Assembly (NCBI GenBank): GCA_052327205.1
Contig: CM126207.1
Span: 178,684,001-178,748,000, forward strand
Direction: 5' to 3'
Source: Somniosus microcephalus
Lineage: Eukaryota
DNA length: 64,000 bases
The notes below the pieces were generated by a model. The model did no database searches. It worked only from the letters and a program-made list of their open reading frames with translations, and was not told where the DNA came from. Made by a program: the position numbers and the translations under genes. Shown one piece after another: positions 1 through 64,000 of this stretch (positions are counted from its first letter, which is position 1; each line of letters starts with the position of its first letter).

Positions 1-1088
1 AGTGAGCCCTGCTCATTGATCCGTCTGAGTCCCTGAGTGCGGGCACGGATTTATACGAGTTGCAAATACTGAATGGAGCTCATTCAAATAAAATGGCAGC
101 TAGGGTATTCAGGGATGAGTTTCGTGAACCGGATACTCTTCTGGGGACATTCTTTGCCTGGGAACACAATATCTCATCCAGGGACTGTCCCCGGAAAGCA
201 GAGATGTATGGTCACCCTAGGCAAGAGGCCACACCAGGAACCTAGGGGAATGGTCCCTGGAACAAGGTAAGTGCTTCAGGAGAGGAATCTTGGCCGTAGG
301 GGTGTTGGGGCGAAGCCCGGGACAAGAAAGGCCCATGGTTTCCTTGTGGGGCCCAGAAGAGCACTCCTGCTCCTCCAGGCCCAAACTGGACCTTTTCTGA
401 CCCTGACTGGTTTTGCCTGCCAGGGAAGCCGCCACAATCCCCCCAGCTCAGTCCTAAGGTTAAAATCGAAGATTGGCACCAATGACATTTTCGGAACACT
501 ATCTGCATATTTAAGGGGGGCCCCACCGGCTTGGTGCCAGATCGGGGTGGGTAATCCCCCACAACATTTTAACTGCCCCTCTGCCAAGTTTCCACCAGAT
601 GTGGGGAAGTTGAAATAAATTAGATTATTTCTCTTCCCCCTTCCTGTGTTTGTATTCTCTCTCCATTTCTCTCTCTGTCTTTGCCTCTGTCTGCTCTGTG
701 TGTCTGTTGTCTCTTTGACCTATGTGTGTGTGTATCTGTGTTTCTCTGCCTGCCTCCTTAACACCCTTTCACACTCTAAGCGTGTGTACCAACAACAACT
801 GAGATTTCTATCATAACTCAGTGTATACACAGAGATATGTGGGAGCGCTTTCCAAGGGCAGTGGATAGTGAGTGGACACCCGAGTGGTGGGTTGGGGAAT
901 AAAGGAAGACGGAAGGGAACAAGCGCACTGTTCAACAACAACAACTTGCCTTTATATAGCGCCTTTAACATAGTAAAATGCCCCAAGGCGCTTCACAGGA
1001 GCGTTAGCAAACAAAATTTGACACTGAGCCACATGAGATATTATGACAGGTGATCAAAAGCTTGGTCAAAGAGATAGGTTTTAAGGAG

Positions 1089-1791
1089 CATAGAAACATA
1101 GAAGATAGGAGCAGGAGTAGGCCATTCGGCCCCTTGAGTCTACTCCACCATTTAATGAGATCATGGCTGATCATCCAAATTCAGTACCCTGTCCCTGCTT
1201 TCTCCCCATATCACACAGAATCACACACACAGAAACCCCACAGTGCAGATAGAGGCCATTTCGGCCCATCGAGCCTGCACCGACACATATACACATATCC
1301 CACCCGATCCCCGTAACCCCTACACCAACACATATCCCACCCTATCCCCGTAACCCCACATATTTTAATCCCCCTAACACTAAGGGTCAATTTATCATAG
1401 CCAATCATCCTAACCCACACATCTTTGGACTGTGGGAGGAAACCGGAGCACCCGGAGGAAACCCACGCAAACACGGGGAGAATGTGCAAACTCCACACAC
1501 ACAGTCACCCGAGGCCGGATTCGAACCCGGGTCCCTGGCGCTGTGAGGCAACAGTGCTAACCTCTTGATCCCTTTAGCCTTAAGAAATATATCTAACTCC
1601 TTCTTGAATATATTTAATGAATTGGCCTCAACTGCCTTTTGTGGTAGAGAATTCCACAGGTTCACCACTCTCTGGGTGAAGAAATTCCCCCTCATCTCTG
1701 TCCTAAATGGCTTACCCCTTATCTTTAGACTATGACCCCTGGTTCTGGACTCCCCGACCATCGGGAACATCCTTCCTGCATTTAGTCTGTC
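1089..1791 (-). mobile_element. CR1 (HER1-like) LINE 3' fragment
   Basis: CATAGAAACATAGAA tail; ORF2 C-terminus GRMFPMVGESRTRGHSLKIRGKPFRTEMRGNFFTQRVVNLWNSLP; split by a SINE at 1213-1560. Confidence 0.85.
1213..1560 (-). mobile_element. HE1-like tRNA-derived V-SINE
   Basis: Reverse complement has a tRNA-like head (TTAGCACTGTTGCCTCACAGCGCCAGGGACCCGGGTTCGAATCC), the V-domain (GTTTCCTCCGGGTGCTCCGGTTTCCTCCCACAGTCCAAAGA) and a LINE-like tail; similar to 12428-12775. Confidence 0.85.
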
Positions 1792-3220
1792 TTGAGGGAG
1801 GGGAGAGGAGTGGAGAGGTTTAGGGAGGGAATTCCAGAACTTGAGGCAAAGGCAGCTGAAGACACAGCCGTCGATGGTGGAGTGATTTAAAATCGTGGAT
1901 ACGCAAGAGGCCAGAATTGGAGGAATGCAGAGATCTTGGAAGGTTGTAGGGCTGGAGGAGGTTACAGAGATGGGGAGGGGCGAGGCCATGGAGGGATCTG
2001 AACACAAGAATGAGAATTTCAAATTCTGGGCATTGCCGGACCGGGAGCCAATGTAGGTCAGCAAGCACGGGGGTGGGATGAACGGAACTTGATGCAAGTA
2101 TAAATAATATAAAAGTGGAGGGGGGGGTCTTACGGAGTTCTTGAAGGGAGGGAGGTGGAGATGCTGAAGAAGACCATTCCAGAGGGCGGAGGCTGTAGGA
2201 ACAGCCATTGATGGTGGAGCAGGCGGAGCCAAGAATGAGAAGGAGGCCTGGTATTGGAGGGCCGAGGAAGAGAGAACCTGCATTAACTAACTGGCTTAAT
2301 GTGAGGCTGCACATTGTAAATTAAAGTCACAACAACCATGTCAGACCCAATGCATTATTCTGCTGGTGAAGTGTAGATATGAGTCCCTTTTAGGCTAGAG
2401 ATCTGAATTGATCAATAAACCGAGAGGTGGGCTGGGGAACTTGGTTGCTTGAGAGTTTCGACGGTCCATTCCAAATCATTGCTACTGTTTCTTCGCTGTT
2501 ATGAACTCCTGTATCCCCATCACCCCATCCTCACAGCTTCAATGGCTCAGCATGCAGCTCAAGCTTCTGTGTCATACCTCAGTCATTTGACACAAGCCAG
2601 CATATTTGCAATGAGTTACTTTACTAAACACTTTTTTTAATAAAAAAGCAAGCTAGGGTTGTGAGTTGCAACCTCAAGATCAATTAAACTCTGTTCTAAC
2701 AGTAATTAGAATATGTGTCCTTAAAGGGCCAAGTTAGCAGCTTAATACATTCTGTGTTGCATCGTATAGTCCTTATAAAACAGCGTATCATCTGACCACC
2801 TCTGAGGTGGCACAGAAGGCCCTCTGGTAATGTGTGTGTGCAGATGTCTCACAAAGTTACAGGCGCAGAACAATCTTTATTTTTTTTTAAATGAGAAAAG
2901 CCAGTTACTTAATGCTGAGTATCTCTGGCCTGGAGCCAAACAGACAAGTGCTTCACAATTTGAAAAGTTCACTCACCAAACAGTGATTAACTTCTGGATG
3001 ACCTGAGGCTGTTTACTCAGCAATCGAATCTCTGTGGCTTCAAAGGGACACAGATTCACCTTAACTAAAATGCATCAAGTATTTCACTCCTTGTAAATCA
3101 ACATATCCAACGTGACAGGAGATCTGCTGCTAATATATTCAAAACATGCAGATGCAAAGCAATCTTAAAATACTGGGTGTCTCTGGCATGCAAATTGAGA
3201 CTGATGGACAGGTACAATAG

Positions 3221-4815
3221 TGTCAGCTGTGGCTCAGTTGGTAGTATACTCGCCTCTGAGTCAGAAGGTTGTGGGTTCAAGGGACATGCGCACATGAAGC
3301 TAGGCTGAGGGAATGCTGCACTGTCAGAGGTGTCGTCTTTCAGATGAGACATTAAACCGAGGCACCGTCTGCTCTCTCAGGTGGACATAAAAGATCCCAT
3401 GGCACTATTTCGAAGAAGAATAGGGGAGTTATCCCCCGTGTCCTGGCCAATATTTAGAACATAAGAACATAAGAAGTAGGAGCAGGAGTAGGCCATACGG
3501 CCCCTCGGGCCTGCTCCGCCATTCAATAGGATCATGGCTGATCCGAATCTAGACTCACGTCCACTTCCCTGCCCTCTCCCCGTAACCCCTAATTCCCTTA
3601 TCTGCTAGGAAACTGTCCATTTCTATTTTAAATTTATTTAATGTTGCAGCTTCCACAGCTCTCTAGGGTAGCAAATTCCATAGATTTTCTACCCTCTGAG
3701 TGAAGAAGTTTCTCCTCATCTCAGTTTTGAAAGCGCAGCCCCTTATTCTTAGATTATGCCCCCTAGTTCTAGTCTCGCCCATCAGTGGAAACATCCTCCC
3801 CGCATCCACCCGATCAAGCCCCCTCACAATCTTATATGTTTCGATAAGATCGCCTCTCATTCTTCTGAACTCCAAAGAGTAGAGTCCCAACCTACTCAAC
3901 CTTTCCTCATACGTCAACCCCCTCCTCTCCGGAATCAACCGAGTGAACCTTCTCTGAACCGCCTCGAGAGCAAGTATATCTTTTCTTAAATATGGAAACC
4001 AAAACTGTACGCAGTATTCCAGGTGTGGCCTCACCCATACCCTGTATAACTGCAGCAAGACTTCCCTGTTTTTATACTCCATCCCCTTACAATAAAAGCC
4101 AAGATTCCATTGGCCTTCCTGATCACCTGCTGTACCTGCATACTAACTTTTTGTGTTTCATGCACCAGGACCCCCAGATCCCTTTGTACTGTAGCACTTT
4201 GCAGTTTCTCTCCATTTAGATAATAACTTGCTCTTTGATTTTTTCTGCCAAAGTGCATAACCTCACACTTTCCAACATTTATATTGCATCTGCCAAATCT
4301 CTGCCCACTCACCTAGCCTGTCTATGTCCTTTTGCAGGTTTTTTTATGTCCTCCTCACTCATTGCTTTCCCTCCCATCTTTGTATCGTCGGCAAACTTGG
4401 ATATGTTGCACTCGGTCCCTTCCTCCAAATCGTTAATATAGATTGTAAAGAGTTGGGGTCCCAGCAGTGACCCCTGCGGAACACCACCAGTTACTGATTG
4501 CCAGCCTGAGAATGAACCATTTATCCCAACTCTTTGTTTTCTGTTAGATAGCCAATCTTCCACCCATGCCAGTATATTACCCCCAATCCCGTGATTTCTT
4601 ATCTTGATCAGTAATCTCCTTCAACCGACATAACAAAAAAAACAGATCTGGTCATTTTCACATTGCTATTTATAGGAGCTTGCTGTGTGCAAATTGACTG
4701 CCGTGTTTCCCACATTACAACAGTGACTCCACTTCAAAAGTACTTCATTGGCTGTAAAGCGCTTTGAGTCATCCGGTGGTCGTGAAAGGCGCTATATAAA
4801 GGCAAGTCTTTCTTT
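3221..4815 (+). mobile_element. SacSINE1-like DeuSINE, split by a CR1 insertion
   Basis: tRNA-like head GGCTCAGTTGGTAG..GGTTCAAG and Deu domain GATGAGACATTAAACCGAGG..AAAGATCCCATGGCACTATTTCGAAGAAG up to ~3455; resumes at ~4617. Confidence 0.75.
3456..4616 (-). mobile_element. CR1 LINE, 5'-truncated (RT region to 3' end), frameshifted
   Basis: [27 protein letters not shown] and RPHLEYCVQFW motifs in broken ORFs; AGAACATA tail repeat. Confidence 0.9.
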
Positions 4816-4819
4816 ACTA

Positions 4820-5020
4820 ATTACTGATGGTGTTCCCATGCGCCTGCTGCCCTTGTCCTTCTAGGTGGTAGAGGTCGCGGGTTTGGGAGGTGCTGTCGAA
4901 GAAGCCTTGGCAAGTTGCTGCAGTGCATCTTGTAGATGGTACACACTGCAGCACGGTACGCCAATGGTGGAGGGAGTGAATGTTTAAGGTGGTGGATGGG
5001 GTGCCAATCAAGCGGACTGT
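4820..5020 (-). mobile_element. LINE C-terminal fragment (second family; related copy at ~29790-30090)
   Basis: IGTPSTTLNIHSLHH.. translation; shares GATGGTGTTCCCATG..CTGCTGCCCTTGTCCTTCTAGGTGGTAGAGGTC with 30030-30090. Confidence 0.55.
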
Positions 5021-6179
5021 TTTAAAAAAGTACTAATGCAGCCTCCCCTCATCATCATCCCCACCCCACCCCACTGCAGTCCTGCTCCAAGAAAACTCCC
5101 ATCACCATAGTTTTATCAGACACCATGAAACCCCTCCCACTTTTCCCACCGTGCAAACACCCCCGGCCTTAGTACTCTGACCCCCACCACCGTCTGTCTT
5201 GCCACAGCCCAAGTACACCTTCCCCCTACTGCCACACCCTGACATGATCTCCCAGTACTCCGCCCCCCTCAACCACCACCTGCCATACCCTGACAACCCC
5301 CTCGCTCCCAGACTCTGGCACCCCCTCCCCAATGCTCCCCGAACATCCCAAATACCCCTTTCAAATTGCATCGCCCATTGCCGCACACCCAGAGCCCTAT
5401 GACTCCCCACTTGTCTAGTCTATCTAAATGCCCAGATATTGCAACCTTTGCAACTGATGTCAAAGAAGGTGGCAGCACTTTCTGTTCAAACAGAGCAAAT
5501 TGTTAAAGGCGATCTCTGCACTTGGTTGCAGTTCTGTGTTTGTGTCATCACAGTGCAGAGTGCTTAGTGAAGACCCTTGGGTCATGCTTATTAACAAGTG
5601 CACTGATCTTGAAGCTGATCTATCACTGAACCTCAAGTAAAAATATTTCTAAAGAGATTCTGCAAATAATCTGTGTTTAACACCTGTCAATTAGACATTT
5701 CAGCTCTGTATTTTTGATTCCTTCATAGAATCATACAGGAGGCCATTCAGCCCATCGTGTCTGTGCCGGCCCTTTGAAAGAGTTGTTCAATTAGTCCCAC
5801 TCCCCTGCTCTTTATCTGTGGCCCTGCAAATGTTTCCTTTTCAAGTATATGTCCAATTCCATTTTGAACATTAGTATTAAATCAGCTTCCGCCATATAAT
5901 TGGATTAATTTCTTATGTATTTGACAATTTGTTCTAGACAATTGTCAACTGTTTGTTGTGAATCCTCCCTCTTCTCCCGCCCCCCCCCCCCCCCATTTTC
6001 TCCCCTCTTCTGCCCCCATGGGCACTAGCATCGCCCAAGTGTCTACGCTTCATTTGAGAGTTCAAAGTGTTTACAGGTTATGGAGCACATCACAGCTGTG
6101 CCTGATCCTATCCTCCCCCAACGTCCACACATGGCCCTTCCCAACTAGCTGCTACTCCGAAAACTGTTCTCTCCTAGAA

Positions 6180-7085
6180 TCTAAACTATTCCAATGCTTT
6201 CCTGGCCGGCCTCCCATCTTCCACCCTCTATAAACGTGAGCTCATCCATAAACTCTGCTGCCCATATCCTAACTCGCACCAAGACCTGTTGGCCCATCTC
6301 CCCTGTGCTCGCTGACCTGCACTGGCTCCCGGTTAAGCAATGCCACGATTTCAAAATTCTCATCCTTGTTTTCAAATCCCATCATGGCCTCGCCCCATCC
6401 TATCTCTGTAATCTCCTCCAGCCCCCCTGAGATATCTGCATTCTTCTACTTCTGCCCCCTTGAGCATCCCTGATTATAATCACTCAACCATTGGTGGCTG
6501 TGCCTTCTGTTGCCTGGGCCCTAAGCTCTGGAATTCCCTCCCAAATCTCTCCACCTCTCTTTCCTCCTTTAAGACACTCCTTAAAACCTACCTCTTTGAC
6601 CAAACTTTTAGTCATCTGCCCTCATTTCTCATTGTGGCTAGGTGTCAAATTTTTTGTCTTATAATACTCCTGTGAAGCACCTTGGGATATTTTACTATGT
6701 TAAAAGCGCTATATAAATTAATTTCCTGTTGTTGTTGGCCTCGCCCCTCCCTATCTTTGTAACCTCCTACAACCCTCCAAGAACTCTGCATTCTTCGAAT
6801 TCTGGCCTCTTGTCCATTCCCCACTTCCTTTGCCTCACCATTGGCGGCCGTGTCTTCTGCTGTCTAGACCATAAGCTCTGGAAATCCCTCCCTAAACCTC
6901 TCCACCCCTCTAACTCTTTCCTTGTTTAAGATGCCCCTTGAAACCTACCTCTGACTAAGTTTTTGGTCACCGGTCCTAATATCTCTCTCTGGCTCAGTAT
7001 CAAAGCATGTCTGATGACACTCCTGTGAAGAGTCTTGGGATGTTTTACTACGTTACGGGTGCTATATAAATACAAGTTGTTCTAA
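6180..7085 (+). mobile_element. Two adjacent L2-clade LINE 3' fragments
   Basis: NSAAHILTRTK..PVLADLHWLPV..FKILILVFKS..LWNSLP..FKTLLKTYLF, followed by a second partial copy from ~6735. Confidence 0.8.
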
Positions 7086-8098
7086 TTTAGGGCATGAACA
7101 TTTAAATGGGGAGCAAAGGAGGAGAAAGATTTGAGCTACTTTCACTGCATGGATTTTTTTTTATCTCCCATCACCTTGTGCGACTCTCTCCTTTTTACAT
7201 TTGGCATTGGGTTGCTGATCTCCATCGCCCCGACATGCTTGAGAATGGAAACGCCGGGAGCCAGTTTGCTTTGCAGAAAGTCTAATCCTTTGGCAGATTT
7301 CCATGGGTCTACAATGTCACGTGGTCAGTTCCCCATAAGTTGGGTTATTTGCAGCAGGAAGTGCAGCTGACGGGAGCCGGGGCGGGGTGTGTATCTGCCG
7401 TTGCCTGCTCTTCCCCAATGTAAAAGAATCCTTAAAACTACAGAGAGGAGTAAACTTATGCAACATGCTGACTTGTTACTGTCACCCAGTTTGTAGCAGT
7501 TATCATTCCAATCCATGGCTAGCTGCAAGTTTCTCACAGTTGTGTTGGCATCTGTTGTGTGGCATGTCACACACAGGAATGAGGCATCTTTTATCTGCGC
7601 AAGTGGAAAAATGCAGCATGAAACATTTACTGCAAATACTCAAATCGGCTGCATATAGGTGTGGTGGCCCTTTTAAAATCCCTTTGGTGCATGTGTTCTG
7701 ACTTCACGGTGCACTGAGGAAATGTTTCAATATTTGGCTGGGGAGGGGCGGGGATGGTGGGGTTTGTCAGATTCTGTACTACACGCTGCAGTGGTGTGTT
7801 GGGCTTGCACCTTCCTTTTATTGGGCTTTATTATGTACTTGGCCATCGCAGCTCTTCAACAGAGAAGGTGACAATGGGAGCACGGCACTGTCATTCTCTG
7901 CTTTCAGAATGCTGATAAACCGAGTCAGAAAGTTGTGGGTATAACCTAAAGCCAGTGTTCAAATTTCCTTCCATAAACCACTCAGCTTTTCCCCAGTAGC
8001 CTAAGTCACTGGAATCCCTAGATCAGTATCACTGACTTGAGCTGTCTTGGAAAGAAAAACTTGCGCACCGTCTGTATTTATTGGCTTTGGCTGGGTAG

Positions 8099-8310
8099 TG
8101 TAGTGTATGTACCTTTAAGAGAGAACTACTTTTACAGCTCCTGTATACTGTAGTACCAGCAGTGACCACACCTGTATATAAGCCTTGAGCATACCTCTGT
8201 ACTGTTAGTCTTTAGACTACCCTCCTCCAGTAAACACCTGTTGATTGTTAATTTACAGCCTCCGTCTAGTTATTGGAAAACATCATACCTTAAGAATCAC
8301 GGATTCAACA
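8099..8310 (+). mobile_element. Solo LTR related to the LTRs of the Mag-like Gypsy at 43908-49143
   Basis: TG...CA ends, 5-bp TSD GGTAG (8094-8098 / 8311-8315); shares CTGTATACTGTAGTACC..GTGACCACACC.GTATATAAGC with the reverse complement of that LTR. Confidence 0.8.
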
Positions 8311-8590
8311 GGTAGTAGCATTCTTGCCTCTGAGTCAGAAGGTTGTGGGTTCATGTCCCACTTCAGAGCACATAATCCAGGCTGACACTCCCAGTGCAGT
8401 ACTGAGGGAGTGCTGCACTGTTGGAGGTGCCGTCTTTTAAATGAGACATTACACCGTCTGCCCTCAGGTGGACGGAAAAAGATCCCACGGCACTATTTCG
8501 AAGAGGCGCAGGGGAGTTATCCCCGGTGTCCTGGCCAACATTTATCCCTTAATCAACATCACTAAAGAAACAGATTATCTGGTCTGTATC
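8311..8590 (+). mobile_element. SacSINE1-like DeuSINE (head interrupted by the solo LTR)
   Basis: GCCTCTGAGTCAGAAGGTTGTGGGTTCA head and Deu domain as at 3221. Confidence 0.75.
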
Positions 8591-8619
8591 ATTTTGCCAG
8601 TTTAGTTGGGTTTACTTTG

Positions 8620-10250
8620 CATAGATGACATAGAGGAGACTTAATAGAAGTTTTGAAAATTCTGAAGGGTTTTGATAGTGAATAGCAAAAGACAATTTCC
8701 TCTGGTTGGGGAAATCCGTAACAAAGGGTTATGAATTTAAAATCGTCACTGAAGGATGGAAAAGAGATGAGACATTTCTTTTACACAGAGAGCTGTTGGA
8801 GCTTGGAATGATTTGCCACAGGGAGTGGTTGCAGCAGAGACAATTGCATCTTTTAAGGGAAAATTCAATAAATATTTAAAGCAGAGGAAGATACAGGGCT
8901 ATTGGGAACAGGGCAGGGCATTGGGATTAGTTTAGGATTGCTCTAACAAAGAGCCGGCACAGGCAGGATGGGCCGCAAGGCCGTCTTCTGTGCTGTTACC
9001 TTCTATGATTCTGTGATAGTGAGATTGTGGCACACTTGCCAAGATGACCAGGATTTGCAGCATGGAGGGGGGTCAGATGAAATTATGAACCTGTTATTGC
9101 CACTGAATTTTAGCTGCTTAGGAAAAAAGAGTTATCATGAGTCTGCATTTTATGACGAGCACAGCTAGAGTGTGATCCAGTATGTGTGGACATCCAAAAT
9201 GTACTGCACTAAGGAGATGTGGCTTTCTCCTCGTGAGAAGACACTGTATGTACAACATGAGTTGTGATTTAAGTTGTTAAAATTATTATAGAATAGAATT
9301 TGACAGTGCAGATATGGGGCATCAGCCCATTGTGTCTGTGTGGCTTTCTGAAAGAGCATTAACCTGCCCTTTTCCTATTGCTTTCTAAATGCTTTTTTAT
9401 CAAATATTTATCAACTTGCTATTATGGATTCTGCTTCCATCGCAGTTTGGGATGGGGCATTTCTCTGGTTGAAAAAAATAATTCACCTAACTGCTTTCTT
9501 CATTCTTTTGGTGATTATCTTCAAATTTATGCGCTCTAGTTATTGATTCACCCATTAGTAGAAATAGTTTCCCCCAATTTACCTTATCAAAGCACTGATG
9601 ATTTTGAATGCCTCCATGTGATCTCCTCTTAACCTTCTCATCTCTAACAGGCCCCAGTTTCTCTACTCTGCCCTCATAACCAAAGCCCCCCTCTCCGTGG
9701 TCTTCACATTCTTTGCTTTTGTTCTCAATGTCCCTATTGATAAGAACTAGGATCCCAACTTCCTAACCAAGCTGCCACATTCCCATTAATACCATGCACC
9801 TTCATTTTATCATCTAGCCTCCTATGTGGCACCTTATCTTTTGAAAATCCATTGCCACAACATTCAACGCATTTCCTTAGAGTTCTATTTGTCAGACATG
9901 ACTTGAATTTTACAAATCTACGATGGCTGTCTTTAATTAACCCATGTCTTTATAGATGAGCATTAACATTATCCCGTATGATGGGCTATAGAAGCTTACC
10001 CACTACTGAAGTTAGATCGACTGATCTATCGTTACCTGGTGTATCCAAGCAGAGACGTTACATTGGCAACTCTCCAGTCCTCTAGCACAACTTCCGTATC
10101 AAAGGATGTTTGAAAGATTGTGGTCAGAGCCTCTGCTATTTCCCCTCGGACTTCCCTCATTATTCCAGGATGCAGTGCCTTTTCCACTTCTGAGTACCAC
10201 CAACTTTTTTAGTGCTCCCTCCTCATCTATAGTTATCCTATCTGACTGCT
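8620..10250. mobile_element. Old degraded CR1 fragments (plus strand ~8620-9010, minus strand ~9290-10250)
   Basis: Recognisable but decayed CR1 3'-end and RT-region sequence; boundaries approximate. Confidence 0.55.
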
Positions 10251-10259
10251 CCTGAACGT

Positions 10260-11045
10260 CAACAACAACTTGTATTTATATAGCACCTTTAACGTAGTAA
10301 AGCATCCCAAGGCACTTCACAAGAGTGTTATAAGACAAAAAATTGACACCGAGCCTCATAAGAAATTAGGGCAGATGACCAAAAGCTTGGTCGAAGAGGT
10401 AGGTTTTAAGGAGCGTCTTAAAGGAGGAAAGTGAGGTAGGGAGGCAGAGAAATTTAGGGAGGGAGTTCCAGAGCTTAGGCAGCTGAAGGCATGGCCACCG
10501 ATTGGTTGAGCGATTATAATCAGGGATGCTCGAGGGCAGAATTTGAGAAGTGCAGATATCTCGGGTGGGGTTTGTGAGGCTGAAGGAGATTACAGAGATG
10601 GAGGGTGGGGGCGAGGCCATGGAGGGATTTGAAAACAAGGATGAGAATTTTGAAATCAAGGCGTTGTTTAACTGGGAGCCAATGGAGGTGAGTGAGCACA
10701 GGAGTAATGGGTGAACGGGACTTGGTGCGAGTTAGGACACCGAATGTTGGGCAGCCGAGTTTTGGCTGACCTCAAGTTTACGTGGGGTAGAATGTGGGAG
10801 ACCAGTCAGGAGTGTGTTGGAATGGTCAAATCTAGAGGTAACAAAGGCATGGATGAGGGTTTCAGCAGCAGATGAGCTGAGGCTGGGGAGGAGACGGGCG
10901 ATGTTAGAGGTGGAAATAGGCCTTAGTTATGCCGCGGGTATGCCCGGAAGCTCATTTCCGGGTCAGATATGACACCAAGGTTGTGAACAGTGTGGTTCAG
11001 CCTCAGACAGATGCTAGGGAGAGAGATGGAATCAGTAGTTAGGGA
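10260..11045 (-). mobile_element. L2-clade LINE 3' fragment
   Basis: (AAC)n tail; KLWNSLPK..FKTLLKTYLFDQAF on the minus strand; homologous to 6180-6720. Confidence 0.8.
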
Positions 11046-12427
11046 ATGTCGTCTTGTACCATTTCATTCCTAGTACCACACACTTCCATGAAACCGAGGA
11101 AGTATACTCGTGTGGTACCTCAGCTATTCCTTTGTAAGAAGGTGTCCTTTTTCAAAAAAATCTCCAGTTAACCCTACTCTTTCAATTATTCTTCTACATT
11201 TTGTGTGTCTCTCCTCCCCCCACCCGGGCTCTCTGTCTGCCCCCCCCCCCTCCCGGCTCTCTGTCCCCCTGCCCCTTTATAATTTTCCTTTTTTGCCTGC
11301 CAATCTTTCAAATCTTTTTTGCTTCCCTCTGTATTTTTTTTACACTGATTTCTTTTGTTAAAGCCCCAGATTTGTCATAGGCCTCTTTAAATTTTAATTT
11401 CTCTACTCGCCTAAGGAACTGCAGATTATTATGCATCTCCCTTACTTCACCCCCTATTTCTCGTGGAAATGTGTTTGGTTTGTGCACTAAGTTTGAATCA
11501 ATCTCATTGTTTGTCCACTGTCTTATCTGCCAATTTTTCTTGCCAGTTTATTGGACTAGTTCTCTTATCCCGCTGAAATTGGCTTTTTTCCAGTGAAGTT
11601 CTTTTATCTTGGCCTGTCCCCTCTCCTTTTCAATTCTTGTAACAAAACTTATTCTGCTCTGATCACTGTTTCCTAGATGCCCCCCTACCCTTCCATTGCC
11701 CCAATTCATTTTGTAGAACTAGTTTCAGCACCAACTCCTTCCGTGGGAAAAAACATACTGATCTAGAAAACCCTCCCCTTCTTTGTCACTTGCATCACTT
11801 TTACCCCAGCCTATCTGTTTCTGCATTTTTCTTGAATTTATTTATACATCTCATCCTCTGCCTCTATTGCACTATTTGATGGACTGTAATACACTCCCAA
11901 TAGATTCCATTCTTATTCCTTAACTCCAGCCAAATAGATTCAGCCTGTGCACCATACTCTATCATCCCATTTGCTAAAATGGAAGCTCTGATTACCACTG
12001 CCGACCCCCTCCCTTTTTTCTTAGTCTATCCCTCCTGAGTATTTTGTAATGAGCATGTTCAAGTCCCAGTCCTGCCTTAACTTCAACTGAGTCTCTGTTA
12101 AAGTCATAGGGGTGTACATTCGTCATGGACAACAGCAATCATGCAACGGGTTGCCAATTTGCTATCGGCTGTTTTGCCCTACCACCCAGGATAGACTCAT
12201 ATCCCATTATTATATTGTAGGAACGGAGGTTCCTATCTGAATAAAGGTATTCGACTCGATGAATCAAATCAACAGGTTTTAATGAACAACGAAGTTAACA
12301 GGGAAACTACAGGAGAAACGGTACACAGGTCTAATCAGCTTGCTGGGCACTCGACGACTGCTGGAAGATTCTGGAAGCTGACGTCATGACGTCATCGCGT
12401 TCTTCGCGCCACTGGCGGTCACGTGAT

Positions 12428-12775
12428 CGGTGGCATAGTGGTTAGCACTGTTGCCTCACAGCGCCAGGGACCCGGGTTCAAATCCGGCCTCGGGTGACTG
12501 TCTGTGTGGAGTTTGCACATTCTCCCCGTGTTTGCGTGGGTTTCCTCCGGGTGCTCCGGTTTCCTCCCACAGTCCAAAGATGTGCGGGTTAGGTTGATTG
12601 GCCATGATAAAAATTGGCCCTTAGTGTTAGGGGGGATTAAATACGTGGGGTTATGGGGATAGGGCTTGTGTGGGGTGCTAGGGTTTGGATGATCAGCCAT
12701 GATCTCGTTGAATGGCGGAGCAGGCTCGAGGGGCCGAATGGCCTACTCCTGCTCCTATCTTCTATGTTTCTATGT
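12428..12775 (+). mobile_element. HE1-like V-SINE inserted in the 3' LTR
   Basis: tRNA head GGTGGCATAGTGGTTAGC..GGTTCAAATCC, V-domain, CR1-derived tail ending TCTATGTTTCTATGT; absent from the sister LTR. Confidence 0.92.
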
Positions 12776-12929
12776 ATCACGTGGAGTGCTGGAAAGTACA
12801 ATACAGTACAGTTAACAGGCAGTTTAAAGGTGCAGTCCGCGGCTGCACTACACTGTAGTTAAAGGGATTATTACTAATTGTTCTGAGACCCTTGGTGGCT
12901 CCGCCACAGGCGCCCCCCCAGAATCCACT

Positions 12930-15900
12930 TTAACGGACATTGTCAACGGAGCAGGAGGTTTAATGATCCTGGCCGAACGGCGACGAAACTCAGGCAGCGG
13001 AAACGGAGCGTTGGTAGACGAACCAGTGCCGGGTTGCGGCAGAAGCGGCGTCTCGGGCGAGGCAGAAACGGTAGTCAGAGGTGCAGGTGCGTCTGAGGCC
13101 GAATCGGGCTGTTCGACGGTGGGCTGGTGCACGGCTGGTCTGGCGGTCGGCCGCGGCGAGGCGGTTGGGCAGCCACGACAGGCTCACTCTGATCTAGGTG
13201 GGCTGGTTTAAGCCGGTCGATAGAGATGGTATCGGACTTGCCACCGACTTCGACTGTGAAAAACTTTTCTCCTGATGAGATGAAACGAAACGGCGGCTTG
13301 AGTGGGTCTCTGTGACCGTCCTGTCTAATAAAGACATAGTCCGAACTCATGAGTTCTGTCGGGACATGAGGCCTCTGCAGGTCATGATGCGAGGTTGGGA
13401 TGGGCAGGAAATTCCTGGCCGCCTCCTGATGTAGCAGGAGCTGTTGAGCTGCAGACCATAGTTCGTTGTGTGGAGGGAGAAAGTCACCTGGCACTCTTGA
13501 GTGTCTGGCCATAAACCAGCTCAGCCGATGAAGACTGAAGATCCTCCTTTGGGGCTGTCCGGAGGCCTAGCATCACCCATGGGAGCCTGTCCACCCAGTT
13601 GGGTCCCCTCAAGCTGGCACGGAGGGACGCTTTGAGAGACCGATAGAACCTTTTGCACAGACCATTCGCCTGCGGATGGTACGCGGTGGTACGGTGCAGC
13701 TTGGTACCCAGGCCTTGTGCCACTGCGTTCCACAGCTCTGATGTGAATTGCGGACCACGGTCCGAGGAGATGTCAGATGGCACCCCGAACCGAGCCACCC
13801 ACGATGAAAGAAATGCCCTGGCGACGTCTGCTGCGGTGGTAGCGGCCAAGGGAATCGCCTCTGGCCATCTGGTGGTCCGGTCTACCACCGTCAGGAGGTG
13901 TGTGAATCCACGTGACCCGGGCAGGGGACCTACTAAGTCCATGTGAACGTGGTCGAAGCGGCGCTCAGGCACCGGGAAGTTGGCCACCGGAGCCTTGACG
14001 TGACGGTGGACTTTGGATTTTTGACTTTCGACGCAATTGTTTGTCCAGTCCCGGACATCCAAATGCATGCCTTTCCAAACAAATTTGCGGGACATGAGCC
14101 GTTGAGAAGCCCGCATCCCCGGGTGAGATAACCCGTGGATTGCCTGGAATACTTTCTTGCGCCATTCGACCGGCACAATGGGCTGGGGCACTCCCATGGA
14201 TGTGTCGCACAAGAGCGTGGTTCCTGCCGCTTGAAACAGCACGTCTGCAACCTGCCAACTGGAAGGCGTGGTCCTAAACGCTTGTACCTCTGGGTCTGCC
14301 AGTTGATCCTCTGCCAGTCCGACGAAATCGATGCCCAGGTGGACTGCCTGGACTGGGGCCCGGGAAAGGCAATCCGCCACGAGATTATCCTTGCCTGACA
14401 CGTGCCGCAAATCCGTTGTGAATTCGGATATAAACGTGAGGTGGCGCTGCTGCCGAGCTGACCAAGGTTCCGCCGTTTTGGCCATGGCGAAGGTGAGCGG
14501 CTTGTGGTCCACGAATGCAGTGAACGGACGGCCTTCTAGAAGGAAACGGAAATGCCGGATGGCCAAAAACAGGGCTAGCAACTCTCTGTCAAAAGTGCTA
14601 TACTTTCGCTCGTTCTTGCGCAGTTGGCGGCTGAAAAAGGCTAACGGCTGCCAACTCCCGTCGACCCACTGCTCTTGAACTGCTCCGATGGCGTAGTCGG
14701 AGGCATCCGTAGTGAGGACAACAGTCGCGCCCGGGAGTGGGTGTGCGAGCATAGTTGCATCTGCCAACGCCGCCTTGGTATCGCGGAACGCCTGGTCCAT
14801 TTGCGGTGTCCAAGTGAGAACATCCTTGCCCGATTTTCCTTTTAGTGCTTCGTACAGAGGTTGCATTAACTGGGCCGCCTTGGGGATGAAACGATGATAA
14901 AAATTTACCATCCCCAAGAACTCTTGTAGGGGTTTGACTGTGTGAGGCCGCGGGAATGCGGTAACTGCCTCTACCTTGGTGTCTAGCGGGACGGCGCCTT
15001 CTGGGGTAATCCTGTGTCCCAGGAAATCAATACTGGATACTCCAAACGTGCATTTGGCCGGATTGACAATAAGGCCATGTTGGCTGAGCCGGGCGAAAAG
15101 TGTGCGTAAATGGGCCATGTGAGCTGTCGTATCCTTGCTGGCTATTAGGATGTCGTCCAAGTATACAAAAGTGAAGGGCAGATCCCGTAAGACAGAGTCC
15201 ATCAACCACTGGAATGCTTGAGCTGCGTTTTTCAGACCGAACGGCATGCGAAGGAACTCAAACAGGCCGAACGGAGTGATGACTGCCGTTTTGGGGACGT
15301 CTGGAGGGTGCACCGGAACTTGGTGATATCCACGAACGAGATCCACTTTAGAAAATATAGAGTTGCCAGCCAGATGTGCCGAAAAATCTTGGATGTGGGG
15401 AATAGGATACCTGTCCGGTGTCGTGGCGTCGTTTAAGCATCTGTAATCCCCGCAAGGTCGCCATCCGCCGCCTGGTTTGGGTACTATATGCAGTGGGGAG
15501 GACCAAGGGCTGTCCGAGCGCCGGATGATCCCGAGGCGCTCCATGGTCTGGAACTCAGCCTTTGCAGCTGCCAGCTTGCCGGCTTCTAATCGCCGCGCCC
15601 GAGCGTAAACGGGTGCTCCGGTCGTGGAGATATGGTGTTCCACCCCGTGCCGTGTGACTGCAGCCGAAAAAGTAGGCCTAGTGAGCTCCGGGAATTCGAC
15701 GAGCAGGCGCGTAAACCCGTCTTGCGACGGAACCGCACAGGCCACCGACCAGGACACGGCGGTGCTGCGGTGGCAGGGCACTGCGTGGAAAGTGGACGCA
15801 TTGATGAGTCGGCAGTGTTGGACGTCGACCAGCAGACCGTTGGCACAGAAAAAATCAGCTCCCAGGATGGCCTCTGAGACCTTAGCTGTAATAAAGTCGC

Positions 15901-16063
15901 AGACAAAACGCTGACCGGCGAAGGTTAAGTTTACCGTCCGTTTACCGAACGTACGCATGGCAGCGCCGTTTATTGCCACGAGGGAAGGCCCATGGCTGCC
16001 GGATAGTAGGTCCAGCTTTGAAGCTGGGAGGATGCTGCACTGTGAACCAGTGTCGCACAGGAA
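12930..16063 (-). pseudogene. Gypsy pol (protease-RT-RNase H-integrase) with a 1-nt frameshift near 13500
   Basis: DTG protease, YLDD, TTDASD RNase H, HGLSHPG and MDLVGP..SDRG..QANG integrase motifs; LVYGQTL continues as RVPGDF in another frame. Downstream end approximate. Confidence 0.9.
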
Positions 16064-16813
16064 TCATCGGCCTGTAACGGAATCCGTAACGTAAATGAGT
16101 TTGCCCGCTGAGCCCACCGCCATAGCTAACTTGCCGTGCTTTTCAGACCTTGTCATCCGTCCGGGAGGGCGCGGGCTTGTTGGAGTACTTTTTTTTTCTT
16201 GAGGGAAACTGCAAGGAGGCCGGCAGCATCGAGCTTTGGCGCCGAAACGGGCGTGGTACGCGCACCATCCTGCTGGGGGAGGGCTGGGCTTCGCTCGCGT
16301 GGGGGAAAGGCGCCTCGTGGCTGCACAACATTGCTGAGTAACAGTAAATATCTTGTCTGCCTCTGCAGCGAGTTCAGCACCGTCTGTGATGGCAGTGTTG
16401 GCCAAGGCCGCCTGAACCGGTTCGGGTAGCTGGCAGAGGAAAAGCTCACGGAATAAAAAGCATTGGGGTTCCGCACCCAACAGCGTGAGCATTTGACTCA
16501 TCAGTCCTGACGGTTTTGAGCCCCCGAGGCCGGGCATGGAAATAAGCTTGCGTGCACGCTCCGACTTATTAAGATCAAATACCTGTAGCAAACGGGCTTT
16601 AAGAGCGTCGTACTTGCCCTCCTCCGGTGGGCTGCCAAGGAGGCTGACGACCCGCGAGGCCGTGGCACTGTCGAGAGCGGAAACCACATAATAACGCGTC
16701 GAATCCACTGTGACCTCCCGGAGAGCGAACTGTGCTTCTGCCTGGAAAAACCATGTTGCTAGCTGCTGTTCCCAGAACTGCGGCAGTTTAAGGGCGACGG
16801 CGTTCGTGTTCAT
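16064..16813 (-). pseudogene. Gypsy gag (CHCC zinc motif) and start of protease
   Basis: MNTNAVALKLPQFWEQQLATWFFQAEAQF..; CAYHARFGAKARCCRPPC = Cx2Hx9Cx3C; in-frame TGA at 16064-16066 just before FLCDTGS. Confidence 0.85.
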
Positions 16814-19800
16814 CCTCGATGAAAGTTGTCCGACGAGATCGGGGTCACCAATGTAGGAACGGAGGTTCCTATCTGAATAAAGGTATTCGACTCGATGAAT
16901 CAAATCAACAGGTTTTAATGAACAACGAAGTTAACAGGGAAACTACAGGAGAAACGGTACACAGGTCTAATCAGCTTGCTGGGCACTAGACGACTGCTGG
17001 AAGATTCTGGAAGCTGACGTCATCGCGTTCTTCGCACCACTGGCGGTCACGTGATTGGCGTCATCACGTCATCACGTGGAGTGCTGGAAAGTACAATACA
17101 GTACAGTTAACAGGCAGTTTAAAGGTGCAGTCCGCGGCTGCACTACACTGTAGTTGAAGGGATTATTACTAATTGTTCTGAGACCCTTGGTGGCTCCGCC
17201 ACAATATCATATTTCCCCCACCAGAGTAGTGATTTGTGGTTGAGCTCCGCAATATTGCTGGCTGTCGCCCGTGCCCCCCCCCCCCGAGCTCTCTGTCTCT
17301 CCCCCCGCGCCCCCCCCCCCCCCCCCCTCCTTGGGCTCTCTCTCTTCCCCCACCCCCCCTCGGGCTCTCTGTCTCTCCCCCTCCCCCCCCACCCCCCCGG
17401 GCTCTCTGTTCCTCTTTTGCAATAACATCTAACGAGAACGGGCTGACAAATCTCATCAATATCTTGAGGAACCACCTTTATATATTGATATAAAAATGTG
17501 GGGTGGTGGTTATTTGGGGGGAATCAGTAGAGGACGATGGTTTTTTCCTGTTTTCTGGGCATGATTACATTGTGCCAGCAGCCCACCAGTAAAAGTGCCC
17601 AGCAATGATGTCGAGAATCACAGCCCAGCCTGATCCTGTCCTTGCCCAATGTTTACATACGTATTGGAGGAGGGGAAACCCTGGCTGATATTTATTTTTC
17701 ACTCTCCCAGAGGTGCTGAGGCCAACTGTAGCACCACAACTATTGTCCTGGTTAAAATGAGCATACAGACCAAGCGGGCATCTACTCTCACATAGTAAGG
17801 GCAGGGAAAGAGGAGAAACATTGCTGTCTTGAATAAATTGAAATCCTCAGATGTATTTTATCTGTACTGTGCATGTTTGTTCACTCAGTGCATCTTCATG
17901 CATATCAATAGGGGGAATAATAGCTGGAAATCTTTGTTAATGTTGAATATTATGCCTTTTTAATTCAGTTGCATTCCAAGACCCCCCCTCACATTCTGAT
18001 TCTTCCATTCAGTTCTGAGTGCTTCCCTTGGAGCTTCTGTTTGCTGTGTTGAAAGCCATTCATCTCCTTGTCCCCCTCCTCTCGCTCTCAACCATCTCCT
18101 TTTCCCAAGATGCAGAGTGGCGCTCCTCAACCAGGGCCTGGTTGCTGGGCAACGGCTCTTCCAGCTCAGTGCTTGCCGATGTTTCCATGTGGGAAGGGAT
18201 GGCATCCCAGCTTCCTCCAGACAAGTCATTCACGGCTCAGCGTGATTTATAGAGCCTCAGGCAGCAGCAGTTTGTTGTAATTAAAATCACAGAGCCAGCC
18301 CAGTGCTGGGGAGCAACTTTCCTCCATTACTTGTGCTAAATCTGCACTATTCATACTTTGTACGCATTGCATATGTTAGAACTCTCTGTAAAACCTACCG
18401 ACTTCATTGGGCTGAAAATGCAGCTCCAACATGAGCATTCTGCGCACAGTACATGGTGCGATCTCTGATTCACTGAACAATCGGACCATTTTAAATGAGG
18501 AATGCTACAGGTGCTGGTTTGGCCCCAGTACCTGCTGTGAGACCTGGAGCCCGCAGACCTAGTGTTCCTGGCCAGAGGTACTGGAGGTCTGAGCGCCCTT
18601 GCTGAGGTTGGTGACTGCGCTCTTGCCTCTCCGCTAACATTGGAAATGAGAGTTTCAAAAGGCAGCCCGATGCATGGTCTAAAATTAGCTTTGCCCCCCT
18701 ACTAAAGTTGTACCATTTGAAGGAGTGCGAGACTAACTCCTGCTGTGTCTCGCAGGATTGGAGCTGGGCAGCTTTGCACTCCCAATTGCACTGCACAGTT
18801 TGCATCAATGCCAAGCCGAACCTGGTTCTCATCAGTGTTGAGCCGCAGTATCAGCACGTGAGGGGCAGGGGGCGCTGAGGTTGGAGAACACGAAGGGGGT
18901 TCCAAGATCCTAAATGGGATGGAGAAAAGTTTGAATTATTTTTGAGTCATCTGATGCGCCTCATATTGTGCTCCAGCCCCAACCTTTTCCCACAAGCTTC
19001 TCAATGTTTCCTGTCATGGTTTGCCATTTAGGTTCACGCCCTGTGTTAGCACAGTCACTGTGGCCATGTAGTTTGAGGTACAGCATCACTGCATGTGAGG
19101 AGAAGGGAGTGTGTTTAGTCTCACCAAGCTATTGATGTCTTCGCATTTATTTCAATGGGATTTTAAGCTAGAAAATAATAACGGTGTGTCCATTTCAACA
19201 CTAGTTCAAAATCCACTCGGCCCACTCAGTGAGTTTTGACAGCTTACTAGATAGTCTTCTGGTGGTGGTGTGTGTCAGGAGATATCAGGAAATGGGGCGC
19301 CATACCACCCAGGAGAACACATCATCTGTCTGTGTAAAAAAAAAACCTCATTAATGATACAAAACCAGCCATGGAGATCTGCAGGCCAGGCCTGGACTCC
19401 AAGGTGCAGGGCAGCACAATGTATCCGAGAAGGGCAACCAAGATGCTTGATACAACTACAGAGTGAAGTCCAGATTAATGCATAATGTCAATAGATGCTC
19501 CTTGAACTAGCCATACACCATGGAACTGTCTGATAAAGCAAGTGCCCTTTAAGCAGCCTAGCTGGTTGTTTTACATGGAATTTACATCATAGAAACAGGC
19601 CATTCAGCCCAACAGGTCTACGCTGGTGTTTATGCTCCACACGAGCCTCCTCCCACCTTACTTCAGCTCACTCTATTGACATATCCTATTCCTTTCTCCC
19701 TCATGTACTTATCTAGCTTCCCCTTAAATGTATCTATGCTATCGCCTCAACACTTCCTGTGGTAGCAAGTTCCACATGCTAACCACTCTCTGGGTAAAGA

Positions 19801-19995
19801 AGTTTCTCCTGAATTCCTTATTGGATTTATTAGTGACTCTTTCATATTTATGGCCCCTAGTTTTGGACCTCCCACCCCCCCACCTCCCCCGAACCCCCCA
19901 ACAAGTGAAAACAACAAATACAGAAAATGCTGCAAATACTCAGCAGGTCCGGCAGCATCTGTGGAGAGAGAAAGAGTTAACGTTTCACGTCCTGT

Positions 19996-20963
19996 AGAAA
20001 CATAGAAGATAGGAGCAGGAGTAGGCCATTCGGCCCCTTGAGCCTGCTCCACCATTCAATGCGATCATGGCTGATCATCCAAATTCAGTACCCGGTCCCC
20101 GCTTTCTCCCCATACCCCTTGATCCCTTTAGCCTTAAGAAATATATCCAACTCCTTCTTGAATATATTTAATGAATTGGCCTCTACTGCCTTCTGTGGTA
20201 GAGAATTCCATAGGTTCACCACTCTCTGGGTGAATAAATTCCTCCTCATTTCTGTCCTAAATGGCCTACCCCTTATCCTTAGACTGTGACCCCTGGTTCT
20301 GGACTCCCTGACCATCGGGAACATCCTTCCTGCATCTAGTCTGTCCAGTCCTGTCAGAATTTTATAAGTTTCAATGAGATCCCCTCTCAATATTCTAAAC
20401 TCCAGCGAGTACAAGCCCAATCGACCCAATCTCTCCTCATACATCATTCCTGCCATCCCAGGTATCAGCCTGGTGAATCTTCGCTGAACTCCCTCCATGG
20501 CAAGAACGTCCTTCCTCAGATAAGGCGACCAAAACTGCACACAATACTCAAGATGTGGTCTCACCAAGGCCCTGTATAACTGCAGCAAGACATCCTTGTT
20601 CCTGTACTCAAACCCTCTCGCTACGAAGGCCAACATACCATTTGCCACCTTAACCGCCTGCTGCACCTGCATGCTTACCTTCAGCGACTGGTGCACAAGG
20701 ACACCCAGGTCTTGTTGCACTTCCCCTTCTCCCAATCTATTGCCATTCAGATAATAATCTGCCTTCCTGTTTTTGCCACCAAAGTGGATAACCTCACATT
20801 TATCCACGTTATATTGCATCTGCCATGCTACTGCCCAGTCACCCAACCTGTCCAAATCATCCTGGAGTTTCTCGGCATCCTCCTCACAGCACACACGCCC
20901 ACCCAGCTTTGTGTCATCTGCAAACTTGGAGATATTACATCTAGTTCCCTTGTCCAGATCATT
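19996..20963 (-). mobile_element. Young CR1 LINE 3' ~1 kb
   Basis: Open 269-aa ORF2 C-terminal frame (20085-20894) and CATAGAA tail; very similar to 35502-36252. Confidence 0.92.
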
Positions 20964-21989
20964 AGATCAAACCCTTTCATAATTTTAAAGACCTCTATTA
21001 GGTCACTAAAGGTGCAATATAAATGCAAGTATTCTTCTAACCCCCTCATATCTTGTGCGGTATTTAGTGGAGAAAAGGGTGCTGTAGAGATGAGAAAATT
21101 GCTTCCAAATTGGAACTGATAGTAACAGAAGTGTCTTTGATAGAAAAGATAATTACTGCTCAGAATGAGGCTGTGAAAGTTATTAGAGTTCTGCTAATGA
21201 ACTTGAGTACATTACCTTACTGATGGCGTTTGACATTAGACAGGTGCTGAAGTGACTGCTGGCTTACAGAGCTCCATATAAATACCCTCTCCAAATTAAT
21301 TTTTGAGATTATTTTTAGACTTTATTTTAAATTCTGGCTTGTGTGAATGTGTCGCCTATTCTGGGTTTTAGCTGTTTGGCAGTAAATCAGGAGCTTGCTC
21401 TATGAAATCCCACTTACCGTCATCTTGGGTTTTGTCTTTCTGATCCAAGAGTTAGCATGAGAAGCAACAGCATTCATGATAAAAATGACTCCTCACAGGA
21501 GTCTCGCCATCAGCACTTCCCATGAGAATTGAATCCATAAGAGAATTGAGGTTAAATGCATGTTCTTTCTGTCGAGTGATTTGTGTTGAGCATTGAAGTG
21601 AGGCTGAGCCGTATAGACGGGGAGGATCCCTCGCTCCAGCCTGCTGTCTGTCTGCTGATACCGGCAGTATCCATTGCTATCCTGTACAGAGCCTGTCCCA
21701 GCATCGGGAGTGGTCCTAGCCTGTGTAAATCTGCCAGATGCAGAGTTAGCCTTTTTTTTGTCCAATTCTGTATATGAATAAACAGGGCAGATTTGGCAGC
21801 GATGGAACCAGATTGTATTATAAGAGTATCTCTAATGGGTCTCCGCTGAGGCAGTAGTGGGAGTATTTCAGTAGGCCACTGTAACCGGGCTCGGGAGGGG
21901 GCAAGAACAACAATAGGCACTATTCCTGACTGCAAGCAAGAAACCTCTGCTACAAGGTATGGGCGTCAGGTGAGGACAGGAGTAAATCT

Positions 21990-22370
21990 CCCTTCCCTCT
22001 ATCACTCTTCTCCTCCACTGCCCCCATCTCTCTTCTCCATCCCTCTATCCCCCCCACCCATTGTCCCTCTATCTCTCTTCTCTCCCCTCACTCCCCGTCT
22101 CTCTATCTCTCCATTCTTCCCCTCGTTTCCCGTCCCTCTATCTCTCTCCTCCTCCCTCTATCTCTCTCTCCCCCCTCCCCATCCCTCTATTGTTCTTCCT
22201 GCCCCTTCCCTCTATCTCTCCTCTTCCCCTCCCTAGCTCTTCTCCCTCTCCCTGTCTCTCCTCCCCCTCTATCTCTCTCCTTCCCTCCTCTCCCTTCCCC
22301 GCCCCTCTATCTCCCTTCCCTTCCCCCTGCTCCCAGGTCCTGTCCCACTTTTCTTTTTTCCTTCCCTCCC
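21990..22370 (+). repeat. CT-rich low-complexity tract
   Basis: Almost purely pyrimidine, irregular (CTCTCC)n. Confidence 0.85.
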
Positions 22371-22759
22371 TATAAAAGCAGTTGAATATGCTCTGTCTAA
22401 TCTCAGACATGATGCCCCTTGGGTGAGGTGACGGAGCTCTGCGGGCAGTGTGGACCTGTACTCCAGCAGGAGGGACTGTCTTCAACAGCAGAGGAGAACC
22501 TGGCAAGAGAGAGTTTGAAGTTTCACATTCTTTTCATTGCCCCTGTATTTCATAACACTGAGTTGTAACATTTTGCAGGAATGCTTAAATTCACGAGTGT
22601 TTTGTAAAAGTATTTTAAGGTGTAACTTATTGCAGGTACAACTACGTATTTCAAAATTGTTCGAACACACTGTTCCAGTTAATGAATTCAGTTTATTGGT
22701 TCTTACAGGGCATGCTCAGTGTGTCTGCACTGCCACTTGCTGCTAAGTGTGTGTGCGTG

Positions 22760-23760
22760 TGGCTGGGGGGGTGCGTGTGGGTTTGGGGGTTTTCCGGGTG
22801 GCGGGGTTTGGGGACTGTGCGGGTGGGGCGGGGTTTGGGGACCGTGCGGGTGGGTTCGGGCGGGGGGGGGGGGAGGTGTGCGGGTGGGTTTGGGCGGGGG
22901 GGTAAGTGCGGGGGGAGGGCGTGGTGGGGCTGGGGGGCGCGTGTGGGCTTGGGGGTGGGGGGGCGTGTGGGTTTGGGGGCTGGGGGGCGTGTGGGTTTGG
23001 GGGCTTTGCAGGTGGCGGGGTCTGGGGACTGTGCGGGTGGGGGGGGAGTGTGCGGGTGGGGGGGGACTGTGCGGGTGGGGGGGGGAGTGTGCGGGTGGGT
23101 TCGGGCGGGGGGGGAGTGTGCGGGTGGGTTCGGGCGGTGGGGGAGTGTGTGGGTGGGTTCGGCCGGGGGGGGAGTGTGCGGGTGGGTTCGGGCGGGGGGG
23201 GGAGAGTGTGCGGGTGGGTTCGGACGGGGGGGGGGGGGGGAGTGTGCGGGTGGGTTCGGGCGGGGGGGGAGTGTGCGGGTGGGTTCGGGCGGGGGGGAGT
23301 GTGCGGGCGACGGGGGGGGGGAAGAGTGTGCGGGCGACGGGGGGGGGAAGAGTGTGCGGGCGACGGGGGGGGAAGAGTGTGCGGGCGGGGGGGGGGAAGA
23401 GTGTGCGGGCGGGGGGGGGGGGAGTGTGCGGGCGGGGGGGGGGAGTGTGCGGGCGGGGCGGGGGAGTGTGCGGGCGGGGCGGGGGAGTGTGCGGGCGGGG
23501 GGGGGAGTGTGCGGGCGGGGGGGGGTGGAGTGTGCGGGCGGGGGGGTGGAGTGTGCGGGCGGGGGGGGGGGGAGTGTGCTGGGGGGGCGGGGGGGGAGTG
23601 TGTGCGGGCGGGGGGGGGGGAGTGTGCGGGCGGGGGGGGTGGGAGGGGGAGTGTGCGGGCGGGGAGGGGGGGGGGAGTGTGCGGGCGGGGGGGTAGTGTG
23701 CGGGGGGGGGTTCGCGGGTTCGGGGGATGTGTGTGGGTTCGGGCGGTGGAGGGGTATGGG
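22760..23760 (+). repeat. G-rich minisatellite, unit ~GAGTGTGCGGGCG(n)
   Basis: Dozens of degenerate copies of GTGTGCGGG(C/T)GGG with long G runs. Confidence 0.92.
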
Positions 23761-23894
23761 TGGTGATTGCAGCACTCCCCATCTCAGACCCGTTTGTGTG
23801 CTGGTGTATGTGACTGCAGCACTCCCTTCTCTCGGGGATATTCTCACTATTCTGTAAATGGACTGCAGATGTTGCAGTTACACTCCTTTTATGT

Positions 23895-24260
23895 CTTGTT
23901 CTCATCCTTGTTTTCAAATCCCTCCATGGTCTCGCCCCTTCCTGTCTCTGTAACCTCCTCCCGCCCTACACCCTCCCGAGTTCCCTGCGTTCCTCCAATT
24001 CTGGCCTCTTGTGCATCCCCGTTTTCCTTCGCTCCACCATTGGCGGCCGTGCCTTCAGCTGCCTAGGTCCTAAGTTCTGCAATTTCCTCCCTAAACCTCT
24101 CCGCCTCTTTCTCCTCCTTTAAAACCTATCTCTATGACCAAGCTTTAGTCGCCTGTCCTAATATCCCATGTGGCTGAGTGTCACATTTTCTCTGTTAATG
24201 CTCCTGTGAAGTGCTCCAGGACGATTTGCTACGTCATAAATGCAAGTTGTTGTTGTTGTT
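23895..24260 (+). mobile_element. L2-clade LINE 3' fragment just upstream of the VAC14 exon
   Basis: Same 3' sequence as the other L2 copies, ending AAATGCAAG(TTG)n. Confidence 0.75.
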
Positions 24261-24336
24261 ATGTGGGCCGCCTTGTTTTTAACTTGAGCTGTACTGATAA
24301 CTTTCCATTTACATCTCCCTCCTTTTCCGTTCCCAG

Positions 24337-24511
24337 GCAGCTGTGCCTCCTGTTAAATGCCGAGAACATCTTCCATTCCATGGCTGAAATCCTCCTTCGG
24401 GAAGAAGACCTCAAGTTTGCTTCCACCATGGTCCAAACTCTCAACTCCATTCTCTTGACTTCAACAGAACTCTTCCAGCTGCGGAACCAGCTGAAGGACC
24501 TGCGTACAACG
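24337..24511 (+). CDS. VAC14: VAC14 internal coding exon (PIKfyve complex scaffold, C-terminal region)
   Basis: Pyrimidine tract + CAG acceptor ending 24336, GTGAGG donor at 24512; 175 nt encoding (R)[58 protein letters not shown], which I recognise as near-identical to vertebrate VAC14. Confidence 0.95.
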
Positions 24512-25049
24512 GTGAGGACCACGTCCCAGTGTGCGTGAAGCCGGCTCTAGTGGGTGGGTAGCTGGGATTTGGTCAGTGTTGGTACATTGAGACCGAAGGG
24601 TGCTGTGGCCTTGCTTCATTAGCCACCCACTTGGTAAAGGCACCTCTAGGCGTGCTGAGCCATGCAGAGTGCAAGGTTCCGGCTTCAGTTCGTGGTCTGG
24701 GGTGAGTCAGCTGATCTAGGCTCGGCGAGCAGTAGCCGCGCTGTAATTGGTTGGTTACTACATACCTTCCCTCTAATCACCAGCCTCCCTGATTGCTACC
24801 TCAGGCTACGTCCTATGGTACAACGCACTGAGCCCAAGCTGAGTTTCCCTTTGTACGTCTGCTTGGTTCCCAGGTCCCCAAGACCCCCGACTCTTGCTGC
24901 CTCTTCCAACCACTGCCGAGGCTCCAACTCGTGCCTTCATCACCTAGACACTCTACTCTCATGCTCTTCAACTAGCCTCCTGCACGTCGGAGCTGATGGA
25001 TGGAAAGAGCGCCTTCAGTTTTGCTTTGGAATCAAAAGAATAAAACCAT

Positions 25050-25213
25050 GGGTGAATTTTCACTTTAACTGTCCGGCTGTAGTGGATCGATCATCCGTTT
25101 TACACCCCGCCCGATTCTTGATAATGGAAACGAATATCGGGTCCAGTTTAAAATGGGCGGCCGATCCCCTACCACCCGTTCTCCGCCTGGCGGGAAAAGT
25201 AAAAATTCACCCC
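25050..25213. mobile_element. Palindromic MITE (possibly PIF/Harbinger-derived)
   Basis: Terminal inverted repeats GGGTGAATTTTCACTTT / AAAGTAAAAATTCACCC plus internal complementarity; no clean TSD. Confidence 0.6.
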
Positions 25214-26239
25214 ACAGTTTTACAGCACGGAGGCCATTCAGCCCATCGCACTTGGACCAGCTTTCTGACTGAATTATCCACTTCATCCCTTTCCCCATGT
25301 CCTCTTAAATATTTCCTTTTCAAATATTTATGCACTTGCCTTTTAAAACCTATTCTGCTACCACCGCTCCATGTACTAACAACTCTGGATAAAAAATATA
25401 AATGAATTATTCCCCTTTGTTCTTTGCTGGTGATAAATTTATGCCCTTTAGTTACCAACACATGGAACAAGAGAAATAGCTTTTCTCAATTTACCTTATC
25501 AAAGCCCCTCAATTTTCAACACCTCTCAGATCTCTTGGCCTCCAACGTTCTAATGAAAAGAGCCCATGTTCTCTGTCTCCTCCTAACCAAAGCCTCTCCA
25601 AACAGATGCTTTTCTTAAGATAGTCTGAAGATTCAGAGGTAAGGGGCCTGTTATGCAGCAAGGAATGGAAGCAGTTGTATCTGGGTACTAGCAGGTTGGA
25701 AGATTCTGGATTTTGTGCCAGTTGGTTTGTAGCCCCCGGAAGTGCCAGGAAGATTCCAGCCTCTCCTGGACCTTGGGACTCTGACTGCAAATTATCTGAA
25801 TGGGAATGGTTCAATGCTTCCATTGTGATTCCTCAGGTCTCAATACTATGGGCAAAGAGCTGAAGGCTTGACTCTCGTATACTGTGATACAGGAGGCAAT
25901 CACTTGGCAACCAGGCCAGAATTTTCTTAAAGGGATAGTGTTAATGGAGATTTTTTTTCCCCCTCCATGAAATGATGGTCAATTCGATTTGTATACGACC
26001 GTTAAGTTGCTTCTAAAGAGCAAGAAGACCACCTACACTCAGCAATCCATCTTTACAACAGATGGTGCTGTGACGTCCGATTTAATGAGCCGGCTTTTTT
26101 TGTCCTGTGCCTAGAGGGCTTTAGAAAGGTTCTAAATGAGTGTTCTGAGCACAGCAGTTTGAAGCCACTGCTTGAAGGTGTTATGTATTATAAGTTGCTT
26201 GTTTTTAAATATTGTTCCCTTGTGTTTTGTCACCGACAG

Positions 26240-26358
26240 GAAAGCTGCAATCTGTTCTGTGGCTTGTATCGTTCCTGGTGCCACAACCCTGTTGCCACAG
26301 TCTCTCTCTGCTTCCTCACACAGAACTACAAACACGCCTATGATCTCATTCAGAAATT
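26240..26358 (+). CDS. VAC14: VAC14 next coding exon
   Basis: CAG acceptor ending 26239; 119 nt encoding [39 protein letters not shown](F), in phase with the previous exon and continuing the VAC14 sequence; donor GTATCCTTTT. Confidence 0.95.
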
Positions 26359-26368
26359 GTATCCTTTT
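26359..26368 (+). promoter_or_regulatory. U12-type (minor spliceosome) 5' splice site
   Basis: GTATCCTTTT directly after the exon; exact match to the U12 donor consensus RTATCCTTT. Confidence 0.88.
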
Positions 26369-26409
26369 GTTCTAATGCAGGAGCTGGGCGGCTTGGTTCT
26401 TCTTCCAAC

Positions 26410-26790
26410 AGCTTGGCTCAGTCGTCAGCACTCATGCCTCGGGGGTCAGAAGGTTGTGGGTTTGAGCCCAGTGCAGGATTGAGTTCGTAGCCTAGTTCGG
26501 CACCGTTATACGAACAGGTCTTTAAATGAGATGTTAAACCGAGGCCGTGACTGCCTGTTCCACTGGTTCAGGCGGACGTTATAAAGATCCCGTGGCACCA
26601 TTCGAAGAGTAGAGAGTTGTCCCAGTGTCCTGAGCAACCTTTCCCCAACGTCTCCACCAACAAAAAACACAATGACTTGGTCATCTATCCCGGTTCTGCC
26701 TGTGAGACGTTCTTGGCACAGAATGTATAGTGCATTTGGCTACATAACAATCACAGCATTTCAATGCAAATGTAATTCATTAAGTGTGCA
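26410..26790 (+). mobile_element. Diverged DeuSINE
   Basis: GGCTCAG..GTCAGAAGGTTGTGGGTTTGAG head; ATGAGATGTTAAACCGAGGCC..AAAGATCCCGTGGCAC Deu domain. Confidence 0.65.
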
Positions 26791-29254
26791 GTACTTTGAG
26801 ATACTTATATTTAATAGAATTTACAACACAGAAACAAGCCATTTGGCCTAACTGGTCTGTGCTGGTGTTTATAGTTCACACAATATACTTCACACAAGCC
26901 TCCTCCCACCTTACTTCATCTAACCCTATCAGCATATCTTTCTATTCCTTTTTCCTTCATGTACTTATCTAGCCTCTTCTTAACTGCATCCATACTGTTC
27001 GCCTCAACTACTCCCTGTGGTAGCGAGTTCCACATTCTCACCACTCTGAGTAAAGAAATTTCTCCTGAATTCTTTATTGGATTTATCAGTGACTATCTTA
27101 TAATTATGGCCCCTAGTTTTGGATTTCCCCACAAGTGGAAACATCTTCTCTACGTCTACCCTATTGAATCCCTTCATAATTTTAGACCTCTATTACGTCA
27201 CCACTCCACCTCTTTCCTAGAAAAAAGAGCCCCAGCCTGTTCAGCCTTCCTGATAGTTACAACCTCTCAGTCCTGATATCCTTGCAAATCCTGAAATGAT
27301 GAGGTGTTCTATAAATACATGTGTCCCTATTATGTGACCTGGATTGCAGCTTTGATGATCTGTACGTATTCCACACTAGGAACGAGAGCACCTCGCGTGC
27401 TGTGTGCAGGATTCCGTGCTGTCACTTTCATATTGAGCGGTTGATGGCGAAAACAAAAAGTCTCACATTGCCAACATCTCACCGTCACCGCATCTCCCTG
27501 CCTTCAATGACGTCCACTTTCCAATCCTTCCAAGGATGCCAAGGGTAAGAAAAAGGGCAGCAACTCACTTGGAGGCTGTTGGCCTTTACTTGCTTCTCTC
27601 CCAGTGCCCTATGATCTATGTAATGAAGACACTGCCTATAATCCAGTAGAAATTGCAAGAAGCTATGGGGGAGATACTATAAGGCATTATGATCACTGCA
27701 GGAAGTGAGTGTATATTGAAAGATCGAGACTGAACTGCTTTCTCTTGTACACAGCTGTGGGATAAGAATGCTTCTGCAGTGACATACAGTTCAGTATCTT
27801 TAATACCAAACACACGGAATCTTCACAAACACATTTGCAATGGCGCTGCATTGTGTGACTTCATCAGTTCACACTCCCATCCAGAGAGAGGGCAGCTGAG
27901 TACAGGGAGATCTCGGAGCATGCGATCTGAGGGGCTGTATCTGACAAAGACGTGGCAGTCTTGTCCTTAAATTGTTTGAAATACTTCTCAGTTCACTTTC
28001 AAGTTTGCATGGGCAGTGTTCCATTAGAAGGCAGCCTTTAAACTGTACGAAGGAGGAGATCTGACATTATCCGGACACTTAGTATTTTACTAAGCCCCCC
28101 CCCCACCCCCCCCAACCACATGCACGTACTGCACTTTATTAAAATAAAGAATACTTATGATTTTTGAGGCACTTTGAATAACTGTCACTTCCAACAGTTC
28201 ATTGTCTCACTCCCAGGCTCAGGTCCTGAAGCGCAGACTGTGCATTTCCCAGTTCTCGCCCCAAGGCCAGACAAGACCAGAATTGGCAAAAGAATGTGCC
28301 GCAGATTCCTCTGCAAGGCCAAATAGAAAAACATTAGCACCAGCAGCTGCTCTGTGTATTTTATCTTTTCCATTTATAGGTAAAAGCAGCCTGTGAAAAT
28401 ACAGCAACTCCATTCAGTCAGACATTTATTAGCTTTGAACAAAGCTCTTTGTCTTTTCTTTTCTTTTTGGTCACACTATCTATAGGTTGGAGCCGTGCAG
28501 TTTTTTACTTGCGGCCTGCATAAAATCTGCCTGTGCGGAGTTAACTGACCCGAGCTAACGGGGCCTGTAGGGCTTCACAATTCACCTGCGAGGCCCTGGG
28601 CTAGGGAGGGGGGAAAATCAGCCAGGGTTTCCACTCCTGTTAACATCCAACAACCACCCAGCTGAAAAGCTGGTGTGGGTAAGGTTGGACTAAGCTGTGC
28701 TGTTTCCCCCTTGGTTGAATAGTCTACCATCATTCACCATCCCTAGACTCGCAGGTGGAGAATGGGTACTTGGGCACGATATCCAGTGAGTGACTGACAT
28801 CAATGGAATTGTACCTGAATGAGAAATCTGCACCTTCAGGAGGGGAGGGGAGAAGATTGGATATTGGGAGAATAGATAAACCCTGCCTGGTATCTTGAGT
28901 TACTGGATACTGGCGACTGCACTGGTTCAGGACTGGGAGTTGTAATGTGTGTTAACTATGCCCTTTCTCACATTGCACATTTAGAATGCACTTTTTAGAG
29001 TTCCATTTATTAATGAGCTGTTATTTAGAACTTTTTCAAGATTTATCGGTTTAAAGTGGATTTTTTTTCTCGGCTACACGAATGGCTAATAAAAAGAAGT
29101 GAAGATTGGTGTATGACAAGTGGAAAATCTGCAGTGCCTTTCAGACTGGAATGTGTGTTCCCTTAATAGGAAAAACACAAGCTCGGTGCCTGTATAAAGG
29201 CCACTCTTCAGTTGCTTATTCAACAGCTTTTAGGATGTGTCCAGTGAAACTAGT

Positions 29255-29650
29255 GTGCGATAGTGTAGTGTTTGTTACTGGACTAGTAAGCCAGAGAACG
29301 TGAGTTCAAATGAGAATTTTGAATTCAATTTTTTTTCATTTGGAAATAAGCTGGTAACAGTGACCATGAACCTGTCAGATTGTCGTAAAAACCCAACTTT
29401 AGGGAAGGAAACCTGCCATTCCCCTGCAGGTTTGGCCTACATATTACAACTCCCAGTCCTGAACCAGTACAGTCGTCATCGTTGACTCTTAGCTGCCCTC
29501 TGAAGTGGCCTAGCAAGCTGCTCAGTTGTGTCACACCGCAACCAGTGGTTTAAAAAGAAGGCTTGCCACCATCTTCTCGGTAACAAGGGATGGGTAAAAA
29601 GTTGCCGTCTTGCCAACCACTCCCATAGCCTAAGAATGAATTTTTTAAAT
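29255..29650 (+). mobile_element. tRNA-derived SINE of another family
   Basis: TAGTGTAGTG..TACTGGACTAGTAA..GAGTTCAAAT head; tail is the reverse complement of the LINE 3' end at ~29790-29900. Confidence 0.5.
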
Positions 29651-30162
29651 TCTGTATTATGGTTGCCACTAAAATATTTCGCTGTTGAGAGCCTGGGTGC
29701 CAATCTCCATTCGAACTCGGAAGGCAGCGGGTTCTAGTTGAAGTTAACCACTTGTTTAACTTTGAAATTTCTTCCAGCCCTTCCAACTTTTTTTTTTATT
29801 CGTTCCTGGGATATGGGCTTCGCTTGCAAGGCCAGCATTTATTGCCCATCCCTAGTTGCCCTTGAGAAGGTGGCGGTGAGCTGCCGCCTTGAACCGCTGC
29901 AGTCCATGTGGTGAAGGTCCTCCCACAGTGCTGTTAGGGAAGGAGTTCCAGGATTTTGACCCACGATGATGAAGGAACGGCAACATATTTTGAAATCAGG
30001 ATGGTGTGTGACTTGGAGGGGAACTTGCAGGTGATGGTGTTCCCATGCACCTGCTGCCCTTGTCCTTCTAGGTGGTAGAGGTCACAGGTTTAGATAAAGG
30101 TAACATCATGATGTCCTACGAAGGCTTCGGGCTCGATTCCGAAACTCTGTTGAGTTAGGTAT

Positions 30163-30595
30163 CAGCCTTAGCTCAGTGAGTCGCACTCTAGTCCCTGGGT
30201 CAGAAGGTTGTGGGTTCAAGTCCCACTCCAGAGCCTTAAGCAGGTAATCTAGGTTGAAATTCCAGTGCAGTACTGGGGGGAGTGCTGCACTGTTAAAGGT
30301 GCCATCTTTTGGATGAGACATTAAACCGAGGCCCCGTCTGCCCTCTCGGGTGGAAGTAAAAGATCCCATGGCACTATTTCGAAGACGAGCGAGGGAGTTC
30401 TCACGGTGTCCTGGCCAATACTTAGCTCTCAAAATTGAAACAGATTAACTGGCCATTATCACATTACTGTTTGTAGGATCTTGCCGTGTGCAAATTAGCA
30501 CATTTTCTACATTACAAAAGTGACTACACTTGGCTGCAAAGCACTTTGGGATGTTCTGAGGTCGTGCAAGGCGCTATATAAGTGCACATTTTTTT
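30163..30595 (+). mobile_element. SacSINE1-like DeuSINE, near full length
   Basis: Head, Deu domain and L2-like tail GGCGCTATATAAGTGCA. Confidence 0.8.
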
Positions 30596-31429
30596 ATGGA
30601 AATGTACCCCAGCAAGAGTCGGCACCTTCATGAGAGATGGGGATTCCTGCTGTTAATTCAGTTATTCTTTAAGATCTGCTAAATGAAGGATACTGATCCA
30701 TTGTTGGGTTAGACTGACCCAAAGGAGGCGATGCTTTGACCCAAAAATGAACTCCCATCCCAAGAATGTTTCCTACAGCTGAACTGAAACAAAGGATTTT
30801 TTTTTTAAGGGTAATGGGCAATGTTCCCTCGAATCTGCGCGGCCGCTCAGTAATGTGAAAGGTCCGCTCACCGGGTTTTACATTGTAAATACCTCACATG
30901 CGCAGAAATTTAAAGGACCGCTCATTAACAGAAACAGGCCTTGCAGAACAAAGCATAGCTCGCAGGGATCACTGGTAATGGACCAGGATAAAGAAGGAGA
31001 GCTGTTTTATGACTGAAGGCACTGGCTTCCACTGAACTGAGAGCCTGATTGCACTGGGTAAGTATTTTTATTGGGGTGATTCTGACGAGATCTGCACTCT
31101 TGGAATAACCTGTCCCTATAATGCGCGTTATAGGTTCACACCGCTGACGCTCTGCTGCGGTTTCAGCTGAGTTCTGTTGCTTGGCTCTCAGTACAAACAT
31201 TTGGCATCAGACTCCAATTAGCATCCGACTTCTTGTAAAGCCTGACATGCGATTGTGAAGGCCAATTCTACTGGGCTCCCCCAATGGCTCAGTGAGTTCA
31301 TCCAGCGAGTAGCTAAGCCACACAGAATAGAGAGGTCCCAGGTGTGACTCCCAGACTGTCCTGAGGTAGCTGACCTCCGCCAGCTAGGTGGGAAAAGATG
31401 CTTAACAATTGGCTTCGGTGCCCCTGGGC

Positions 31430-32185
31430 AAGAGAGAGGAAATATAAACTAAAGAGTGCAATCCTAAAGTGGCTGCATGAGCAGAGAGACTTGGGGGTAT
31501 ATGTGCACAAATCGTTGAAGGTGGCAGGGCAGATTGAGAAAGCGGTTAAAACAGCTTACGGGATACTGGACTTCATAAATAGCGGCAAAGAGTACAAAAG
31601 CAAGGAAGTTATGATGAACCTTTATAAAACACTGGTTCGGCCTCAACTGGAGTATTGTGTCCAATTCTGGGCACCGCACTTTAGGAAGGATGTGAAGGCC
31701 TTAGAGAGGGTGCAGAAAAGATTTACAAGAATGATTCCAGGGATGAGGGACTTCAGTTATGTGGATAGACTGGAGAAGCTGGGGTTGTTCTCCTTAGAGC
31801 AGAAAAGGTTGAGAGGAGATTTGATGGAGGTATTCAAAATCATGAGGGGTCTAGACTGAGTAGATAGAGAGAAACTCTTCCCATTGGCAGAAGGGTCAAG
31901 ATCCAGAGGACACAGATTTAAGGTGATTGGCAGAAGAACCAAAGGCGACATGTGGAAAAACTTTTATACGCAGCGAGTGGTTAAGATCTGGAATGCACTG
32001 CCTGAAAGTGTGGTGGAGGCAGATTCAATCGTGGCTTTCAAAAGGGAATTGGATAAGTATCTGAAGGAAAAAAATGTGATGGGCTACAGAGAAAGGACAG
32101 GGGAGTGGGACTAGCTGAAGTGCTCTTGCAGAGAGCCGGGATGGGCTGAATGGCCTCCTTCTGTGCTGTAACCATTCTATGATTC
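31430..32185 (+). mobile_element. CR1 LINE 3' fragment
   Basis: QRDLGVYVHKSLKV..RPQLEYCVQFW..SRGHRFK..WNALP; tail CATTCTATGATTCTA. Confidence 0.9.
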
Positions 32186-32629
32186 TAGATCTGGCAGGGT
32201 CCCCGCTCCTTGATTCCCATTCAGTGAGGCCCCCACCAGTGGAAGGTCGAGATTTGGACACCTGTTGGTAACAGGATCTGTCTTGGTTGTGAGGCCCTCC
32301 ATGTCCAAGTAGCCTATCCGCTCAATGTTTAGGCTCACGCATGAAAAATGGCCAGGTTGAGAGGGCTCTTGCTAGCTGTGGAACCATTTGGTAGTGAGTT
32401 GTGTGGGGGAGGTGGAATCCTTCATTTCGACGAAGTGAAACTCACTTTGGAATACTTCAGCAGTTTAGGCGCACTTCTCCCCTCCGTTTAACCGCCCTCC
32501 TCTCCTGACTCTGGCTGGAGTATAGTTTCACCAGTACCCATACTGCAGGCCAATTGTAGCACCCACAGTCACAGATCCGGGTGAGTTTGGCTGGCTCAGC
32601 AGATGGCTGTGTATTACTCCTGTACTGCC

Positions 32630-32830
32630 CCTCACCGCACCAGCCGGTGCCCGCGCTGCGCCTCGCCGCACCAGCCGGTGCCCGCGCTGCGCCTCGCCGC
32701 ACCAGCCGGTGCCCGCGCTGCGCCTCGCCGCACCAGCCGGTGCCCGCGCTGCGCCTCGCCGCACCAGCCGGTGCCCGCGCTGCGCCTCGCCGCACCAGCC
32801 GGTGCCCGCGCTGCGCCTCACTGCACCAGC
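32630..32830 (+). repeat. 31-bp GC-rich minisatellite, ~6.5 copies
   Basis: Unit CCAGCCGGTGCCCGCGCTGCGCCTCGCCGCA in near-perfect tandem (period 31, e.g. 32641 and 32672). Confidence 0.95.
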
Positions 32831-33117
32831 CACTCGAGGCTGATTGATGGGTGAGAAAATAAAATGTTTAATCCATTCGCGGCAAAGATTCAACAAATGT
32901 CATGCAGCAGCAGGCTCTGCTTGGCCTTTAGTCACGTCTGGTTTGATAACTGCACATTCCACCTTGTCTCACCACATCACTGATCAGCAATGACTGAAAT
33001 CAAGCGATGTGTAATTATACCCTGACAGACGATGATTATTACAATAGGATTTGGGACTTCACTGAAGTACTTACCTCAGTCAGCAGGATACTGTCGATCT
33101 TCCAGTAACGAGGGGCA

Positions 33118-33985
33118 ACAACAACAACTTGCATTTATATAATGCCTTTAATGTAGTAAAACATCCCAAAGGTGCTTCACAGCAGCGTTATCAGACAAAC
33201 TTTGACACCAAGCCACATGAGATATTTGGACAGGTGAGAGGTGGGTTTTAAGGAGTGTTTGAGGTGGAGATGCGGAGGGGTTTGCGGAGTGAATTCCAGA
33301 GCTTAGGGTCCAGGCAGCTGAAGATACAGCCGCCAATGGAATCTGCAAAGGAAATTGGGGATGCGCAAGAGGCCCGAATTGAAGGAACACAAAGATTGCC
33401 CACTTTAGCCCATCTGCTGCTGAAGTCCTCATCCATGCCTTTGTCACCTCCAGACTCAACTATTCCAATGCTCTCCTGACTGGCCACCTATCCTCTACCC
33501 TCCTAATCTTCAGCTTATTCCAAACTCTGCTGCCTGTATTCTATCCCGCACCAAGTCTCATTCACCCATTATATCTGCCCTTGCTGACCTACTTTGGCCC
33601 ACCAGTGCACCAAATTTCAAATTCTGATCCTTGTGTTTAATTCCCTCTGAGGCTCTGCTCCTCCCTATCTCCGTAATCTCCTCCAGCTCTGAAAACCCCT
33701 CTCCCACTGACTCTGGCCCCTTGTACATTTCTCCCTCCTTTTGCCTCGTCATTGGCAACCGTACCTTCAGCTGCCTAGGCCCTATGCTCTAAAATTCCCA
33801 CCCTAAATCCCTCTGCATCTTCACATCCTTCTCCTTTCAGGCCCTCCTTAAAGCCCATCTCTTTGTGCAAACTTTTGGTCACCTCTCCTAATATCCCATT
33901 CTTTGGCTCTGTGTCCATTTCTGGTTTTAGATTATGCTTCTGTGAAGCTCTGTTAATGGCGCTATACAAATGCAAGTTGTTGTAA
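33118..33985. mobile_element. Two L2 3' fragments in opposite orientation
   Basis: Minus-strand copy ~33118-33390 and plus-strand copy ~33400-33985, each with the L2 tail. Confidence 0.7.
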
Positions 33986-34284
33986 TATATGCCCATTGAG
34001 TAGAATGAACCTGGACTCTGGAGTTTAGAAGAATGAGAGGTGACCTCGTTGAAACATAAAATTCTGAGGGGGCTTGACCGGGTAGATGCTGAGAGGTTGT
34101 TTCCCCTGGCTGGAGAGTCTAGAACTAGGGGGCATTGTCTCAGAATAAGGGGTCGGGCATTTAGGACAGAGATGAGGAGGAATTTCTTCACTGAGGGTTG
34201 TGAATTTTTGGAATTCCCTGCCCAAAGTGCTGTGTCATTGAGTATATTTAAGACTGAGATAGATATATTTTTGGACTCTAAAGA

Positions 34285-34532
34285 TCTCTTAATCTCTCCT
34301 GCCTTCCACCCTATCACAGACCTTCCCTTTTGTTCTTTCCTCCCCTTTCCCGGCCCCTGCACTTGCTTAAAAACCTGTTCTATCTCCAGCTTTTTCCAGT
34401 TCTGACGAAGGGTCATCGACCTGAAACGTTAACTCTGTTTCTCTCTCCACAGATGCTGCCTAACCTGCTGCGTATTTCCAGCATTTTCTTTTTTTATTTC
34501 AGATTTCCAACATCCGCAGTATTTTGCTTTTG
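34285..34532 (+). mobile_element. Penelope-like element terminal (pLTR) fragment
   Basis: CTGACGAAGGGTCATCGACCTGAAACGTTAACTCTG..ACAGATGCTGCC..CCTGCTG..TTCCAGCATTTT; related pieces at ~19905-19990 and 58125-58297. Family assignment from recall of elasmobranch repeats. Confidence 0.65.
34398..34434 (+). ncRNA. Minimal type I hammerhead ribozyme motif (Penelope-associated)
   Basis: Stem I AGTT/AACT, core CTGACGA (+ extra A), stem II GGGTC-ATC-GACCT, GAAA, palindromic loopless stem III ACGT, cleavage triplet GUU. Confidence 0.6.
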
Positions 34533-36261
34533 TAAAGGGATATGGGAATTAGGCGGGAAAGTGGAGTTGAGGTCAAAGATCAACCATGATCTTATTGAAT
34601 GGTGGAGCAGGCTCAAGGGGCCTTATGGCCTGCTCGTGCTCCTTATTTATGTTCTTATGCCACTATTTATTAGACAAGAGCCTATATACATTTTTTTCTT
34701 TACAGCTTTACAAACTTGCCCTCCCCACTAACCCAGGGTCTGGGGATTGAACCTGGGACTTCCTGGCCTGTGCAGCTTCGTGCTGTACCATTTGATGCCT
34801 TTACCCATTATGACATTGGAGCAGCTTAATATATATTAAGTATCCAGCTTGAAGGCAACCAACTGGAACACCAGGAAAGAAACAATTTACAGCAATGTGG
34901 CTAATGTATGAATAGAGTTATTAATAATGCAGCATGCAATTATGGAAATTTAATGAGCAATATTTACTGGGTTGCCTAGAATGAGAGTCACAGATAATTG
35001 TATGTACAGATTGTTAAAGCTGATGTGATGGATATGACTGTGGTGTTGGAGTGTCTTGTTGCAAACACAGCAGGGATCACAGGACCACTGCAGTCGTGTT
35101 GTTTTTCCCTCCCTGATGCCTGTGAGTTATTATAGTATAATGCCGTACAGCATTTAAGAAGCTCCGTCTTGCTTGCTGGTTGTCACTACCTTGTTCCACA
35201 GGAACTGAAGGCTAATCAAATCCACCAGTTGTGCATGAGAAGATAAAAAGAAAAAAAACTGGAAATCTGAACTGAAAACAGAATTGCACAGGTAGTCTGC
35301 CAGCATTAGTAATGTTTTAGCTGGGAACCCTTTTTCAGCTGTGACCGTTTGAGAGTTCAGATGAAGGAACAACAACAACAGCTTGCCTTTATGTAGCTCC
35401 TTTAACATAGTAAAACGTCCCAAGGTGCTTCACAGGAGTCCAATCAGACAAAACTTGACATAGAGTGAAAGAATGAGACATTATTAAGAGGTAGGTTTTA
35501 ACATAGAAACATAGAAGATAGGAGCAGGAGTAGGCCATTCGGCCCTTCGAGCCTGCTCCGCCATTCAATGAGATCATGGCTGATCATCCAAATTCAGTAC
35601 CCTGTCCCTGCCTTCTCCCCATATCCCTTGATCCCTTTAGCCTTAAGAAATATAGCCAACTCTTTTTTGAATATATTTAATGAACTGGCCTCCACCGCCC
35701 TCTGTGGCAGAGAATTCCACAGATTCACCACTCTGGGTGAAGAAATTCCTCCTCATTTCAGTCCTAAATGGCTTACCCCTTATCCTTAGACTATGACCCC
35801 TGGTTCTGGACTCCCCGGCCATCAGAAACATCCTTCCTGCATCTAGTCTGTCCAAACCTGACAGAATTTTATAAGTTTCGATGAGATCCCCTCTCAATCT
35901 TCTAAACTCCAGTGAGTATAAGCCCAATCGACACAATCTCTCTTCATACGTCATTCCTGCCATCCCAGGTATCAGCCTGGTGAATCTTCGCTGCACTCCT
36001 TCCATGGCAAGAACGTCCTTCCTCAGGTAAGGCAACCAAAACTGCACACAGTACTCAAGCTGCGGTCTCACCAAGGCCCTGTACAACTGTAGCAAGACAT
36101 CCTTGTTCCTGTACTCGAACCCTCTTGCTACGGAGGCCAACATACCATTTGCCTTCTTAACCGCCTGCTGCACCTGCATGCTTACCTTCAGCGACTGGTG
36201 CACAAGAACACCCAGGTCTCTTTGCACTTCCCCTTCTCCCAATCTATTGCCAGATTAGCGG

Positions 36262-36605
36262 CTCTTCTGTCTGTCTGTCCGCCTGGTCTCTATACGTTTG
36301 GAAGTTACAGAGCATACCGACGCGCGCGTCGCCTCAAAAGAAAGCTTGCGATTCCGGACCGGTCATAGGCGTATTTACGTTTCGGCCGGACAAAAATCCT
36401 GCCCGCGGTATCCCAAAAACGTTCAGCGTTCCGCTCATTAGCATCTCATTAGCGACCGTGTGACGTCGAGGTCTTCCTACAGTTGAGTGTCGAGTGACTC
36501 GACGATTGACCAATCCTACGCTTCGGTGACCTGACCGGTCGACCAATCGGTGCGTGTGTGGGCGGGCCTTATCCTGAACTGAGGTGAGTGGCCGCCATCT
36601 TGATT
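36262..36605 (+). promoter_or_regulatory. Promoter/first-exon-like cassette, copy A
   Basis: CCAAT at 36510 and 36543 (33 bp apart), GGGCGG box, GAG|GTGAGT donor at 36584, YY1 motif GCCGCCATCTTG at 36591; CpG-rich. Confidence 0.5.
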
Positions 36606-37131
36606 TTCCACGATTTTTTCCCCCACACTTTCTGTGTGTTAGGGAACTAAGGTAAATATTTCAATTATGTGTTAGGCAATTAATTAACAATTTATTTGAG
36701 TTTTATATTGTGTTTAGCAACCCCCCCCCTCCTCCTCCTCACCCTCGTGCAGGGGGGACTCGGGGCCTGAAGCTGAAAAAATTTCTCTCTCTCTCTCTCT
36801 CTTTCTTCCCTCTCTCTCTCTCCTTCTCCTCTTCCCTCTCTCTCCTTCTCCTCTTCCCTCTCTCCTCTTCCCTCTCTCTCCTTCTCCTCTTCCCTCTCTG
36901 TCTCTCTCTACTTCCCCCTCTCAGGTGTCGCGGACGGAGCGCGGGCGCGCCGCCCGAAGTTTCCCGCTCGCTAACGGCCTTGCCGGCTCTCGCGGGCCGC
37001 TCGCACTGACCGCGCATGCGCCGCCCGCACTCACCGCGCATGCGCCGCCCGCCCGCCCGCACGCACGCAGCGGCCGTCCATCAGCCGCGCGATACGCGGG
37101 GGACCTCAGCAACGGCACCGGACCTCAGGCG

Positions 37132-37581
37132 CTAGGCAGGGGGAGGGGCCGGAGAGAGGGACAGAGGGGAGTGGGGGAGGGGGAGGGGAGTAGGGGAGGG
37201 AGGGAGAGGGGGCAGGGAGAGGGGGGAGGGAGGGAAGGGGAGGGAGAGAGGGGAGGGAGGGATAGGACAGGGAGAGGACATGACAGGGAGAGGGGGGACA
37301 CACAGGGGCAGGGAGACCAAACGCCCCAAAATTGCCCTCGCGCCCCAAAATTGCCCTCGCAACGCGGGGCTCACTAGGCAGGGGGAGGGGCCGGAGAGAG
37401 GGACAGAAGGGAGTGGGGGAGAGGGGAGGGGAGGGAGGGAGAGAGGGGAGGGGAGGGAGGGATAGGACAGGGAGAGGACATGACAGGGAGAGGGGGGACA
37501 CACAGGGGCAGGGAGACCAAACGCCCCAAAATTGCCCTCGCGCCCCAAAATTGCCCTCGCAACGCGGGGCTCCCCAGCTAG
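37132..37581 (+). repeat. Tandem duplication of the 3'-terminal segment (37132-37373, 37374-37581)
   Basis: Both copies start CTAGGCAGGGG..GGCCGGAGAGAGGGACAG and end (CGCCCCAAAATTGCCCTCG)x2 CAACGCGGGGCTC. Confidence 0.9.
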
Positions 37582-37606
37582 TATATATATTGATAAAGAA
37601 TAAGAT

Positions 37607-37991
37607 CTCTTCTGTCTGTCCATTCTCTATACGTTCGAAAGTTATAGAGCGTACCTACACGCGCGCCACGTCAAAAGAAAGCTTACGATTACGGACCGGT
37701 CATAGGCGTATTTACGTTTCGGCCGGACAAAAATCGCGCCCGCGGTATCCAAAAAACATTCAACATTCCGCTCATTAGCATCTCATTAGCGATAGAGTGA
37801 CATCGAGGTCCACCAATCGTACGCCGGGTTGCTGGCGCGTGCGGCCGGGCCCCCCCTCCGGTCGAGTGACGGGGGTTTCGTCGGGACGATTGACCAATCC
37901 TACGCTTCGGTGACCAGACGGTCGACCAATCGGTGCGTGTGTGGGCGGGCCTTATCTTTCTGAACCGAGGTGAGTGGCCGCCATCTTGATT
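37607..37991 (+). promoter_or_regulatory. Promoter/first-exon-like cassette, copy B
   Basis: Diverged duplicate of 36262-36605 retaining both CCAAT boxes, the GC box, the donor and the YY1 motif. Confidence 0.5.
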
Positions 37992-38681
37992 CCATTCTTT
38001 TTCCCGCTTTCTGCGTTTTGCTTTTCAAACCTTCATTTCCAGCAAAAAAAAATTGCTTTTATTAAATTGTTTTTTAAAAAACTGAATTCATTTGTCAACC
38101 TGAAGATTCTTTTTCCTACCTTTCCCCGTTATTGTAAGGCCTCATAAACAAGGCCTCAAAGCCTGGGCCTTTCCTGCCCAGCCACGCCCGAGCTAGGTTA
38201 TTGTCCCACGGCTTCTGCTAAGCTCCCCCCACCCGTCGTCACGTAACCCGGGGCAACGGCGTCAGCCACGAGGGTCACGGGACATAAACAGGACGCGGCA
38301 TCTCTCTCTCTTCCCCACTCGGCACTTGCGGGGGGTGCGGGGCTCTCGGGAGTGCCGCTCTCGGGCGGGGCTTGGAGAGCGGGAAGGGTTACCCCCGGCA
38401 ACGGGGCCCACTGCGGCTCTTGGGCGGGGCTTGGAGAGCGGGAAGGGTTACTCCGGCAACGGGGCCCGCCGGCCGCCTTGAAACCAGCTCGGGAGGGCGG
38501 GAGTCAGCGCGCGCGCGCGCGTCAATTTCGGCCCGGACCGCAGCTAAGGTGAGTCCGGCCGGGGGGACTCAACGCGCTAGCCCGCGCATTCGGCCGGCCC
38601 TGAGGCGCTGATCCGCGGAGAGGGAGGGAGAGAGAGAGGGAGGGAGAGGAAAGAGGGGGGGAGGGGAGAGAGGAGAGGAGA

Positions 38682-41600
38682 CCCCGTCTCTCTCTCTTCC
38701 CCCCGTCTCTCTCTTCCCCCCCAGTCTCTCTCTTCCCCCCCGTCTCTCTCTTCCCCCCCGTCTCTCTCTTCCCCCCCGTCTCTCTCTTCCCCCCCGTCTC
38801 TCTCTTCCCCCCCGTCTCTCTCTTCCCCCCCGTCTCTCTCTTCCCCCCCGTCTCTCTCTTCCCCCCCGTCTCTCTCTTCCCCCCCGTCTCTCTCTTCCCC
38901 CCCGTCTCTCTCTTCCCCCCCGTCTCTCTCTTCCCCCCGTCTCTCTCTTCCCCCCCGTCTCTCTCTTCCCCCCCGTCTCTCTCTTCCCCCCGTCTCTCTC
39001 TTCCCCCCCGTCTCTCTCTTCCCCCCCGTCTCTCTCTTCCCCCCCGTCTCTCTCTTCCCCCCCGTCTCTCTCTTCCCCCCCCGTCTCTCTCTTCCCCCCC
39101 GTCTCTCTCTTCCCCCCCGTCTCTCTCTTCCCCCCCGTCTCTCTCTTCCCCCCCGTCTCTCTCTTCCCCCCCGTCTCTCTCTTCCCCCCCGTCTCTCTCT
39201 TCCCCCCCGTCTCTCTCTTCCCCCCCGTCTCTCTCTTCCCCCCCGTCTCTCTCTTCCCCCCCGTCTCTCTCTTCCCCCCCGTCTCTCTCTTCCCCCCCGT
39301 CTCTCTCTTCCCCCCCGTCTCTCTCTTCCCCCCGTCTCTCTCTTCCCCCCCGTCTCTCTCTTCCCCCCCGTCTCTCTCTTCCCCCCCGTCTCTCTCTTCC
39401 CCCCCGTCTCTCTCTTCCCCCCCGTCTCTCTCTTCCCCCCCGTCTCTCTCTTCCCCCCCGTCTCTCTCTTCCCCCCCGTCTCTCTCTTCCCCCCGTCTCT
39501 CTCTTCCCCCCCGTCTCTCTCTTCCCCCCCGTCTCTCTCTTCCCCCCCGTCTCTCTCTTCCCCCCCGTCTCTCTCTTCCCCCCCGTCTCTCTCTTCCCCC
39601 CCCGTCTCTCTCTTCCCCCCCGTCTCTCTCTTCCCCCCCGTCTCTCTCTTCCCCCCCGTCTCTCTCTTCCCCCCCGTCTCTCTCTTCCCCCCCGTCTCTC
39701 TCTTCCCCCCCGTCTCTCTCTTCCCCCCCGTCTCTCTCTTCCCCCCCGTCTCTCTCTTCCCCCCCGTCTCTCTCTTCCCCCCCGTCTCTCTCTTCCCCCC
39801 GTCTCTCTCTTCCCCCCGTCTCTCTCTTCCCCCCGTCTCTCTCCCCCGTCTCTCTCTTCCCCCCCCGTCTCTCTCTTCCCCCCGTCTCTCTCTTCCCCCC
39901 CGTCTCTCTCTTCCCCCCGTCTCTCTCTTCCCCCCGTCTCTCTCTTCCCCCCGTCTCTCTCTTCCCCCCGTCTCTCTCTTCCCCCCGTCTCTCTCTTCCC
40001 CCCGTCTCTCTCTTCCCCCCGTCTCTCTCTTCCCCCCTCCGTCTCTCTCTTCCCCCCGTCTCTCTCTTCCCCCCGTCTCTCTCTTCCCCCCGTCTCTCTC
40101 TTCCCCCCGTCTCTCTCTTCCCCCCGTCTCTCTCTTCCCCCGTCTCTCTCTTCCCCCGTCTCTCTCTTCCCCCCGTCTCTCTCTTCCCCCCGTCTCTCTC
40201 TTCCCCCCGTCTCTCTCTTCCCCCCGTCTCTCTCTTCCCCCGTCTCTCTCTTCCCCCCGTCTCTCTCTTCCCCCCGTCTCTCTCTTCCCCCCGTCTCTCT
40301 CTTCCCCCCGTCTCTCTCTTCCCCCCGTCTCTCTCTTCCCCCCGTCTCTCTCTTCCCCCCGTCTCTCTCTTCCCCCCGTCTCTCTCTTCCCCCCGTCTCT
40401 CTCTTCCCCCCGTCTCTCTCTTCCCCCCGTCTCTCTCTTCCCCCCGTCTCTCTCTTCCCCCCGTCTCTCCTCTTCCCCCCGTCTCTCTCTTCCCCCCGTC
40501 TCTCTCTTCCCCCCGTCTCTCTCTTCCCCCCGTCTCTCTCTTCCCCCCGTCTCTCTCTTCCCCCCCGTCTCTCTCTTCCCCCGTCTCTCTCTTCCCCCCG
40601 TCTCTCTCTTCCCCCCGTCTCTCTCTTCCCCCGTCTCTCTCTTCCCCCCGTCTCTCTCTTCCCCCCCGTCTCTCTCTTCCCCCCCGTCTCTCTCTTCCCC
40701 CCGTCTCTCTCTTCCCCCCCGTCTCTCTCTTCCCCCCGTCTCTCTCTTCCCCCCGTCTCTCTCTTCCCCCCCGTCTCTCTCTTCCCCCCGTCTCTCTCTT
40801 CCCCCCCGTCTCTCTCTTCCCCCCCGTCTCTCTCTTCCCCCCGTCTCTCTCTTCCCCCCGTCTCTCTCTTCCCCCCCGTCTCTCTCTTCCCCCCCGTCTC
40901 TCTCTTCCCCCCCGTCTCTCTCTTCCCCCCCGTCTCTCTCTTCCCCCCCGTCTCTCTCTTCCCCCCCGTCTCTCTCTTCCCCCCGTCTCTCTCTTCCCCC
41001 CGTCTCTCTCTTCCCCCCCGTCTCTCTCTTCCCCCCCGTCTCTCTCTTCCCCCCCGTCTCTCTCTTCCCCCCCGTCTCTCTCTTCCCCCCCGTCTCTCTC
41101 TTCCCCCCCGTCTCTCTCTTCCCCCCCGTCTCTCTCTTCCCCCCCGTCTCTCTCTTCCCCCCGTCTCTCTCTTCCCCCCCGTCTCTCTCTTCCCCCCCGT
41201 CTCTCTCTTCCCCCCCGTCTCTCTCTTCCCCCCCGTCTCTCTCTTCCCCCCCGTCTCTCTCTTCCCCCCCCGTCTCTCTCTTCCCCCCCGTCTCTCTCTT
41301 CCCCCCCGTCTCTCTCTTCCCCCCGTCTCTCTCTTCCCCCCGTCTCTCTCTTCCCCCCCGTCTCTCTCTTCCCCCCCGTCTCTCTCTTCCCCCCCGTCTC
41401 TCTCTTCCCCCCCGTCTCTCTCTTCCCCCCGTCTCTCTCTTCCCCCCCGTCTCTCTCTTCCCCCCGTCTCTCTCTTCCCCCCCGTCTCTCTCTTCCCCCC
41501 GTCTCTCTCTTCCCCCCCGTCTCTCTCTTCCCCCCGTCTCTCTCTTCCCCCCCGTCTCTCTCTTCCCCCCCGTCTCTCTCTTCCCCCCCGTCTCTCTCTT

Positions 41601-42062
41601 CCCCCCGTCTCTCTCTTCCCCCCCGTCTCTCTCTTCCCCCCCGTCTCTCTCTTCCCCCCCGTCTCTCTCTTCCCCCCCGTCTCTCTCTTCCCCCCCGTCT
41701 CTCTCTTCCCCCCCGTCTCTCTCTTCCCCCCCGTCTCTCTCTTCCCCCCCGTCTCTCTCTTCCCCCCCGTCTCTCTCTTCCCCCCCGTCTCTCTCTTCCC
41801 CCCGTCTCTCTCTCTTCCCCCCCGTCTCTCTCTTCCCCCCCGTCTCTCTCTTCCCCCCCGTCTCTCTCTTCCCCCCGTCTCTCTCTTCCCCCCCGTCTCT
41901 CTCTTCCCCCCCGTCTCTCTCTTCCCCCCCGTCTCTCTCTTCCCCCCCGTCTCTCTCTTCCCCCCCGTCTCTCTCTTCCCCCCCGTCTCTCTCTTCCCCC
42001 CCGTCTCTCTCTTCCCCCCCGTCTCTCTCTTCCCCCCCGTCTCTCTCTTCCCCCCGTCTCTC
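38682..42062 (+). repeat. 17-18 bp satellite (GTCTCTCTCTTC6-7)n, roughly 190 copies
   Basis: Direct reading; copy number estimated from length/period. Confidence 0.97.
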
Positions 42063-42179
42063 TCTCCCCCCTCAGTCGCTCTCTCTCTCTCTCTCTCCCC
42101 CAGTTTCTCCCTCCCCCCCTCAGTCGCTCTCTCTCTCTCTCTGTCTCCCAGTCTCTCTCTCTGTCTCCCAATCTCTCTA

Positions 42180-42625
42180 TCTCTTCCCCCAGTTTCTCTC
42201 TCTCTCCCCCAGTTTCTCTCTCTCTCCCCCAGTTTCTCTCTCTCTCCCCCAGTTTCTCTCTCTCTCCCCCAGTTTCTCTCTCTCTCCCCCAGTTTCTCTC
42301 TCTCTCCCCCAGTTTCTCTCTCTCTCCCCCAGTTTCTCTCTCTCTCCCCCAGTTTCTCTCTCTCTCCCCCAGTTTCTCTCTCTCTCCCCCAGTTTCTCTC
42401 TCTCTCCCCCAGTTTCTCTCTCTCTCCCCGTTTCTCTCTCTCTCCCCCAGTTTCTCTCTCTCTCCCCCAGTTTCTCTCTCTCTCCCCCAGTTTCTCTCTC
42501 TCTCCCCCAGTTTCTCTCTCTCTCCCCAGCTTCTCTCTCTCTCCCCCAGTTTCTCTCTCCCCCAGTTTCTCTCTCCCCCAGTTTCTCTCTCCCCCAGTTT
42601 CTCTCCCCCAGTTTCTCTCTCTCTC
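42180..42625 (+). repeat. 20-bp tandem repeat (AGTTTCTCTCTCTCTCCCCC)n
   Basis: Perfect period 20 over ~42191-42420, degenerating towards the gap. Confidence 0.92.
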
Positions 42626-42833
42626 CCCGTCTCTCTCCCCCCCTCAGTCTCTCTCTCTCTATCTCCCAGTCTCTCTCCTCCAGACTCTCTCTCCGTCTCT
42701 CTCTCTCCTCCAGTCTCTCCCTCCTCCAGTCTCTCTCTCTCTCCCCATCTCTCTCTCCGTCCCCCTCTCTCTCTCTCTCCTTCCCTCTCTCTCTTTCTCT
42801 CTCCTTCCATCTCTCTCTCTCTCTCCTTCCATC

Positions 42834-43132
42834 NNNNNNNNNNNNNNNNNNNNNNNNNNNNNNNNNNNNNNNNNNNNNNNNNNNNNNNNNNNNNNNNNNN
42901 NNNNNNNNNNNNNNNNNNNNNNNNNNNNNNNNNNNNNNNNNNNNNNNNNNNNNNNNNNNNNNNNNNNNNNNNNNNNNNNNNNNNNNNNNNNNNNNNNNNN
43001 NNNNNNNNNNNNNNNNNNNNNNNNNNNNNNNNNNNNNNNNNNNNNNNNNNNNNNNNNNNNNNNNNNNNNNNNNNNNNNNNNNNNNNNNNNNNNNNNNNNN
43101 NNNNNNNNNNNNNNNNNNNNNNNNNNNNNNNN
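42834..43132. other. Assembly gap (299 N)
   Basis: Run of N. Confidence 1.
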
Positions 43133-44249
43133 CGCTCCCTCTCTATCTTCCAACAACAACATGCCCTCAAAAAAGCCTCGGCACCGCCGGGCACCCCCAG
43201 CTAGTTAATAATCTGCCTTCCTGCTTTTGCCACCAAAGTGGATAACCTCACATTTATCCACATTATAGTGCATTTGCCATGTTTCTGCCCAATCACCCAA
43301 CCTGTCCAAATCGTACTGGAGTTTCACGACATCCTCCTCACAGCTTACCCTCCCACCCAGCTTTGTGTCGTCTGCAAATTTGGAGATATTACATCCAATT
43401 CCCTCGTCCAGATCATTAATATATAGTGTGAACAGCTGGGGTCCTAGGATCGATCCTTGCGGTACCCCACTAGTCACTGCCTGCCACTCGGAAAACGACC
43501 CGTTTATTCCAACTCTTTGCTTTCTGTCCGCCAACCAGTTCTCGATCCAAGTCAATACCTTGCCCCCAATCCCATGTGCCTTAATTTTGCATGCTAATCT
43601 CTTATGTGGGACCTTATCGAAAGCCTTCTGAAAGTCCAAATACACCACATCCACTGGTTCTCCCTTATCTATTTTACCAGTTACATCCTCAAAAAATTCC
43701 AGTAGATTAGTCAAGCATGATTTACCTTTTGTAAATCCATGTTGACTTCGTCAGATCCTGTCACTGCTTACCAAGTGCTCTGCTATTACATCTTTTATAA
43801 TAGATTCTAGCATTTTCCCCACTACCGAGGTCGGGCTTACCGGTCTATAATTCCCCGCTTTTTCTCGACCACCTTTTTTGAATAGTGAGGTAACATTAGC
43901 TACCCTCTGTTAAGTCTGTGTGTCCCAGTTATGCTTATTATAAATCACTGGACACAGACCACAAGAATAACTTTAACAGGTCTTTACTATTCGGAGGTCA
44001 GGGCTGAACTGCCCAGTAAATCACTACACAACGCTTATATACCGGTGTGGTCACCACCGGTACTACAGTATACAGCAGCCAAGAGAAAGTAGTACATCTC
44101 TTAAGGTAGTTCTCTTAAGGTGGAACAGGTTACATACACCACAATCCTCCCTTTTTAGCTTAACAGTTATATCCCCATTTAACATAACATAATAACATAT
44201 ATATATATATTATATACAACTTCATGCAAAACAGTTCAAAGATTCAGTC

Positions 44250-45564
44250 TCTGAGGAGGCCTCCTGATTCGAGTTGGATAACGCCTTTCAGGGGTCTCTG
44301 ATTCTCGTTGCTGGGGTGACTCATCTAGTTGATCTCTTATGGATTGGACATCATCATCAGGTACATTCACTTCTGAGGTAGATGCTTCAGGTTCACTAAC
44401 TTCTTCCACGGTTGTCTAAGCCATAACCCTGGGTTCGACCCTTGTTCTCGATTCTACCAGTTGGTCAGCATGACGCCGTATTACATTTTCACCAATATCT
44501 ACCGTGTACATCAGGGGTCCTTGTCTGGCCCGAATTGTTCCAGATTGCCATTTCTCGTTTTTATAGTCCTGGGCTAACACTGGTTGTCCTATTTCGAAAC
44601 TTCGCGTGGTCTTGTTATTTATATGCTGGAACTGTTTGTTTTCAACTTCCCTCCGCACATTTGGTTTTAACAAGTCCAACCTGGACCGCAACCTCCTGTT
44701 ATAGAACATCATGGCAGGACTTTGGTTTGTCACTGCATGAGTGGCGTTTCAATATGCCAGTAGGAATTTGTCCACCTTGTGTTGTAGTGGAATCTGATCT
44801 TCGCTCATGGCCTTTATTGCTTTTTTGAATGTTTGTACAAATCTCTCGGCCAACCCGTTTGTAGCCGGATGATATGGGGCAGAGGTATCATGTTTCACCC
44901 CATTCTTCTTCATGAATCTCTGGAATTCTTCTGACACGAACTGCGGTCCGTTGTCTGAACATATTTGTTCTGGCAATCCATTTCTCGCAAATATCGTTCT
45001 TAGCACCGCGATCGTCTTTTCCGAGGTAGTGGTAGTCATCTTAATCACTTCTGGCCATTTAGAATGTGCGTCCACCGCAATTAAAAACATGGAGTCCATG
45101 AATGGACCAGCAAAGTCAATATGTACACGTTGCCGTGGGGTTGAAGGCCATTCCCATGGATGCAGCGGTGCAATCGGAGGTGCATTTTGCACTTTTTGGC
45201 ACCCTGAGCAGCTTTTCGTCAGATCCTCTATCTGTTGGTCGATACCCGGCCACCACACATAAGCCCTAGCAAGGCTTTTCATCTTGACTCCCCCCAGATG
45301 ACCTTCTTGCAGTTCCTTTAGAACTCTCTTAACTTAGGAGGAATAATCACCCTTGTTCCATACATCAATGTTCCTTGACAGACGGACAGCTGTTCTCGTC
45401 TTGCTGAGAATGCTGGTAACAGTGGATCACCATGTGCTGGCCATCCCTTCACTGTCACTTCGTAGACCCGGGACAGTGTCGGGTCGTTTCTGGTTTCTCT
45501 TTCAATACTTGCATTGGTGACTGGTAAACATTCGATGATGGTCGAGTGAAATAACTCAACAGGG
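44250..45564 (-). pseudogene. Gypsy integrase region with frameshifts and a premature stop
   Basis: HLGGVKMKSLAR..CSGC..HIDFAGP..SDNGPQF..NGLAER split across frames; FLLAY*NATH stop at ~44749. Downstream end approximate. Confidence 0.85.
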
Positions 45565-48177
45565 TCAAACCGTCGGTGCCTCCTCCTCTGTAGGTAGTGG
45601 CAGGCGCGACAGCCCATCAGCATTACCATGCTGCTTTGTACCTTTGAATTCGATCTGATATTGATGTGCCCCTAGGAAAAGGGACCATCTCTGGAGTCTC
45701 TGTGCTGTCATCACCGAAACACCCTTCTTAGGGTTAAAAATGGATACCAACGGCTGGTGGTCTGTCAGAAGCATAAACTTTTGGCCCTGCAGGTAATGAT
45801 TAAACTTCTTTACTCCCCACACAAGGCTGAGAGCCTCCCTATCTATCTGAGCATAGTTGCGCTCAGCGGAGGTCAATGATCTGGATGCGAACGCAACTGG
45901 CCTCTCCAGGCCATTTGGCAACTTGTGTGAGAGTACTGCCCCAATACCATATGGAGAAGCATCACAAGCCAAACGAATAGGCAGCGTTGGGTTGAAGTGA
46001 GCCAACACTTCCTCTGAGGTGATCAATGCGTTGCTTTTGCGAAAGGCCCTCTTACAGTCCTCGCTCCACTTCCATGGTACTCCCTTCCGCAAAAGAGCGT
46101 TCAGCGGGTGCAGCACCGTGGATAAATTTGGCAGAAACTTATGGTAATAGTTAATCAACCCTAGGAACGACCTCAACTGGGATACATGAGCGGGAGCCTT
46201 CACAACAGCTTTGATCTTGTCAGGAGACTTATGAAGCCCCTCCTGGTCAATGACATGACCACAGTACGAGATCCGCTTCTGAAAGAACTCACATTTCTGG
46301 CGATTAACTCGAAGTCCATATTCTTTCAATCTGGTGAGCACCAGTTCCAAATTTGCAAGGTGTTCCTCGTCATCATCTCCTGTAATCAGAATATCGTCCA
46401 GGTAACATTGTGTGCCTGGAATTCCCTGTAATACCTGCTCCATGGCCCTCTGCCAAATGGCTGGAGCCGATGCCACTCCAAAAACCAGTCTATTATACCG
46501 GTACAAGCCTGTATGCGTGTTGATCGTGAGATACTGGCGTGACTCTTCCTCAACTTCCATCTGTAAGTACGCCTGCGCCAGGTCTATCTTGGTGAAGTGT
46601 TTCCCGCCAGACAACGAAGCGAAGATATCCTCAATCCGCGGAAGCGGATACTGCACCGTGTGAAGCACCGGATTAACAGTGATCTTGAAATCTCCACAGA
46701 TGCGAACCTTCCCCGGTTCCCCCGGCTTGTTGCTCGATGAACGCTTCATGACAGGGACAATGGGCGTGGCCCACTCACTCCAGTCTACCTTAGACAGCAC
46801 TCCTGAACGTTCTAGCCCTTCCAGCTCAGCTTCCACAGCAGGTCGTATCACATAAGGTACCGGTCTGGCTTTGAAAAATTTCGGGTTTGCATGTTCTTCA
46901 ACCTTGATGTTTGCCGGAATTCCTCTCGGTGTTCCCAGTCCCTGTTGGAACACCTCTTTAGCATCGTCCAATATTCTGGACAATCGTTTAGGTTTGACAT
47001 CTTTTTTACCGGAATCTACCGTTGGTGCTTTGAAGGAATGCCAGTCCATATTTATTTTCCTAATCCACTCCCGTCCCAGTAGTGGTGGACCTCCCTCAGG
47101 TAGCACATATAAGTCCATTCCTCGGCTTTCTTTGCCCTTGTGGACCACCTTTACCTCTATCTTCCCGATGGGGTATACTCTTTGCCCCGTGTATGTTTTC
47201 AATACAATCTCCATATCCCGTAGGGGAATATGTGGGAATAACCTTTTGTAATCTTGCTTATTCATGACCGTCAATGCCGATCCAGTGTCCAATTCCATCT
47301 TCACTTGGACTCCTGCTATCTGAAGTGTGACCCAGTTTGTTTGGAGGTCTGCTTCATTACCAACATTGTGTACTCTTAGACTACCCAGTTCATTACTACT
47401 GGAGTCTGAATCTGACTTCTGTTCGTTCGAACTGTTCTCTGTCACCTTGTGTACCTTTCTGTACTTTTCCTGCGGTGACTTTTTGTTGCTGGCCTTCTTT
47501 CCTGACCGGCATACTTCAGCTATGTGACCAAGCCTGCCACATTTTCTGCATTCCTGATTTTTGAACCAGCACTGGTTCTGATCGTGCGTTGTCTTTCCAC
47601 AACGATAACATTTTACTGTACCCAAGACCATTTGATTGGTGCTGAGTTCCGGTGACCGTAGCTGCATTTCCGCAGTGCCTCTCGCTGCGGCTTCATGCGA
47701 TGCTGCAATAGTGACAGCTTTATCAAGCGTAAGATCATTCTCCTCAAGCAGTCGCTTTTGTGTTCCTTTTAACAATCCACACACAAATTTATCTCTCAGT
47801 GCATCTGCTAGTCCTGTTCCAAATTGACAGTACTTTGATAGCTTACGCAGTTCAATTAAAAATTCAGCGTTGCTTTCGTCTTTCAGCTGCGTTCTTCTGT
47901 AAAATTTAAATCGTTCCGCTATCATCAGCGGCGTGGGGTTTAAATGATTTTTCAGGACAGTAACAATATTCGCGAAAGTCTGATCCGCCGGTTTATCTGG
48001 TGATAGAAGGTGCTTCAATAGCCTGTATGTCTTCGCACCCATTGAGCTTAATAAGGTTAGTGCTTTCTCATCATCTGGTACCTTATTTGCTTTACAATAA
48101 ACTGCCATGCATTCTACATACGTGGTCCAATCTTCGATATCGCTATCAAAGGTATTAATGTTCCCATGTTTAGGCAT
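45565..48177 (-). CDS. Gypsy gag-protease-RT-RNase H ORF (870 aa, truncated by frameshift)
   Basis: Two Cys/His knuckles (CYRCGKTTHDQNQC, CRKCGRLGHIAEVC), LDTGS protease, YLDD, LACDASPYG. Confidence 0.9.
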   Translation of the reverse strand: MPKHGNINTFDSDIEDWTTYVECMAVYCKANKVPDDEKALTLLSSMGAKTYRLLKHLLSPDKPADQTFANIVTVLKNHLNPTPLMIAERFKFYRRTQLKDESNAEFLIELRKLSKYCQFGTGLADALRDKFVCGLLKGTQKRLLEENDLTLDKAVTIAASHEAAARGTAEMQLRSPELSTNQMVLGTVKCYRCGKTTHDQNQCWFKNQECRKCGRLGHIAEVCRSGKKASNKKSPQEKYRKVHKVTENSSNEQKSDSDSSSNELGSLRVHNVGNEADLQTNWVTLQIAGVQVKMELDTGSALTVMNKQDYKRLFPHIPLRDMEIVLKTYTGQRVYPIGKIEVKVVHKGKESRGMDLYVLPEGGPPLLGREWIRKINMDWHSFKAPTVDSGKKDVKPKRLSRILDDAKEVFQQGLGTPRGIPANIKVEEHANPKFFKARPVPYVIRPAVEAELEGLERSGVLSKVDWSEWATPIVPVMKRSSSNKPGEPGKVRICGDFKITVNPVLHTVQYPLPRIEDIFASLSGGKHFTKIDLAQAYLQMEVEEESRQYLTINTHTGLYRYNRLVFGVASAPAIWQRAMEQVLQGIPGTQCYLDDILITGDDDEEHLANLELVLTRLKEYGLRVNRQKCEFFQKRISYCGHVIDQEGLHKSPDKIKAVVKAPAHVSQLRSFLGLINYYHKFLPNLSTVLHPLNALLRKGVPWKWSEDCKRAFRKSNALITSEEVLAHFNPTLPIRLACDASPYGIGAVLSHKLPNGLERPVAFASRSLTSAERNYAQIDREALSLVWGVKKFNHYLQGQKFMLLTDHQPLVSIFNPKKGVSVMTAQRLQRWSLFLGAHQYQIEFKGTKQHGNADGLSRLPLPTEEEAPTV

Positions 48178-51100
48178 CCTTGCAAGTTTTTAAATTTTTC
48201 TTTTTCTCAAAATGGTGGCTTCCCGCGCTTGTCGTCTTCCCCCGCCTACTAAACTGGCGGCTTCCCGCGCTTGGCGGTCTTTCCCGCGCTCGTCGTCTTC
48301 CCCCGCCGACTACAATGGCGGATTCCTGCGTTTGCCTTCTTCCCCCGCTGGCTGCAATGGCGATTGCCGTGCTGCTGCCATTCTCGCCTCCCCAGCGGTT
48401 CTCAATTCCCCGACGCTGCTTTTACTCCCCCGCGGTTCCCGTGGGCATTCACGCTTCCCCTGCTGTTGCGCCTCTCAGCCCCGCATGCAGCCCAGTCCTT
48501 TGCACCGGCTGCGTTTGAGTTCTCCGCGGCTCTCGTGCCTTAAGCTGCCCCAGTCGCTGCACCTCTCGGCCTCGATTGCAGCCCGGCCCTTTTCACTGGC
48601 CGTGGTCGAGTTCTCCGCCCTTTTTCCTCCTTTTTCCCTCCCCCACTCCACAGTCAACGCGGCCGACTTTCTGCTCGTGTCGCTGATCGGCTTACCCACC
48701 ACCGTGGTAGAAGGGATGATCACTGCCTGTCGCTGATGGAGGGCTTCGTGGTCAGAATTTTTCTTTTTAACCCGGGTTCTCGATGCCTCCCGTGCGATGG
48801 TGCTCAGCAGGATGATGAGGGCGGATGCCTCTTCTCGACGCCCGTTCTGAGGACGAAGCTGCCTTGGATGTAAAACTGCCGCAGGGTAAGATCGGACTCG
48901 TCGCCACTGTTAAGTCTATGTGTCCCAGTTATGCTTATTATAAATCACTGGACACAGACCACAAGAATAACTTTAACAGGTCTTTACTATTCGGAGGTCA
49001 GGGCTGAACTGCCCAGTAAATCACTACACAACGCTTATATACCGGTGTGGTCACCACCGGTACTACAGTATACAGCAGCCAAGAGAAAGTAGTACATCTC
49101 TTAAGGTAGTTCTCTTAAGGTGGAACAGGTTACATACATCACACCCTCCAATCCATGGGTACTGTTCCAGAGTCTATCGAGTTCTGGAAGATGACCAGCA
49201 ATGCAGCTACTATTTCCAGGGCCACTTCCTTAAGTACCCTGGGATGTAGATTATCAGGCCCTGGGGATTTATCGGCCTTTAGTCCCATCAATTTTCCTAA
49301 CACCATTTCCCTACAAATACTGATTTCTTTCAGTTCCACCCTTTCATCAGGCCCTATGTTCCCCGGCATCTCTGGGAGGTTATTTGTGTTCTCCTTTGTG
49401 AAGACAGAACCAAAGTATGAATTTAGTTGGTCTGCCATTTCTTTGTTTCCCATTATAAATTCCCCTGATTCTGACTGTAAGGGACCTACGCTTGACTTCA
49501 CCAATCTTTTTCTCTTCACATACCTATAAAAGCTTTTACAGTCAGTTTTTATGTTGCCTGCTAGCTTGCTCTCATATTCTATTTTCCCTTTCTTAATTAA
49601 TCCCTTTGTCCTCCTTTGTTGAATCCTAAACTGCTCCCAATCCTCAGGATTATTGCTTTTTCTGGCCAATTTATATGTCGTCTCCTTGGATCTTATGCTA
49701 TCCCTAATTTCCCTTGTTAGCCACGGTTGAGTCACCTTTTTTTTATTTTTATGCCAAACTGGGATGAACAAATTCTGTTGCTCATCCATTCGGTCTTTGA
49801 ATGTTTGCCATTGCCTATCCACCGTCAACCCTTTGGGTGCCATTCCCCACTCAATCCTACCCAACTCGCTCCTCAGACCATCGTAGTTTCCTTTATTTAA
49901 ATTGAGGACCCTAGTCTGAGTCAACTACTTCATTCTCCATCTTAATGAAGAATTCGATCATATTATGATCGCTCAGACCCAAGGGGCCTCGTACAACAAG
50001 ATTGCTAATTAATCATTTGTCGTTACATAATACCCAGTCTAAGATGGCCTGATCTCTGGTTGGTTCCTCGACATATTGGTCCAGGAAACCATCCCGTAAA
50101 CACATTAGTGGAAGTGGTATATAGACCTCCCAACAGTAAGGCAGAGGTTGGGGATGGCATCGTAGGTTTAAGGAGCATCGTAAAGGCGGGGAGGTTATGG
50201 GAGGGAATTCCAGAGCTTAGGGCCTAGACAGCTGAAGGCACGGCCACCAATGGTGGGGCGAAGGAAGTAGGGGATGCACAAGAGGCCAGAATTGGAGGAA
50301 TGCAGCGCTCTCGGAGGGTTATAGGGCTGGAGCAGTTTACAGAGATAGGGAGGGGCAAGGCCATGGAGGGCTTTGAACACGAAGATGAGAATTTTAAAAT
50401 CGAAGTGTTTGGGGACCAGGAGCCAATGTAGGTCAGCAAGCACAGAGCTGATGGGTGAACGGGATTTGGTGTGAATGAAGCGCTAAATGTCCTTTCTCCA
50501 TGCAGATGGCGACAGACCTGCGGTGTATTTTCAGCTTTTGTGCACAGATGTTGCCTCCTTTCCTTAGCTACCTGCTTGGGTCTTAACAGTATGTGGTGCG
50601 GGGAGATCAAAGAAAGGGGGGATCTGCAGCCTTCTATAGTTCAAGCATTCACATAGAAGGCCTGTATGAGGGGTACATGTTATAACTAAAGACTTGGTTG
50701 AATTTAACCTGTAGTGGGTTTCAATTGAGCGGGCAAGGGCGTATCGTGTGTGAAACTCACTCACTGGTGTAGGGTATTTTAACTCCCAGGCGTCTGTTAA
50801 ACGCTGCCGGTCCACTGCCTGTTCTGGTTGCGAAGTGGGCACAGAGCAGGCAAAGATCGGACATCCCTTGGCTGCCAGCCAGCGTTCAGGGAGGGCTTCG
50901 CAGGAGGGGGAGAATCCCAGATAGGGGAGGGCAGGACCTCCCCGTGAAGCCCAGAGGAGCATTCCCACTCCTCCTGACCCCACAAAGAAATGCTTTCACT
51001 TGTCGGGAGGGCCTCTTCATCCTTCCCACCAGCCGCCAACCAGCTTCCTCCTGGCGGGAAAGCCCTATTGGTGTAATAGGCCCCCGATTTGCACAAATTT

Positions 51101-51818
51101 ATGAGGCTCCAGCCTGCTTTAGGCCGATACCTCACCCACCAGCAGAGCCCTACATGTTAATATCAGACGGGAAAGGGTCAGATTCCAAGCAGTTAAATGA
51201 CCTCGTTTTTAACTACCCAGTTTTCGCTGGGTGGGTAGAGTTAAAATGGACCTGCTGGTCTTTCCCTTAAATAATCATTTACAGGCCTTTACTCCAAAAG
51301 AATGGACTGAATTGAGTGAAGAGCCAGTGAATATGGAATATTTGATAACATTTTGCATAACTTTATGGAATACTGGTCGGCTTTCCCTCCAAAGTCTATT
51401 GTATTTAGCGTTTGCCAATGAAGATAATGAGATCTTTGCAATATGTATAAGGGAACCTTTTAAAGGAGGAAGTGTATTCAAATAATGTCAGATGATCCTA
51501 AGTATTAGCGATCTGTATACAGACCAGTGTGTCTCAGCCTCTTGTTGCCTCATCTTCTGTTCCAGGGCTGCTGGCTAAAGACAATCCTTTCTTGCGGAAC
51601 TCCCTCCACTGAATTGGGAGCCTACTGTCATGCACAAAGAACTAGATTATGCTGATTTCCAGTTAGATTCCAGCTGATGCTTGAGCAAGACTGGCATCCA
51701 AGTCTTGACTAAATGGTGCCGTGACGTGAGTACATTGTTCCTTTCATGAATGGAATATGCAACAACAGTGAGCTTCTTGTAGGGCGTGGGGGTGTCTTGG
51801 GATCTTGACCATAGTGGT

Positions 51819-54800
51819 TGTGATAAAAATGCTAACTTCCGGGAAGTTATGTCATCACTTCCTGTGAACTATGAACTATGAACTGTGTACATACCTCACT
51901 TCCTGTAAATGTCACTTCCTGTTGGACTGGTATAAATACTGGTCTGTTCAGTATTGTAAGAGGCTTCTACCAGAGGCATGGTAAAGACCTCTCTTGTATA
52001 TAGTGTGTTTATAAGTTACTTAAAGCTTACTTTAAAGTTACTTGATGGTCAGTCTCCTTTTCTTACATCAATTTAAGTAACTTAGTATTTACACTGACAA
52101 ATACTAGACCTTCAGACAAACTCGGAAGTTAAGGATCCAGGGAACCACCCATCATGGATAAAATCCTTAGACCTATTCGTCTGGACTTGGACCCGAATAC
52201 ACCAGCAGCTGGCAGGGTATGGAAGCATTGGTATCGTACTTTTGAGAATTTTCTGGATGAATGTAAAGTGGATGCTCCTGCTAAATTGAAGATACTTGTC
52301 AATTATGTGACCCCAAAAGTGTTCGAATATGTTGATGAATGGGATAATTACGAAGAGGTGATTCGGGCACTTAAGAAACTGTATGCGAAGACCCCAAATG
52401 AGGTCTATGCTAGACATCTACTGGCCACAGCCCGACAAGGGCCAGGGGAATCAATTGACGAATTCCTGCAAGAACTTCGCAGGCTCAGCGTAGATTGTAA
52501 CTTTCAGGCAGCCTCAGCTGAGCTGTACCGCCAAGAAATGATTCGTGATGCTTTCATCTGCGGGATTGCCTCTCCATTTATACGCCAGCGTCTACTAGAA
52601 AGTAAAACACTTGAGCTACAAAAAGCTTTTGACCTAGCTTGTTCACTGGATTTGGCAAAGAGAAATGCAGACCTCTATCAGCTGCCCAGATCTCGATCTG
52701 CTGCTGTAGCTGCAACCAGACAATTCAAGCGGTCTCAGGTGAACCCTATCATGGGGGAATCTAATTCTGATAATTCTGATGAAGAAGAGGAGGACGACCC
52801 CACTTTAGCAGCCTCTTGGCAATCTAGGAAGGAATGCTTCTTTTGTGGAGATGCTTTTCACCCTAGGAAAACCTGCCCTGCTCGCAATGCAATCTGCAGT
52901 TATTGCGGGAAAAAAGGACACTTTGCTAAAGTTTGCCTATCAAGGGCCTCTACGAGGGCCAATCCAGCTAAGGCCTACCGAGCTGCCCCAATTAGGGCCT
53001 ATCAAGATGCTCCAGCTAGGACCTATCAAGCTTCCTCTCGAGCTCTCTCCCGAAGAAGCACACCGAGAGTTTTAGCCACTCTCTGTGCAACGACACCAAT
53101 TACAGCTGCTTGCCCACAGAACCTGTCTCAGGCAGCCACAAAAATTTCAATTAAAGGGCATACCTTAGATGCCTTAATTGACTCAGGAAGTACTGATAGT
53201 TTCATTAAGGAACAGATTGTTGCGAAATTGAAACTACATGTCTTCCCATCGGACCAGGCAATTGCGATGGCCCAGTCATCACTTAATACCAGAATCTCTG
53301 GCTTTTGTGTTGTTGATATGACACTTCATGGTCGTATGTATCCCTCCACCCGACTTTCAGTGCTCAAAGACTTATGTAGTGATCTCCTCTTAGGGCTGGA
53401 CTTCCAAAAACAGCATAAGAAACTCACCATTGAGTTTGGTGGATCCAAACCCGGACTTACTATTTCTAATATACCATCTAAATTACCATTTTGTGCATTA
53501 TCAGCAGCTTCACTTGATGAACCCTCATTATTTGCCAGTATTCCGCCTCAATGCCAACCGATAATAACGAAATCGCGGCGCTTTAATCAGGGAGACCAAT
53601 CTTTTATTGCGGCTGAAATCTCTCGACTTCTAGCAGAGGATATCATTGAACCATGTTCGTCGCCCTGGCGGGCTCAAGTCGTCATTGTCAAGAACCCTCT
53701 AAAACCTCACAAACAGCGACTATGCATCGATTATTCGCAAACCATCAATCAATATACCGACTTGGACGCCTACCCATTGCCACGCATTGATGATATGGTT
53801 AATAAACTGGCCGAATACAAAGTGTTCTCAACTTACGATTTAAAAAGTGCCTATCATCAGTTACCCTTGAAGGTCTCAGATAAGCAGTACACAGCCTTTG
53901 AGGCTAATGGACGGCTGTACCAATTTCGTCGCCTCCCATTCGGGGTTACTAATGGAGTGGCTGTCTTTCAACGGGCAATGGATGGCCTGGTTAAGCAGGA
54001 AAACCTAAGGGACACTTTTCCCTATCTTGATAACATTACCATTGCAGGTCACGATCAACAGGAACACGACTCCAACCTCCAAAAATTTCGGGATGCCCTC
54101 CATCGCCGTAATTTGACCCTGAATGAATCCAAATCTGTTGAGTCGCAACCGACCATCAACATCCTTGGCTACTGCGTAGGCAATGGTATCATTAAGCCAG
54201 ACCCAGAAAGACTTCGCCCGCTCCAAGAGCTCCCGTCACCTAAGAATCCGGCTTCTTTACGTCGGGCTCTCGGTCTGTTTGCATACTACGCTAAATGGAT
54301 TCCTCATTTTTCGGACAAAATCCAACCCTTGCTGCATGCTAGATCATTTCCACTGGGAACAGCGGCTGTTGCAGCCTTTAACCTTCTCAAAAAACAGTTG
54401 GAGAAAGCGGCTCTTCACTCCATCGATGAGAATCTCCCTTTCGTGGTTGAATGTGATGCCTCGGAGGTGGCGATCTCGGCTACTCTGAATCAGGAAGGTC
54501 GTCCTGTAGCATTTATGTCCAGGACCTTACAAGGTGCCGAGCTACATTATCCTCCGGTTGAGAAAGAAGCCACAGCCATCATAGAGGCAGTACGGAAGTG
54601 GAACCATTTTCTAGCTCGCCAGCACTTTACATTGATCACGGACCAACGATCAGTCGCCTTCATGCTCGATAATCGAAAACGAACCAAAATTAAGAATAAT
54701 AAAATACAACTTTGGAGGATGGAACTGGCCTCTTTTGGTTATACCATTCTCTATCGGCCTGGCAAGGAGAATGTGGCCCCGGACACCCTCACACGGGCGT

Positions 54801-56365
54801 TCTGCTCCACTATGTCATCCTCCACTCTCATGGATGTCCACAATGGTTTGTGTCATCCTGGCGTTACGCGCATGCTACATTTCGTACGATCACGGAATCT
54901 CCCTTTTTCCACTGGAGATGTAAAGAAAATATGCTCAGAATGCCGGCTTTGTGCGGAATTAAAACCTCAGTTCTTCCGCCCCTCAGATGGTATACTCATA
55001 CATGCAACCCAACCGATGCAACGACTTAGCATCGATTTTAAGGGCCCAGTGCCCTCTTCAACTCGGAACACATATTTGCTCACCATGATCGACGAATATT
55101 CACGTTTTCCGTTTGCCTTCCCCTGCTCCAATATGCTGGCGTCCACAGTAATCTGCTGCCTTGAGCAGGTATTTTCTCTCTGTGGCATGCCGGCTTATAT
55201 TCACTCAGACCGGGGTCCATCCTTTATGTCAAGGGAACTCAAGGACTACCTCTCAGAACGGGGAATTGCTGCAAGCAAAACAACACCATACCATCCCATC
55301 GGAAATGGGCAGGTAGAGAGGTATAACGGTATCATCTGGAATTCCGTACGTCTCGCTTTAAGATCTCGGGGCCTACCAGACCAGCAATGGGAAACAGTGC
55401 TTCCGGATGCATTGCACTCTATACGGTCCCTGCTTTCTACAGCCACAAATACTACACCTCATGAGCGGTTCTTTGGATTCCAGCGTCGCTCATCTCATGG
55501 AACATCACTCCCGTCATGGCTAACTACTCCTGGACCTGTATTACTCCGAAGATACGTTCGGACGTCTAAAAATGACCCTCTTGTAGACGAGGTCGAACTA
55601 ACCGATGCCAACCCCACCTATGCAAACATACGATATTCCGACGGCCGAGAATCTACCGTATCATTACGGGATCTGGCTCCCTGCCCACCAGGACCTAGTG
55701 GGACATCGGGTGATGGCATTTCACCAGGAAACTCTTGGGACCTATCGGGTACCCCTCTCCAGGATCCTGATCGGACACCAACTAGCTTGGTGCCGGCAGA
55801 ACCCCGTGCTCAAGGTTGCGACCCTCCCAGTACCGTGCATGAAAGTACTGATCCGCCACAGACCAGCTCTGCACCTCCCTCTGAACAGAGGCAGTCCGAC
55901 TTTGAACCTATTGGGGCTCGCACTCGAAGCCATGATCTCCCCGACCCTTCACAGGGCAATCCAGGCCACACAGACTCTGACCAATGGCCAACCGCATGTA
56001 AGCGGACCAGCGACCCTCTACGACGGGAATCCAAACGGGTACGACTCTTCCTTGTTCGGCGGCTGCGGACCAAAAGGTAGACCACAGCCTCCTAATCCTG
56101 CAGGAGGGAAGAATGTGATAAAAATGCTAACTTCCGGGAAGTTATGTCATCACTTCCTGTGAACTATGAACTATGAACTGTGTACATACCTCACTTCCTG
56201 TAAATGTCACTTCCTGTTGGACTGGTATAAATACTGGTCTGTTCAGTATTGTAAGAGGCTTCTACCAGAGGCATGGTAAAGACCTCTCTTGTATATAGTG
56301 TGTTTATAAGTTACTTAAAGCTTACTTTAAAGTTACTTGATGGTCAGTCTCCTTTTCTTACATCA
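51819..56365 (+). mobile_element. Intact Gypsy LTR retrotransposon with apparently identical LTRs
   Basis: 252-bp LTRs 51819-52070 and 56114-56365 with no differences found by eye; 5-bp TSD GTGGT; PPT CAGGAGGGAAGAA; no TGG-type PBS. Confidence 0.97.
52154..56080 (+). CDS. Gypsy Gag-Pol polyprotein, 1308 aa, uninterrupted
   Basis: Knuckles CFFCGDAFHPRKTC / CSYCGKKGHFAKVC, LIDSGS protease, RT with YLDN, ECDAS RNase H, HNGLCHPG..CSECRLC and D-D-E integrase motifs. Confidence 0.95.
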   Translation: MDKILRPIRLDLDPNTPAAGRVWKHWYRTFENFLDECKVDAPAKLKILVNYVTPKVFEYVDEWDNYEEVIRALKKLYAKTPNEVYARHLLATARQGPGESIDEFLQELRRLSVDCNFQAASAELYRQEMIRDAFICGIASPFIRQRLLESKTLELQKAFDLACSLDLAKRNADLYQLPRSRSAAVAATRQFKRSQVNPIMGESNSDNSDEEEEDDPTLAASWQSRKECFFCGDAFHPRKTCPARNAICSYCGKKGHFAKVCLSRASTRANPAKAYRAAPIRAYQDAPARTYQASSRALSRRSTPRVLATLCATTPITAACPQNLSQAATKISIKGHTLDALIDSGSTDSFIKEQIVAKLKLHVFPSDQAIAMAQSSLNTRISGFCVVDMTLHGRMYPSTRLSVLKDLCSDLLLGLDFQKQHKKLTIEFGGSKPGLTISNIPSKLPFCALSAASLDEPSLFASIPPQCQPIITKSRRFNQGDQSFIAAEISRLLAEDIIEPCSSPWRAQVVIVKNPLKPHKQRLCIDYSQTINQYTDLDAYPLPRIDDMVNKLAEYKVFSTYDLKSAYHQLPLKVSDKQYTAFEANGRLYQFRRLPFGVTNGVAVFQRAMDGLVKQENLRDTFPYLDNITIAGHDQQEHDSNLQKFRDALHRRNLTLNESKSVESQPTINILGYCVGNGIIKPDPERLRPLQELPSPKNPASLRRALGLFAYYAKWIPHFSDKIQPLLHARSFPLGTAAVAAFNLLKKQLEKAALHSIDENLPFVVECDASEVAISATLNQEGRPVAFMSRTLQGAELHYPPVEKEATAIIEAVRKWNHFLARQHFTLITDQRSVAFMLDNRKRTKIKNNKIQLWRMELASFGYTILYRPGKENVAPDTLTRAFCSTMSSSTLMDVHNGLCHPGVTRMLHFVRSRNLPFSTGDVKKICSECRLCAELKPQFFRPSDGILIHATQPMQRLSIDFKGPVPSSTRNTYLLTMIDEYSRFPFAFPCSNMLASTVICCLEQVFSLCGMPAYIHSDRGPSFMSRELKDYLSERGIAASKTTPYHPIGNGQVERYNGIIWNSVRLALRSRGLPDQQWETVLPDALHSIRSLLSTATNTTPHERFFGFQRRSSHGTSLPSWLTTPGPVLLRRYVRTSKNDPLVDEVELTDANPTYANIRYSDGRESTVSLRDLAPCPPGPSGTSGDGISPGNSWDLSGTPLQDPDRTPTSLVPAEPRAQGCDPPSTVHESTDPPQTSSAPPSEQRQSDFEPIGARTRSHDLPDPSQGNPGHTDSDQWPTACKRTSDPLRRESKRVRLFLVRRLRTKR

Positions 56366-56819
56366 GTGGTTTTACCAAATACCATTATTAGCCAGATTGC
56401 TGGAAACTCCCTTCTGCTCTGGGACCTGGAAAGACGTGGGATGAACTTTTGCCAGCTGCTTTATTGAAATTGGTTGGTGGTGATGTCACAGCACCAAGCT
56501 GCCTGTAGCTGAGCATTAAGTCGTCTTCCTCATGGGAAGAGGCCATAAAGATTGCTGGTCTGGGAATTCAAAATGTTGGCAAAGGTTCAGTACACTGTGC
56601 TGTTGTTGGCGAGCTTTAAATATGGCCATTCACACTAGACCTGGGAGTTCTGATGTTGAAAACACATTCTGTTCTGAAGCACCAGCATTCGCACCTCATA
56701 TTGGGGAGGGGAGGGGTTGCACTAGTTGTAATATGGATTTTGGTGTCATTGCAGTTTCCACGGTTATGAAGGTGATTGTCAGGCAGGAGACAGCAGAGCC
56801 TGGCCACAATTTTTCAATT

Positions 56820-57870
56820 TCAGATATGCAGATTGTGCCCTGGTATTGGAGAATACCTCATGCAACACCTTTGTTCAGGAAGGGAGAGGAGGAGAAATCT
56901 AATTACTATAGACCAACTAGTCTAACGCAGGAACCCATAATCTGAGATAAAGTTAGTGAGCATTTAGAAATGCATGGATTAATCACGGACAACCAACATG
57001 CATTTTTTAAAGGCATGTCGTATTTGACAAGATTATTAGAATTATTTGAAGAATCGACCAATTGGATAGATAAAGGAGATGTCGAGCAGATGGATTTTCA
57101 GAAGGCATGTGAAAAGGTGTCTCACAAGAGGCTTATGGTATGAAAAGAAATTTAGCATGAAGGACCGAAAGTTGACAGATAGGAAAAGAGTTGGGGTAAA
57201 GGGCCGGTGTTCAGATTGGAGAAAGCTTGGAAGTTGGGGTATCCCAGGGGTTGGTGCTGGGTCCCATTTTTGTTCTCTGTTTATATAAATGATTTGGACA
57301 TGGGAAGCACAATCTCAAAACTTGATGACAAAAGTTAAAGGTTTGGCAAATGGTGAGGACTATGAAGGCTTTGTTATTAAGATATACAGGTTAGTGGAAT
57401 GGGCAGACAGATGGTAGTTGCAATTCAACGTGGACGAGTGTGAGGTTATACATTTTAGGAGGAAAGAAACAAAGAGTGGGAGTGTGCACTCAGTGGAAAG
57501 ATACTGAAGAATGTGGCTGAACAGAGACCTAAGGTTTCAAAACAAAATTCCCTGAAGGTATGAGTGCAGGTAAATAAAGCCACAAAAAAGGCCAACAGCA
57601 TTTTAGGGTTTATAAATAGGATGTAGAGTACAAAGGTGAAGAAGTAACAATATATTTATTTAATCAAAGCATTGGTTAAGCGACAGGGTACTGTGTGCAG
57701 GTTTGGATGTGCCATTCTGGAAATTACATTAAAGCCATAGAGAGCATAGATTCACCAGGGTGATTTCAGGGATGTGAAACTATAACTATGAGGAAAGATT
57801 TAAGCTACTGGGACTATGGCCAGTGGGTCAGAGAAAGCTAAGAGCAAATTTAATGTAGGTTTTTAAAATA
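56820..57870 (+). mobile_element. Old degraded CR1 RT fragment
   Basis: ATPLFRKG..NYYRPTSLT, DFQKA-like and YINDLD-like remnants with many indels. Confidence 0.7.
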
Positions 57871-58124
57871 CTGTTTTTAATTCATTCATGGGCTGTGGGT
57901 GTCACTGGCGAGGCCAGCATTTATTGCCCATCCTTAGTTACCAATTAGGCCACTTCAGAATGCAGTTAAGAGTCACCAAAGTGATGTAGGACTGGAGTCA
58001 CTTATCGGCCAGACCAGGTAAGGATTCACTACTCCCAAGCGCTCAAAGTAACCATTGAAAACTTTACTTACTAGTTTGATCAAGTAAATTTTACTTGTGA
58101 TTTAAAAACAGCTTGATAAAGATC

Positions 58125-58297
58125 AAAACAGAAAATGCAGGAAATACTCAGAAGGTCAGATAGCATCTGTGGCTAGAGAAACAGAGTTAACGTTTCAGGT
58201 CGATGACCTTTCTGACGAAAGGTCAGACCTGCTGAGTATCTCCAGTATTTTCTGTTTCTGTTTCATATTTCCAGCATCTGCAGTATTTTGCTTTTGT
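58125..58297. mobile_element. Inverted (palindromic) Penelope-like terminal remnant
   Basis: AAAACAGAAAATGCAGGAAATACTCAG.AGGTC pairs with GACCTGCTGAGTATCTCCAGTATTTTCTGTTT; broken hammerhead halves at the centre. Confidence 0.6.
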
Positions 58298-58394
58298 GAT
58301 AAAGATTATATGCTGTTTACAGTCCACGAGGGAGGGTACCTCTTAACTCGAATGGCATTTCAGGAGCCCTCGGAAAGTTTCCTGTACAGATAGA

Positions 58395-58800
58395 TGTCAG
58401 CTGTGGTTCAGTTGGTAGCACTCTCGCATCTGAATCAGAAGCTTGTGGCTTCAAGCTCCACTCCAGAGACTTGAGCACATAATCCAAGCTGGTACTTTCA
58501 GTACAGCACTGAGGGAGTTCTGCACTGTCGGAGGTTCCATTTTTCAGGTGAACATAAAAGATCCCATGGCACTATTAGAAGAGCAGGGGAGTTCTCCCCA
58601 GTGTTCTGGCCAATATTTATCCCTCAACCAACATCACTAAAATAGATAATCTGGTCATTTGTGGAACCTTGCTGTGTGCAACTTGGTTGCTGTGTTCCTT
58701 ACATTACAATAATGACTAAAAATAAAGTACTTCATTGGCTGTAAAGTGCTTTGGGATGTCCTGAAGTCGTGCAAGGGACTATATAAATGCAATCTTTCTT
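58395..58800 (+). mobile_element. SacSINE1-like DeuSINE
   Basis: Head, Deu domain and tail as in the other copies. Confidence 0.8.
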
Positions 58801-59149
58801 TAGATATTTAATCTGTGTTTTGCTGGCAGCAATTATCTATTTAGAAGAGAAAAACTATATAATGAATAGAATTCTATTAGTAAAGTCCCCAAGTTTATAT
58901 TAATTCTGCAGTATTCGTCTGCACAGTAATTGAATTGATATTCTAGAATGTATTTTATGGCTGTTATAAATTATACAATTTTACAAGCTTAATGGATCTA
59001 CAAATAGGTTTGCCATGATTATTTTTTCTCATTACCCACTTTTCTGCCCTCCTTTCCTCAAATGATGCAGTCTGTAGCTGGGAACAGTTCCACAAGCACT
59101 GCCTACCCACTGATACTCTCCCAAGTGGCCATTTTTCATCGCTTTCCTG

Positions 59150-60360
59150 CACTATCCCCATATCCCTTGATTCCCTTAATATCAAAAAATCTATCGATCT
59201 CTGTCTTGAATATACTCAACGACTGAGCCTCCACAGCTCTCTGGGGTAGTGAATTCCAAAGATTCACCACCCTCTGAGTGAAGAAATTTCTCCTCCTCAG
59301 TCCTGAATGGCCGACCCCTTATTCTGAGACTATGGCCCCTGGTTTTAGACTCCCCAGCCAGAGGAAACATCCTCCCTGCATCTACCCTGTCAAGCCCTGT
59401 AAGAATTTTGTATGTTTCAGTGAGATCACCTCTCATTCTTCTAAACTCTAGAGAATATAGGCCCAGTCTACTCAATCTCCCCTCATAGGACAATCCCCCC
59501 ATCCCAGGAACCAGTCTGGTGAACCTTCGTTGCACTCCCTCTATGGCAAGTATATCCTTCCTTAGGCAAGGAGACCAAAACTGTACACAATACTCCAGGT
59601 GTGGTCTCACCAGGGCCCTATATAATTGCAGTAAGATGTCTTTACTCTTATATTCAAATCCTCTTGTAATAAAGGCCAACATACCATTTGCTTTCCTAAT
59701 TGCTTGCTGTACCTGTATGTTAACTTTCAGTGATTCGTGTAAAAGGATACCCAGGTCCCTTTGAGCACCAACATTTCCCAATCTCTCACTATTTAAAAAA
59801 TACTCTGCTTTTCTATTTTTCCTACCAAAGTGGATAACTTCACATTTCTCCACATTATATTCCATTTGCCATGTTCTTGCCCACTCACTTAGCTTGTCTA
59901 TATCCCCTTGAAGCCTCTTTGCATCCTCCTCACAACTTACATTCCCACCCAGCTTTGTATCATCAGCAAACTTGGATTTATTACATTTGGTCCCCTCATC
60001 CAAATCATTGATATAGATTGTGAATAGCTGAAGCCCAAGCACTGATCCTTGCAGTACCCCACTAGTTACAGCCTGCCAACCTACTCTCTCTTTTCTGTCC
60101 ATTAACCAATCCTTAATCCATGCTAGTATATTACCCCCAGTCACATGAGCCCTAATTTTGTTTAATAACCTCTTGTGTGGCACCTTATCGATTGCCTTCT
60201 GAAAATCCAAATACACCACATCCACTGGTTCCCCCTTATCTATTCTGCTAGTTACAACCTCAAAAAACTCTTAACAGATTTGTCAAACATGATTTCCCTT
60301 TCATAAATCCGCATTGACTCTGCCCAATCCTATTATTTTATAAGTGCAATGTTACCACGT
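59150..60360 (-). mobile_element. CR1 LINE fragment with a 344-aa RT frame
   Basis: DVVYLDFQKAIDKVPH..QGSVLG..KFADDTK..RPHLEYCVQFW. Confidence 0.92.
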
Positions 60361-61684
60361 AGATTGTAGGAGCCAGAGTTCTGGGTGAATTGGAATAGTA
60401 GAGGATGAAGCTAGGGAGGATATTGAAAAGTCAAGCTTGGAGGCGAGGTACTGCACAGATGGGCAGTGGCACAGAGGCGGTTTTACTGATGGACTAGAAA
60501 TGGGGTTTCCAGCTCAGCTCAGCTCAGCTCAGTTGAGCTGGATTTCATGTTTGTGGACCATTGAGGTGAGCTTTAGCATGAAATGTGTTAGGTGGATGAG
60601 ATCAGGGCTAAGATATAGGGTTTCTGGCAGGATATAATAGGATGGTTTTGAGCTGCGGAAAGTTCTCTTGACGAACAGGCATTTGAACAGCAGAGCGATC
60701 TTTGTGGAATCGAGCAAAATCTGCTGAAATGCTTTGCAGTGGGACAGCTGCTTTGTCAATGAGATTAGTTAAAGGTCTGTACAGCAGGTTAAAGCTGTGT
60801 AATGGCTGGATCAGCATAAAGCAGTAAAATAATTTTTATAATCAGATTCCAAATTAATTTACTAACTAACCTTCTTAAACCCTTTGCTAACACTACTCTT
60901 GTGTGCCTCTCTTTGTCTGAGGGAATTTTACTCACGTTTCCAATCAATGTTACAGCAACTGGAAAATCGAGGCTTCCGTTATCAGCAATCGGGGGGGGGG
61001 GGGGCAGGGGCGGCGTTTAGCTCACAGCTGAGATTTTACTCCCCTGCTTTCTAGAATAGGGGAGTAGTTGATCCTCTAATTGCTGGTCGCAGGAAGTGAG
61101 CAACAGCAGGTGGGTCATTGGGATAGAAATTAAAGACATCTAAATTTAAATCATCAGGTTCTAATCTTGCACTGACCAAAAGATAAGTTTCGAGACCACA
61201 AAAAGATTATTTTCGAGCCTCATGGTGGGGACTGTAGACAGGTAGGCCAGCTGATTCTCTTTAGTGACTCTGCATGACATCATTAATCTTTTCACAGATT
61301 GTACCTTACTATCTCATCCTTTCTGATACCGTCTCTATTAGCCATTTGTGTTTAGTCAGTCTCCTGACCATCTGGCTCGGTGCCTAGAACATACCATGTC
61401 TACCCTTACAGATTATTACTCCATTAAAGTTTGTTCATCAGGCTTGTCCTGATGTCCCTTGAGCAAGGTGCTCCACAGCTCCGCCCTTTAAAGGAGTAGC
61501 GATGTCCATTAAAACTGGGGCTTGGGTCAGGAGCTCTGCTTTCTGTAGACGAGACAAATCAGATCTAAATTTGCCAGCTTGTGTGTGGATGGCACTATAC
61601 CCAGCAGAGCTCTTTAATGTTGTCATGTCCCAATTATATCAGCACTGTTGAGGGATTTGGATGCAAAATATGTTTTTATGATAG

Positions 61685-62160
61685 TTTTCACTAGAATGAT
61701 ACTGGGGCTAAAAGGGTTAAATTATAAGGACAGGTTGAGTAAACTAGGCATGTATTCCCCCCAGTATAGAAGATTAAGGGGTGATCTAACTGAGGTGTTT
61801 AAGATGATTTTGAAGGAGTTGATAGGGTAGACAGAGATAAACTATTTCCTCTGGTAGGGGAGTCCAGAACAAGGGGGCATAACCTCAAAATTAGAGCTCG
61901 GCTGTTCAGGGGTGCTGTCAGGAAGCACCACTTCGCACAAAGAATAGTGGAACTCTTTCCCTTCCCCCACCCCCCCCCCCCCTGCCAAAAATGATGTTAA
62001 GGCTGGGGGTCAGTTGATCATTTCATAGATTTTTGTCAGGCAAGGGTACAGAACCAAGGTAGGTAGATGGAATTAAAATACAGATCAGTGATGATCTAAT
62101 TAAATGGCGGAACAAGCTCGAGGGGCTGAATGGCCTCGTCCTCTTCCTATGTTCCCTATG
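61685..62160 (+). mobile_element. CR1 3' fragment
   Basis: FTRMILGLKGLNYKDRL..RRLRGDLTEVFK; tail CCTATGTTCCCTATG. Confidence 0.8.
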
Positions 62161-62924
62161 CACCAAAATGAATGGTGTTTAATTTTGCATTGAGCACAGA
62201 GAGAGATGAAAAAGCGAACTGGAAGACTGTAGGTGAACTTTACATTCACATCACTGCTGGCACTCTTGGTTTCATTCGAAAGAATGGGTTCGGTGAGAAC
62301 AAAGCAGTTCAAAGTATAATTTGAAATTAGACTTGTGAAACAGTTCCTCAGCTACCGAGACACCCAATCAATGCTGTGGTTTTCTTTTGGCGGGGGGGGG
62401 GAATAGATTCTTAGAAAATGAAGAGGCTCAGGCTTACCGTGGAAAGCTAGAGAGTGCTTGTAAAGTGCTTTTAAATAAATTAGCATTAAGGATAAGTCCT
62501 GCAGTTGTAAATTGGTATTCCTCATACTCCTGCTAAATGCACAGACAGTGTCAGTTCTGTTCATTCAATACAGGGTTCAGGAGGCACTGCGTCTCAACAC
62601 TGCACTTCCTGCCCCCTTACAAGTTGGGTGGGCTCACTCTGCAGAAGCAATTTCTATGGCTGAGGCCTCGACACTCACCATAATCAGCTCCTTAAAGTGA
62701 GGTGTGCATTTAAACGTACAAACCAAATCTTAGCCTAGGAGAAAAAATGCCTTGTCCTGAAACTATACCTCCTGCCCCATTAAATTATCTCAGTTGGTTT
62801 TTTAAAATCTCTATGACGGTCTGTCATCGTCCCCATTTCACACTCCCCCCACGCCACAGCCTCCAGCACCAACAATAGGTATATTTCACCTGTGTTTTGA
62901 TTCTTTTCTTCATTTTCTTTCCCC

Positions 62925-63480
62925 CCTCTCAGGTGGATGTTCTCCCCGGAGCCCTGGCCAATATTAATCCCTCAACCAACATCACTAAAACAGATTTATC
63001 TGTTCATATATCTCTTTTGTGGAACTTTGCTGTGCGCAAATTAGCTGCCACGTTTCCTACATTACAACAGTGACTATACTTCGAAAGTACTTGATTGACT
63101 GTAAAGCTTTGGGATGTCCTGAGGTATATAGGAACAGCTTGTTCCACCATTCAGTTAGATCATGGATGATCCGTACCTCAACTCCATTTGCCCATCTTTG
63201 CTCCATATCCCTCGATACCCTTACCTAACAAAAATCTATACCTTCAGTCTTGAAAGCTTCAATTGTCCCAGCTTCCACAGCCTTTTGGGGAGAGATTTCC
63301 AGACTTTCACTACCCTTTGTGTGGAAAAAGTGCTTCCTGATTTCCCTCTGAACAGCCTAGCTCTCCCCCACTAGAGGAAAGTTTCCCTTTATCTACCCTA
63401 TGGTACCTTTTATCATTGTAAGCACTTTGGGACGTGCTGAGGTCATGAAAGGTGCTATATAAATGCAAATTCTTTCTTTC
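62925..63480 (+). mobile_element. DeuSINE 3' part with an adjacent or intervening CR1 tail fragment
   Basis: Deu-domain tail 62925-63125, minus-strand CR1 3' piece ~63130-63415, SINE/L2 tail 63416-63480. Confidence 0.6.
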
Positions 63481-64000
63481 TGTCTTTCATTGAAAGCTCG
63501 GTGCCACAAGGGATGTATCAAATGTCTGAAGTGGAGCCTTGCACTGTCCAAATTTGCACATCCTGGTTCTTAAACTTAACTTGTGTAGCCGAGCCCTGCT
63601 GACCTTGTTGCCCCATTTCATCTGTGTAGGTGAAGCTACAGGAAGAGGGTTTCTTCAGTGTTGAAGAAAATGTTGGTCTAAAGGCTGGACGCTCTTACCT
63701 GTGCTCCTTAGCCAATCGGAATGGCAAATATATATATCGACATCTACTTGGATTTATATAGCATCTTTAATGTAGAAAAAATGTCCCTATGCACGTAACA
63801 GAAATGCAAGACAAAAATGAATGCCGAGCCAAAGAGTCATAACGGCACATGAGGTAATTTGGCCCATCGAGTCCGTGCCAGCTCTCTGTAGAGCAATCCA
63901 GACAGTCCCGTTCCCCTGCTCTATCCCCGTAGCCCTACAAGTTTAAAGGAGATGAGGGTTTTAAGAAGTGTCTTAAAGGAGGAGAGTTGGAGAGGCACAG

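Follow-up and report, generated by a model that had tools for sequence, protein, structure and literature searches.

Non-autonomous Helitrons of the HLE1 (Helitron1) group, such as Helraiser-Helibat and Heli1Xen1, are the described mobile DNA that most resembles the insertion analysed here. Their ends are well defined: the Helraiser hairpin is 19 nt long and lies 11 nt from the end, maize Helitron hairpins measure 16–20 nt at 10–15 nt from the end (PMC2267711), and Helraiser circle junctions read CTAG followed by TC. Abutting maize Helitrons have been read as consecutive insertions (PMC2267711), and capture by Helitrons is documented for promoters and splice donors in bats and for gene 5' ends in Xenopus.

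The kind of mobile DNA is familiar, since Helitrons are already on record in cartilaginous fishes. Repbase entries include Helitron-1_CM, Helitron-1_AmRa and Helitron-2_AmRa, from elephant shark and thorny skate. The HELIANO survey, which is blind to families without an autonomous partner, reports HLE1 in 4 of 8 chondrichthyan genomes, abundant in three batoids (Leucoraja 11154, Mobula 4818, Hypanus 1651) and nearly absent in four sharks (1, 0, 0, 0; the one in Carcharodon). The original prediction that few Helitrons are characterised in this lineage is thus overstated for chondrichthyans at large, while the true-shark counts mean that scarcity may hold for sharks. The literature searched yielded no description of a Helitron family from a shark; passages on the spiny dogfish and on EDTA v2 contained nothing of relevance, and a 10-nt end motif of our insert is absent from the text of the survey supplement.

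An insertion of two units in a CR1 element

The window, the whole 64,000-nt stretch of DNA that was analysed, contains a CR1 LINE that is interrupted at 36252 and is in register again from 43206, with an insert of 6,952 bp between (Table 1). The two flanking CR1 strings (36241–36252 on the left, from 43206 on the right) have one further occurrence each, at 20734 and 20752, where an uninterrupted paralogue separates them by 6 nt. This confirms the originally predicted insertion, and the strings quoted in that prediction were all found in place; that the inserted DNA postdates the CR1 it interrupts is likewise supported. Empty sites are represented in the window by three CR1 paralogues without interruption, whose alignments run across the insertion point. 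The host copy differs from its paralogue in 53 of 749 columns on the left and 20 of 213 on the right (7.1–9.4%), and is fairly young, with four lesions over roughly 800 codons. Its protein relatives reach only 53–78% identity, the named ones being from batoids, a catshark and elephant shark. Beyond a Gypsy-type insertion the host CR1 is picked up again at 49149 and runs to about 50120. The LTR pair neighbouring the insert inside the same CR1 shows 2 differences in 236 positions, and three LTR elements in the window have target-site duplications (TSDs) of 4–5 bp.

Table 1. Features of the insert and its surroundings (positions counted in the window)
Feature	Position	Strand	Remarks
Last VAC14 exon in window	26240..26358	+	PF11916 match; tblastn
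Host CR1 LINE, 3' part	35504..36252	-	92.7% to paralogue 19995-20745; 203-codon open frame
Unit 1 (U1), Helitron-like, 1,329 bp, 5' end truncated	36253..37581	+	Starts at CR1 break; ends in hairpin and CTAG, then T
5' block A1, CpG-rich, ending with splice-donor and YY1-like motif	36253..36605	+	CpG o/e 1.36
TC-rich tract ending in acceptor-like site	36784..36924	+	TRF
GC-rich middle of U1	36923..37130	+	CpG o/e 1.33; no second copy in window
3' block copy B1, ending in shortened internal end	37132..37377	+	Hairpin 7 nt from end; CTAG, then G
3' block copy B2 with U1 terminal end	37374..37581	+	18-nt hairpin 37553-37570, 11 nt from end
Unit 2 (U2), Helitron-like, 5,623 bp including gap	37582..43204	+	TA tract right after U1's CTAG; ends at CR1 break
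5' block A2, TA-rich start, without TC	37582..37991	+	Comparison with A1
GC-rich middle of U2	38120..38615	+	No second copy in window
Minisatellite rich in pyrimidines, 18-bp unit in 224 copies (95% matches)	38682..42833	+	TRF
Assembly gap, 299 N	42834..43132	.	
U2 terminal end	43175..43204	+	18-nt hairpin 43175-43192, 12 nt from end; CTAG, then T
Host CR1 LINE, reverse-transcriptase part	43206..43907	-	RVT_1 E 3.9e-24

As predicted, the insert has neither TSD nor terminal inverted repeat (TIR): no direct repeat is present at both junctions, and the best inverted match between the ends spans 7 nt without a mismatch, or 10 nt if one is allowed. The accompanying claim of no ORF holds functionally, given that none of the 34 scanned frames overlapping the insert has a Pfam match or a RepHel remnant. 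Taken literally it fails, as six stop-free frames of 1164–1554 codons, outside this 34-frame set, run through the minisatellite. This repeat grades into a 20-bp variant and a TC microsatellite, and mini- and microsatellite together make up about 4.15 kb of the 6.95-kb insert. Because of this repeat content and the 299 N, 6.95 kb is a provisional length; only 72 nt of insert lie to the right of the gap.

The insert is made up of two different units, U1 and U2, lying head to tail with no host DNA between them. What they have in common is a 5' block and a 3' hairpin-CTAG end only, and their middles do not align. The two 5' blocks differ in 35 of 331 columns (10.6%) with five indels, and neither shows a stable fold at its start. 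The TC expected at the 5' end of HLE1 elements is absent at both units: U1 begins inside the 5' block, and U2 begins TA. U1 lacks about the first 15–17 nt of U2's start, in keeping with the original description of an invisible TC and a slightly deleted left end; the leftmost 9 nt of the insert align with U2's start. U1 has a third, shortened end at 37377, which arose through duplication of 37132–37372 as 37374–37572; the last 113 nt of the two copies are identical. Neither blastn nor nhmmer, the latter run with profiles for the 5' block, the middles and the 3' end, revealed further copies in the window outside the insert. By eye, no Helitron ends were seen at a G-rich repeat (22747–23763) or at a 31-bp repeat at 32625.

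Hairpin-CTAG ends and the Helitron assignment

CTAG stands at 37578–37581 and at 43201–43204, the latter being the breakpoint defined independently by the CR1. The terminal end (43176–43204) and the predicted internal near-copy of it (37554–37581) are both followed by T, and the TA tract and second 5' block indeed start at 37582. The hairpins upstream of the three CTAG ends of the insert rank 1–3 among 280 CTAG sites, and outside the insert their energy is reached at 0 of 8 GC-rich CTAG sites. What lies above chance is the position: the breakpoint, as set by the CR1, coincides with one of the three top hairpin-CTAG sites among the 280, and these three are all in the insert. Among GC-rich CTRR sites outside the insert 7 of 77 fold as well, and hairpins stronger than these stand at 19 of 1845 CTRR sites. 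Taken singly, the hairpins are weak against shuffles (9–16 of 200 fold as well; z -1.45 to -2.08), and a 15-nt end pattern with 2 mismatches has 2 matches, no rarer than chance (as many in 11 of 100 shuffles). The two terminal 18-nt hairpins (-5.7 kcal/mol) differ at 5 positions and yet keep 7 pairs, a compensatory C-G to G-C double change included; when 5 bases were changed at random in 20000 trials, the hairpin energy was retained 422 and 326 times.

Altogether, we consider it likely that the insert moved like a non-autonomous Helitron1/HLE1 element, with RepHel provided in trans from elsewhere. The nesting in CR1, the lack of TSD and TIR, the two hairpin-CTAG ends followed by T and the common 5' block are observed; the enzyme and the order of events are inferred. 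Both units end in CTRR, their hairpins have the 16–20 nt length and the 10–15 nt distance from the 3' end that characterise HLE1, and this locus combines absent TSD and TIR with an empty site. Formal HLE1 membership is provisional, because the 5' TC is absent in both units and 4–6 nt of target are lost. The target within CR1 is not a clean A-T dinucleotide: depending on the reading of the junction, 4–6 nt are missing or one T is extra. Either reading places A last in the left flank and T directly after CTAG; one shifted reading has the left flank ending in T. The Helitron-like character originally proposed stands as to 3' ends and absent TSD and TIR, falls short as to 5' TC and is ambiguous as to the target. 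Besides the missing TC, the unclean target and the individually weak hairpins, it speaks against a Helitron that the window has no further copy of either end, that no RepHel remnant is present in the frames scanned, that there are only two ends to compare, and that the right end is just 72 nt away from the gap.

Compared by features, the insert resembles Helraiser-Helibat and Heli1Xen1 in having a hairpin 11–12 nt before CTAG with T next, in lacking TSD and TIR and in being non-coding; its TA-rich start is shared with Heli1Xen1 of Xenopus. It differs from them in the missing 5' TC and the unclean target, and its hairpin sequence departs from the Heli1Xen1 pattern. Near the 5' end there is a brief run of CTGT, as in insect Hel-2, and internal minisatellites occur in several Helitron families. 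The chondrichthyan HLE1 elements, of the same vertebrate class and Helitron group and compared through their names and counts, are the likeliest transposase source, and the insert may or may not belong to the Helitron-1_CM or Helitron-1/2_AmRa families.

Assembly of the two units and rival origins

Following the Helraiser model, RepHel would nick the 5' end and peel off one strand, pause at the subterminal hairpin, cut past CTAG and link the freed end to a T of the target without creating a duplication. Within the Helitron case the most likely course, to which we assign about half, is that U1 inserted between A and T in the TA tract at U2's start, here or in a donor copy; the junction would thus read CTAG-TA without TC. 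Two different maize Helitrons in AF466202 likewise abut without host DNA between them, although the junction there keeps TC (PMC2267711). A later small deletion at the left junction may have removed U1's first 15–17 nt together with 4–6 nt of CR1, so that this copy is probably unable to restart from its left end. The minisatellite would have expanded inside U2.

A possible but less favoured course within the Helitron case is that U1 and U2 moved once, as a ready-made composite, with RepHel setting out from the 5' end of U1, running past the ends of that unit and halting at that of U2. Both composite elements and the bypassing of ends are on record, the first end of U1 is in a degraded state and has been skipped once already, A1 and A2 show the same CpG decay (6 and 6), as expected for similar residence, and the alternative needs two independent insertions at one site in a large genome. 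However, U1's terminal hairpin is intact, and TA tracts offer many A-T targets, so that nesting is possible without bypass. The original prediction spoke of a tandem array, which in the strict sense would be a rolling-circle concatemer of one element whose copies diverged in place afterwards. Tandem arrays are known and the units do lie head to tail without intervening host DNA, yet this reading is largely refuted: the middles are unrelated, the junction has TA instead of TC, and the 10.6% and five indels between the 5' blocks exceed the divergence of the host CR1 from its paralogue, the LTR pair nearby differing at 2 of 236 positions only.

Origins other than an HLE1 element are each less probable than this assignment. 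The most serious, though still improbable, is a TSD-less insertion of another kind, such as a non-autonomous Crypton, or repetitive GC-rich DNA taken up when a double-strand break was repaired. Fungal Cryptons have 4–6 bp terminal direct repeats and animal Cryptons lack them; no TC is seen here, and the lost target bases and the 7-nt inverted match across the junctions would suit error-prone repair. We rejected this match as templated filler, since the same bases align with U2's start, as the leftmost 9 nt of the insert do, and filler is unnecessary; neither would a conserved hairpin-CTAG-T at both the breakpoint and the unit boundary be predicted. An HLE2 (Helentron/Helitron2-type) element is very unlikely. 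HLE2 derivatives often have minisatellites and arrays and the right flank starts TT, but the 11–18 nt inverted repeat between the ends is missing, a CTAG suffix marks HLE1 (both criteria from PMC11417382), and no T-T site in the CR1 paralogue fits both flanks. We give as little credence, or slightly less, to an assembly artefact that joined two loci across the gap or brought in foreign DNA: the gap adjoins a 4-kb minisatellite and CR1 is multi-copy, but CR1 picks up again no more than 6 nt out of register, the DNA to the right of the gap is TC-rich at first and closes with a homologue of U1's end, and the insert has no match in bacterial or archaeal genomes, phages or plasmids. Hardly more can be said for a retroposed SINE, Penelope-like element or retrozyme. 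The promoter-like content and tandem organisation would fit; against it, tail and TSD are missing, the window has no tRNA and no Rfam match at gathering level (two sub-threshold microRNA matches lie at a repeat edge), and a donor-to-acceptor, intron-like sequence is kept in the unit.

Promoter-like content and the VAC14 setting

Beside the host CR1, with CpG o/e of 0.38–0.59, the insert blocks stand at 0.93–1.51. The splice-donor-like sites of A1 (36584) and A2 (37970) rank 6 and 5 of 3501, and U1's acceptor-like site at 36925 ranks 6 of 3722 by a crude matrix. The middle of U1 has two NRF1-like palindromes (37012 and 37036) within a 24-bp tandem duplication; that of U2 has three RFX X-box-like sites, GC boxes, a 59-bp tandem duplication, a donor at 38549 and a hairpin with CTAG ending at 38580. 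These CpG-rich blocks resemble cassettes made up of promoter, first exon and donor; they might represent a promoter belonging to the family itself or 5' ends captured from the host. They recall HelibatN3 and the promoter-carrying bat Helitrons (PMC4224331, PMC4778049), likewise non-autonomous, in sense with the host intron and with promoter-like sequence followed by a splice donor; in bats the donor gene and splicing were demonstrated, whereas here the cassettes are known from sequence alone.

Only two VAC14 exons lie in the window, at 24337–24511 and 26240–26358. Because VAC14 residues 650–779 have no tblastn match in the window, where motif search found no downstream exons either, we infer that the insert is inside a VAC14 intron whose next exon would lie beyond 64000. 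The donor at 26359 fits the U12-type consensus (PMC8848931), and this intron is apparently U12-type. Of 11 named proteins tested, 4 are identical to the two exons, from three sharks and one electric ray; the "shark VAC14" of the original prediction is hence established as cartilaginous-fish VAC14, the exons being too conserved to separate shark from ray. The promoter-like motifs and strong splice donors of the units have the same sense as VAC14.

In summary, the locus contributes a probable Helitron family to those of cartilaginous fishes, with a 5' block and 3' end that are ready family probes, and it is notable mainly for the promoter-like and splice-donor sequence within the elements. If the host is a shark, it would show that rolling-circle elements were recently active in a group for which an automated survey counted hardly any. 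A recently active Helitron lineage in a true shark, whose members have captured promoter, first-exon and donor cassettes that differ between U1 and U2, and possibly a TA start, is a bolder and rather doubtful extension. If true, chondrichthyan capture would widen a known process without constituting a new one, and the units could impose transcription or major-spliceosome donors within a minor-class VAC14 intron of more than 37 kb.

An insertion of two units in a young CR1 copy

The insert, 6,952 bp with ~4,150 bp of mini- or microsatellite and 299 N, is a real and well-delimited insertion. All strings quoted in the original prediction for the break in the CR1 LINE were found where it had placed them, and in an empty-site paralogue (19995-20964) both lie only 6 nt apart. 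Two further, older CR1 paralogues aligned within the window are also unbroken across the site. Judged from its reading frame, the host CR1 is fairly young, because the frame carries just four lesions (two stops, two frameshifts) over ~800 codons, with segments of 310, 181 and 203 codons. It differs from the empty-site paralogue at 53/749 and 20/213 columns, and a 606-nt stretch holds 26 synonymous and 17 non-synonymous codon differences. The predicted youth of the CR1 is thus upheld, as is the claim that the insertion postdates it.

The insert's two head-to-tail Helitron-like units, U1 and U2, share a 5' block of ~340-410 bp (35/331 aligned columns differ, five indels), ending in both directly past a splice donor and a YY1-like motif, and their last ~30 nt; no alignment exists between their middles. 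U1 lacks the first ~15-17 nt present at the U2 start. Its 3' block was recently duplicated within CTAG bounds, the first copy having a shortened end, with 0 differences over the final 113 nt. U2 opens with a TA tract immediately after the U1 CTAG; its middle is GC-rich, and it carries an 18-bp minisatellite that counts 224 copies. As predicted, a search of the insert ends found neither TSD nor TIR; the three LTR elements in the window do show 4-5 bp TSDs. The predicted lack of an ORF holds in part: 34 scanned frames overlapping the insert gave no Pfam match, and six further long frames cross the minisatellite.

Features in the window
Feature	Position	Strand	Remarks
Gypsy-type LTR element	12216-17203	minus	LTRs differ 6/346; 4-bp TSD; one LTR holds nested CR1 fragments (~12437-12775)
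GC-skewed tandem repeats	21987-22334, 22747-23763, 32625-32831		TC-rich tract, G-rich minisatellite, 31-bp repeat of 6.7 copies; no Helitron-like ends seen
VAC14 exon	24337-24511	plus	
VAC14 exon	26240-26358	plus	
Host CR1 LINE	35504 to ~50120	minus	Breaks off at 36252, picks up at 43206
Inverted match, 7 nt	36251-36257 / 43209-43215		Spans both junctions
U1	36253-37581		First unit of insert
U2	37582-43204		Second unit of insert
Further hairpin, then CTAG	38550-38580	plus	In U2; fourth best of 280 CTAG sites; overlaps strong splice donor
Acceptor-like series	42060-42833	plus	Pyrimidine tract + CAG, from 20-bp repeat variant
Gypsy-type LTR element	43908-49143	minus	LTRs differ 2/236; 5-bp TSD; in same CR1 copy, 700 bp from insert
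Gypsy-type LTR element	51819-56365	plus	Identical 252-bp LTRs; 5-bp TSD; very recent; single open 1315-codon frame (protease, RT, RNase H, integrase domains)

Terminal signals and a proposed order of events

Taken alone, the 3' signal barely exceeds chance: equal folding occurred in 9-16/200 shuffles, hairpins stronger than those of the insert ends at 19/1845 CTRR sites, and beyond the insert the same energy is reached at 7 of 77 GC-rich CTRR sites. Once context is counted, the signal is more than chance. When the 280 CTAG sites of the two strands are ranked by hairpin, the top three are ends within the insert, one on the CR1-defined breakpoint and another at the U1/U2 boundary, and none of eight GC-rich CTAG sites outside reaches that energy; the breakpoint, set independently by CR1 homology, coincides with a hairpin-CTAG end. 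The terminal hairpins of U1 and U2 differ at 5/18 positions, but a shifted bulge together with a double change from C-G to G-C preserves seven pairs in each; for these two sequences, the only ones compared, random five-base changes retained the energy in 422/20000 and 326/20000 trials. The further U2 hairpin may mark an internal end of greater age, or have arisen by chance.

Each terminal CTAG has a T after it and the last base of the left flank is A, but the target at the CR1 junctions is not clean. Most simply, a single deletion of ~21-24 nt over the left junction removed 6 nt of CR1 plus the U1 start, and the right side gained one extra T; alternatively, the start was truncated and 5 nt were lost on the right. 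The inverted match is probably chance, since its left bases also align to the U2 start.

The Helitron transposase RepHel requires the left end of an element, takes the hairpin as its termination signal and is able to run past the right end; it inserts at AT, leaves no duplication and also mobilises non-autonomous relatives (PMC4778049). Most likely both units were mobilised in this fashion, RepHel supplied in trans moving U1 and U2. The predicted array, understood as a rolling-circle concatemer of one element, accords with the head-to-tail order and is rejected because the units are too different, in both 5' block and middle. Instead, U1 may have landed inside the TA tract opening U2, which would explain the missing TC (absent from both unit starts); adjacent non-identical maize Helitrons have been interpreted as consecutive insertions (PMC2267711). 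Or a composite may have been assembled elsewhere and moved whole, composite Helitrons being known from bats (PMC4224331). Helraiser circles have a precise CTAG-to-TC junction, about half of those recovered being aberrant (PMC5876387), whereas at the U1/U2 junction CTAG is followed by TA. The most likely reading of the insert is a pair of non-autonomous Helitron1-type elements from a single family, either nested or forming a composite. Because its left end is truncated, the copy can probably no longer move from there.

Relationship to known Helitrons

Measured by the features listed for canonical Helitrons (HLE1) in PMC11417382, the insert has the CTRR end, the hairpin and an empty site and is free of TSD and TIR, but lacks the TC; it behaves like HLE1, and we stop short of counting it among the confirmed ones. 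Membership of the Helentrons (HLE2) was rejected, the inverted repeats of that class not being found at the insert ends. Insect Hel-2 is described with a CTGT run (PMC4344730). For Xenopus Helitrons, TA-rich starts, minisatellites and the capture of gene 5' ends are reported (PMC12001565). Few characterised Helitrons had been expected in this lineage. In the supplement of PMC11417382, Repbase Helitrons are entered under elephant shark and thorny skate, and HLE1 appears in 4/8 chondrichthyan genomes: three batoids have 11154, 4818 and 1651 copies and white shark has 1, with no row for three other sharks and a sawfish, by a method blind to families without an autonomous copy. The expectation is thus overstated for cartilaginous fishes as a whole and could still apply to sharks, with one copy in four genomes. 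DNA transposons are scarce in the elephant shark genome (PMC4350176, PMC6817897), and titles and abstract openings revealed no paper dedicated to a shark Helitron family.

Cargo and the probable VAC14 intron

CpG o/e is 0.93-1.51 in blocks of the insert versus 0.38-0.59 in the host CR1. The promoter-like motifs, picked after inspecting the sequence, include a YY1-like 12-nt site in both 5' blocks (0/2000 and 1/2000 shuffles; none in 57 kb outside). Two palindromes in U1 are NRF1-like and three sites in U2 RFX-like (each 0/2000 shuffles, inflated by tandem duplication); CCAAT, GC-box and octamer-like sites occur once each (P 0.01-0.08), and a CRE-like hexamer is not significant. By a crude matrix, three insert splice donors rank 2, 5 and 6 among 3501 plus-strand GT sites. 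The acceptor-like series, sense to VAC14, accounts for 8 of the 14 highest-ranking acceptors under a similarly crude matrix. HelibatN3 is described as imposing splicing on host genes through a promoter and donor (PMC4778049); U1 and U2 resemble it in their promoter-like and donor sequence. The 5' block common to U1 and U2 may serve as a promoter native to the family.

Both VAC14 exons are identical to those of three sharks and one electric ray (4/11 named proteins tested). They show a cartilaginous-fish host, and the predicted shark goes further than this match reaches. Since residues 650-779 have no match within the window, the insert would lie, in sense orientation, inside an intron spanning 37.6 kb or more; the predicted placement agrees with the two upstream exons, and the intron itself is inferred, its next exon falling outside the window. 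The donor at 26359 (+) is a perfect U12-type match with T at -1, and no further exon follows 26358 up to 64000; the intron would therefore be minor-class, at least 37.6 kb long and transposon-packed. Mouse Vac14 carries a minor intron (PMC8848931). At its furthest, the insert might represent a Helitron lineage that captures promoters, was active in a true shark not long ago and could interfere with a giant minor intron, a reading that we regard as improbable.

What the first reader, a model, noticed from the sequence alone, without database searches (positions are those of the whole stretch)
52012..52084. Intact Gypsy lacks a tRNA PBS but has a perfect 13-nt complement to its own LTR: candidate self-priming
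Seen: after the 5' LTR (..CATCA, 52070) comes A-TTTAAGTAACTTA (52072-52084) rather than TGG. This is the exact reverse complement of TAAGTTACTTAAA inside the LTR (52012-52024). The polarity would let a 3'-OH after ..TTAAA prime copying into the LTR. A second partial copy (AAGTTACTTGATG, 52035-52047) can also pair with CATCA/AAGTAACTT. Established: Tf1/sushi-type elements self-prime using the first ~11 nt of the transcript. Inference: with TATAAAT at 51931 the complementary segment would lie well inside R/U5, so this non-chromovirus element might prime from an internally cleaved fold-back or from the RNA 3' end. Similar lineages may already be catalogued; I cannot check.
Basis: partly seen in the sequence, partly recalled or inferred. 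Interest (0 to 1): 0.72.

Follow-up and report, generated by a model that had tools for sequence, protein, structure and literature searches.

The report
Self-priming Gypsy elements outside the chromoviruses
A young jumping gene, like most of its relatives examined, has no tRNA landing site and instead carries 13 letters that pair with the polyadenylation-signal region of its own terminal repeat, so this animal lineage likely starts copying itself with a piece of its own RNA, a trick so far shown only in the unrelated yeast element Tf1 and its kin.

Summary
Observation confirmed: an intact Ty3/Gypsy element (identical 252-nt LTRs, 5-bp target duplication) has no TGG after the 5' LTR; 52072-52084 is the exact complement of LTR 52012-52024 (1 of 2000 shuffles reached 13). 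It is a lineage trait: 20 of 33 families match their own LTR at 12-13 of 13 positions versus 13 of 1056 cross-family swaps, with 14 double changes and no single change in 7 of 8 close pairs. The LTR segment ends in the poly(A) hexamer (17 of 26 families), and a second hairpin starts exactly after it (16 of 26; 4 expected), marking a likely cut site. The lineage lacks a chromodomain and lies outside sampled chromoviruses on an RT tree. Best reading: Tf1-like self-priming with a 13-15-nt primer at or near the RNA 5' end. Start site and cleavage are not shown; RNA reads were inconclusive. Not found in nine literature searches (Repbase, GyDB, subscription journals unseen). The scan noted the same signature earlier on other DNA.

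The parts
51814..51818 (+). left target-site duplication GTGGT
   Evidence: same 5 nt at 56366-56370
51819..52070 (+). 5' LTR, 252 nt, TG...CA, identical to the 3' LTR
51931..51937 (+).
52012..52024 (+). candidate self-primer, exact complement of the primer-site sequence; ends 46 nt before the LTR end
52019..52024 (+). CTTAAA, at the position of ATTAAA/AATAAA in 17 of 26 families: likely poly(A) signal
52025..52038 (+). small hairpin (4 bp here) starting on the first base after the candidate primer; same register in relatives; predicted cut site at 52024/52025
52035..52047 (+). partial second copy of the segment; 52042-52047 can pair with 52066-52071 (U5 stem); private to this family
52071..52071 (+). 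single spacer base between LTR end and primer site (A in 25 of 26 families)
52072..52084 (+). primer-binding position, no TGG, complementary to 52012-52024
52154..56080 (+). single ORF, 1308 aa: Gag with two Cys/His knuckles, protease, RT, RNase H, integrase; no chromodomain or Tf2-type SH3 hit
56102..56113 (+). polypurine tract directly before the 3' LTR
56114..56365 (+). 3' LTR
56366..56370 (+). right target-site duplication GTGGT

Best explanation
This is an intact non-chromovirus Ty3/Gypsy element whose primer-binding position pairs exactly with a 13-nt stretch of its own LTR, and it likely primes reverse transcription with that stretch, predicted to lie at or near the 5' end of its RNA and to be cut free just after its final AAA. 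Shown: the pairing, its fixed register one base after the LTR end, its co-variation across families, the poly(A)-type hexamer at the segment's 3' end, and a second hairpin starting on the next base. Inferred: transcription starts about 13-18 nt upstream of the final A; the 5' end folds onto the primer site; the element's RNase H (as in Tf1) cuts at the junction between this duplex and the second hairpin (52024/52025); RT extends the freed 3'-OH through U5 and the short remainder of R, which then serves for strand transfer, since polyadenylation would occur 10-30 nt past the hexamer. The same fold would hide the 5' copy of the poly(A) signal. Near-absence of G-U pairs would follow if the primer site is recopied from the uncut primer in each cycle.
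For: Anchor-free search: longest perfect stem upstream of gag is 12 bp or more in 52 of 89 sequences versus 3 of 445 dinucleotide shuffles (two of the 52, L109/L118, are a different leader stem). In 13 relatives whose LTR end could be set from two LTR copies, 12 have an 11-17-nt Watson-Crick match and none has TGG within 5 nt. First-listed copy per family: 20 of 33 match their own LTR at 12-13 of 13, versus 13 of 1056 swaps, none at 13. 26 distinct 13-mers in 26 families; columns -5 to -9, -11, -12 beat family permutation in 0 of 5000 trials. 14 double changes, 0 single changes in 7 pairs, three of them within one family. Pairing continues at -14 and -15 (18 of 26 each, about 8.7 expected, p 0.00015) and falls to background by -17. 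Hexamer AATAAA/ATTAAA ends the segment in 17 of 26; none of these has a second one downstream, 4 of the other 9 do (Fisher p 0.008); none upstream. Hairpin of 4 bp or more from the first base after the segment in 16 of 26 (4.0 expected; 0 of 1000 shuffles), excess confined to offsets 0-1. Predicted pair probabilities 0.7-1.0 for the core of the stem for four assumed start sites. Tf1 precedent: first 11 bases pair with the PBS and RNase H cuts between 11 and 12 (PMC7175516 passage). In both RNA runs, presumed sense depth steps up in bin 52008-52038 (9 to 25; 101 to 133) and 12 molecules end at 52007 in one run; weak.
Against: No start site, cut site or primer was observed. No TATA box at a fixed distance supports a start at the segment, whereas two fungal-type chromovirus controls have a 10-nt self-match starting with A 32-34 nt after a TATA. 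The first base of the perfect match is usually T (24 of 26 at -13), not the purine expected at a start site. The two flanking duplexes of the Tf1 'pretzel' are only marginally enriched (4.4 vs 3.9 bp, p 0.04; 4.5 vs 4.1, p 0.03). 7 of 33 families stayed below 11 of 13 and the pair L004/L062 shows 3 single changes and no double change. The RNA ends at 52007 occur in one run only and may be duplicates; many reads come from 3' or solo LTRs. An A>G variant at 52018 inside the segment is common in RNA reads (38 of 81 and 86 of 300) and its partner change at 52078 is not among the 40 rows shown (58 not shown). No eukaryotic tRNA set could be searched. The 26 families used for column statistics were chosen for a match of 11 of 13 or more, so positions -1 to -13 are biased upward.
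Confidence: 0.62

Rival explanations
1. Self-priming from an internal segment: transcription starts well upstream (here about 51960, from TATAAAT at 51931), one cut after the AAA frees a long capped 5' piece that acts as primer.
For: TATAAAT at 51931 is a good TATA box; the stem is most stable with the longer leader; no TATA lies 30 nt before the segment in 25 of 26 families and the match usually begins with T; acceptor-like YAG sites upstream (11 of 26) hint that this region may be transcribed and processed.
Against: Only this family has TATAAA within 140 nt upstream; family-specific pairing stops near -15; presumed sense depth does not rise at 51946-51976 in either RNA run; a long primer gives no natural stop for plus-strand strong-stop synthesis (inference).
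Confidence: 0.2
2. The stem only hides the 5' poly(A) signal from the cleavage machinery (as recalled for the HIV-1 poly(A) hairpin; from memory), and the primer is something else, such as a tRNA fragment binding here or elsewhere.
For: The paired segment ends in the hexamer; half-tRNA and bipartite priming exist in other elements (passages); no tRNA set was searched.
Against: The 3' arm starts exactly one base after the LTR end in 25-26 of 26 families, the register a primer needs; G-U pairs are almost absent (2 of 338 cells at -1 to -13), unlike a merely structural stem; 26 different 13-mers cannot be served by one tRNA fragment.
Confidence: 0.12
3. The RNA 3' end (3' copy of the segment, cut or trimmed to end at AAA) anneals to the primer site and primes.
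For: The last three bases are A in 24-26 of 26 families, which could be a trimmed tail; polarity is right.
Against: 0 of 26 families have AATAAA/ATTAAA in the 45 nt upstream; the hexamer is the segment's own end, so the RNA should end 10-30 nt further on; no poly(A) loose ends at 52021-52024 among the rows shown (80 not shown).
Confidence: 0.04
4. Chance complementarity in AT-rich sequence.
For: The region is AT-rich and the terminal bases are shared by all families.
Confidence: 0.01

Closest known systems
Tf1/Tf2/Tj1 and the Tf1/sushi group of chromoviruses (self-primed Ty3/Gypsy elements)
   Same: No tRNA site; primer-binding position complementary to a segment of the element's own LTR; perfect Watson-Crick duplex; single ORF as in Tf1 (passages of PMC7175516, PMC4600332, PMC5341516, bioRxiv 10.1101/2022.12.06.519325).
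   Different: No chromodomain or Tf2-type SH3; RT-RNase H only 25-36% identical to 15 sampled chromovirus-group proteins and on a separate long branch; duplex 13-15 nt rather than 10-11; begins 1 base after CA (2 bases in controls L123/L124, whose ends were inferred from CA only); ends in the poly(A) hexamer; no TATA at start-site distance; a hairpin internal to the LTR follows the primer, while the pretzel's two PBS-adjacent duplexes are only marginal.
TAR (Houba/Osr-1) Ty1/copia and Tcn1 plant lineages, predicted self-primers (PMC6317226)
   Same: Self-priming predicted from a 10-nt or longer complement starting 0-5 nt after the 5' LTR; this element meets that criterion.
   Different: Other superfamily or chromovirus; plants; that survey reports tRNA priming for plant non-chromoviruses.
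Cigr-1 clade / RepeatMasker class Gypsy-Cigr
   Same: Recalled, from no call: Cigr-1 of Ciona has LTRs near 245 bp, one ORF near 1200 codons and an echinoderm-type Gag; the clade occurs in tunicates and molluscs (PMC6238403 passage). Relatives here include a tunicate protein (P0064).
   Different: No Cigr-1 sequence was available for comparison, so the name is a lead only; the passages seen say nothing about its primer site (0 occurrences of 'PBS' in PMC6238403).

Membership tests
Ty3/Gypsy LTR retrotransposons | TG...CA LTRs, target duplication, PPT, domain order PR-RT-RH-IN | tested here: met
   best solved relative Ty3 RT
Tf1/sushi chromoviruses | chromodomain at the integrase C-terminus | tested here: not met
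   no PF00385 or PF24626 in the element at E up to 1 or among the listed domains of 120 relatives; both found in controls L122, L123
Tf1/sushi chromoviruses | RT phylogeny inside the chromovirus branch | tested here: not met
   15 lineage members form one side of a branch (SH-aLRT 100); 15 chromovirus-group proteins another (90); unrooted, quick search, Tf1 and sushi themselves not in the tree; amphibian and algal rows assigned by similarity to L123 only
Tf1-type self-priming (mechanism) | primer-binding position complementary to own LTR, no tRNA 3' end | tested here: met
Tf1-type self-priming (mechanism) | self-primer is the first bases of the transcript | tested here: inconclusive
   ends at 52007 in one run, mixed LTR reads; no TATA at fixed distance
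Tf1-type self-priming (mechanism) | three-duplex pretzel with two PBS-adjacent stems | tested here: inconclusive
   marginal excess over shuffles, p 0.03-0.04; a different hairpin is conserved
Tf1-type self-priming (mechanism) | RNase H cleavage of the RNA duplex frees the primer | not testable with these tools
   RNase H domain present; cleavage not observable here
tRNA-primed Gypsy elements | TGG within a few bases of the 5' LTR end | tested here: not met
   0 of 14 sequences with LTR ends set from two copies (L011 and L040 ends were refined with a 4-nt cue); met by the two other Gypsy elements of the window
half-tRNA-primed elements | site complementary to an internal tRNA segment | not testable with these tools
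   no host tRNA set; ARAGORN found no tRNA in the window
Cigr-1 clade | RT/RNase H grouping with Cigr-1 | not testable with these tools
   no reference sequence; supplement search for a protein motif found none (3 of 14 files not searched)

The most novel reading that the evidence does not exclude
A widespread animal Gypsy lineage evolved (or kept from the ancestor of all LTR elements) tRNA-free priming independently of Tf1/sushi, using its own poly(A) signal as the primer's 3' end: one fold hides the 5' poly(A) signal in the nucleus and, once cut at a conserved duplex-hairpin junction, yields the primer, possibly from an internal position rather than the capped end.
Probability: 0.4. Interest if true: 0.78.

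Novelty: new variant of a known kind. Interest (0 to 1): 0.6.

Why it matters
Self-priming is experimentally established only for fission-yeast chromoviruses and is treated as a mark of the Tf1/sushi group. A second, phylogenetically separate Gypsy lineage in corals, crustaceans, tunicates, nematodes and a vertebrate-like genome bears on whether hairpin priming preceded tRNA priming (proposed in PMC3601003) or arose repeatedly. Such elements would escape control by tRNA-derived fragments that target tRNA-type primer sites (inference), and annotation pipelines that require a tRNA match would miss or down-rank them. The fixed geometry (hexamer end, hairpin start) gives a single-base prediction for the cut that RNA end mapping can test.

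Tried and rejected
No whole genome is held for this window, so copies in the same genome could not be collected. Viral-contig scans for relatives found none. No RNA holder was listed in the run index; this is no evidence on expression. Two DNA contig runs of other organisms did not span the LTR-primer-site junction (X11 two short pieces, X15 gag only). An 11-nt Tf1-length primer starting at an initiator-like A at -11 was considered (A in 17 of 26, G at -10 in 25 of 26) but pairing extends to -15. An intron inside the LTR, as noted by the scan for BEL/Pao elements, was looked for: no joints in 922 and 2233 laid RNA reads, and no shared donor site in 6 long open frames. The second partial copy as an alternative primer was rejected. 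Rfam gave only chance-level matches. The Gag tree of 24 families was mostly unresolved (4 of 21 inner branches starred) and was used only to pick sister pairs. Rows left out: 30 of 121 loci not confirmed as relatives (including L054, which has homology but failed the rule), 3 with too little upstream DNA, 7 of 33 families below 11 of 13 for column statistics; L012 and L019 too short for the Gag tree. PMC6388632 (Tf1 review) was not held.

Full report
Observation. The sequence at the given coordinates is as described. The element runs 51819-56365 with identical 252-nt TG...CA LTRs, a 5-bp target duplication (GTGGT), a purine tract before the 3' LTR, and one frame of 1308 codons from the ATG at 52154 encoding Gag with two Cys/His knuckles, protease, RT, RNase H and integrase. 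After the LTR end comes one A and then 52072-52084, the exact complement of 52012-52024. One of 2000 shuffled LTRs gave 13 or more, and 0 of 664 interior windows reached 10. Two other Gypsy elements in the window have TGG-type primer sites and self-matches of 4 and 6 nt. The host was not identified; repeats and a VAC14-like exon point to a vertebrate (inference).

Relatives. A Gag search returned 145 proteins, 120 listed, with named members from shrimp, woodlouse, coral, a tunicate and Trichinella. Three had too little upstream DNA, leaving 88 plus the window, in 33 families by single linkage at 80% over 80 nt of gag DNA. Without any anchor, the longest perfect stem in the 255 nt before gag was 12 bp or more in 52 of 89, against 3 of 445 dinucleotide shuffles; two of the 52 (L109, L118) are a different stem. 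Sixteen relatives held two LTR copies; three were cut off, and of the other 13 (six families; L033 and L036 may be one insertion) 12 had an 11-17-nt match and none had TGG.

Co-variation. Using a 9-nt anchor at the LTR end (taken from those loci, hence circular for the first bases; L021 set by hand), the first-listed copy of each family matched its own LTR at 12-13 of 13 positions in 20 of 33 cases, against 13 of 1056 cross-family swaps, none at 13; 56 of all 89 loci reached 12. Seven families stayed under 11 (L003, L028, L058, L068, L082, L109/L118, L117); on inspection several look decayed or lack the LTR and none showed a TGG site at the expected place (by eye). In the 26 families at 11 or more, all 13-mers differ, columns -5 to -9, -11 and -12 show three or four pair types and beat permutation of partners in 0 of 5000 trials, and G-U pairs number 2 in 338 cells. 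In eight close pairs (three within families, four sister pairs of the Gag tree, and the window with its nearest row), seven show 14 double changes and no single change; L004/L062 shows three single changes. Positions -14 and -15, not used in selection, pair in 18 of 26 each (about 8.7 expected); -17 onward is background.

Anatomy around the segment. It ends 23-62 nt before the LTR end (median about 42). Its last six bases are ATTAAA or AATAAA in 17 of 26 families; none of these has another such hexamer downstream, while 4 of the 9 others do (Fisher p 0.008), and none has one in the 45 nt upstream. The lead that the segment overlaps the poly(A) signal came from earlier scan notes and was tested here. 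A hairpin of at least 4 bp starts on the very next base in 16 of 26 families (4.0 expected, 0 of 1000 shuffles; excess only at offsets 0-1); this was found post hoc. The two PBS-adjacent duplexes of the Tf1 pretzel are only marginally enriched. TATAAA within 140 nt upstream occurs only in this family; five other families have weaker TATAT[AT] words at scattered distances. As a control, two fungal-type chromovirus contigs show 10-nt self-matches that start with A, 32-34 nt after a TATA word; a third has one mismatch.

RNA. Two RNA-seq runs of the species label that best holds the element gave 922 and 2233 reads on 51760-52660 (24% and 31% of the runs read). No joints were listed. Taking the library as stranded in the usual way (not verified), sense depth rises in bin 52008-52038 in both runs and not at 51946-51976, and 12 molecules end at 52007 in one run. 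Reads from 3' and solo LTRs and from related subfamilies are mixed in, duplicates are likely, and 58 variant rows and 80 loose-end rows were not shown. This does not fix the start site.

Mechanism. Shown: geometry, conservation, co-variation, hexamer, hairpin. Inferred from Tf1 (first 11 bases pair with the PBS, RNase H cuts; PMC7175516, passages): the 5' part of the RNA folds onto the primer site, is cut at 52024/52025, and is extended by RT; the 10-30 nt of R left between the cut and the poly(A) site allow strand transfer; the fold would also hide the 5' poly(A) signal. I put self-priming in some form at about 0.86, with a 5'-proximal primer at 0.62, an internal primer on a longer leader at 0.2, 3'-end priming at 0.04, and a purely structural stem with another primer at 0.12.

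Comparison. It works like Tf1 but is not a member of the Tf1/sushi group by two tested features: no chromodomain or Tf2-type SH3 (controls) and a separate long branch in an unrooted RT-RNase H tree of 32 rows, 25-36% identity to the chromovirus sample and 30% to the two tRNA-primed neighbours. Tf1 and sushi themselves were not in the tree. A resemblance to Cigr-1 is recalled and untested.

Literature. Nine searches showed no paper describing self-priming in a non-chromovirus animal Gypsy lineage; I read listings only, except passages of PMC6317226, PMC3601003, PMC6238403 (and its supplement list), PMC6934838, PMC4600332, PMC7175516, PMC5341516, PMC2864245, PMC5445492, PMC5371799, bioRxiv 10.1101/2022.12.06.519325, and a supplement search of PMC8556966 (3 of 14 files not searched). 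[quoted passage not shown] Repbase, Dfam, GyDB and subscription journals were not searchable and may describe this primer site. The scan has noted the same signature in animal Gypsy elements on other DNA; no sequence look-alike was returned, so whether it is the same lineage was not verified.

Verdict. Real, lineage-wide, a new variant of a known mechanism; the start site and the cut remain to be observed. Interest 0.6.

Noticed in passing
window 43908-49143, minus strand: Second Gypsy element, 236-nt LTRs about 99% identical, double Cys/His knuckle, TGG-type primer site one base after the LTR; pol interrupted between RNase H and integrase frames. Used as control.
   Followed up: partly
window 12216-17203, minus strand: Third Gypsy element with DUF7041 Gag, TGG-type primer site, 352-nt 5' LTR; its 3' LTR is split by an insertion. 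Its LTR holds a GTTCATTAAAACC stretch resembling the segment end of the self-priming lineage, consistent with a generic LTR poly(A) motif.
   Followed up: partly
window 51988-52003 and loci L004, L010, L019, L021, L027, L029, L075: Acceptor-like sites (pyrimidine tract plus YAG) upstream of the segment in 11 of 26 families (4.3 expected, p 0.002, post hoc), eight clustering 21-28 nt before the segment's end; no donor or spliced read found. Unexplained.
   Followed up: partly
window 52018: A>G variant inside the candidate primer in about 29-47% of RNA reads; partner position not visible in the output.
   Followed up: no
window 51884-52007: Reads with first mate on the plus strand outnumber the others two- to fivefold over U3 in both RNA runs; if the libraries are stranded this is antisense RNA over the LTR.
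   Followed up: no
L109, L118, L063 leader: A 12-bp stem formed by a short duplicated/inverted stretch inside the leader, in a family that lacks the usual match.
   Followed up: no
L122-L124: Fungal-type chromovirus retrotransposons filed as viral contigs in IMG/VR; two show Tf1-like 10-nt self-matches.
   Followed up: partly
window 53594-54763 vs P0001, P0002: RT-RNase H 75-76% identical to two unnamed proteins, and grouping with a shrimp protein (P0054) in the tree; horizontal transfer not tested.
   Followed up: no
window 52964-53035: Three 24-nt tandem units between the Gag knuckles and the protease.
   Followed up: no
window 26006-26479; 38500-43200; 22600-24000: VAC14-like exon and two long low-complexity tandem arrays.
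   Followed up: no
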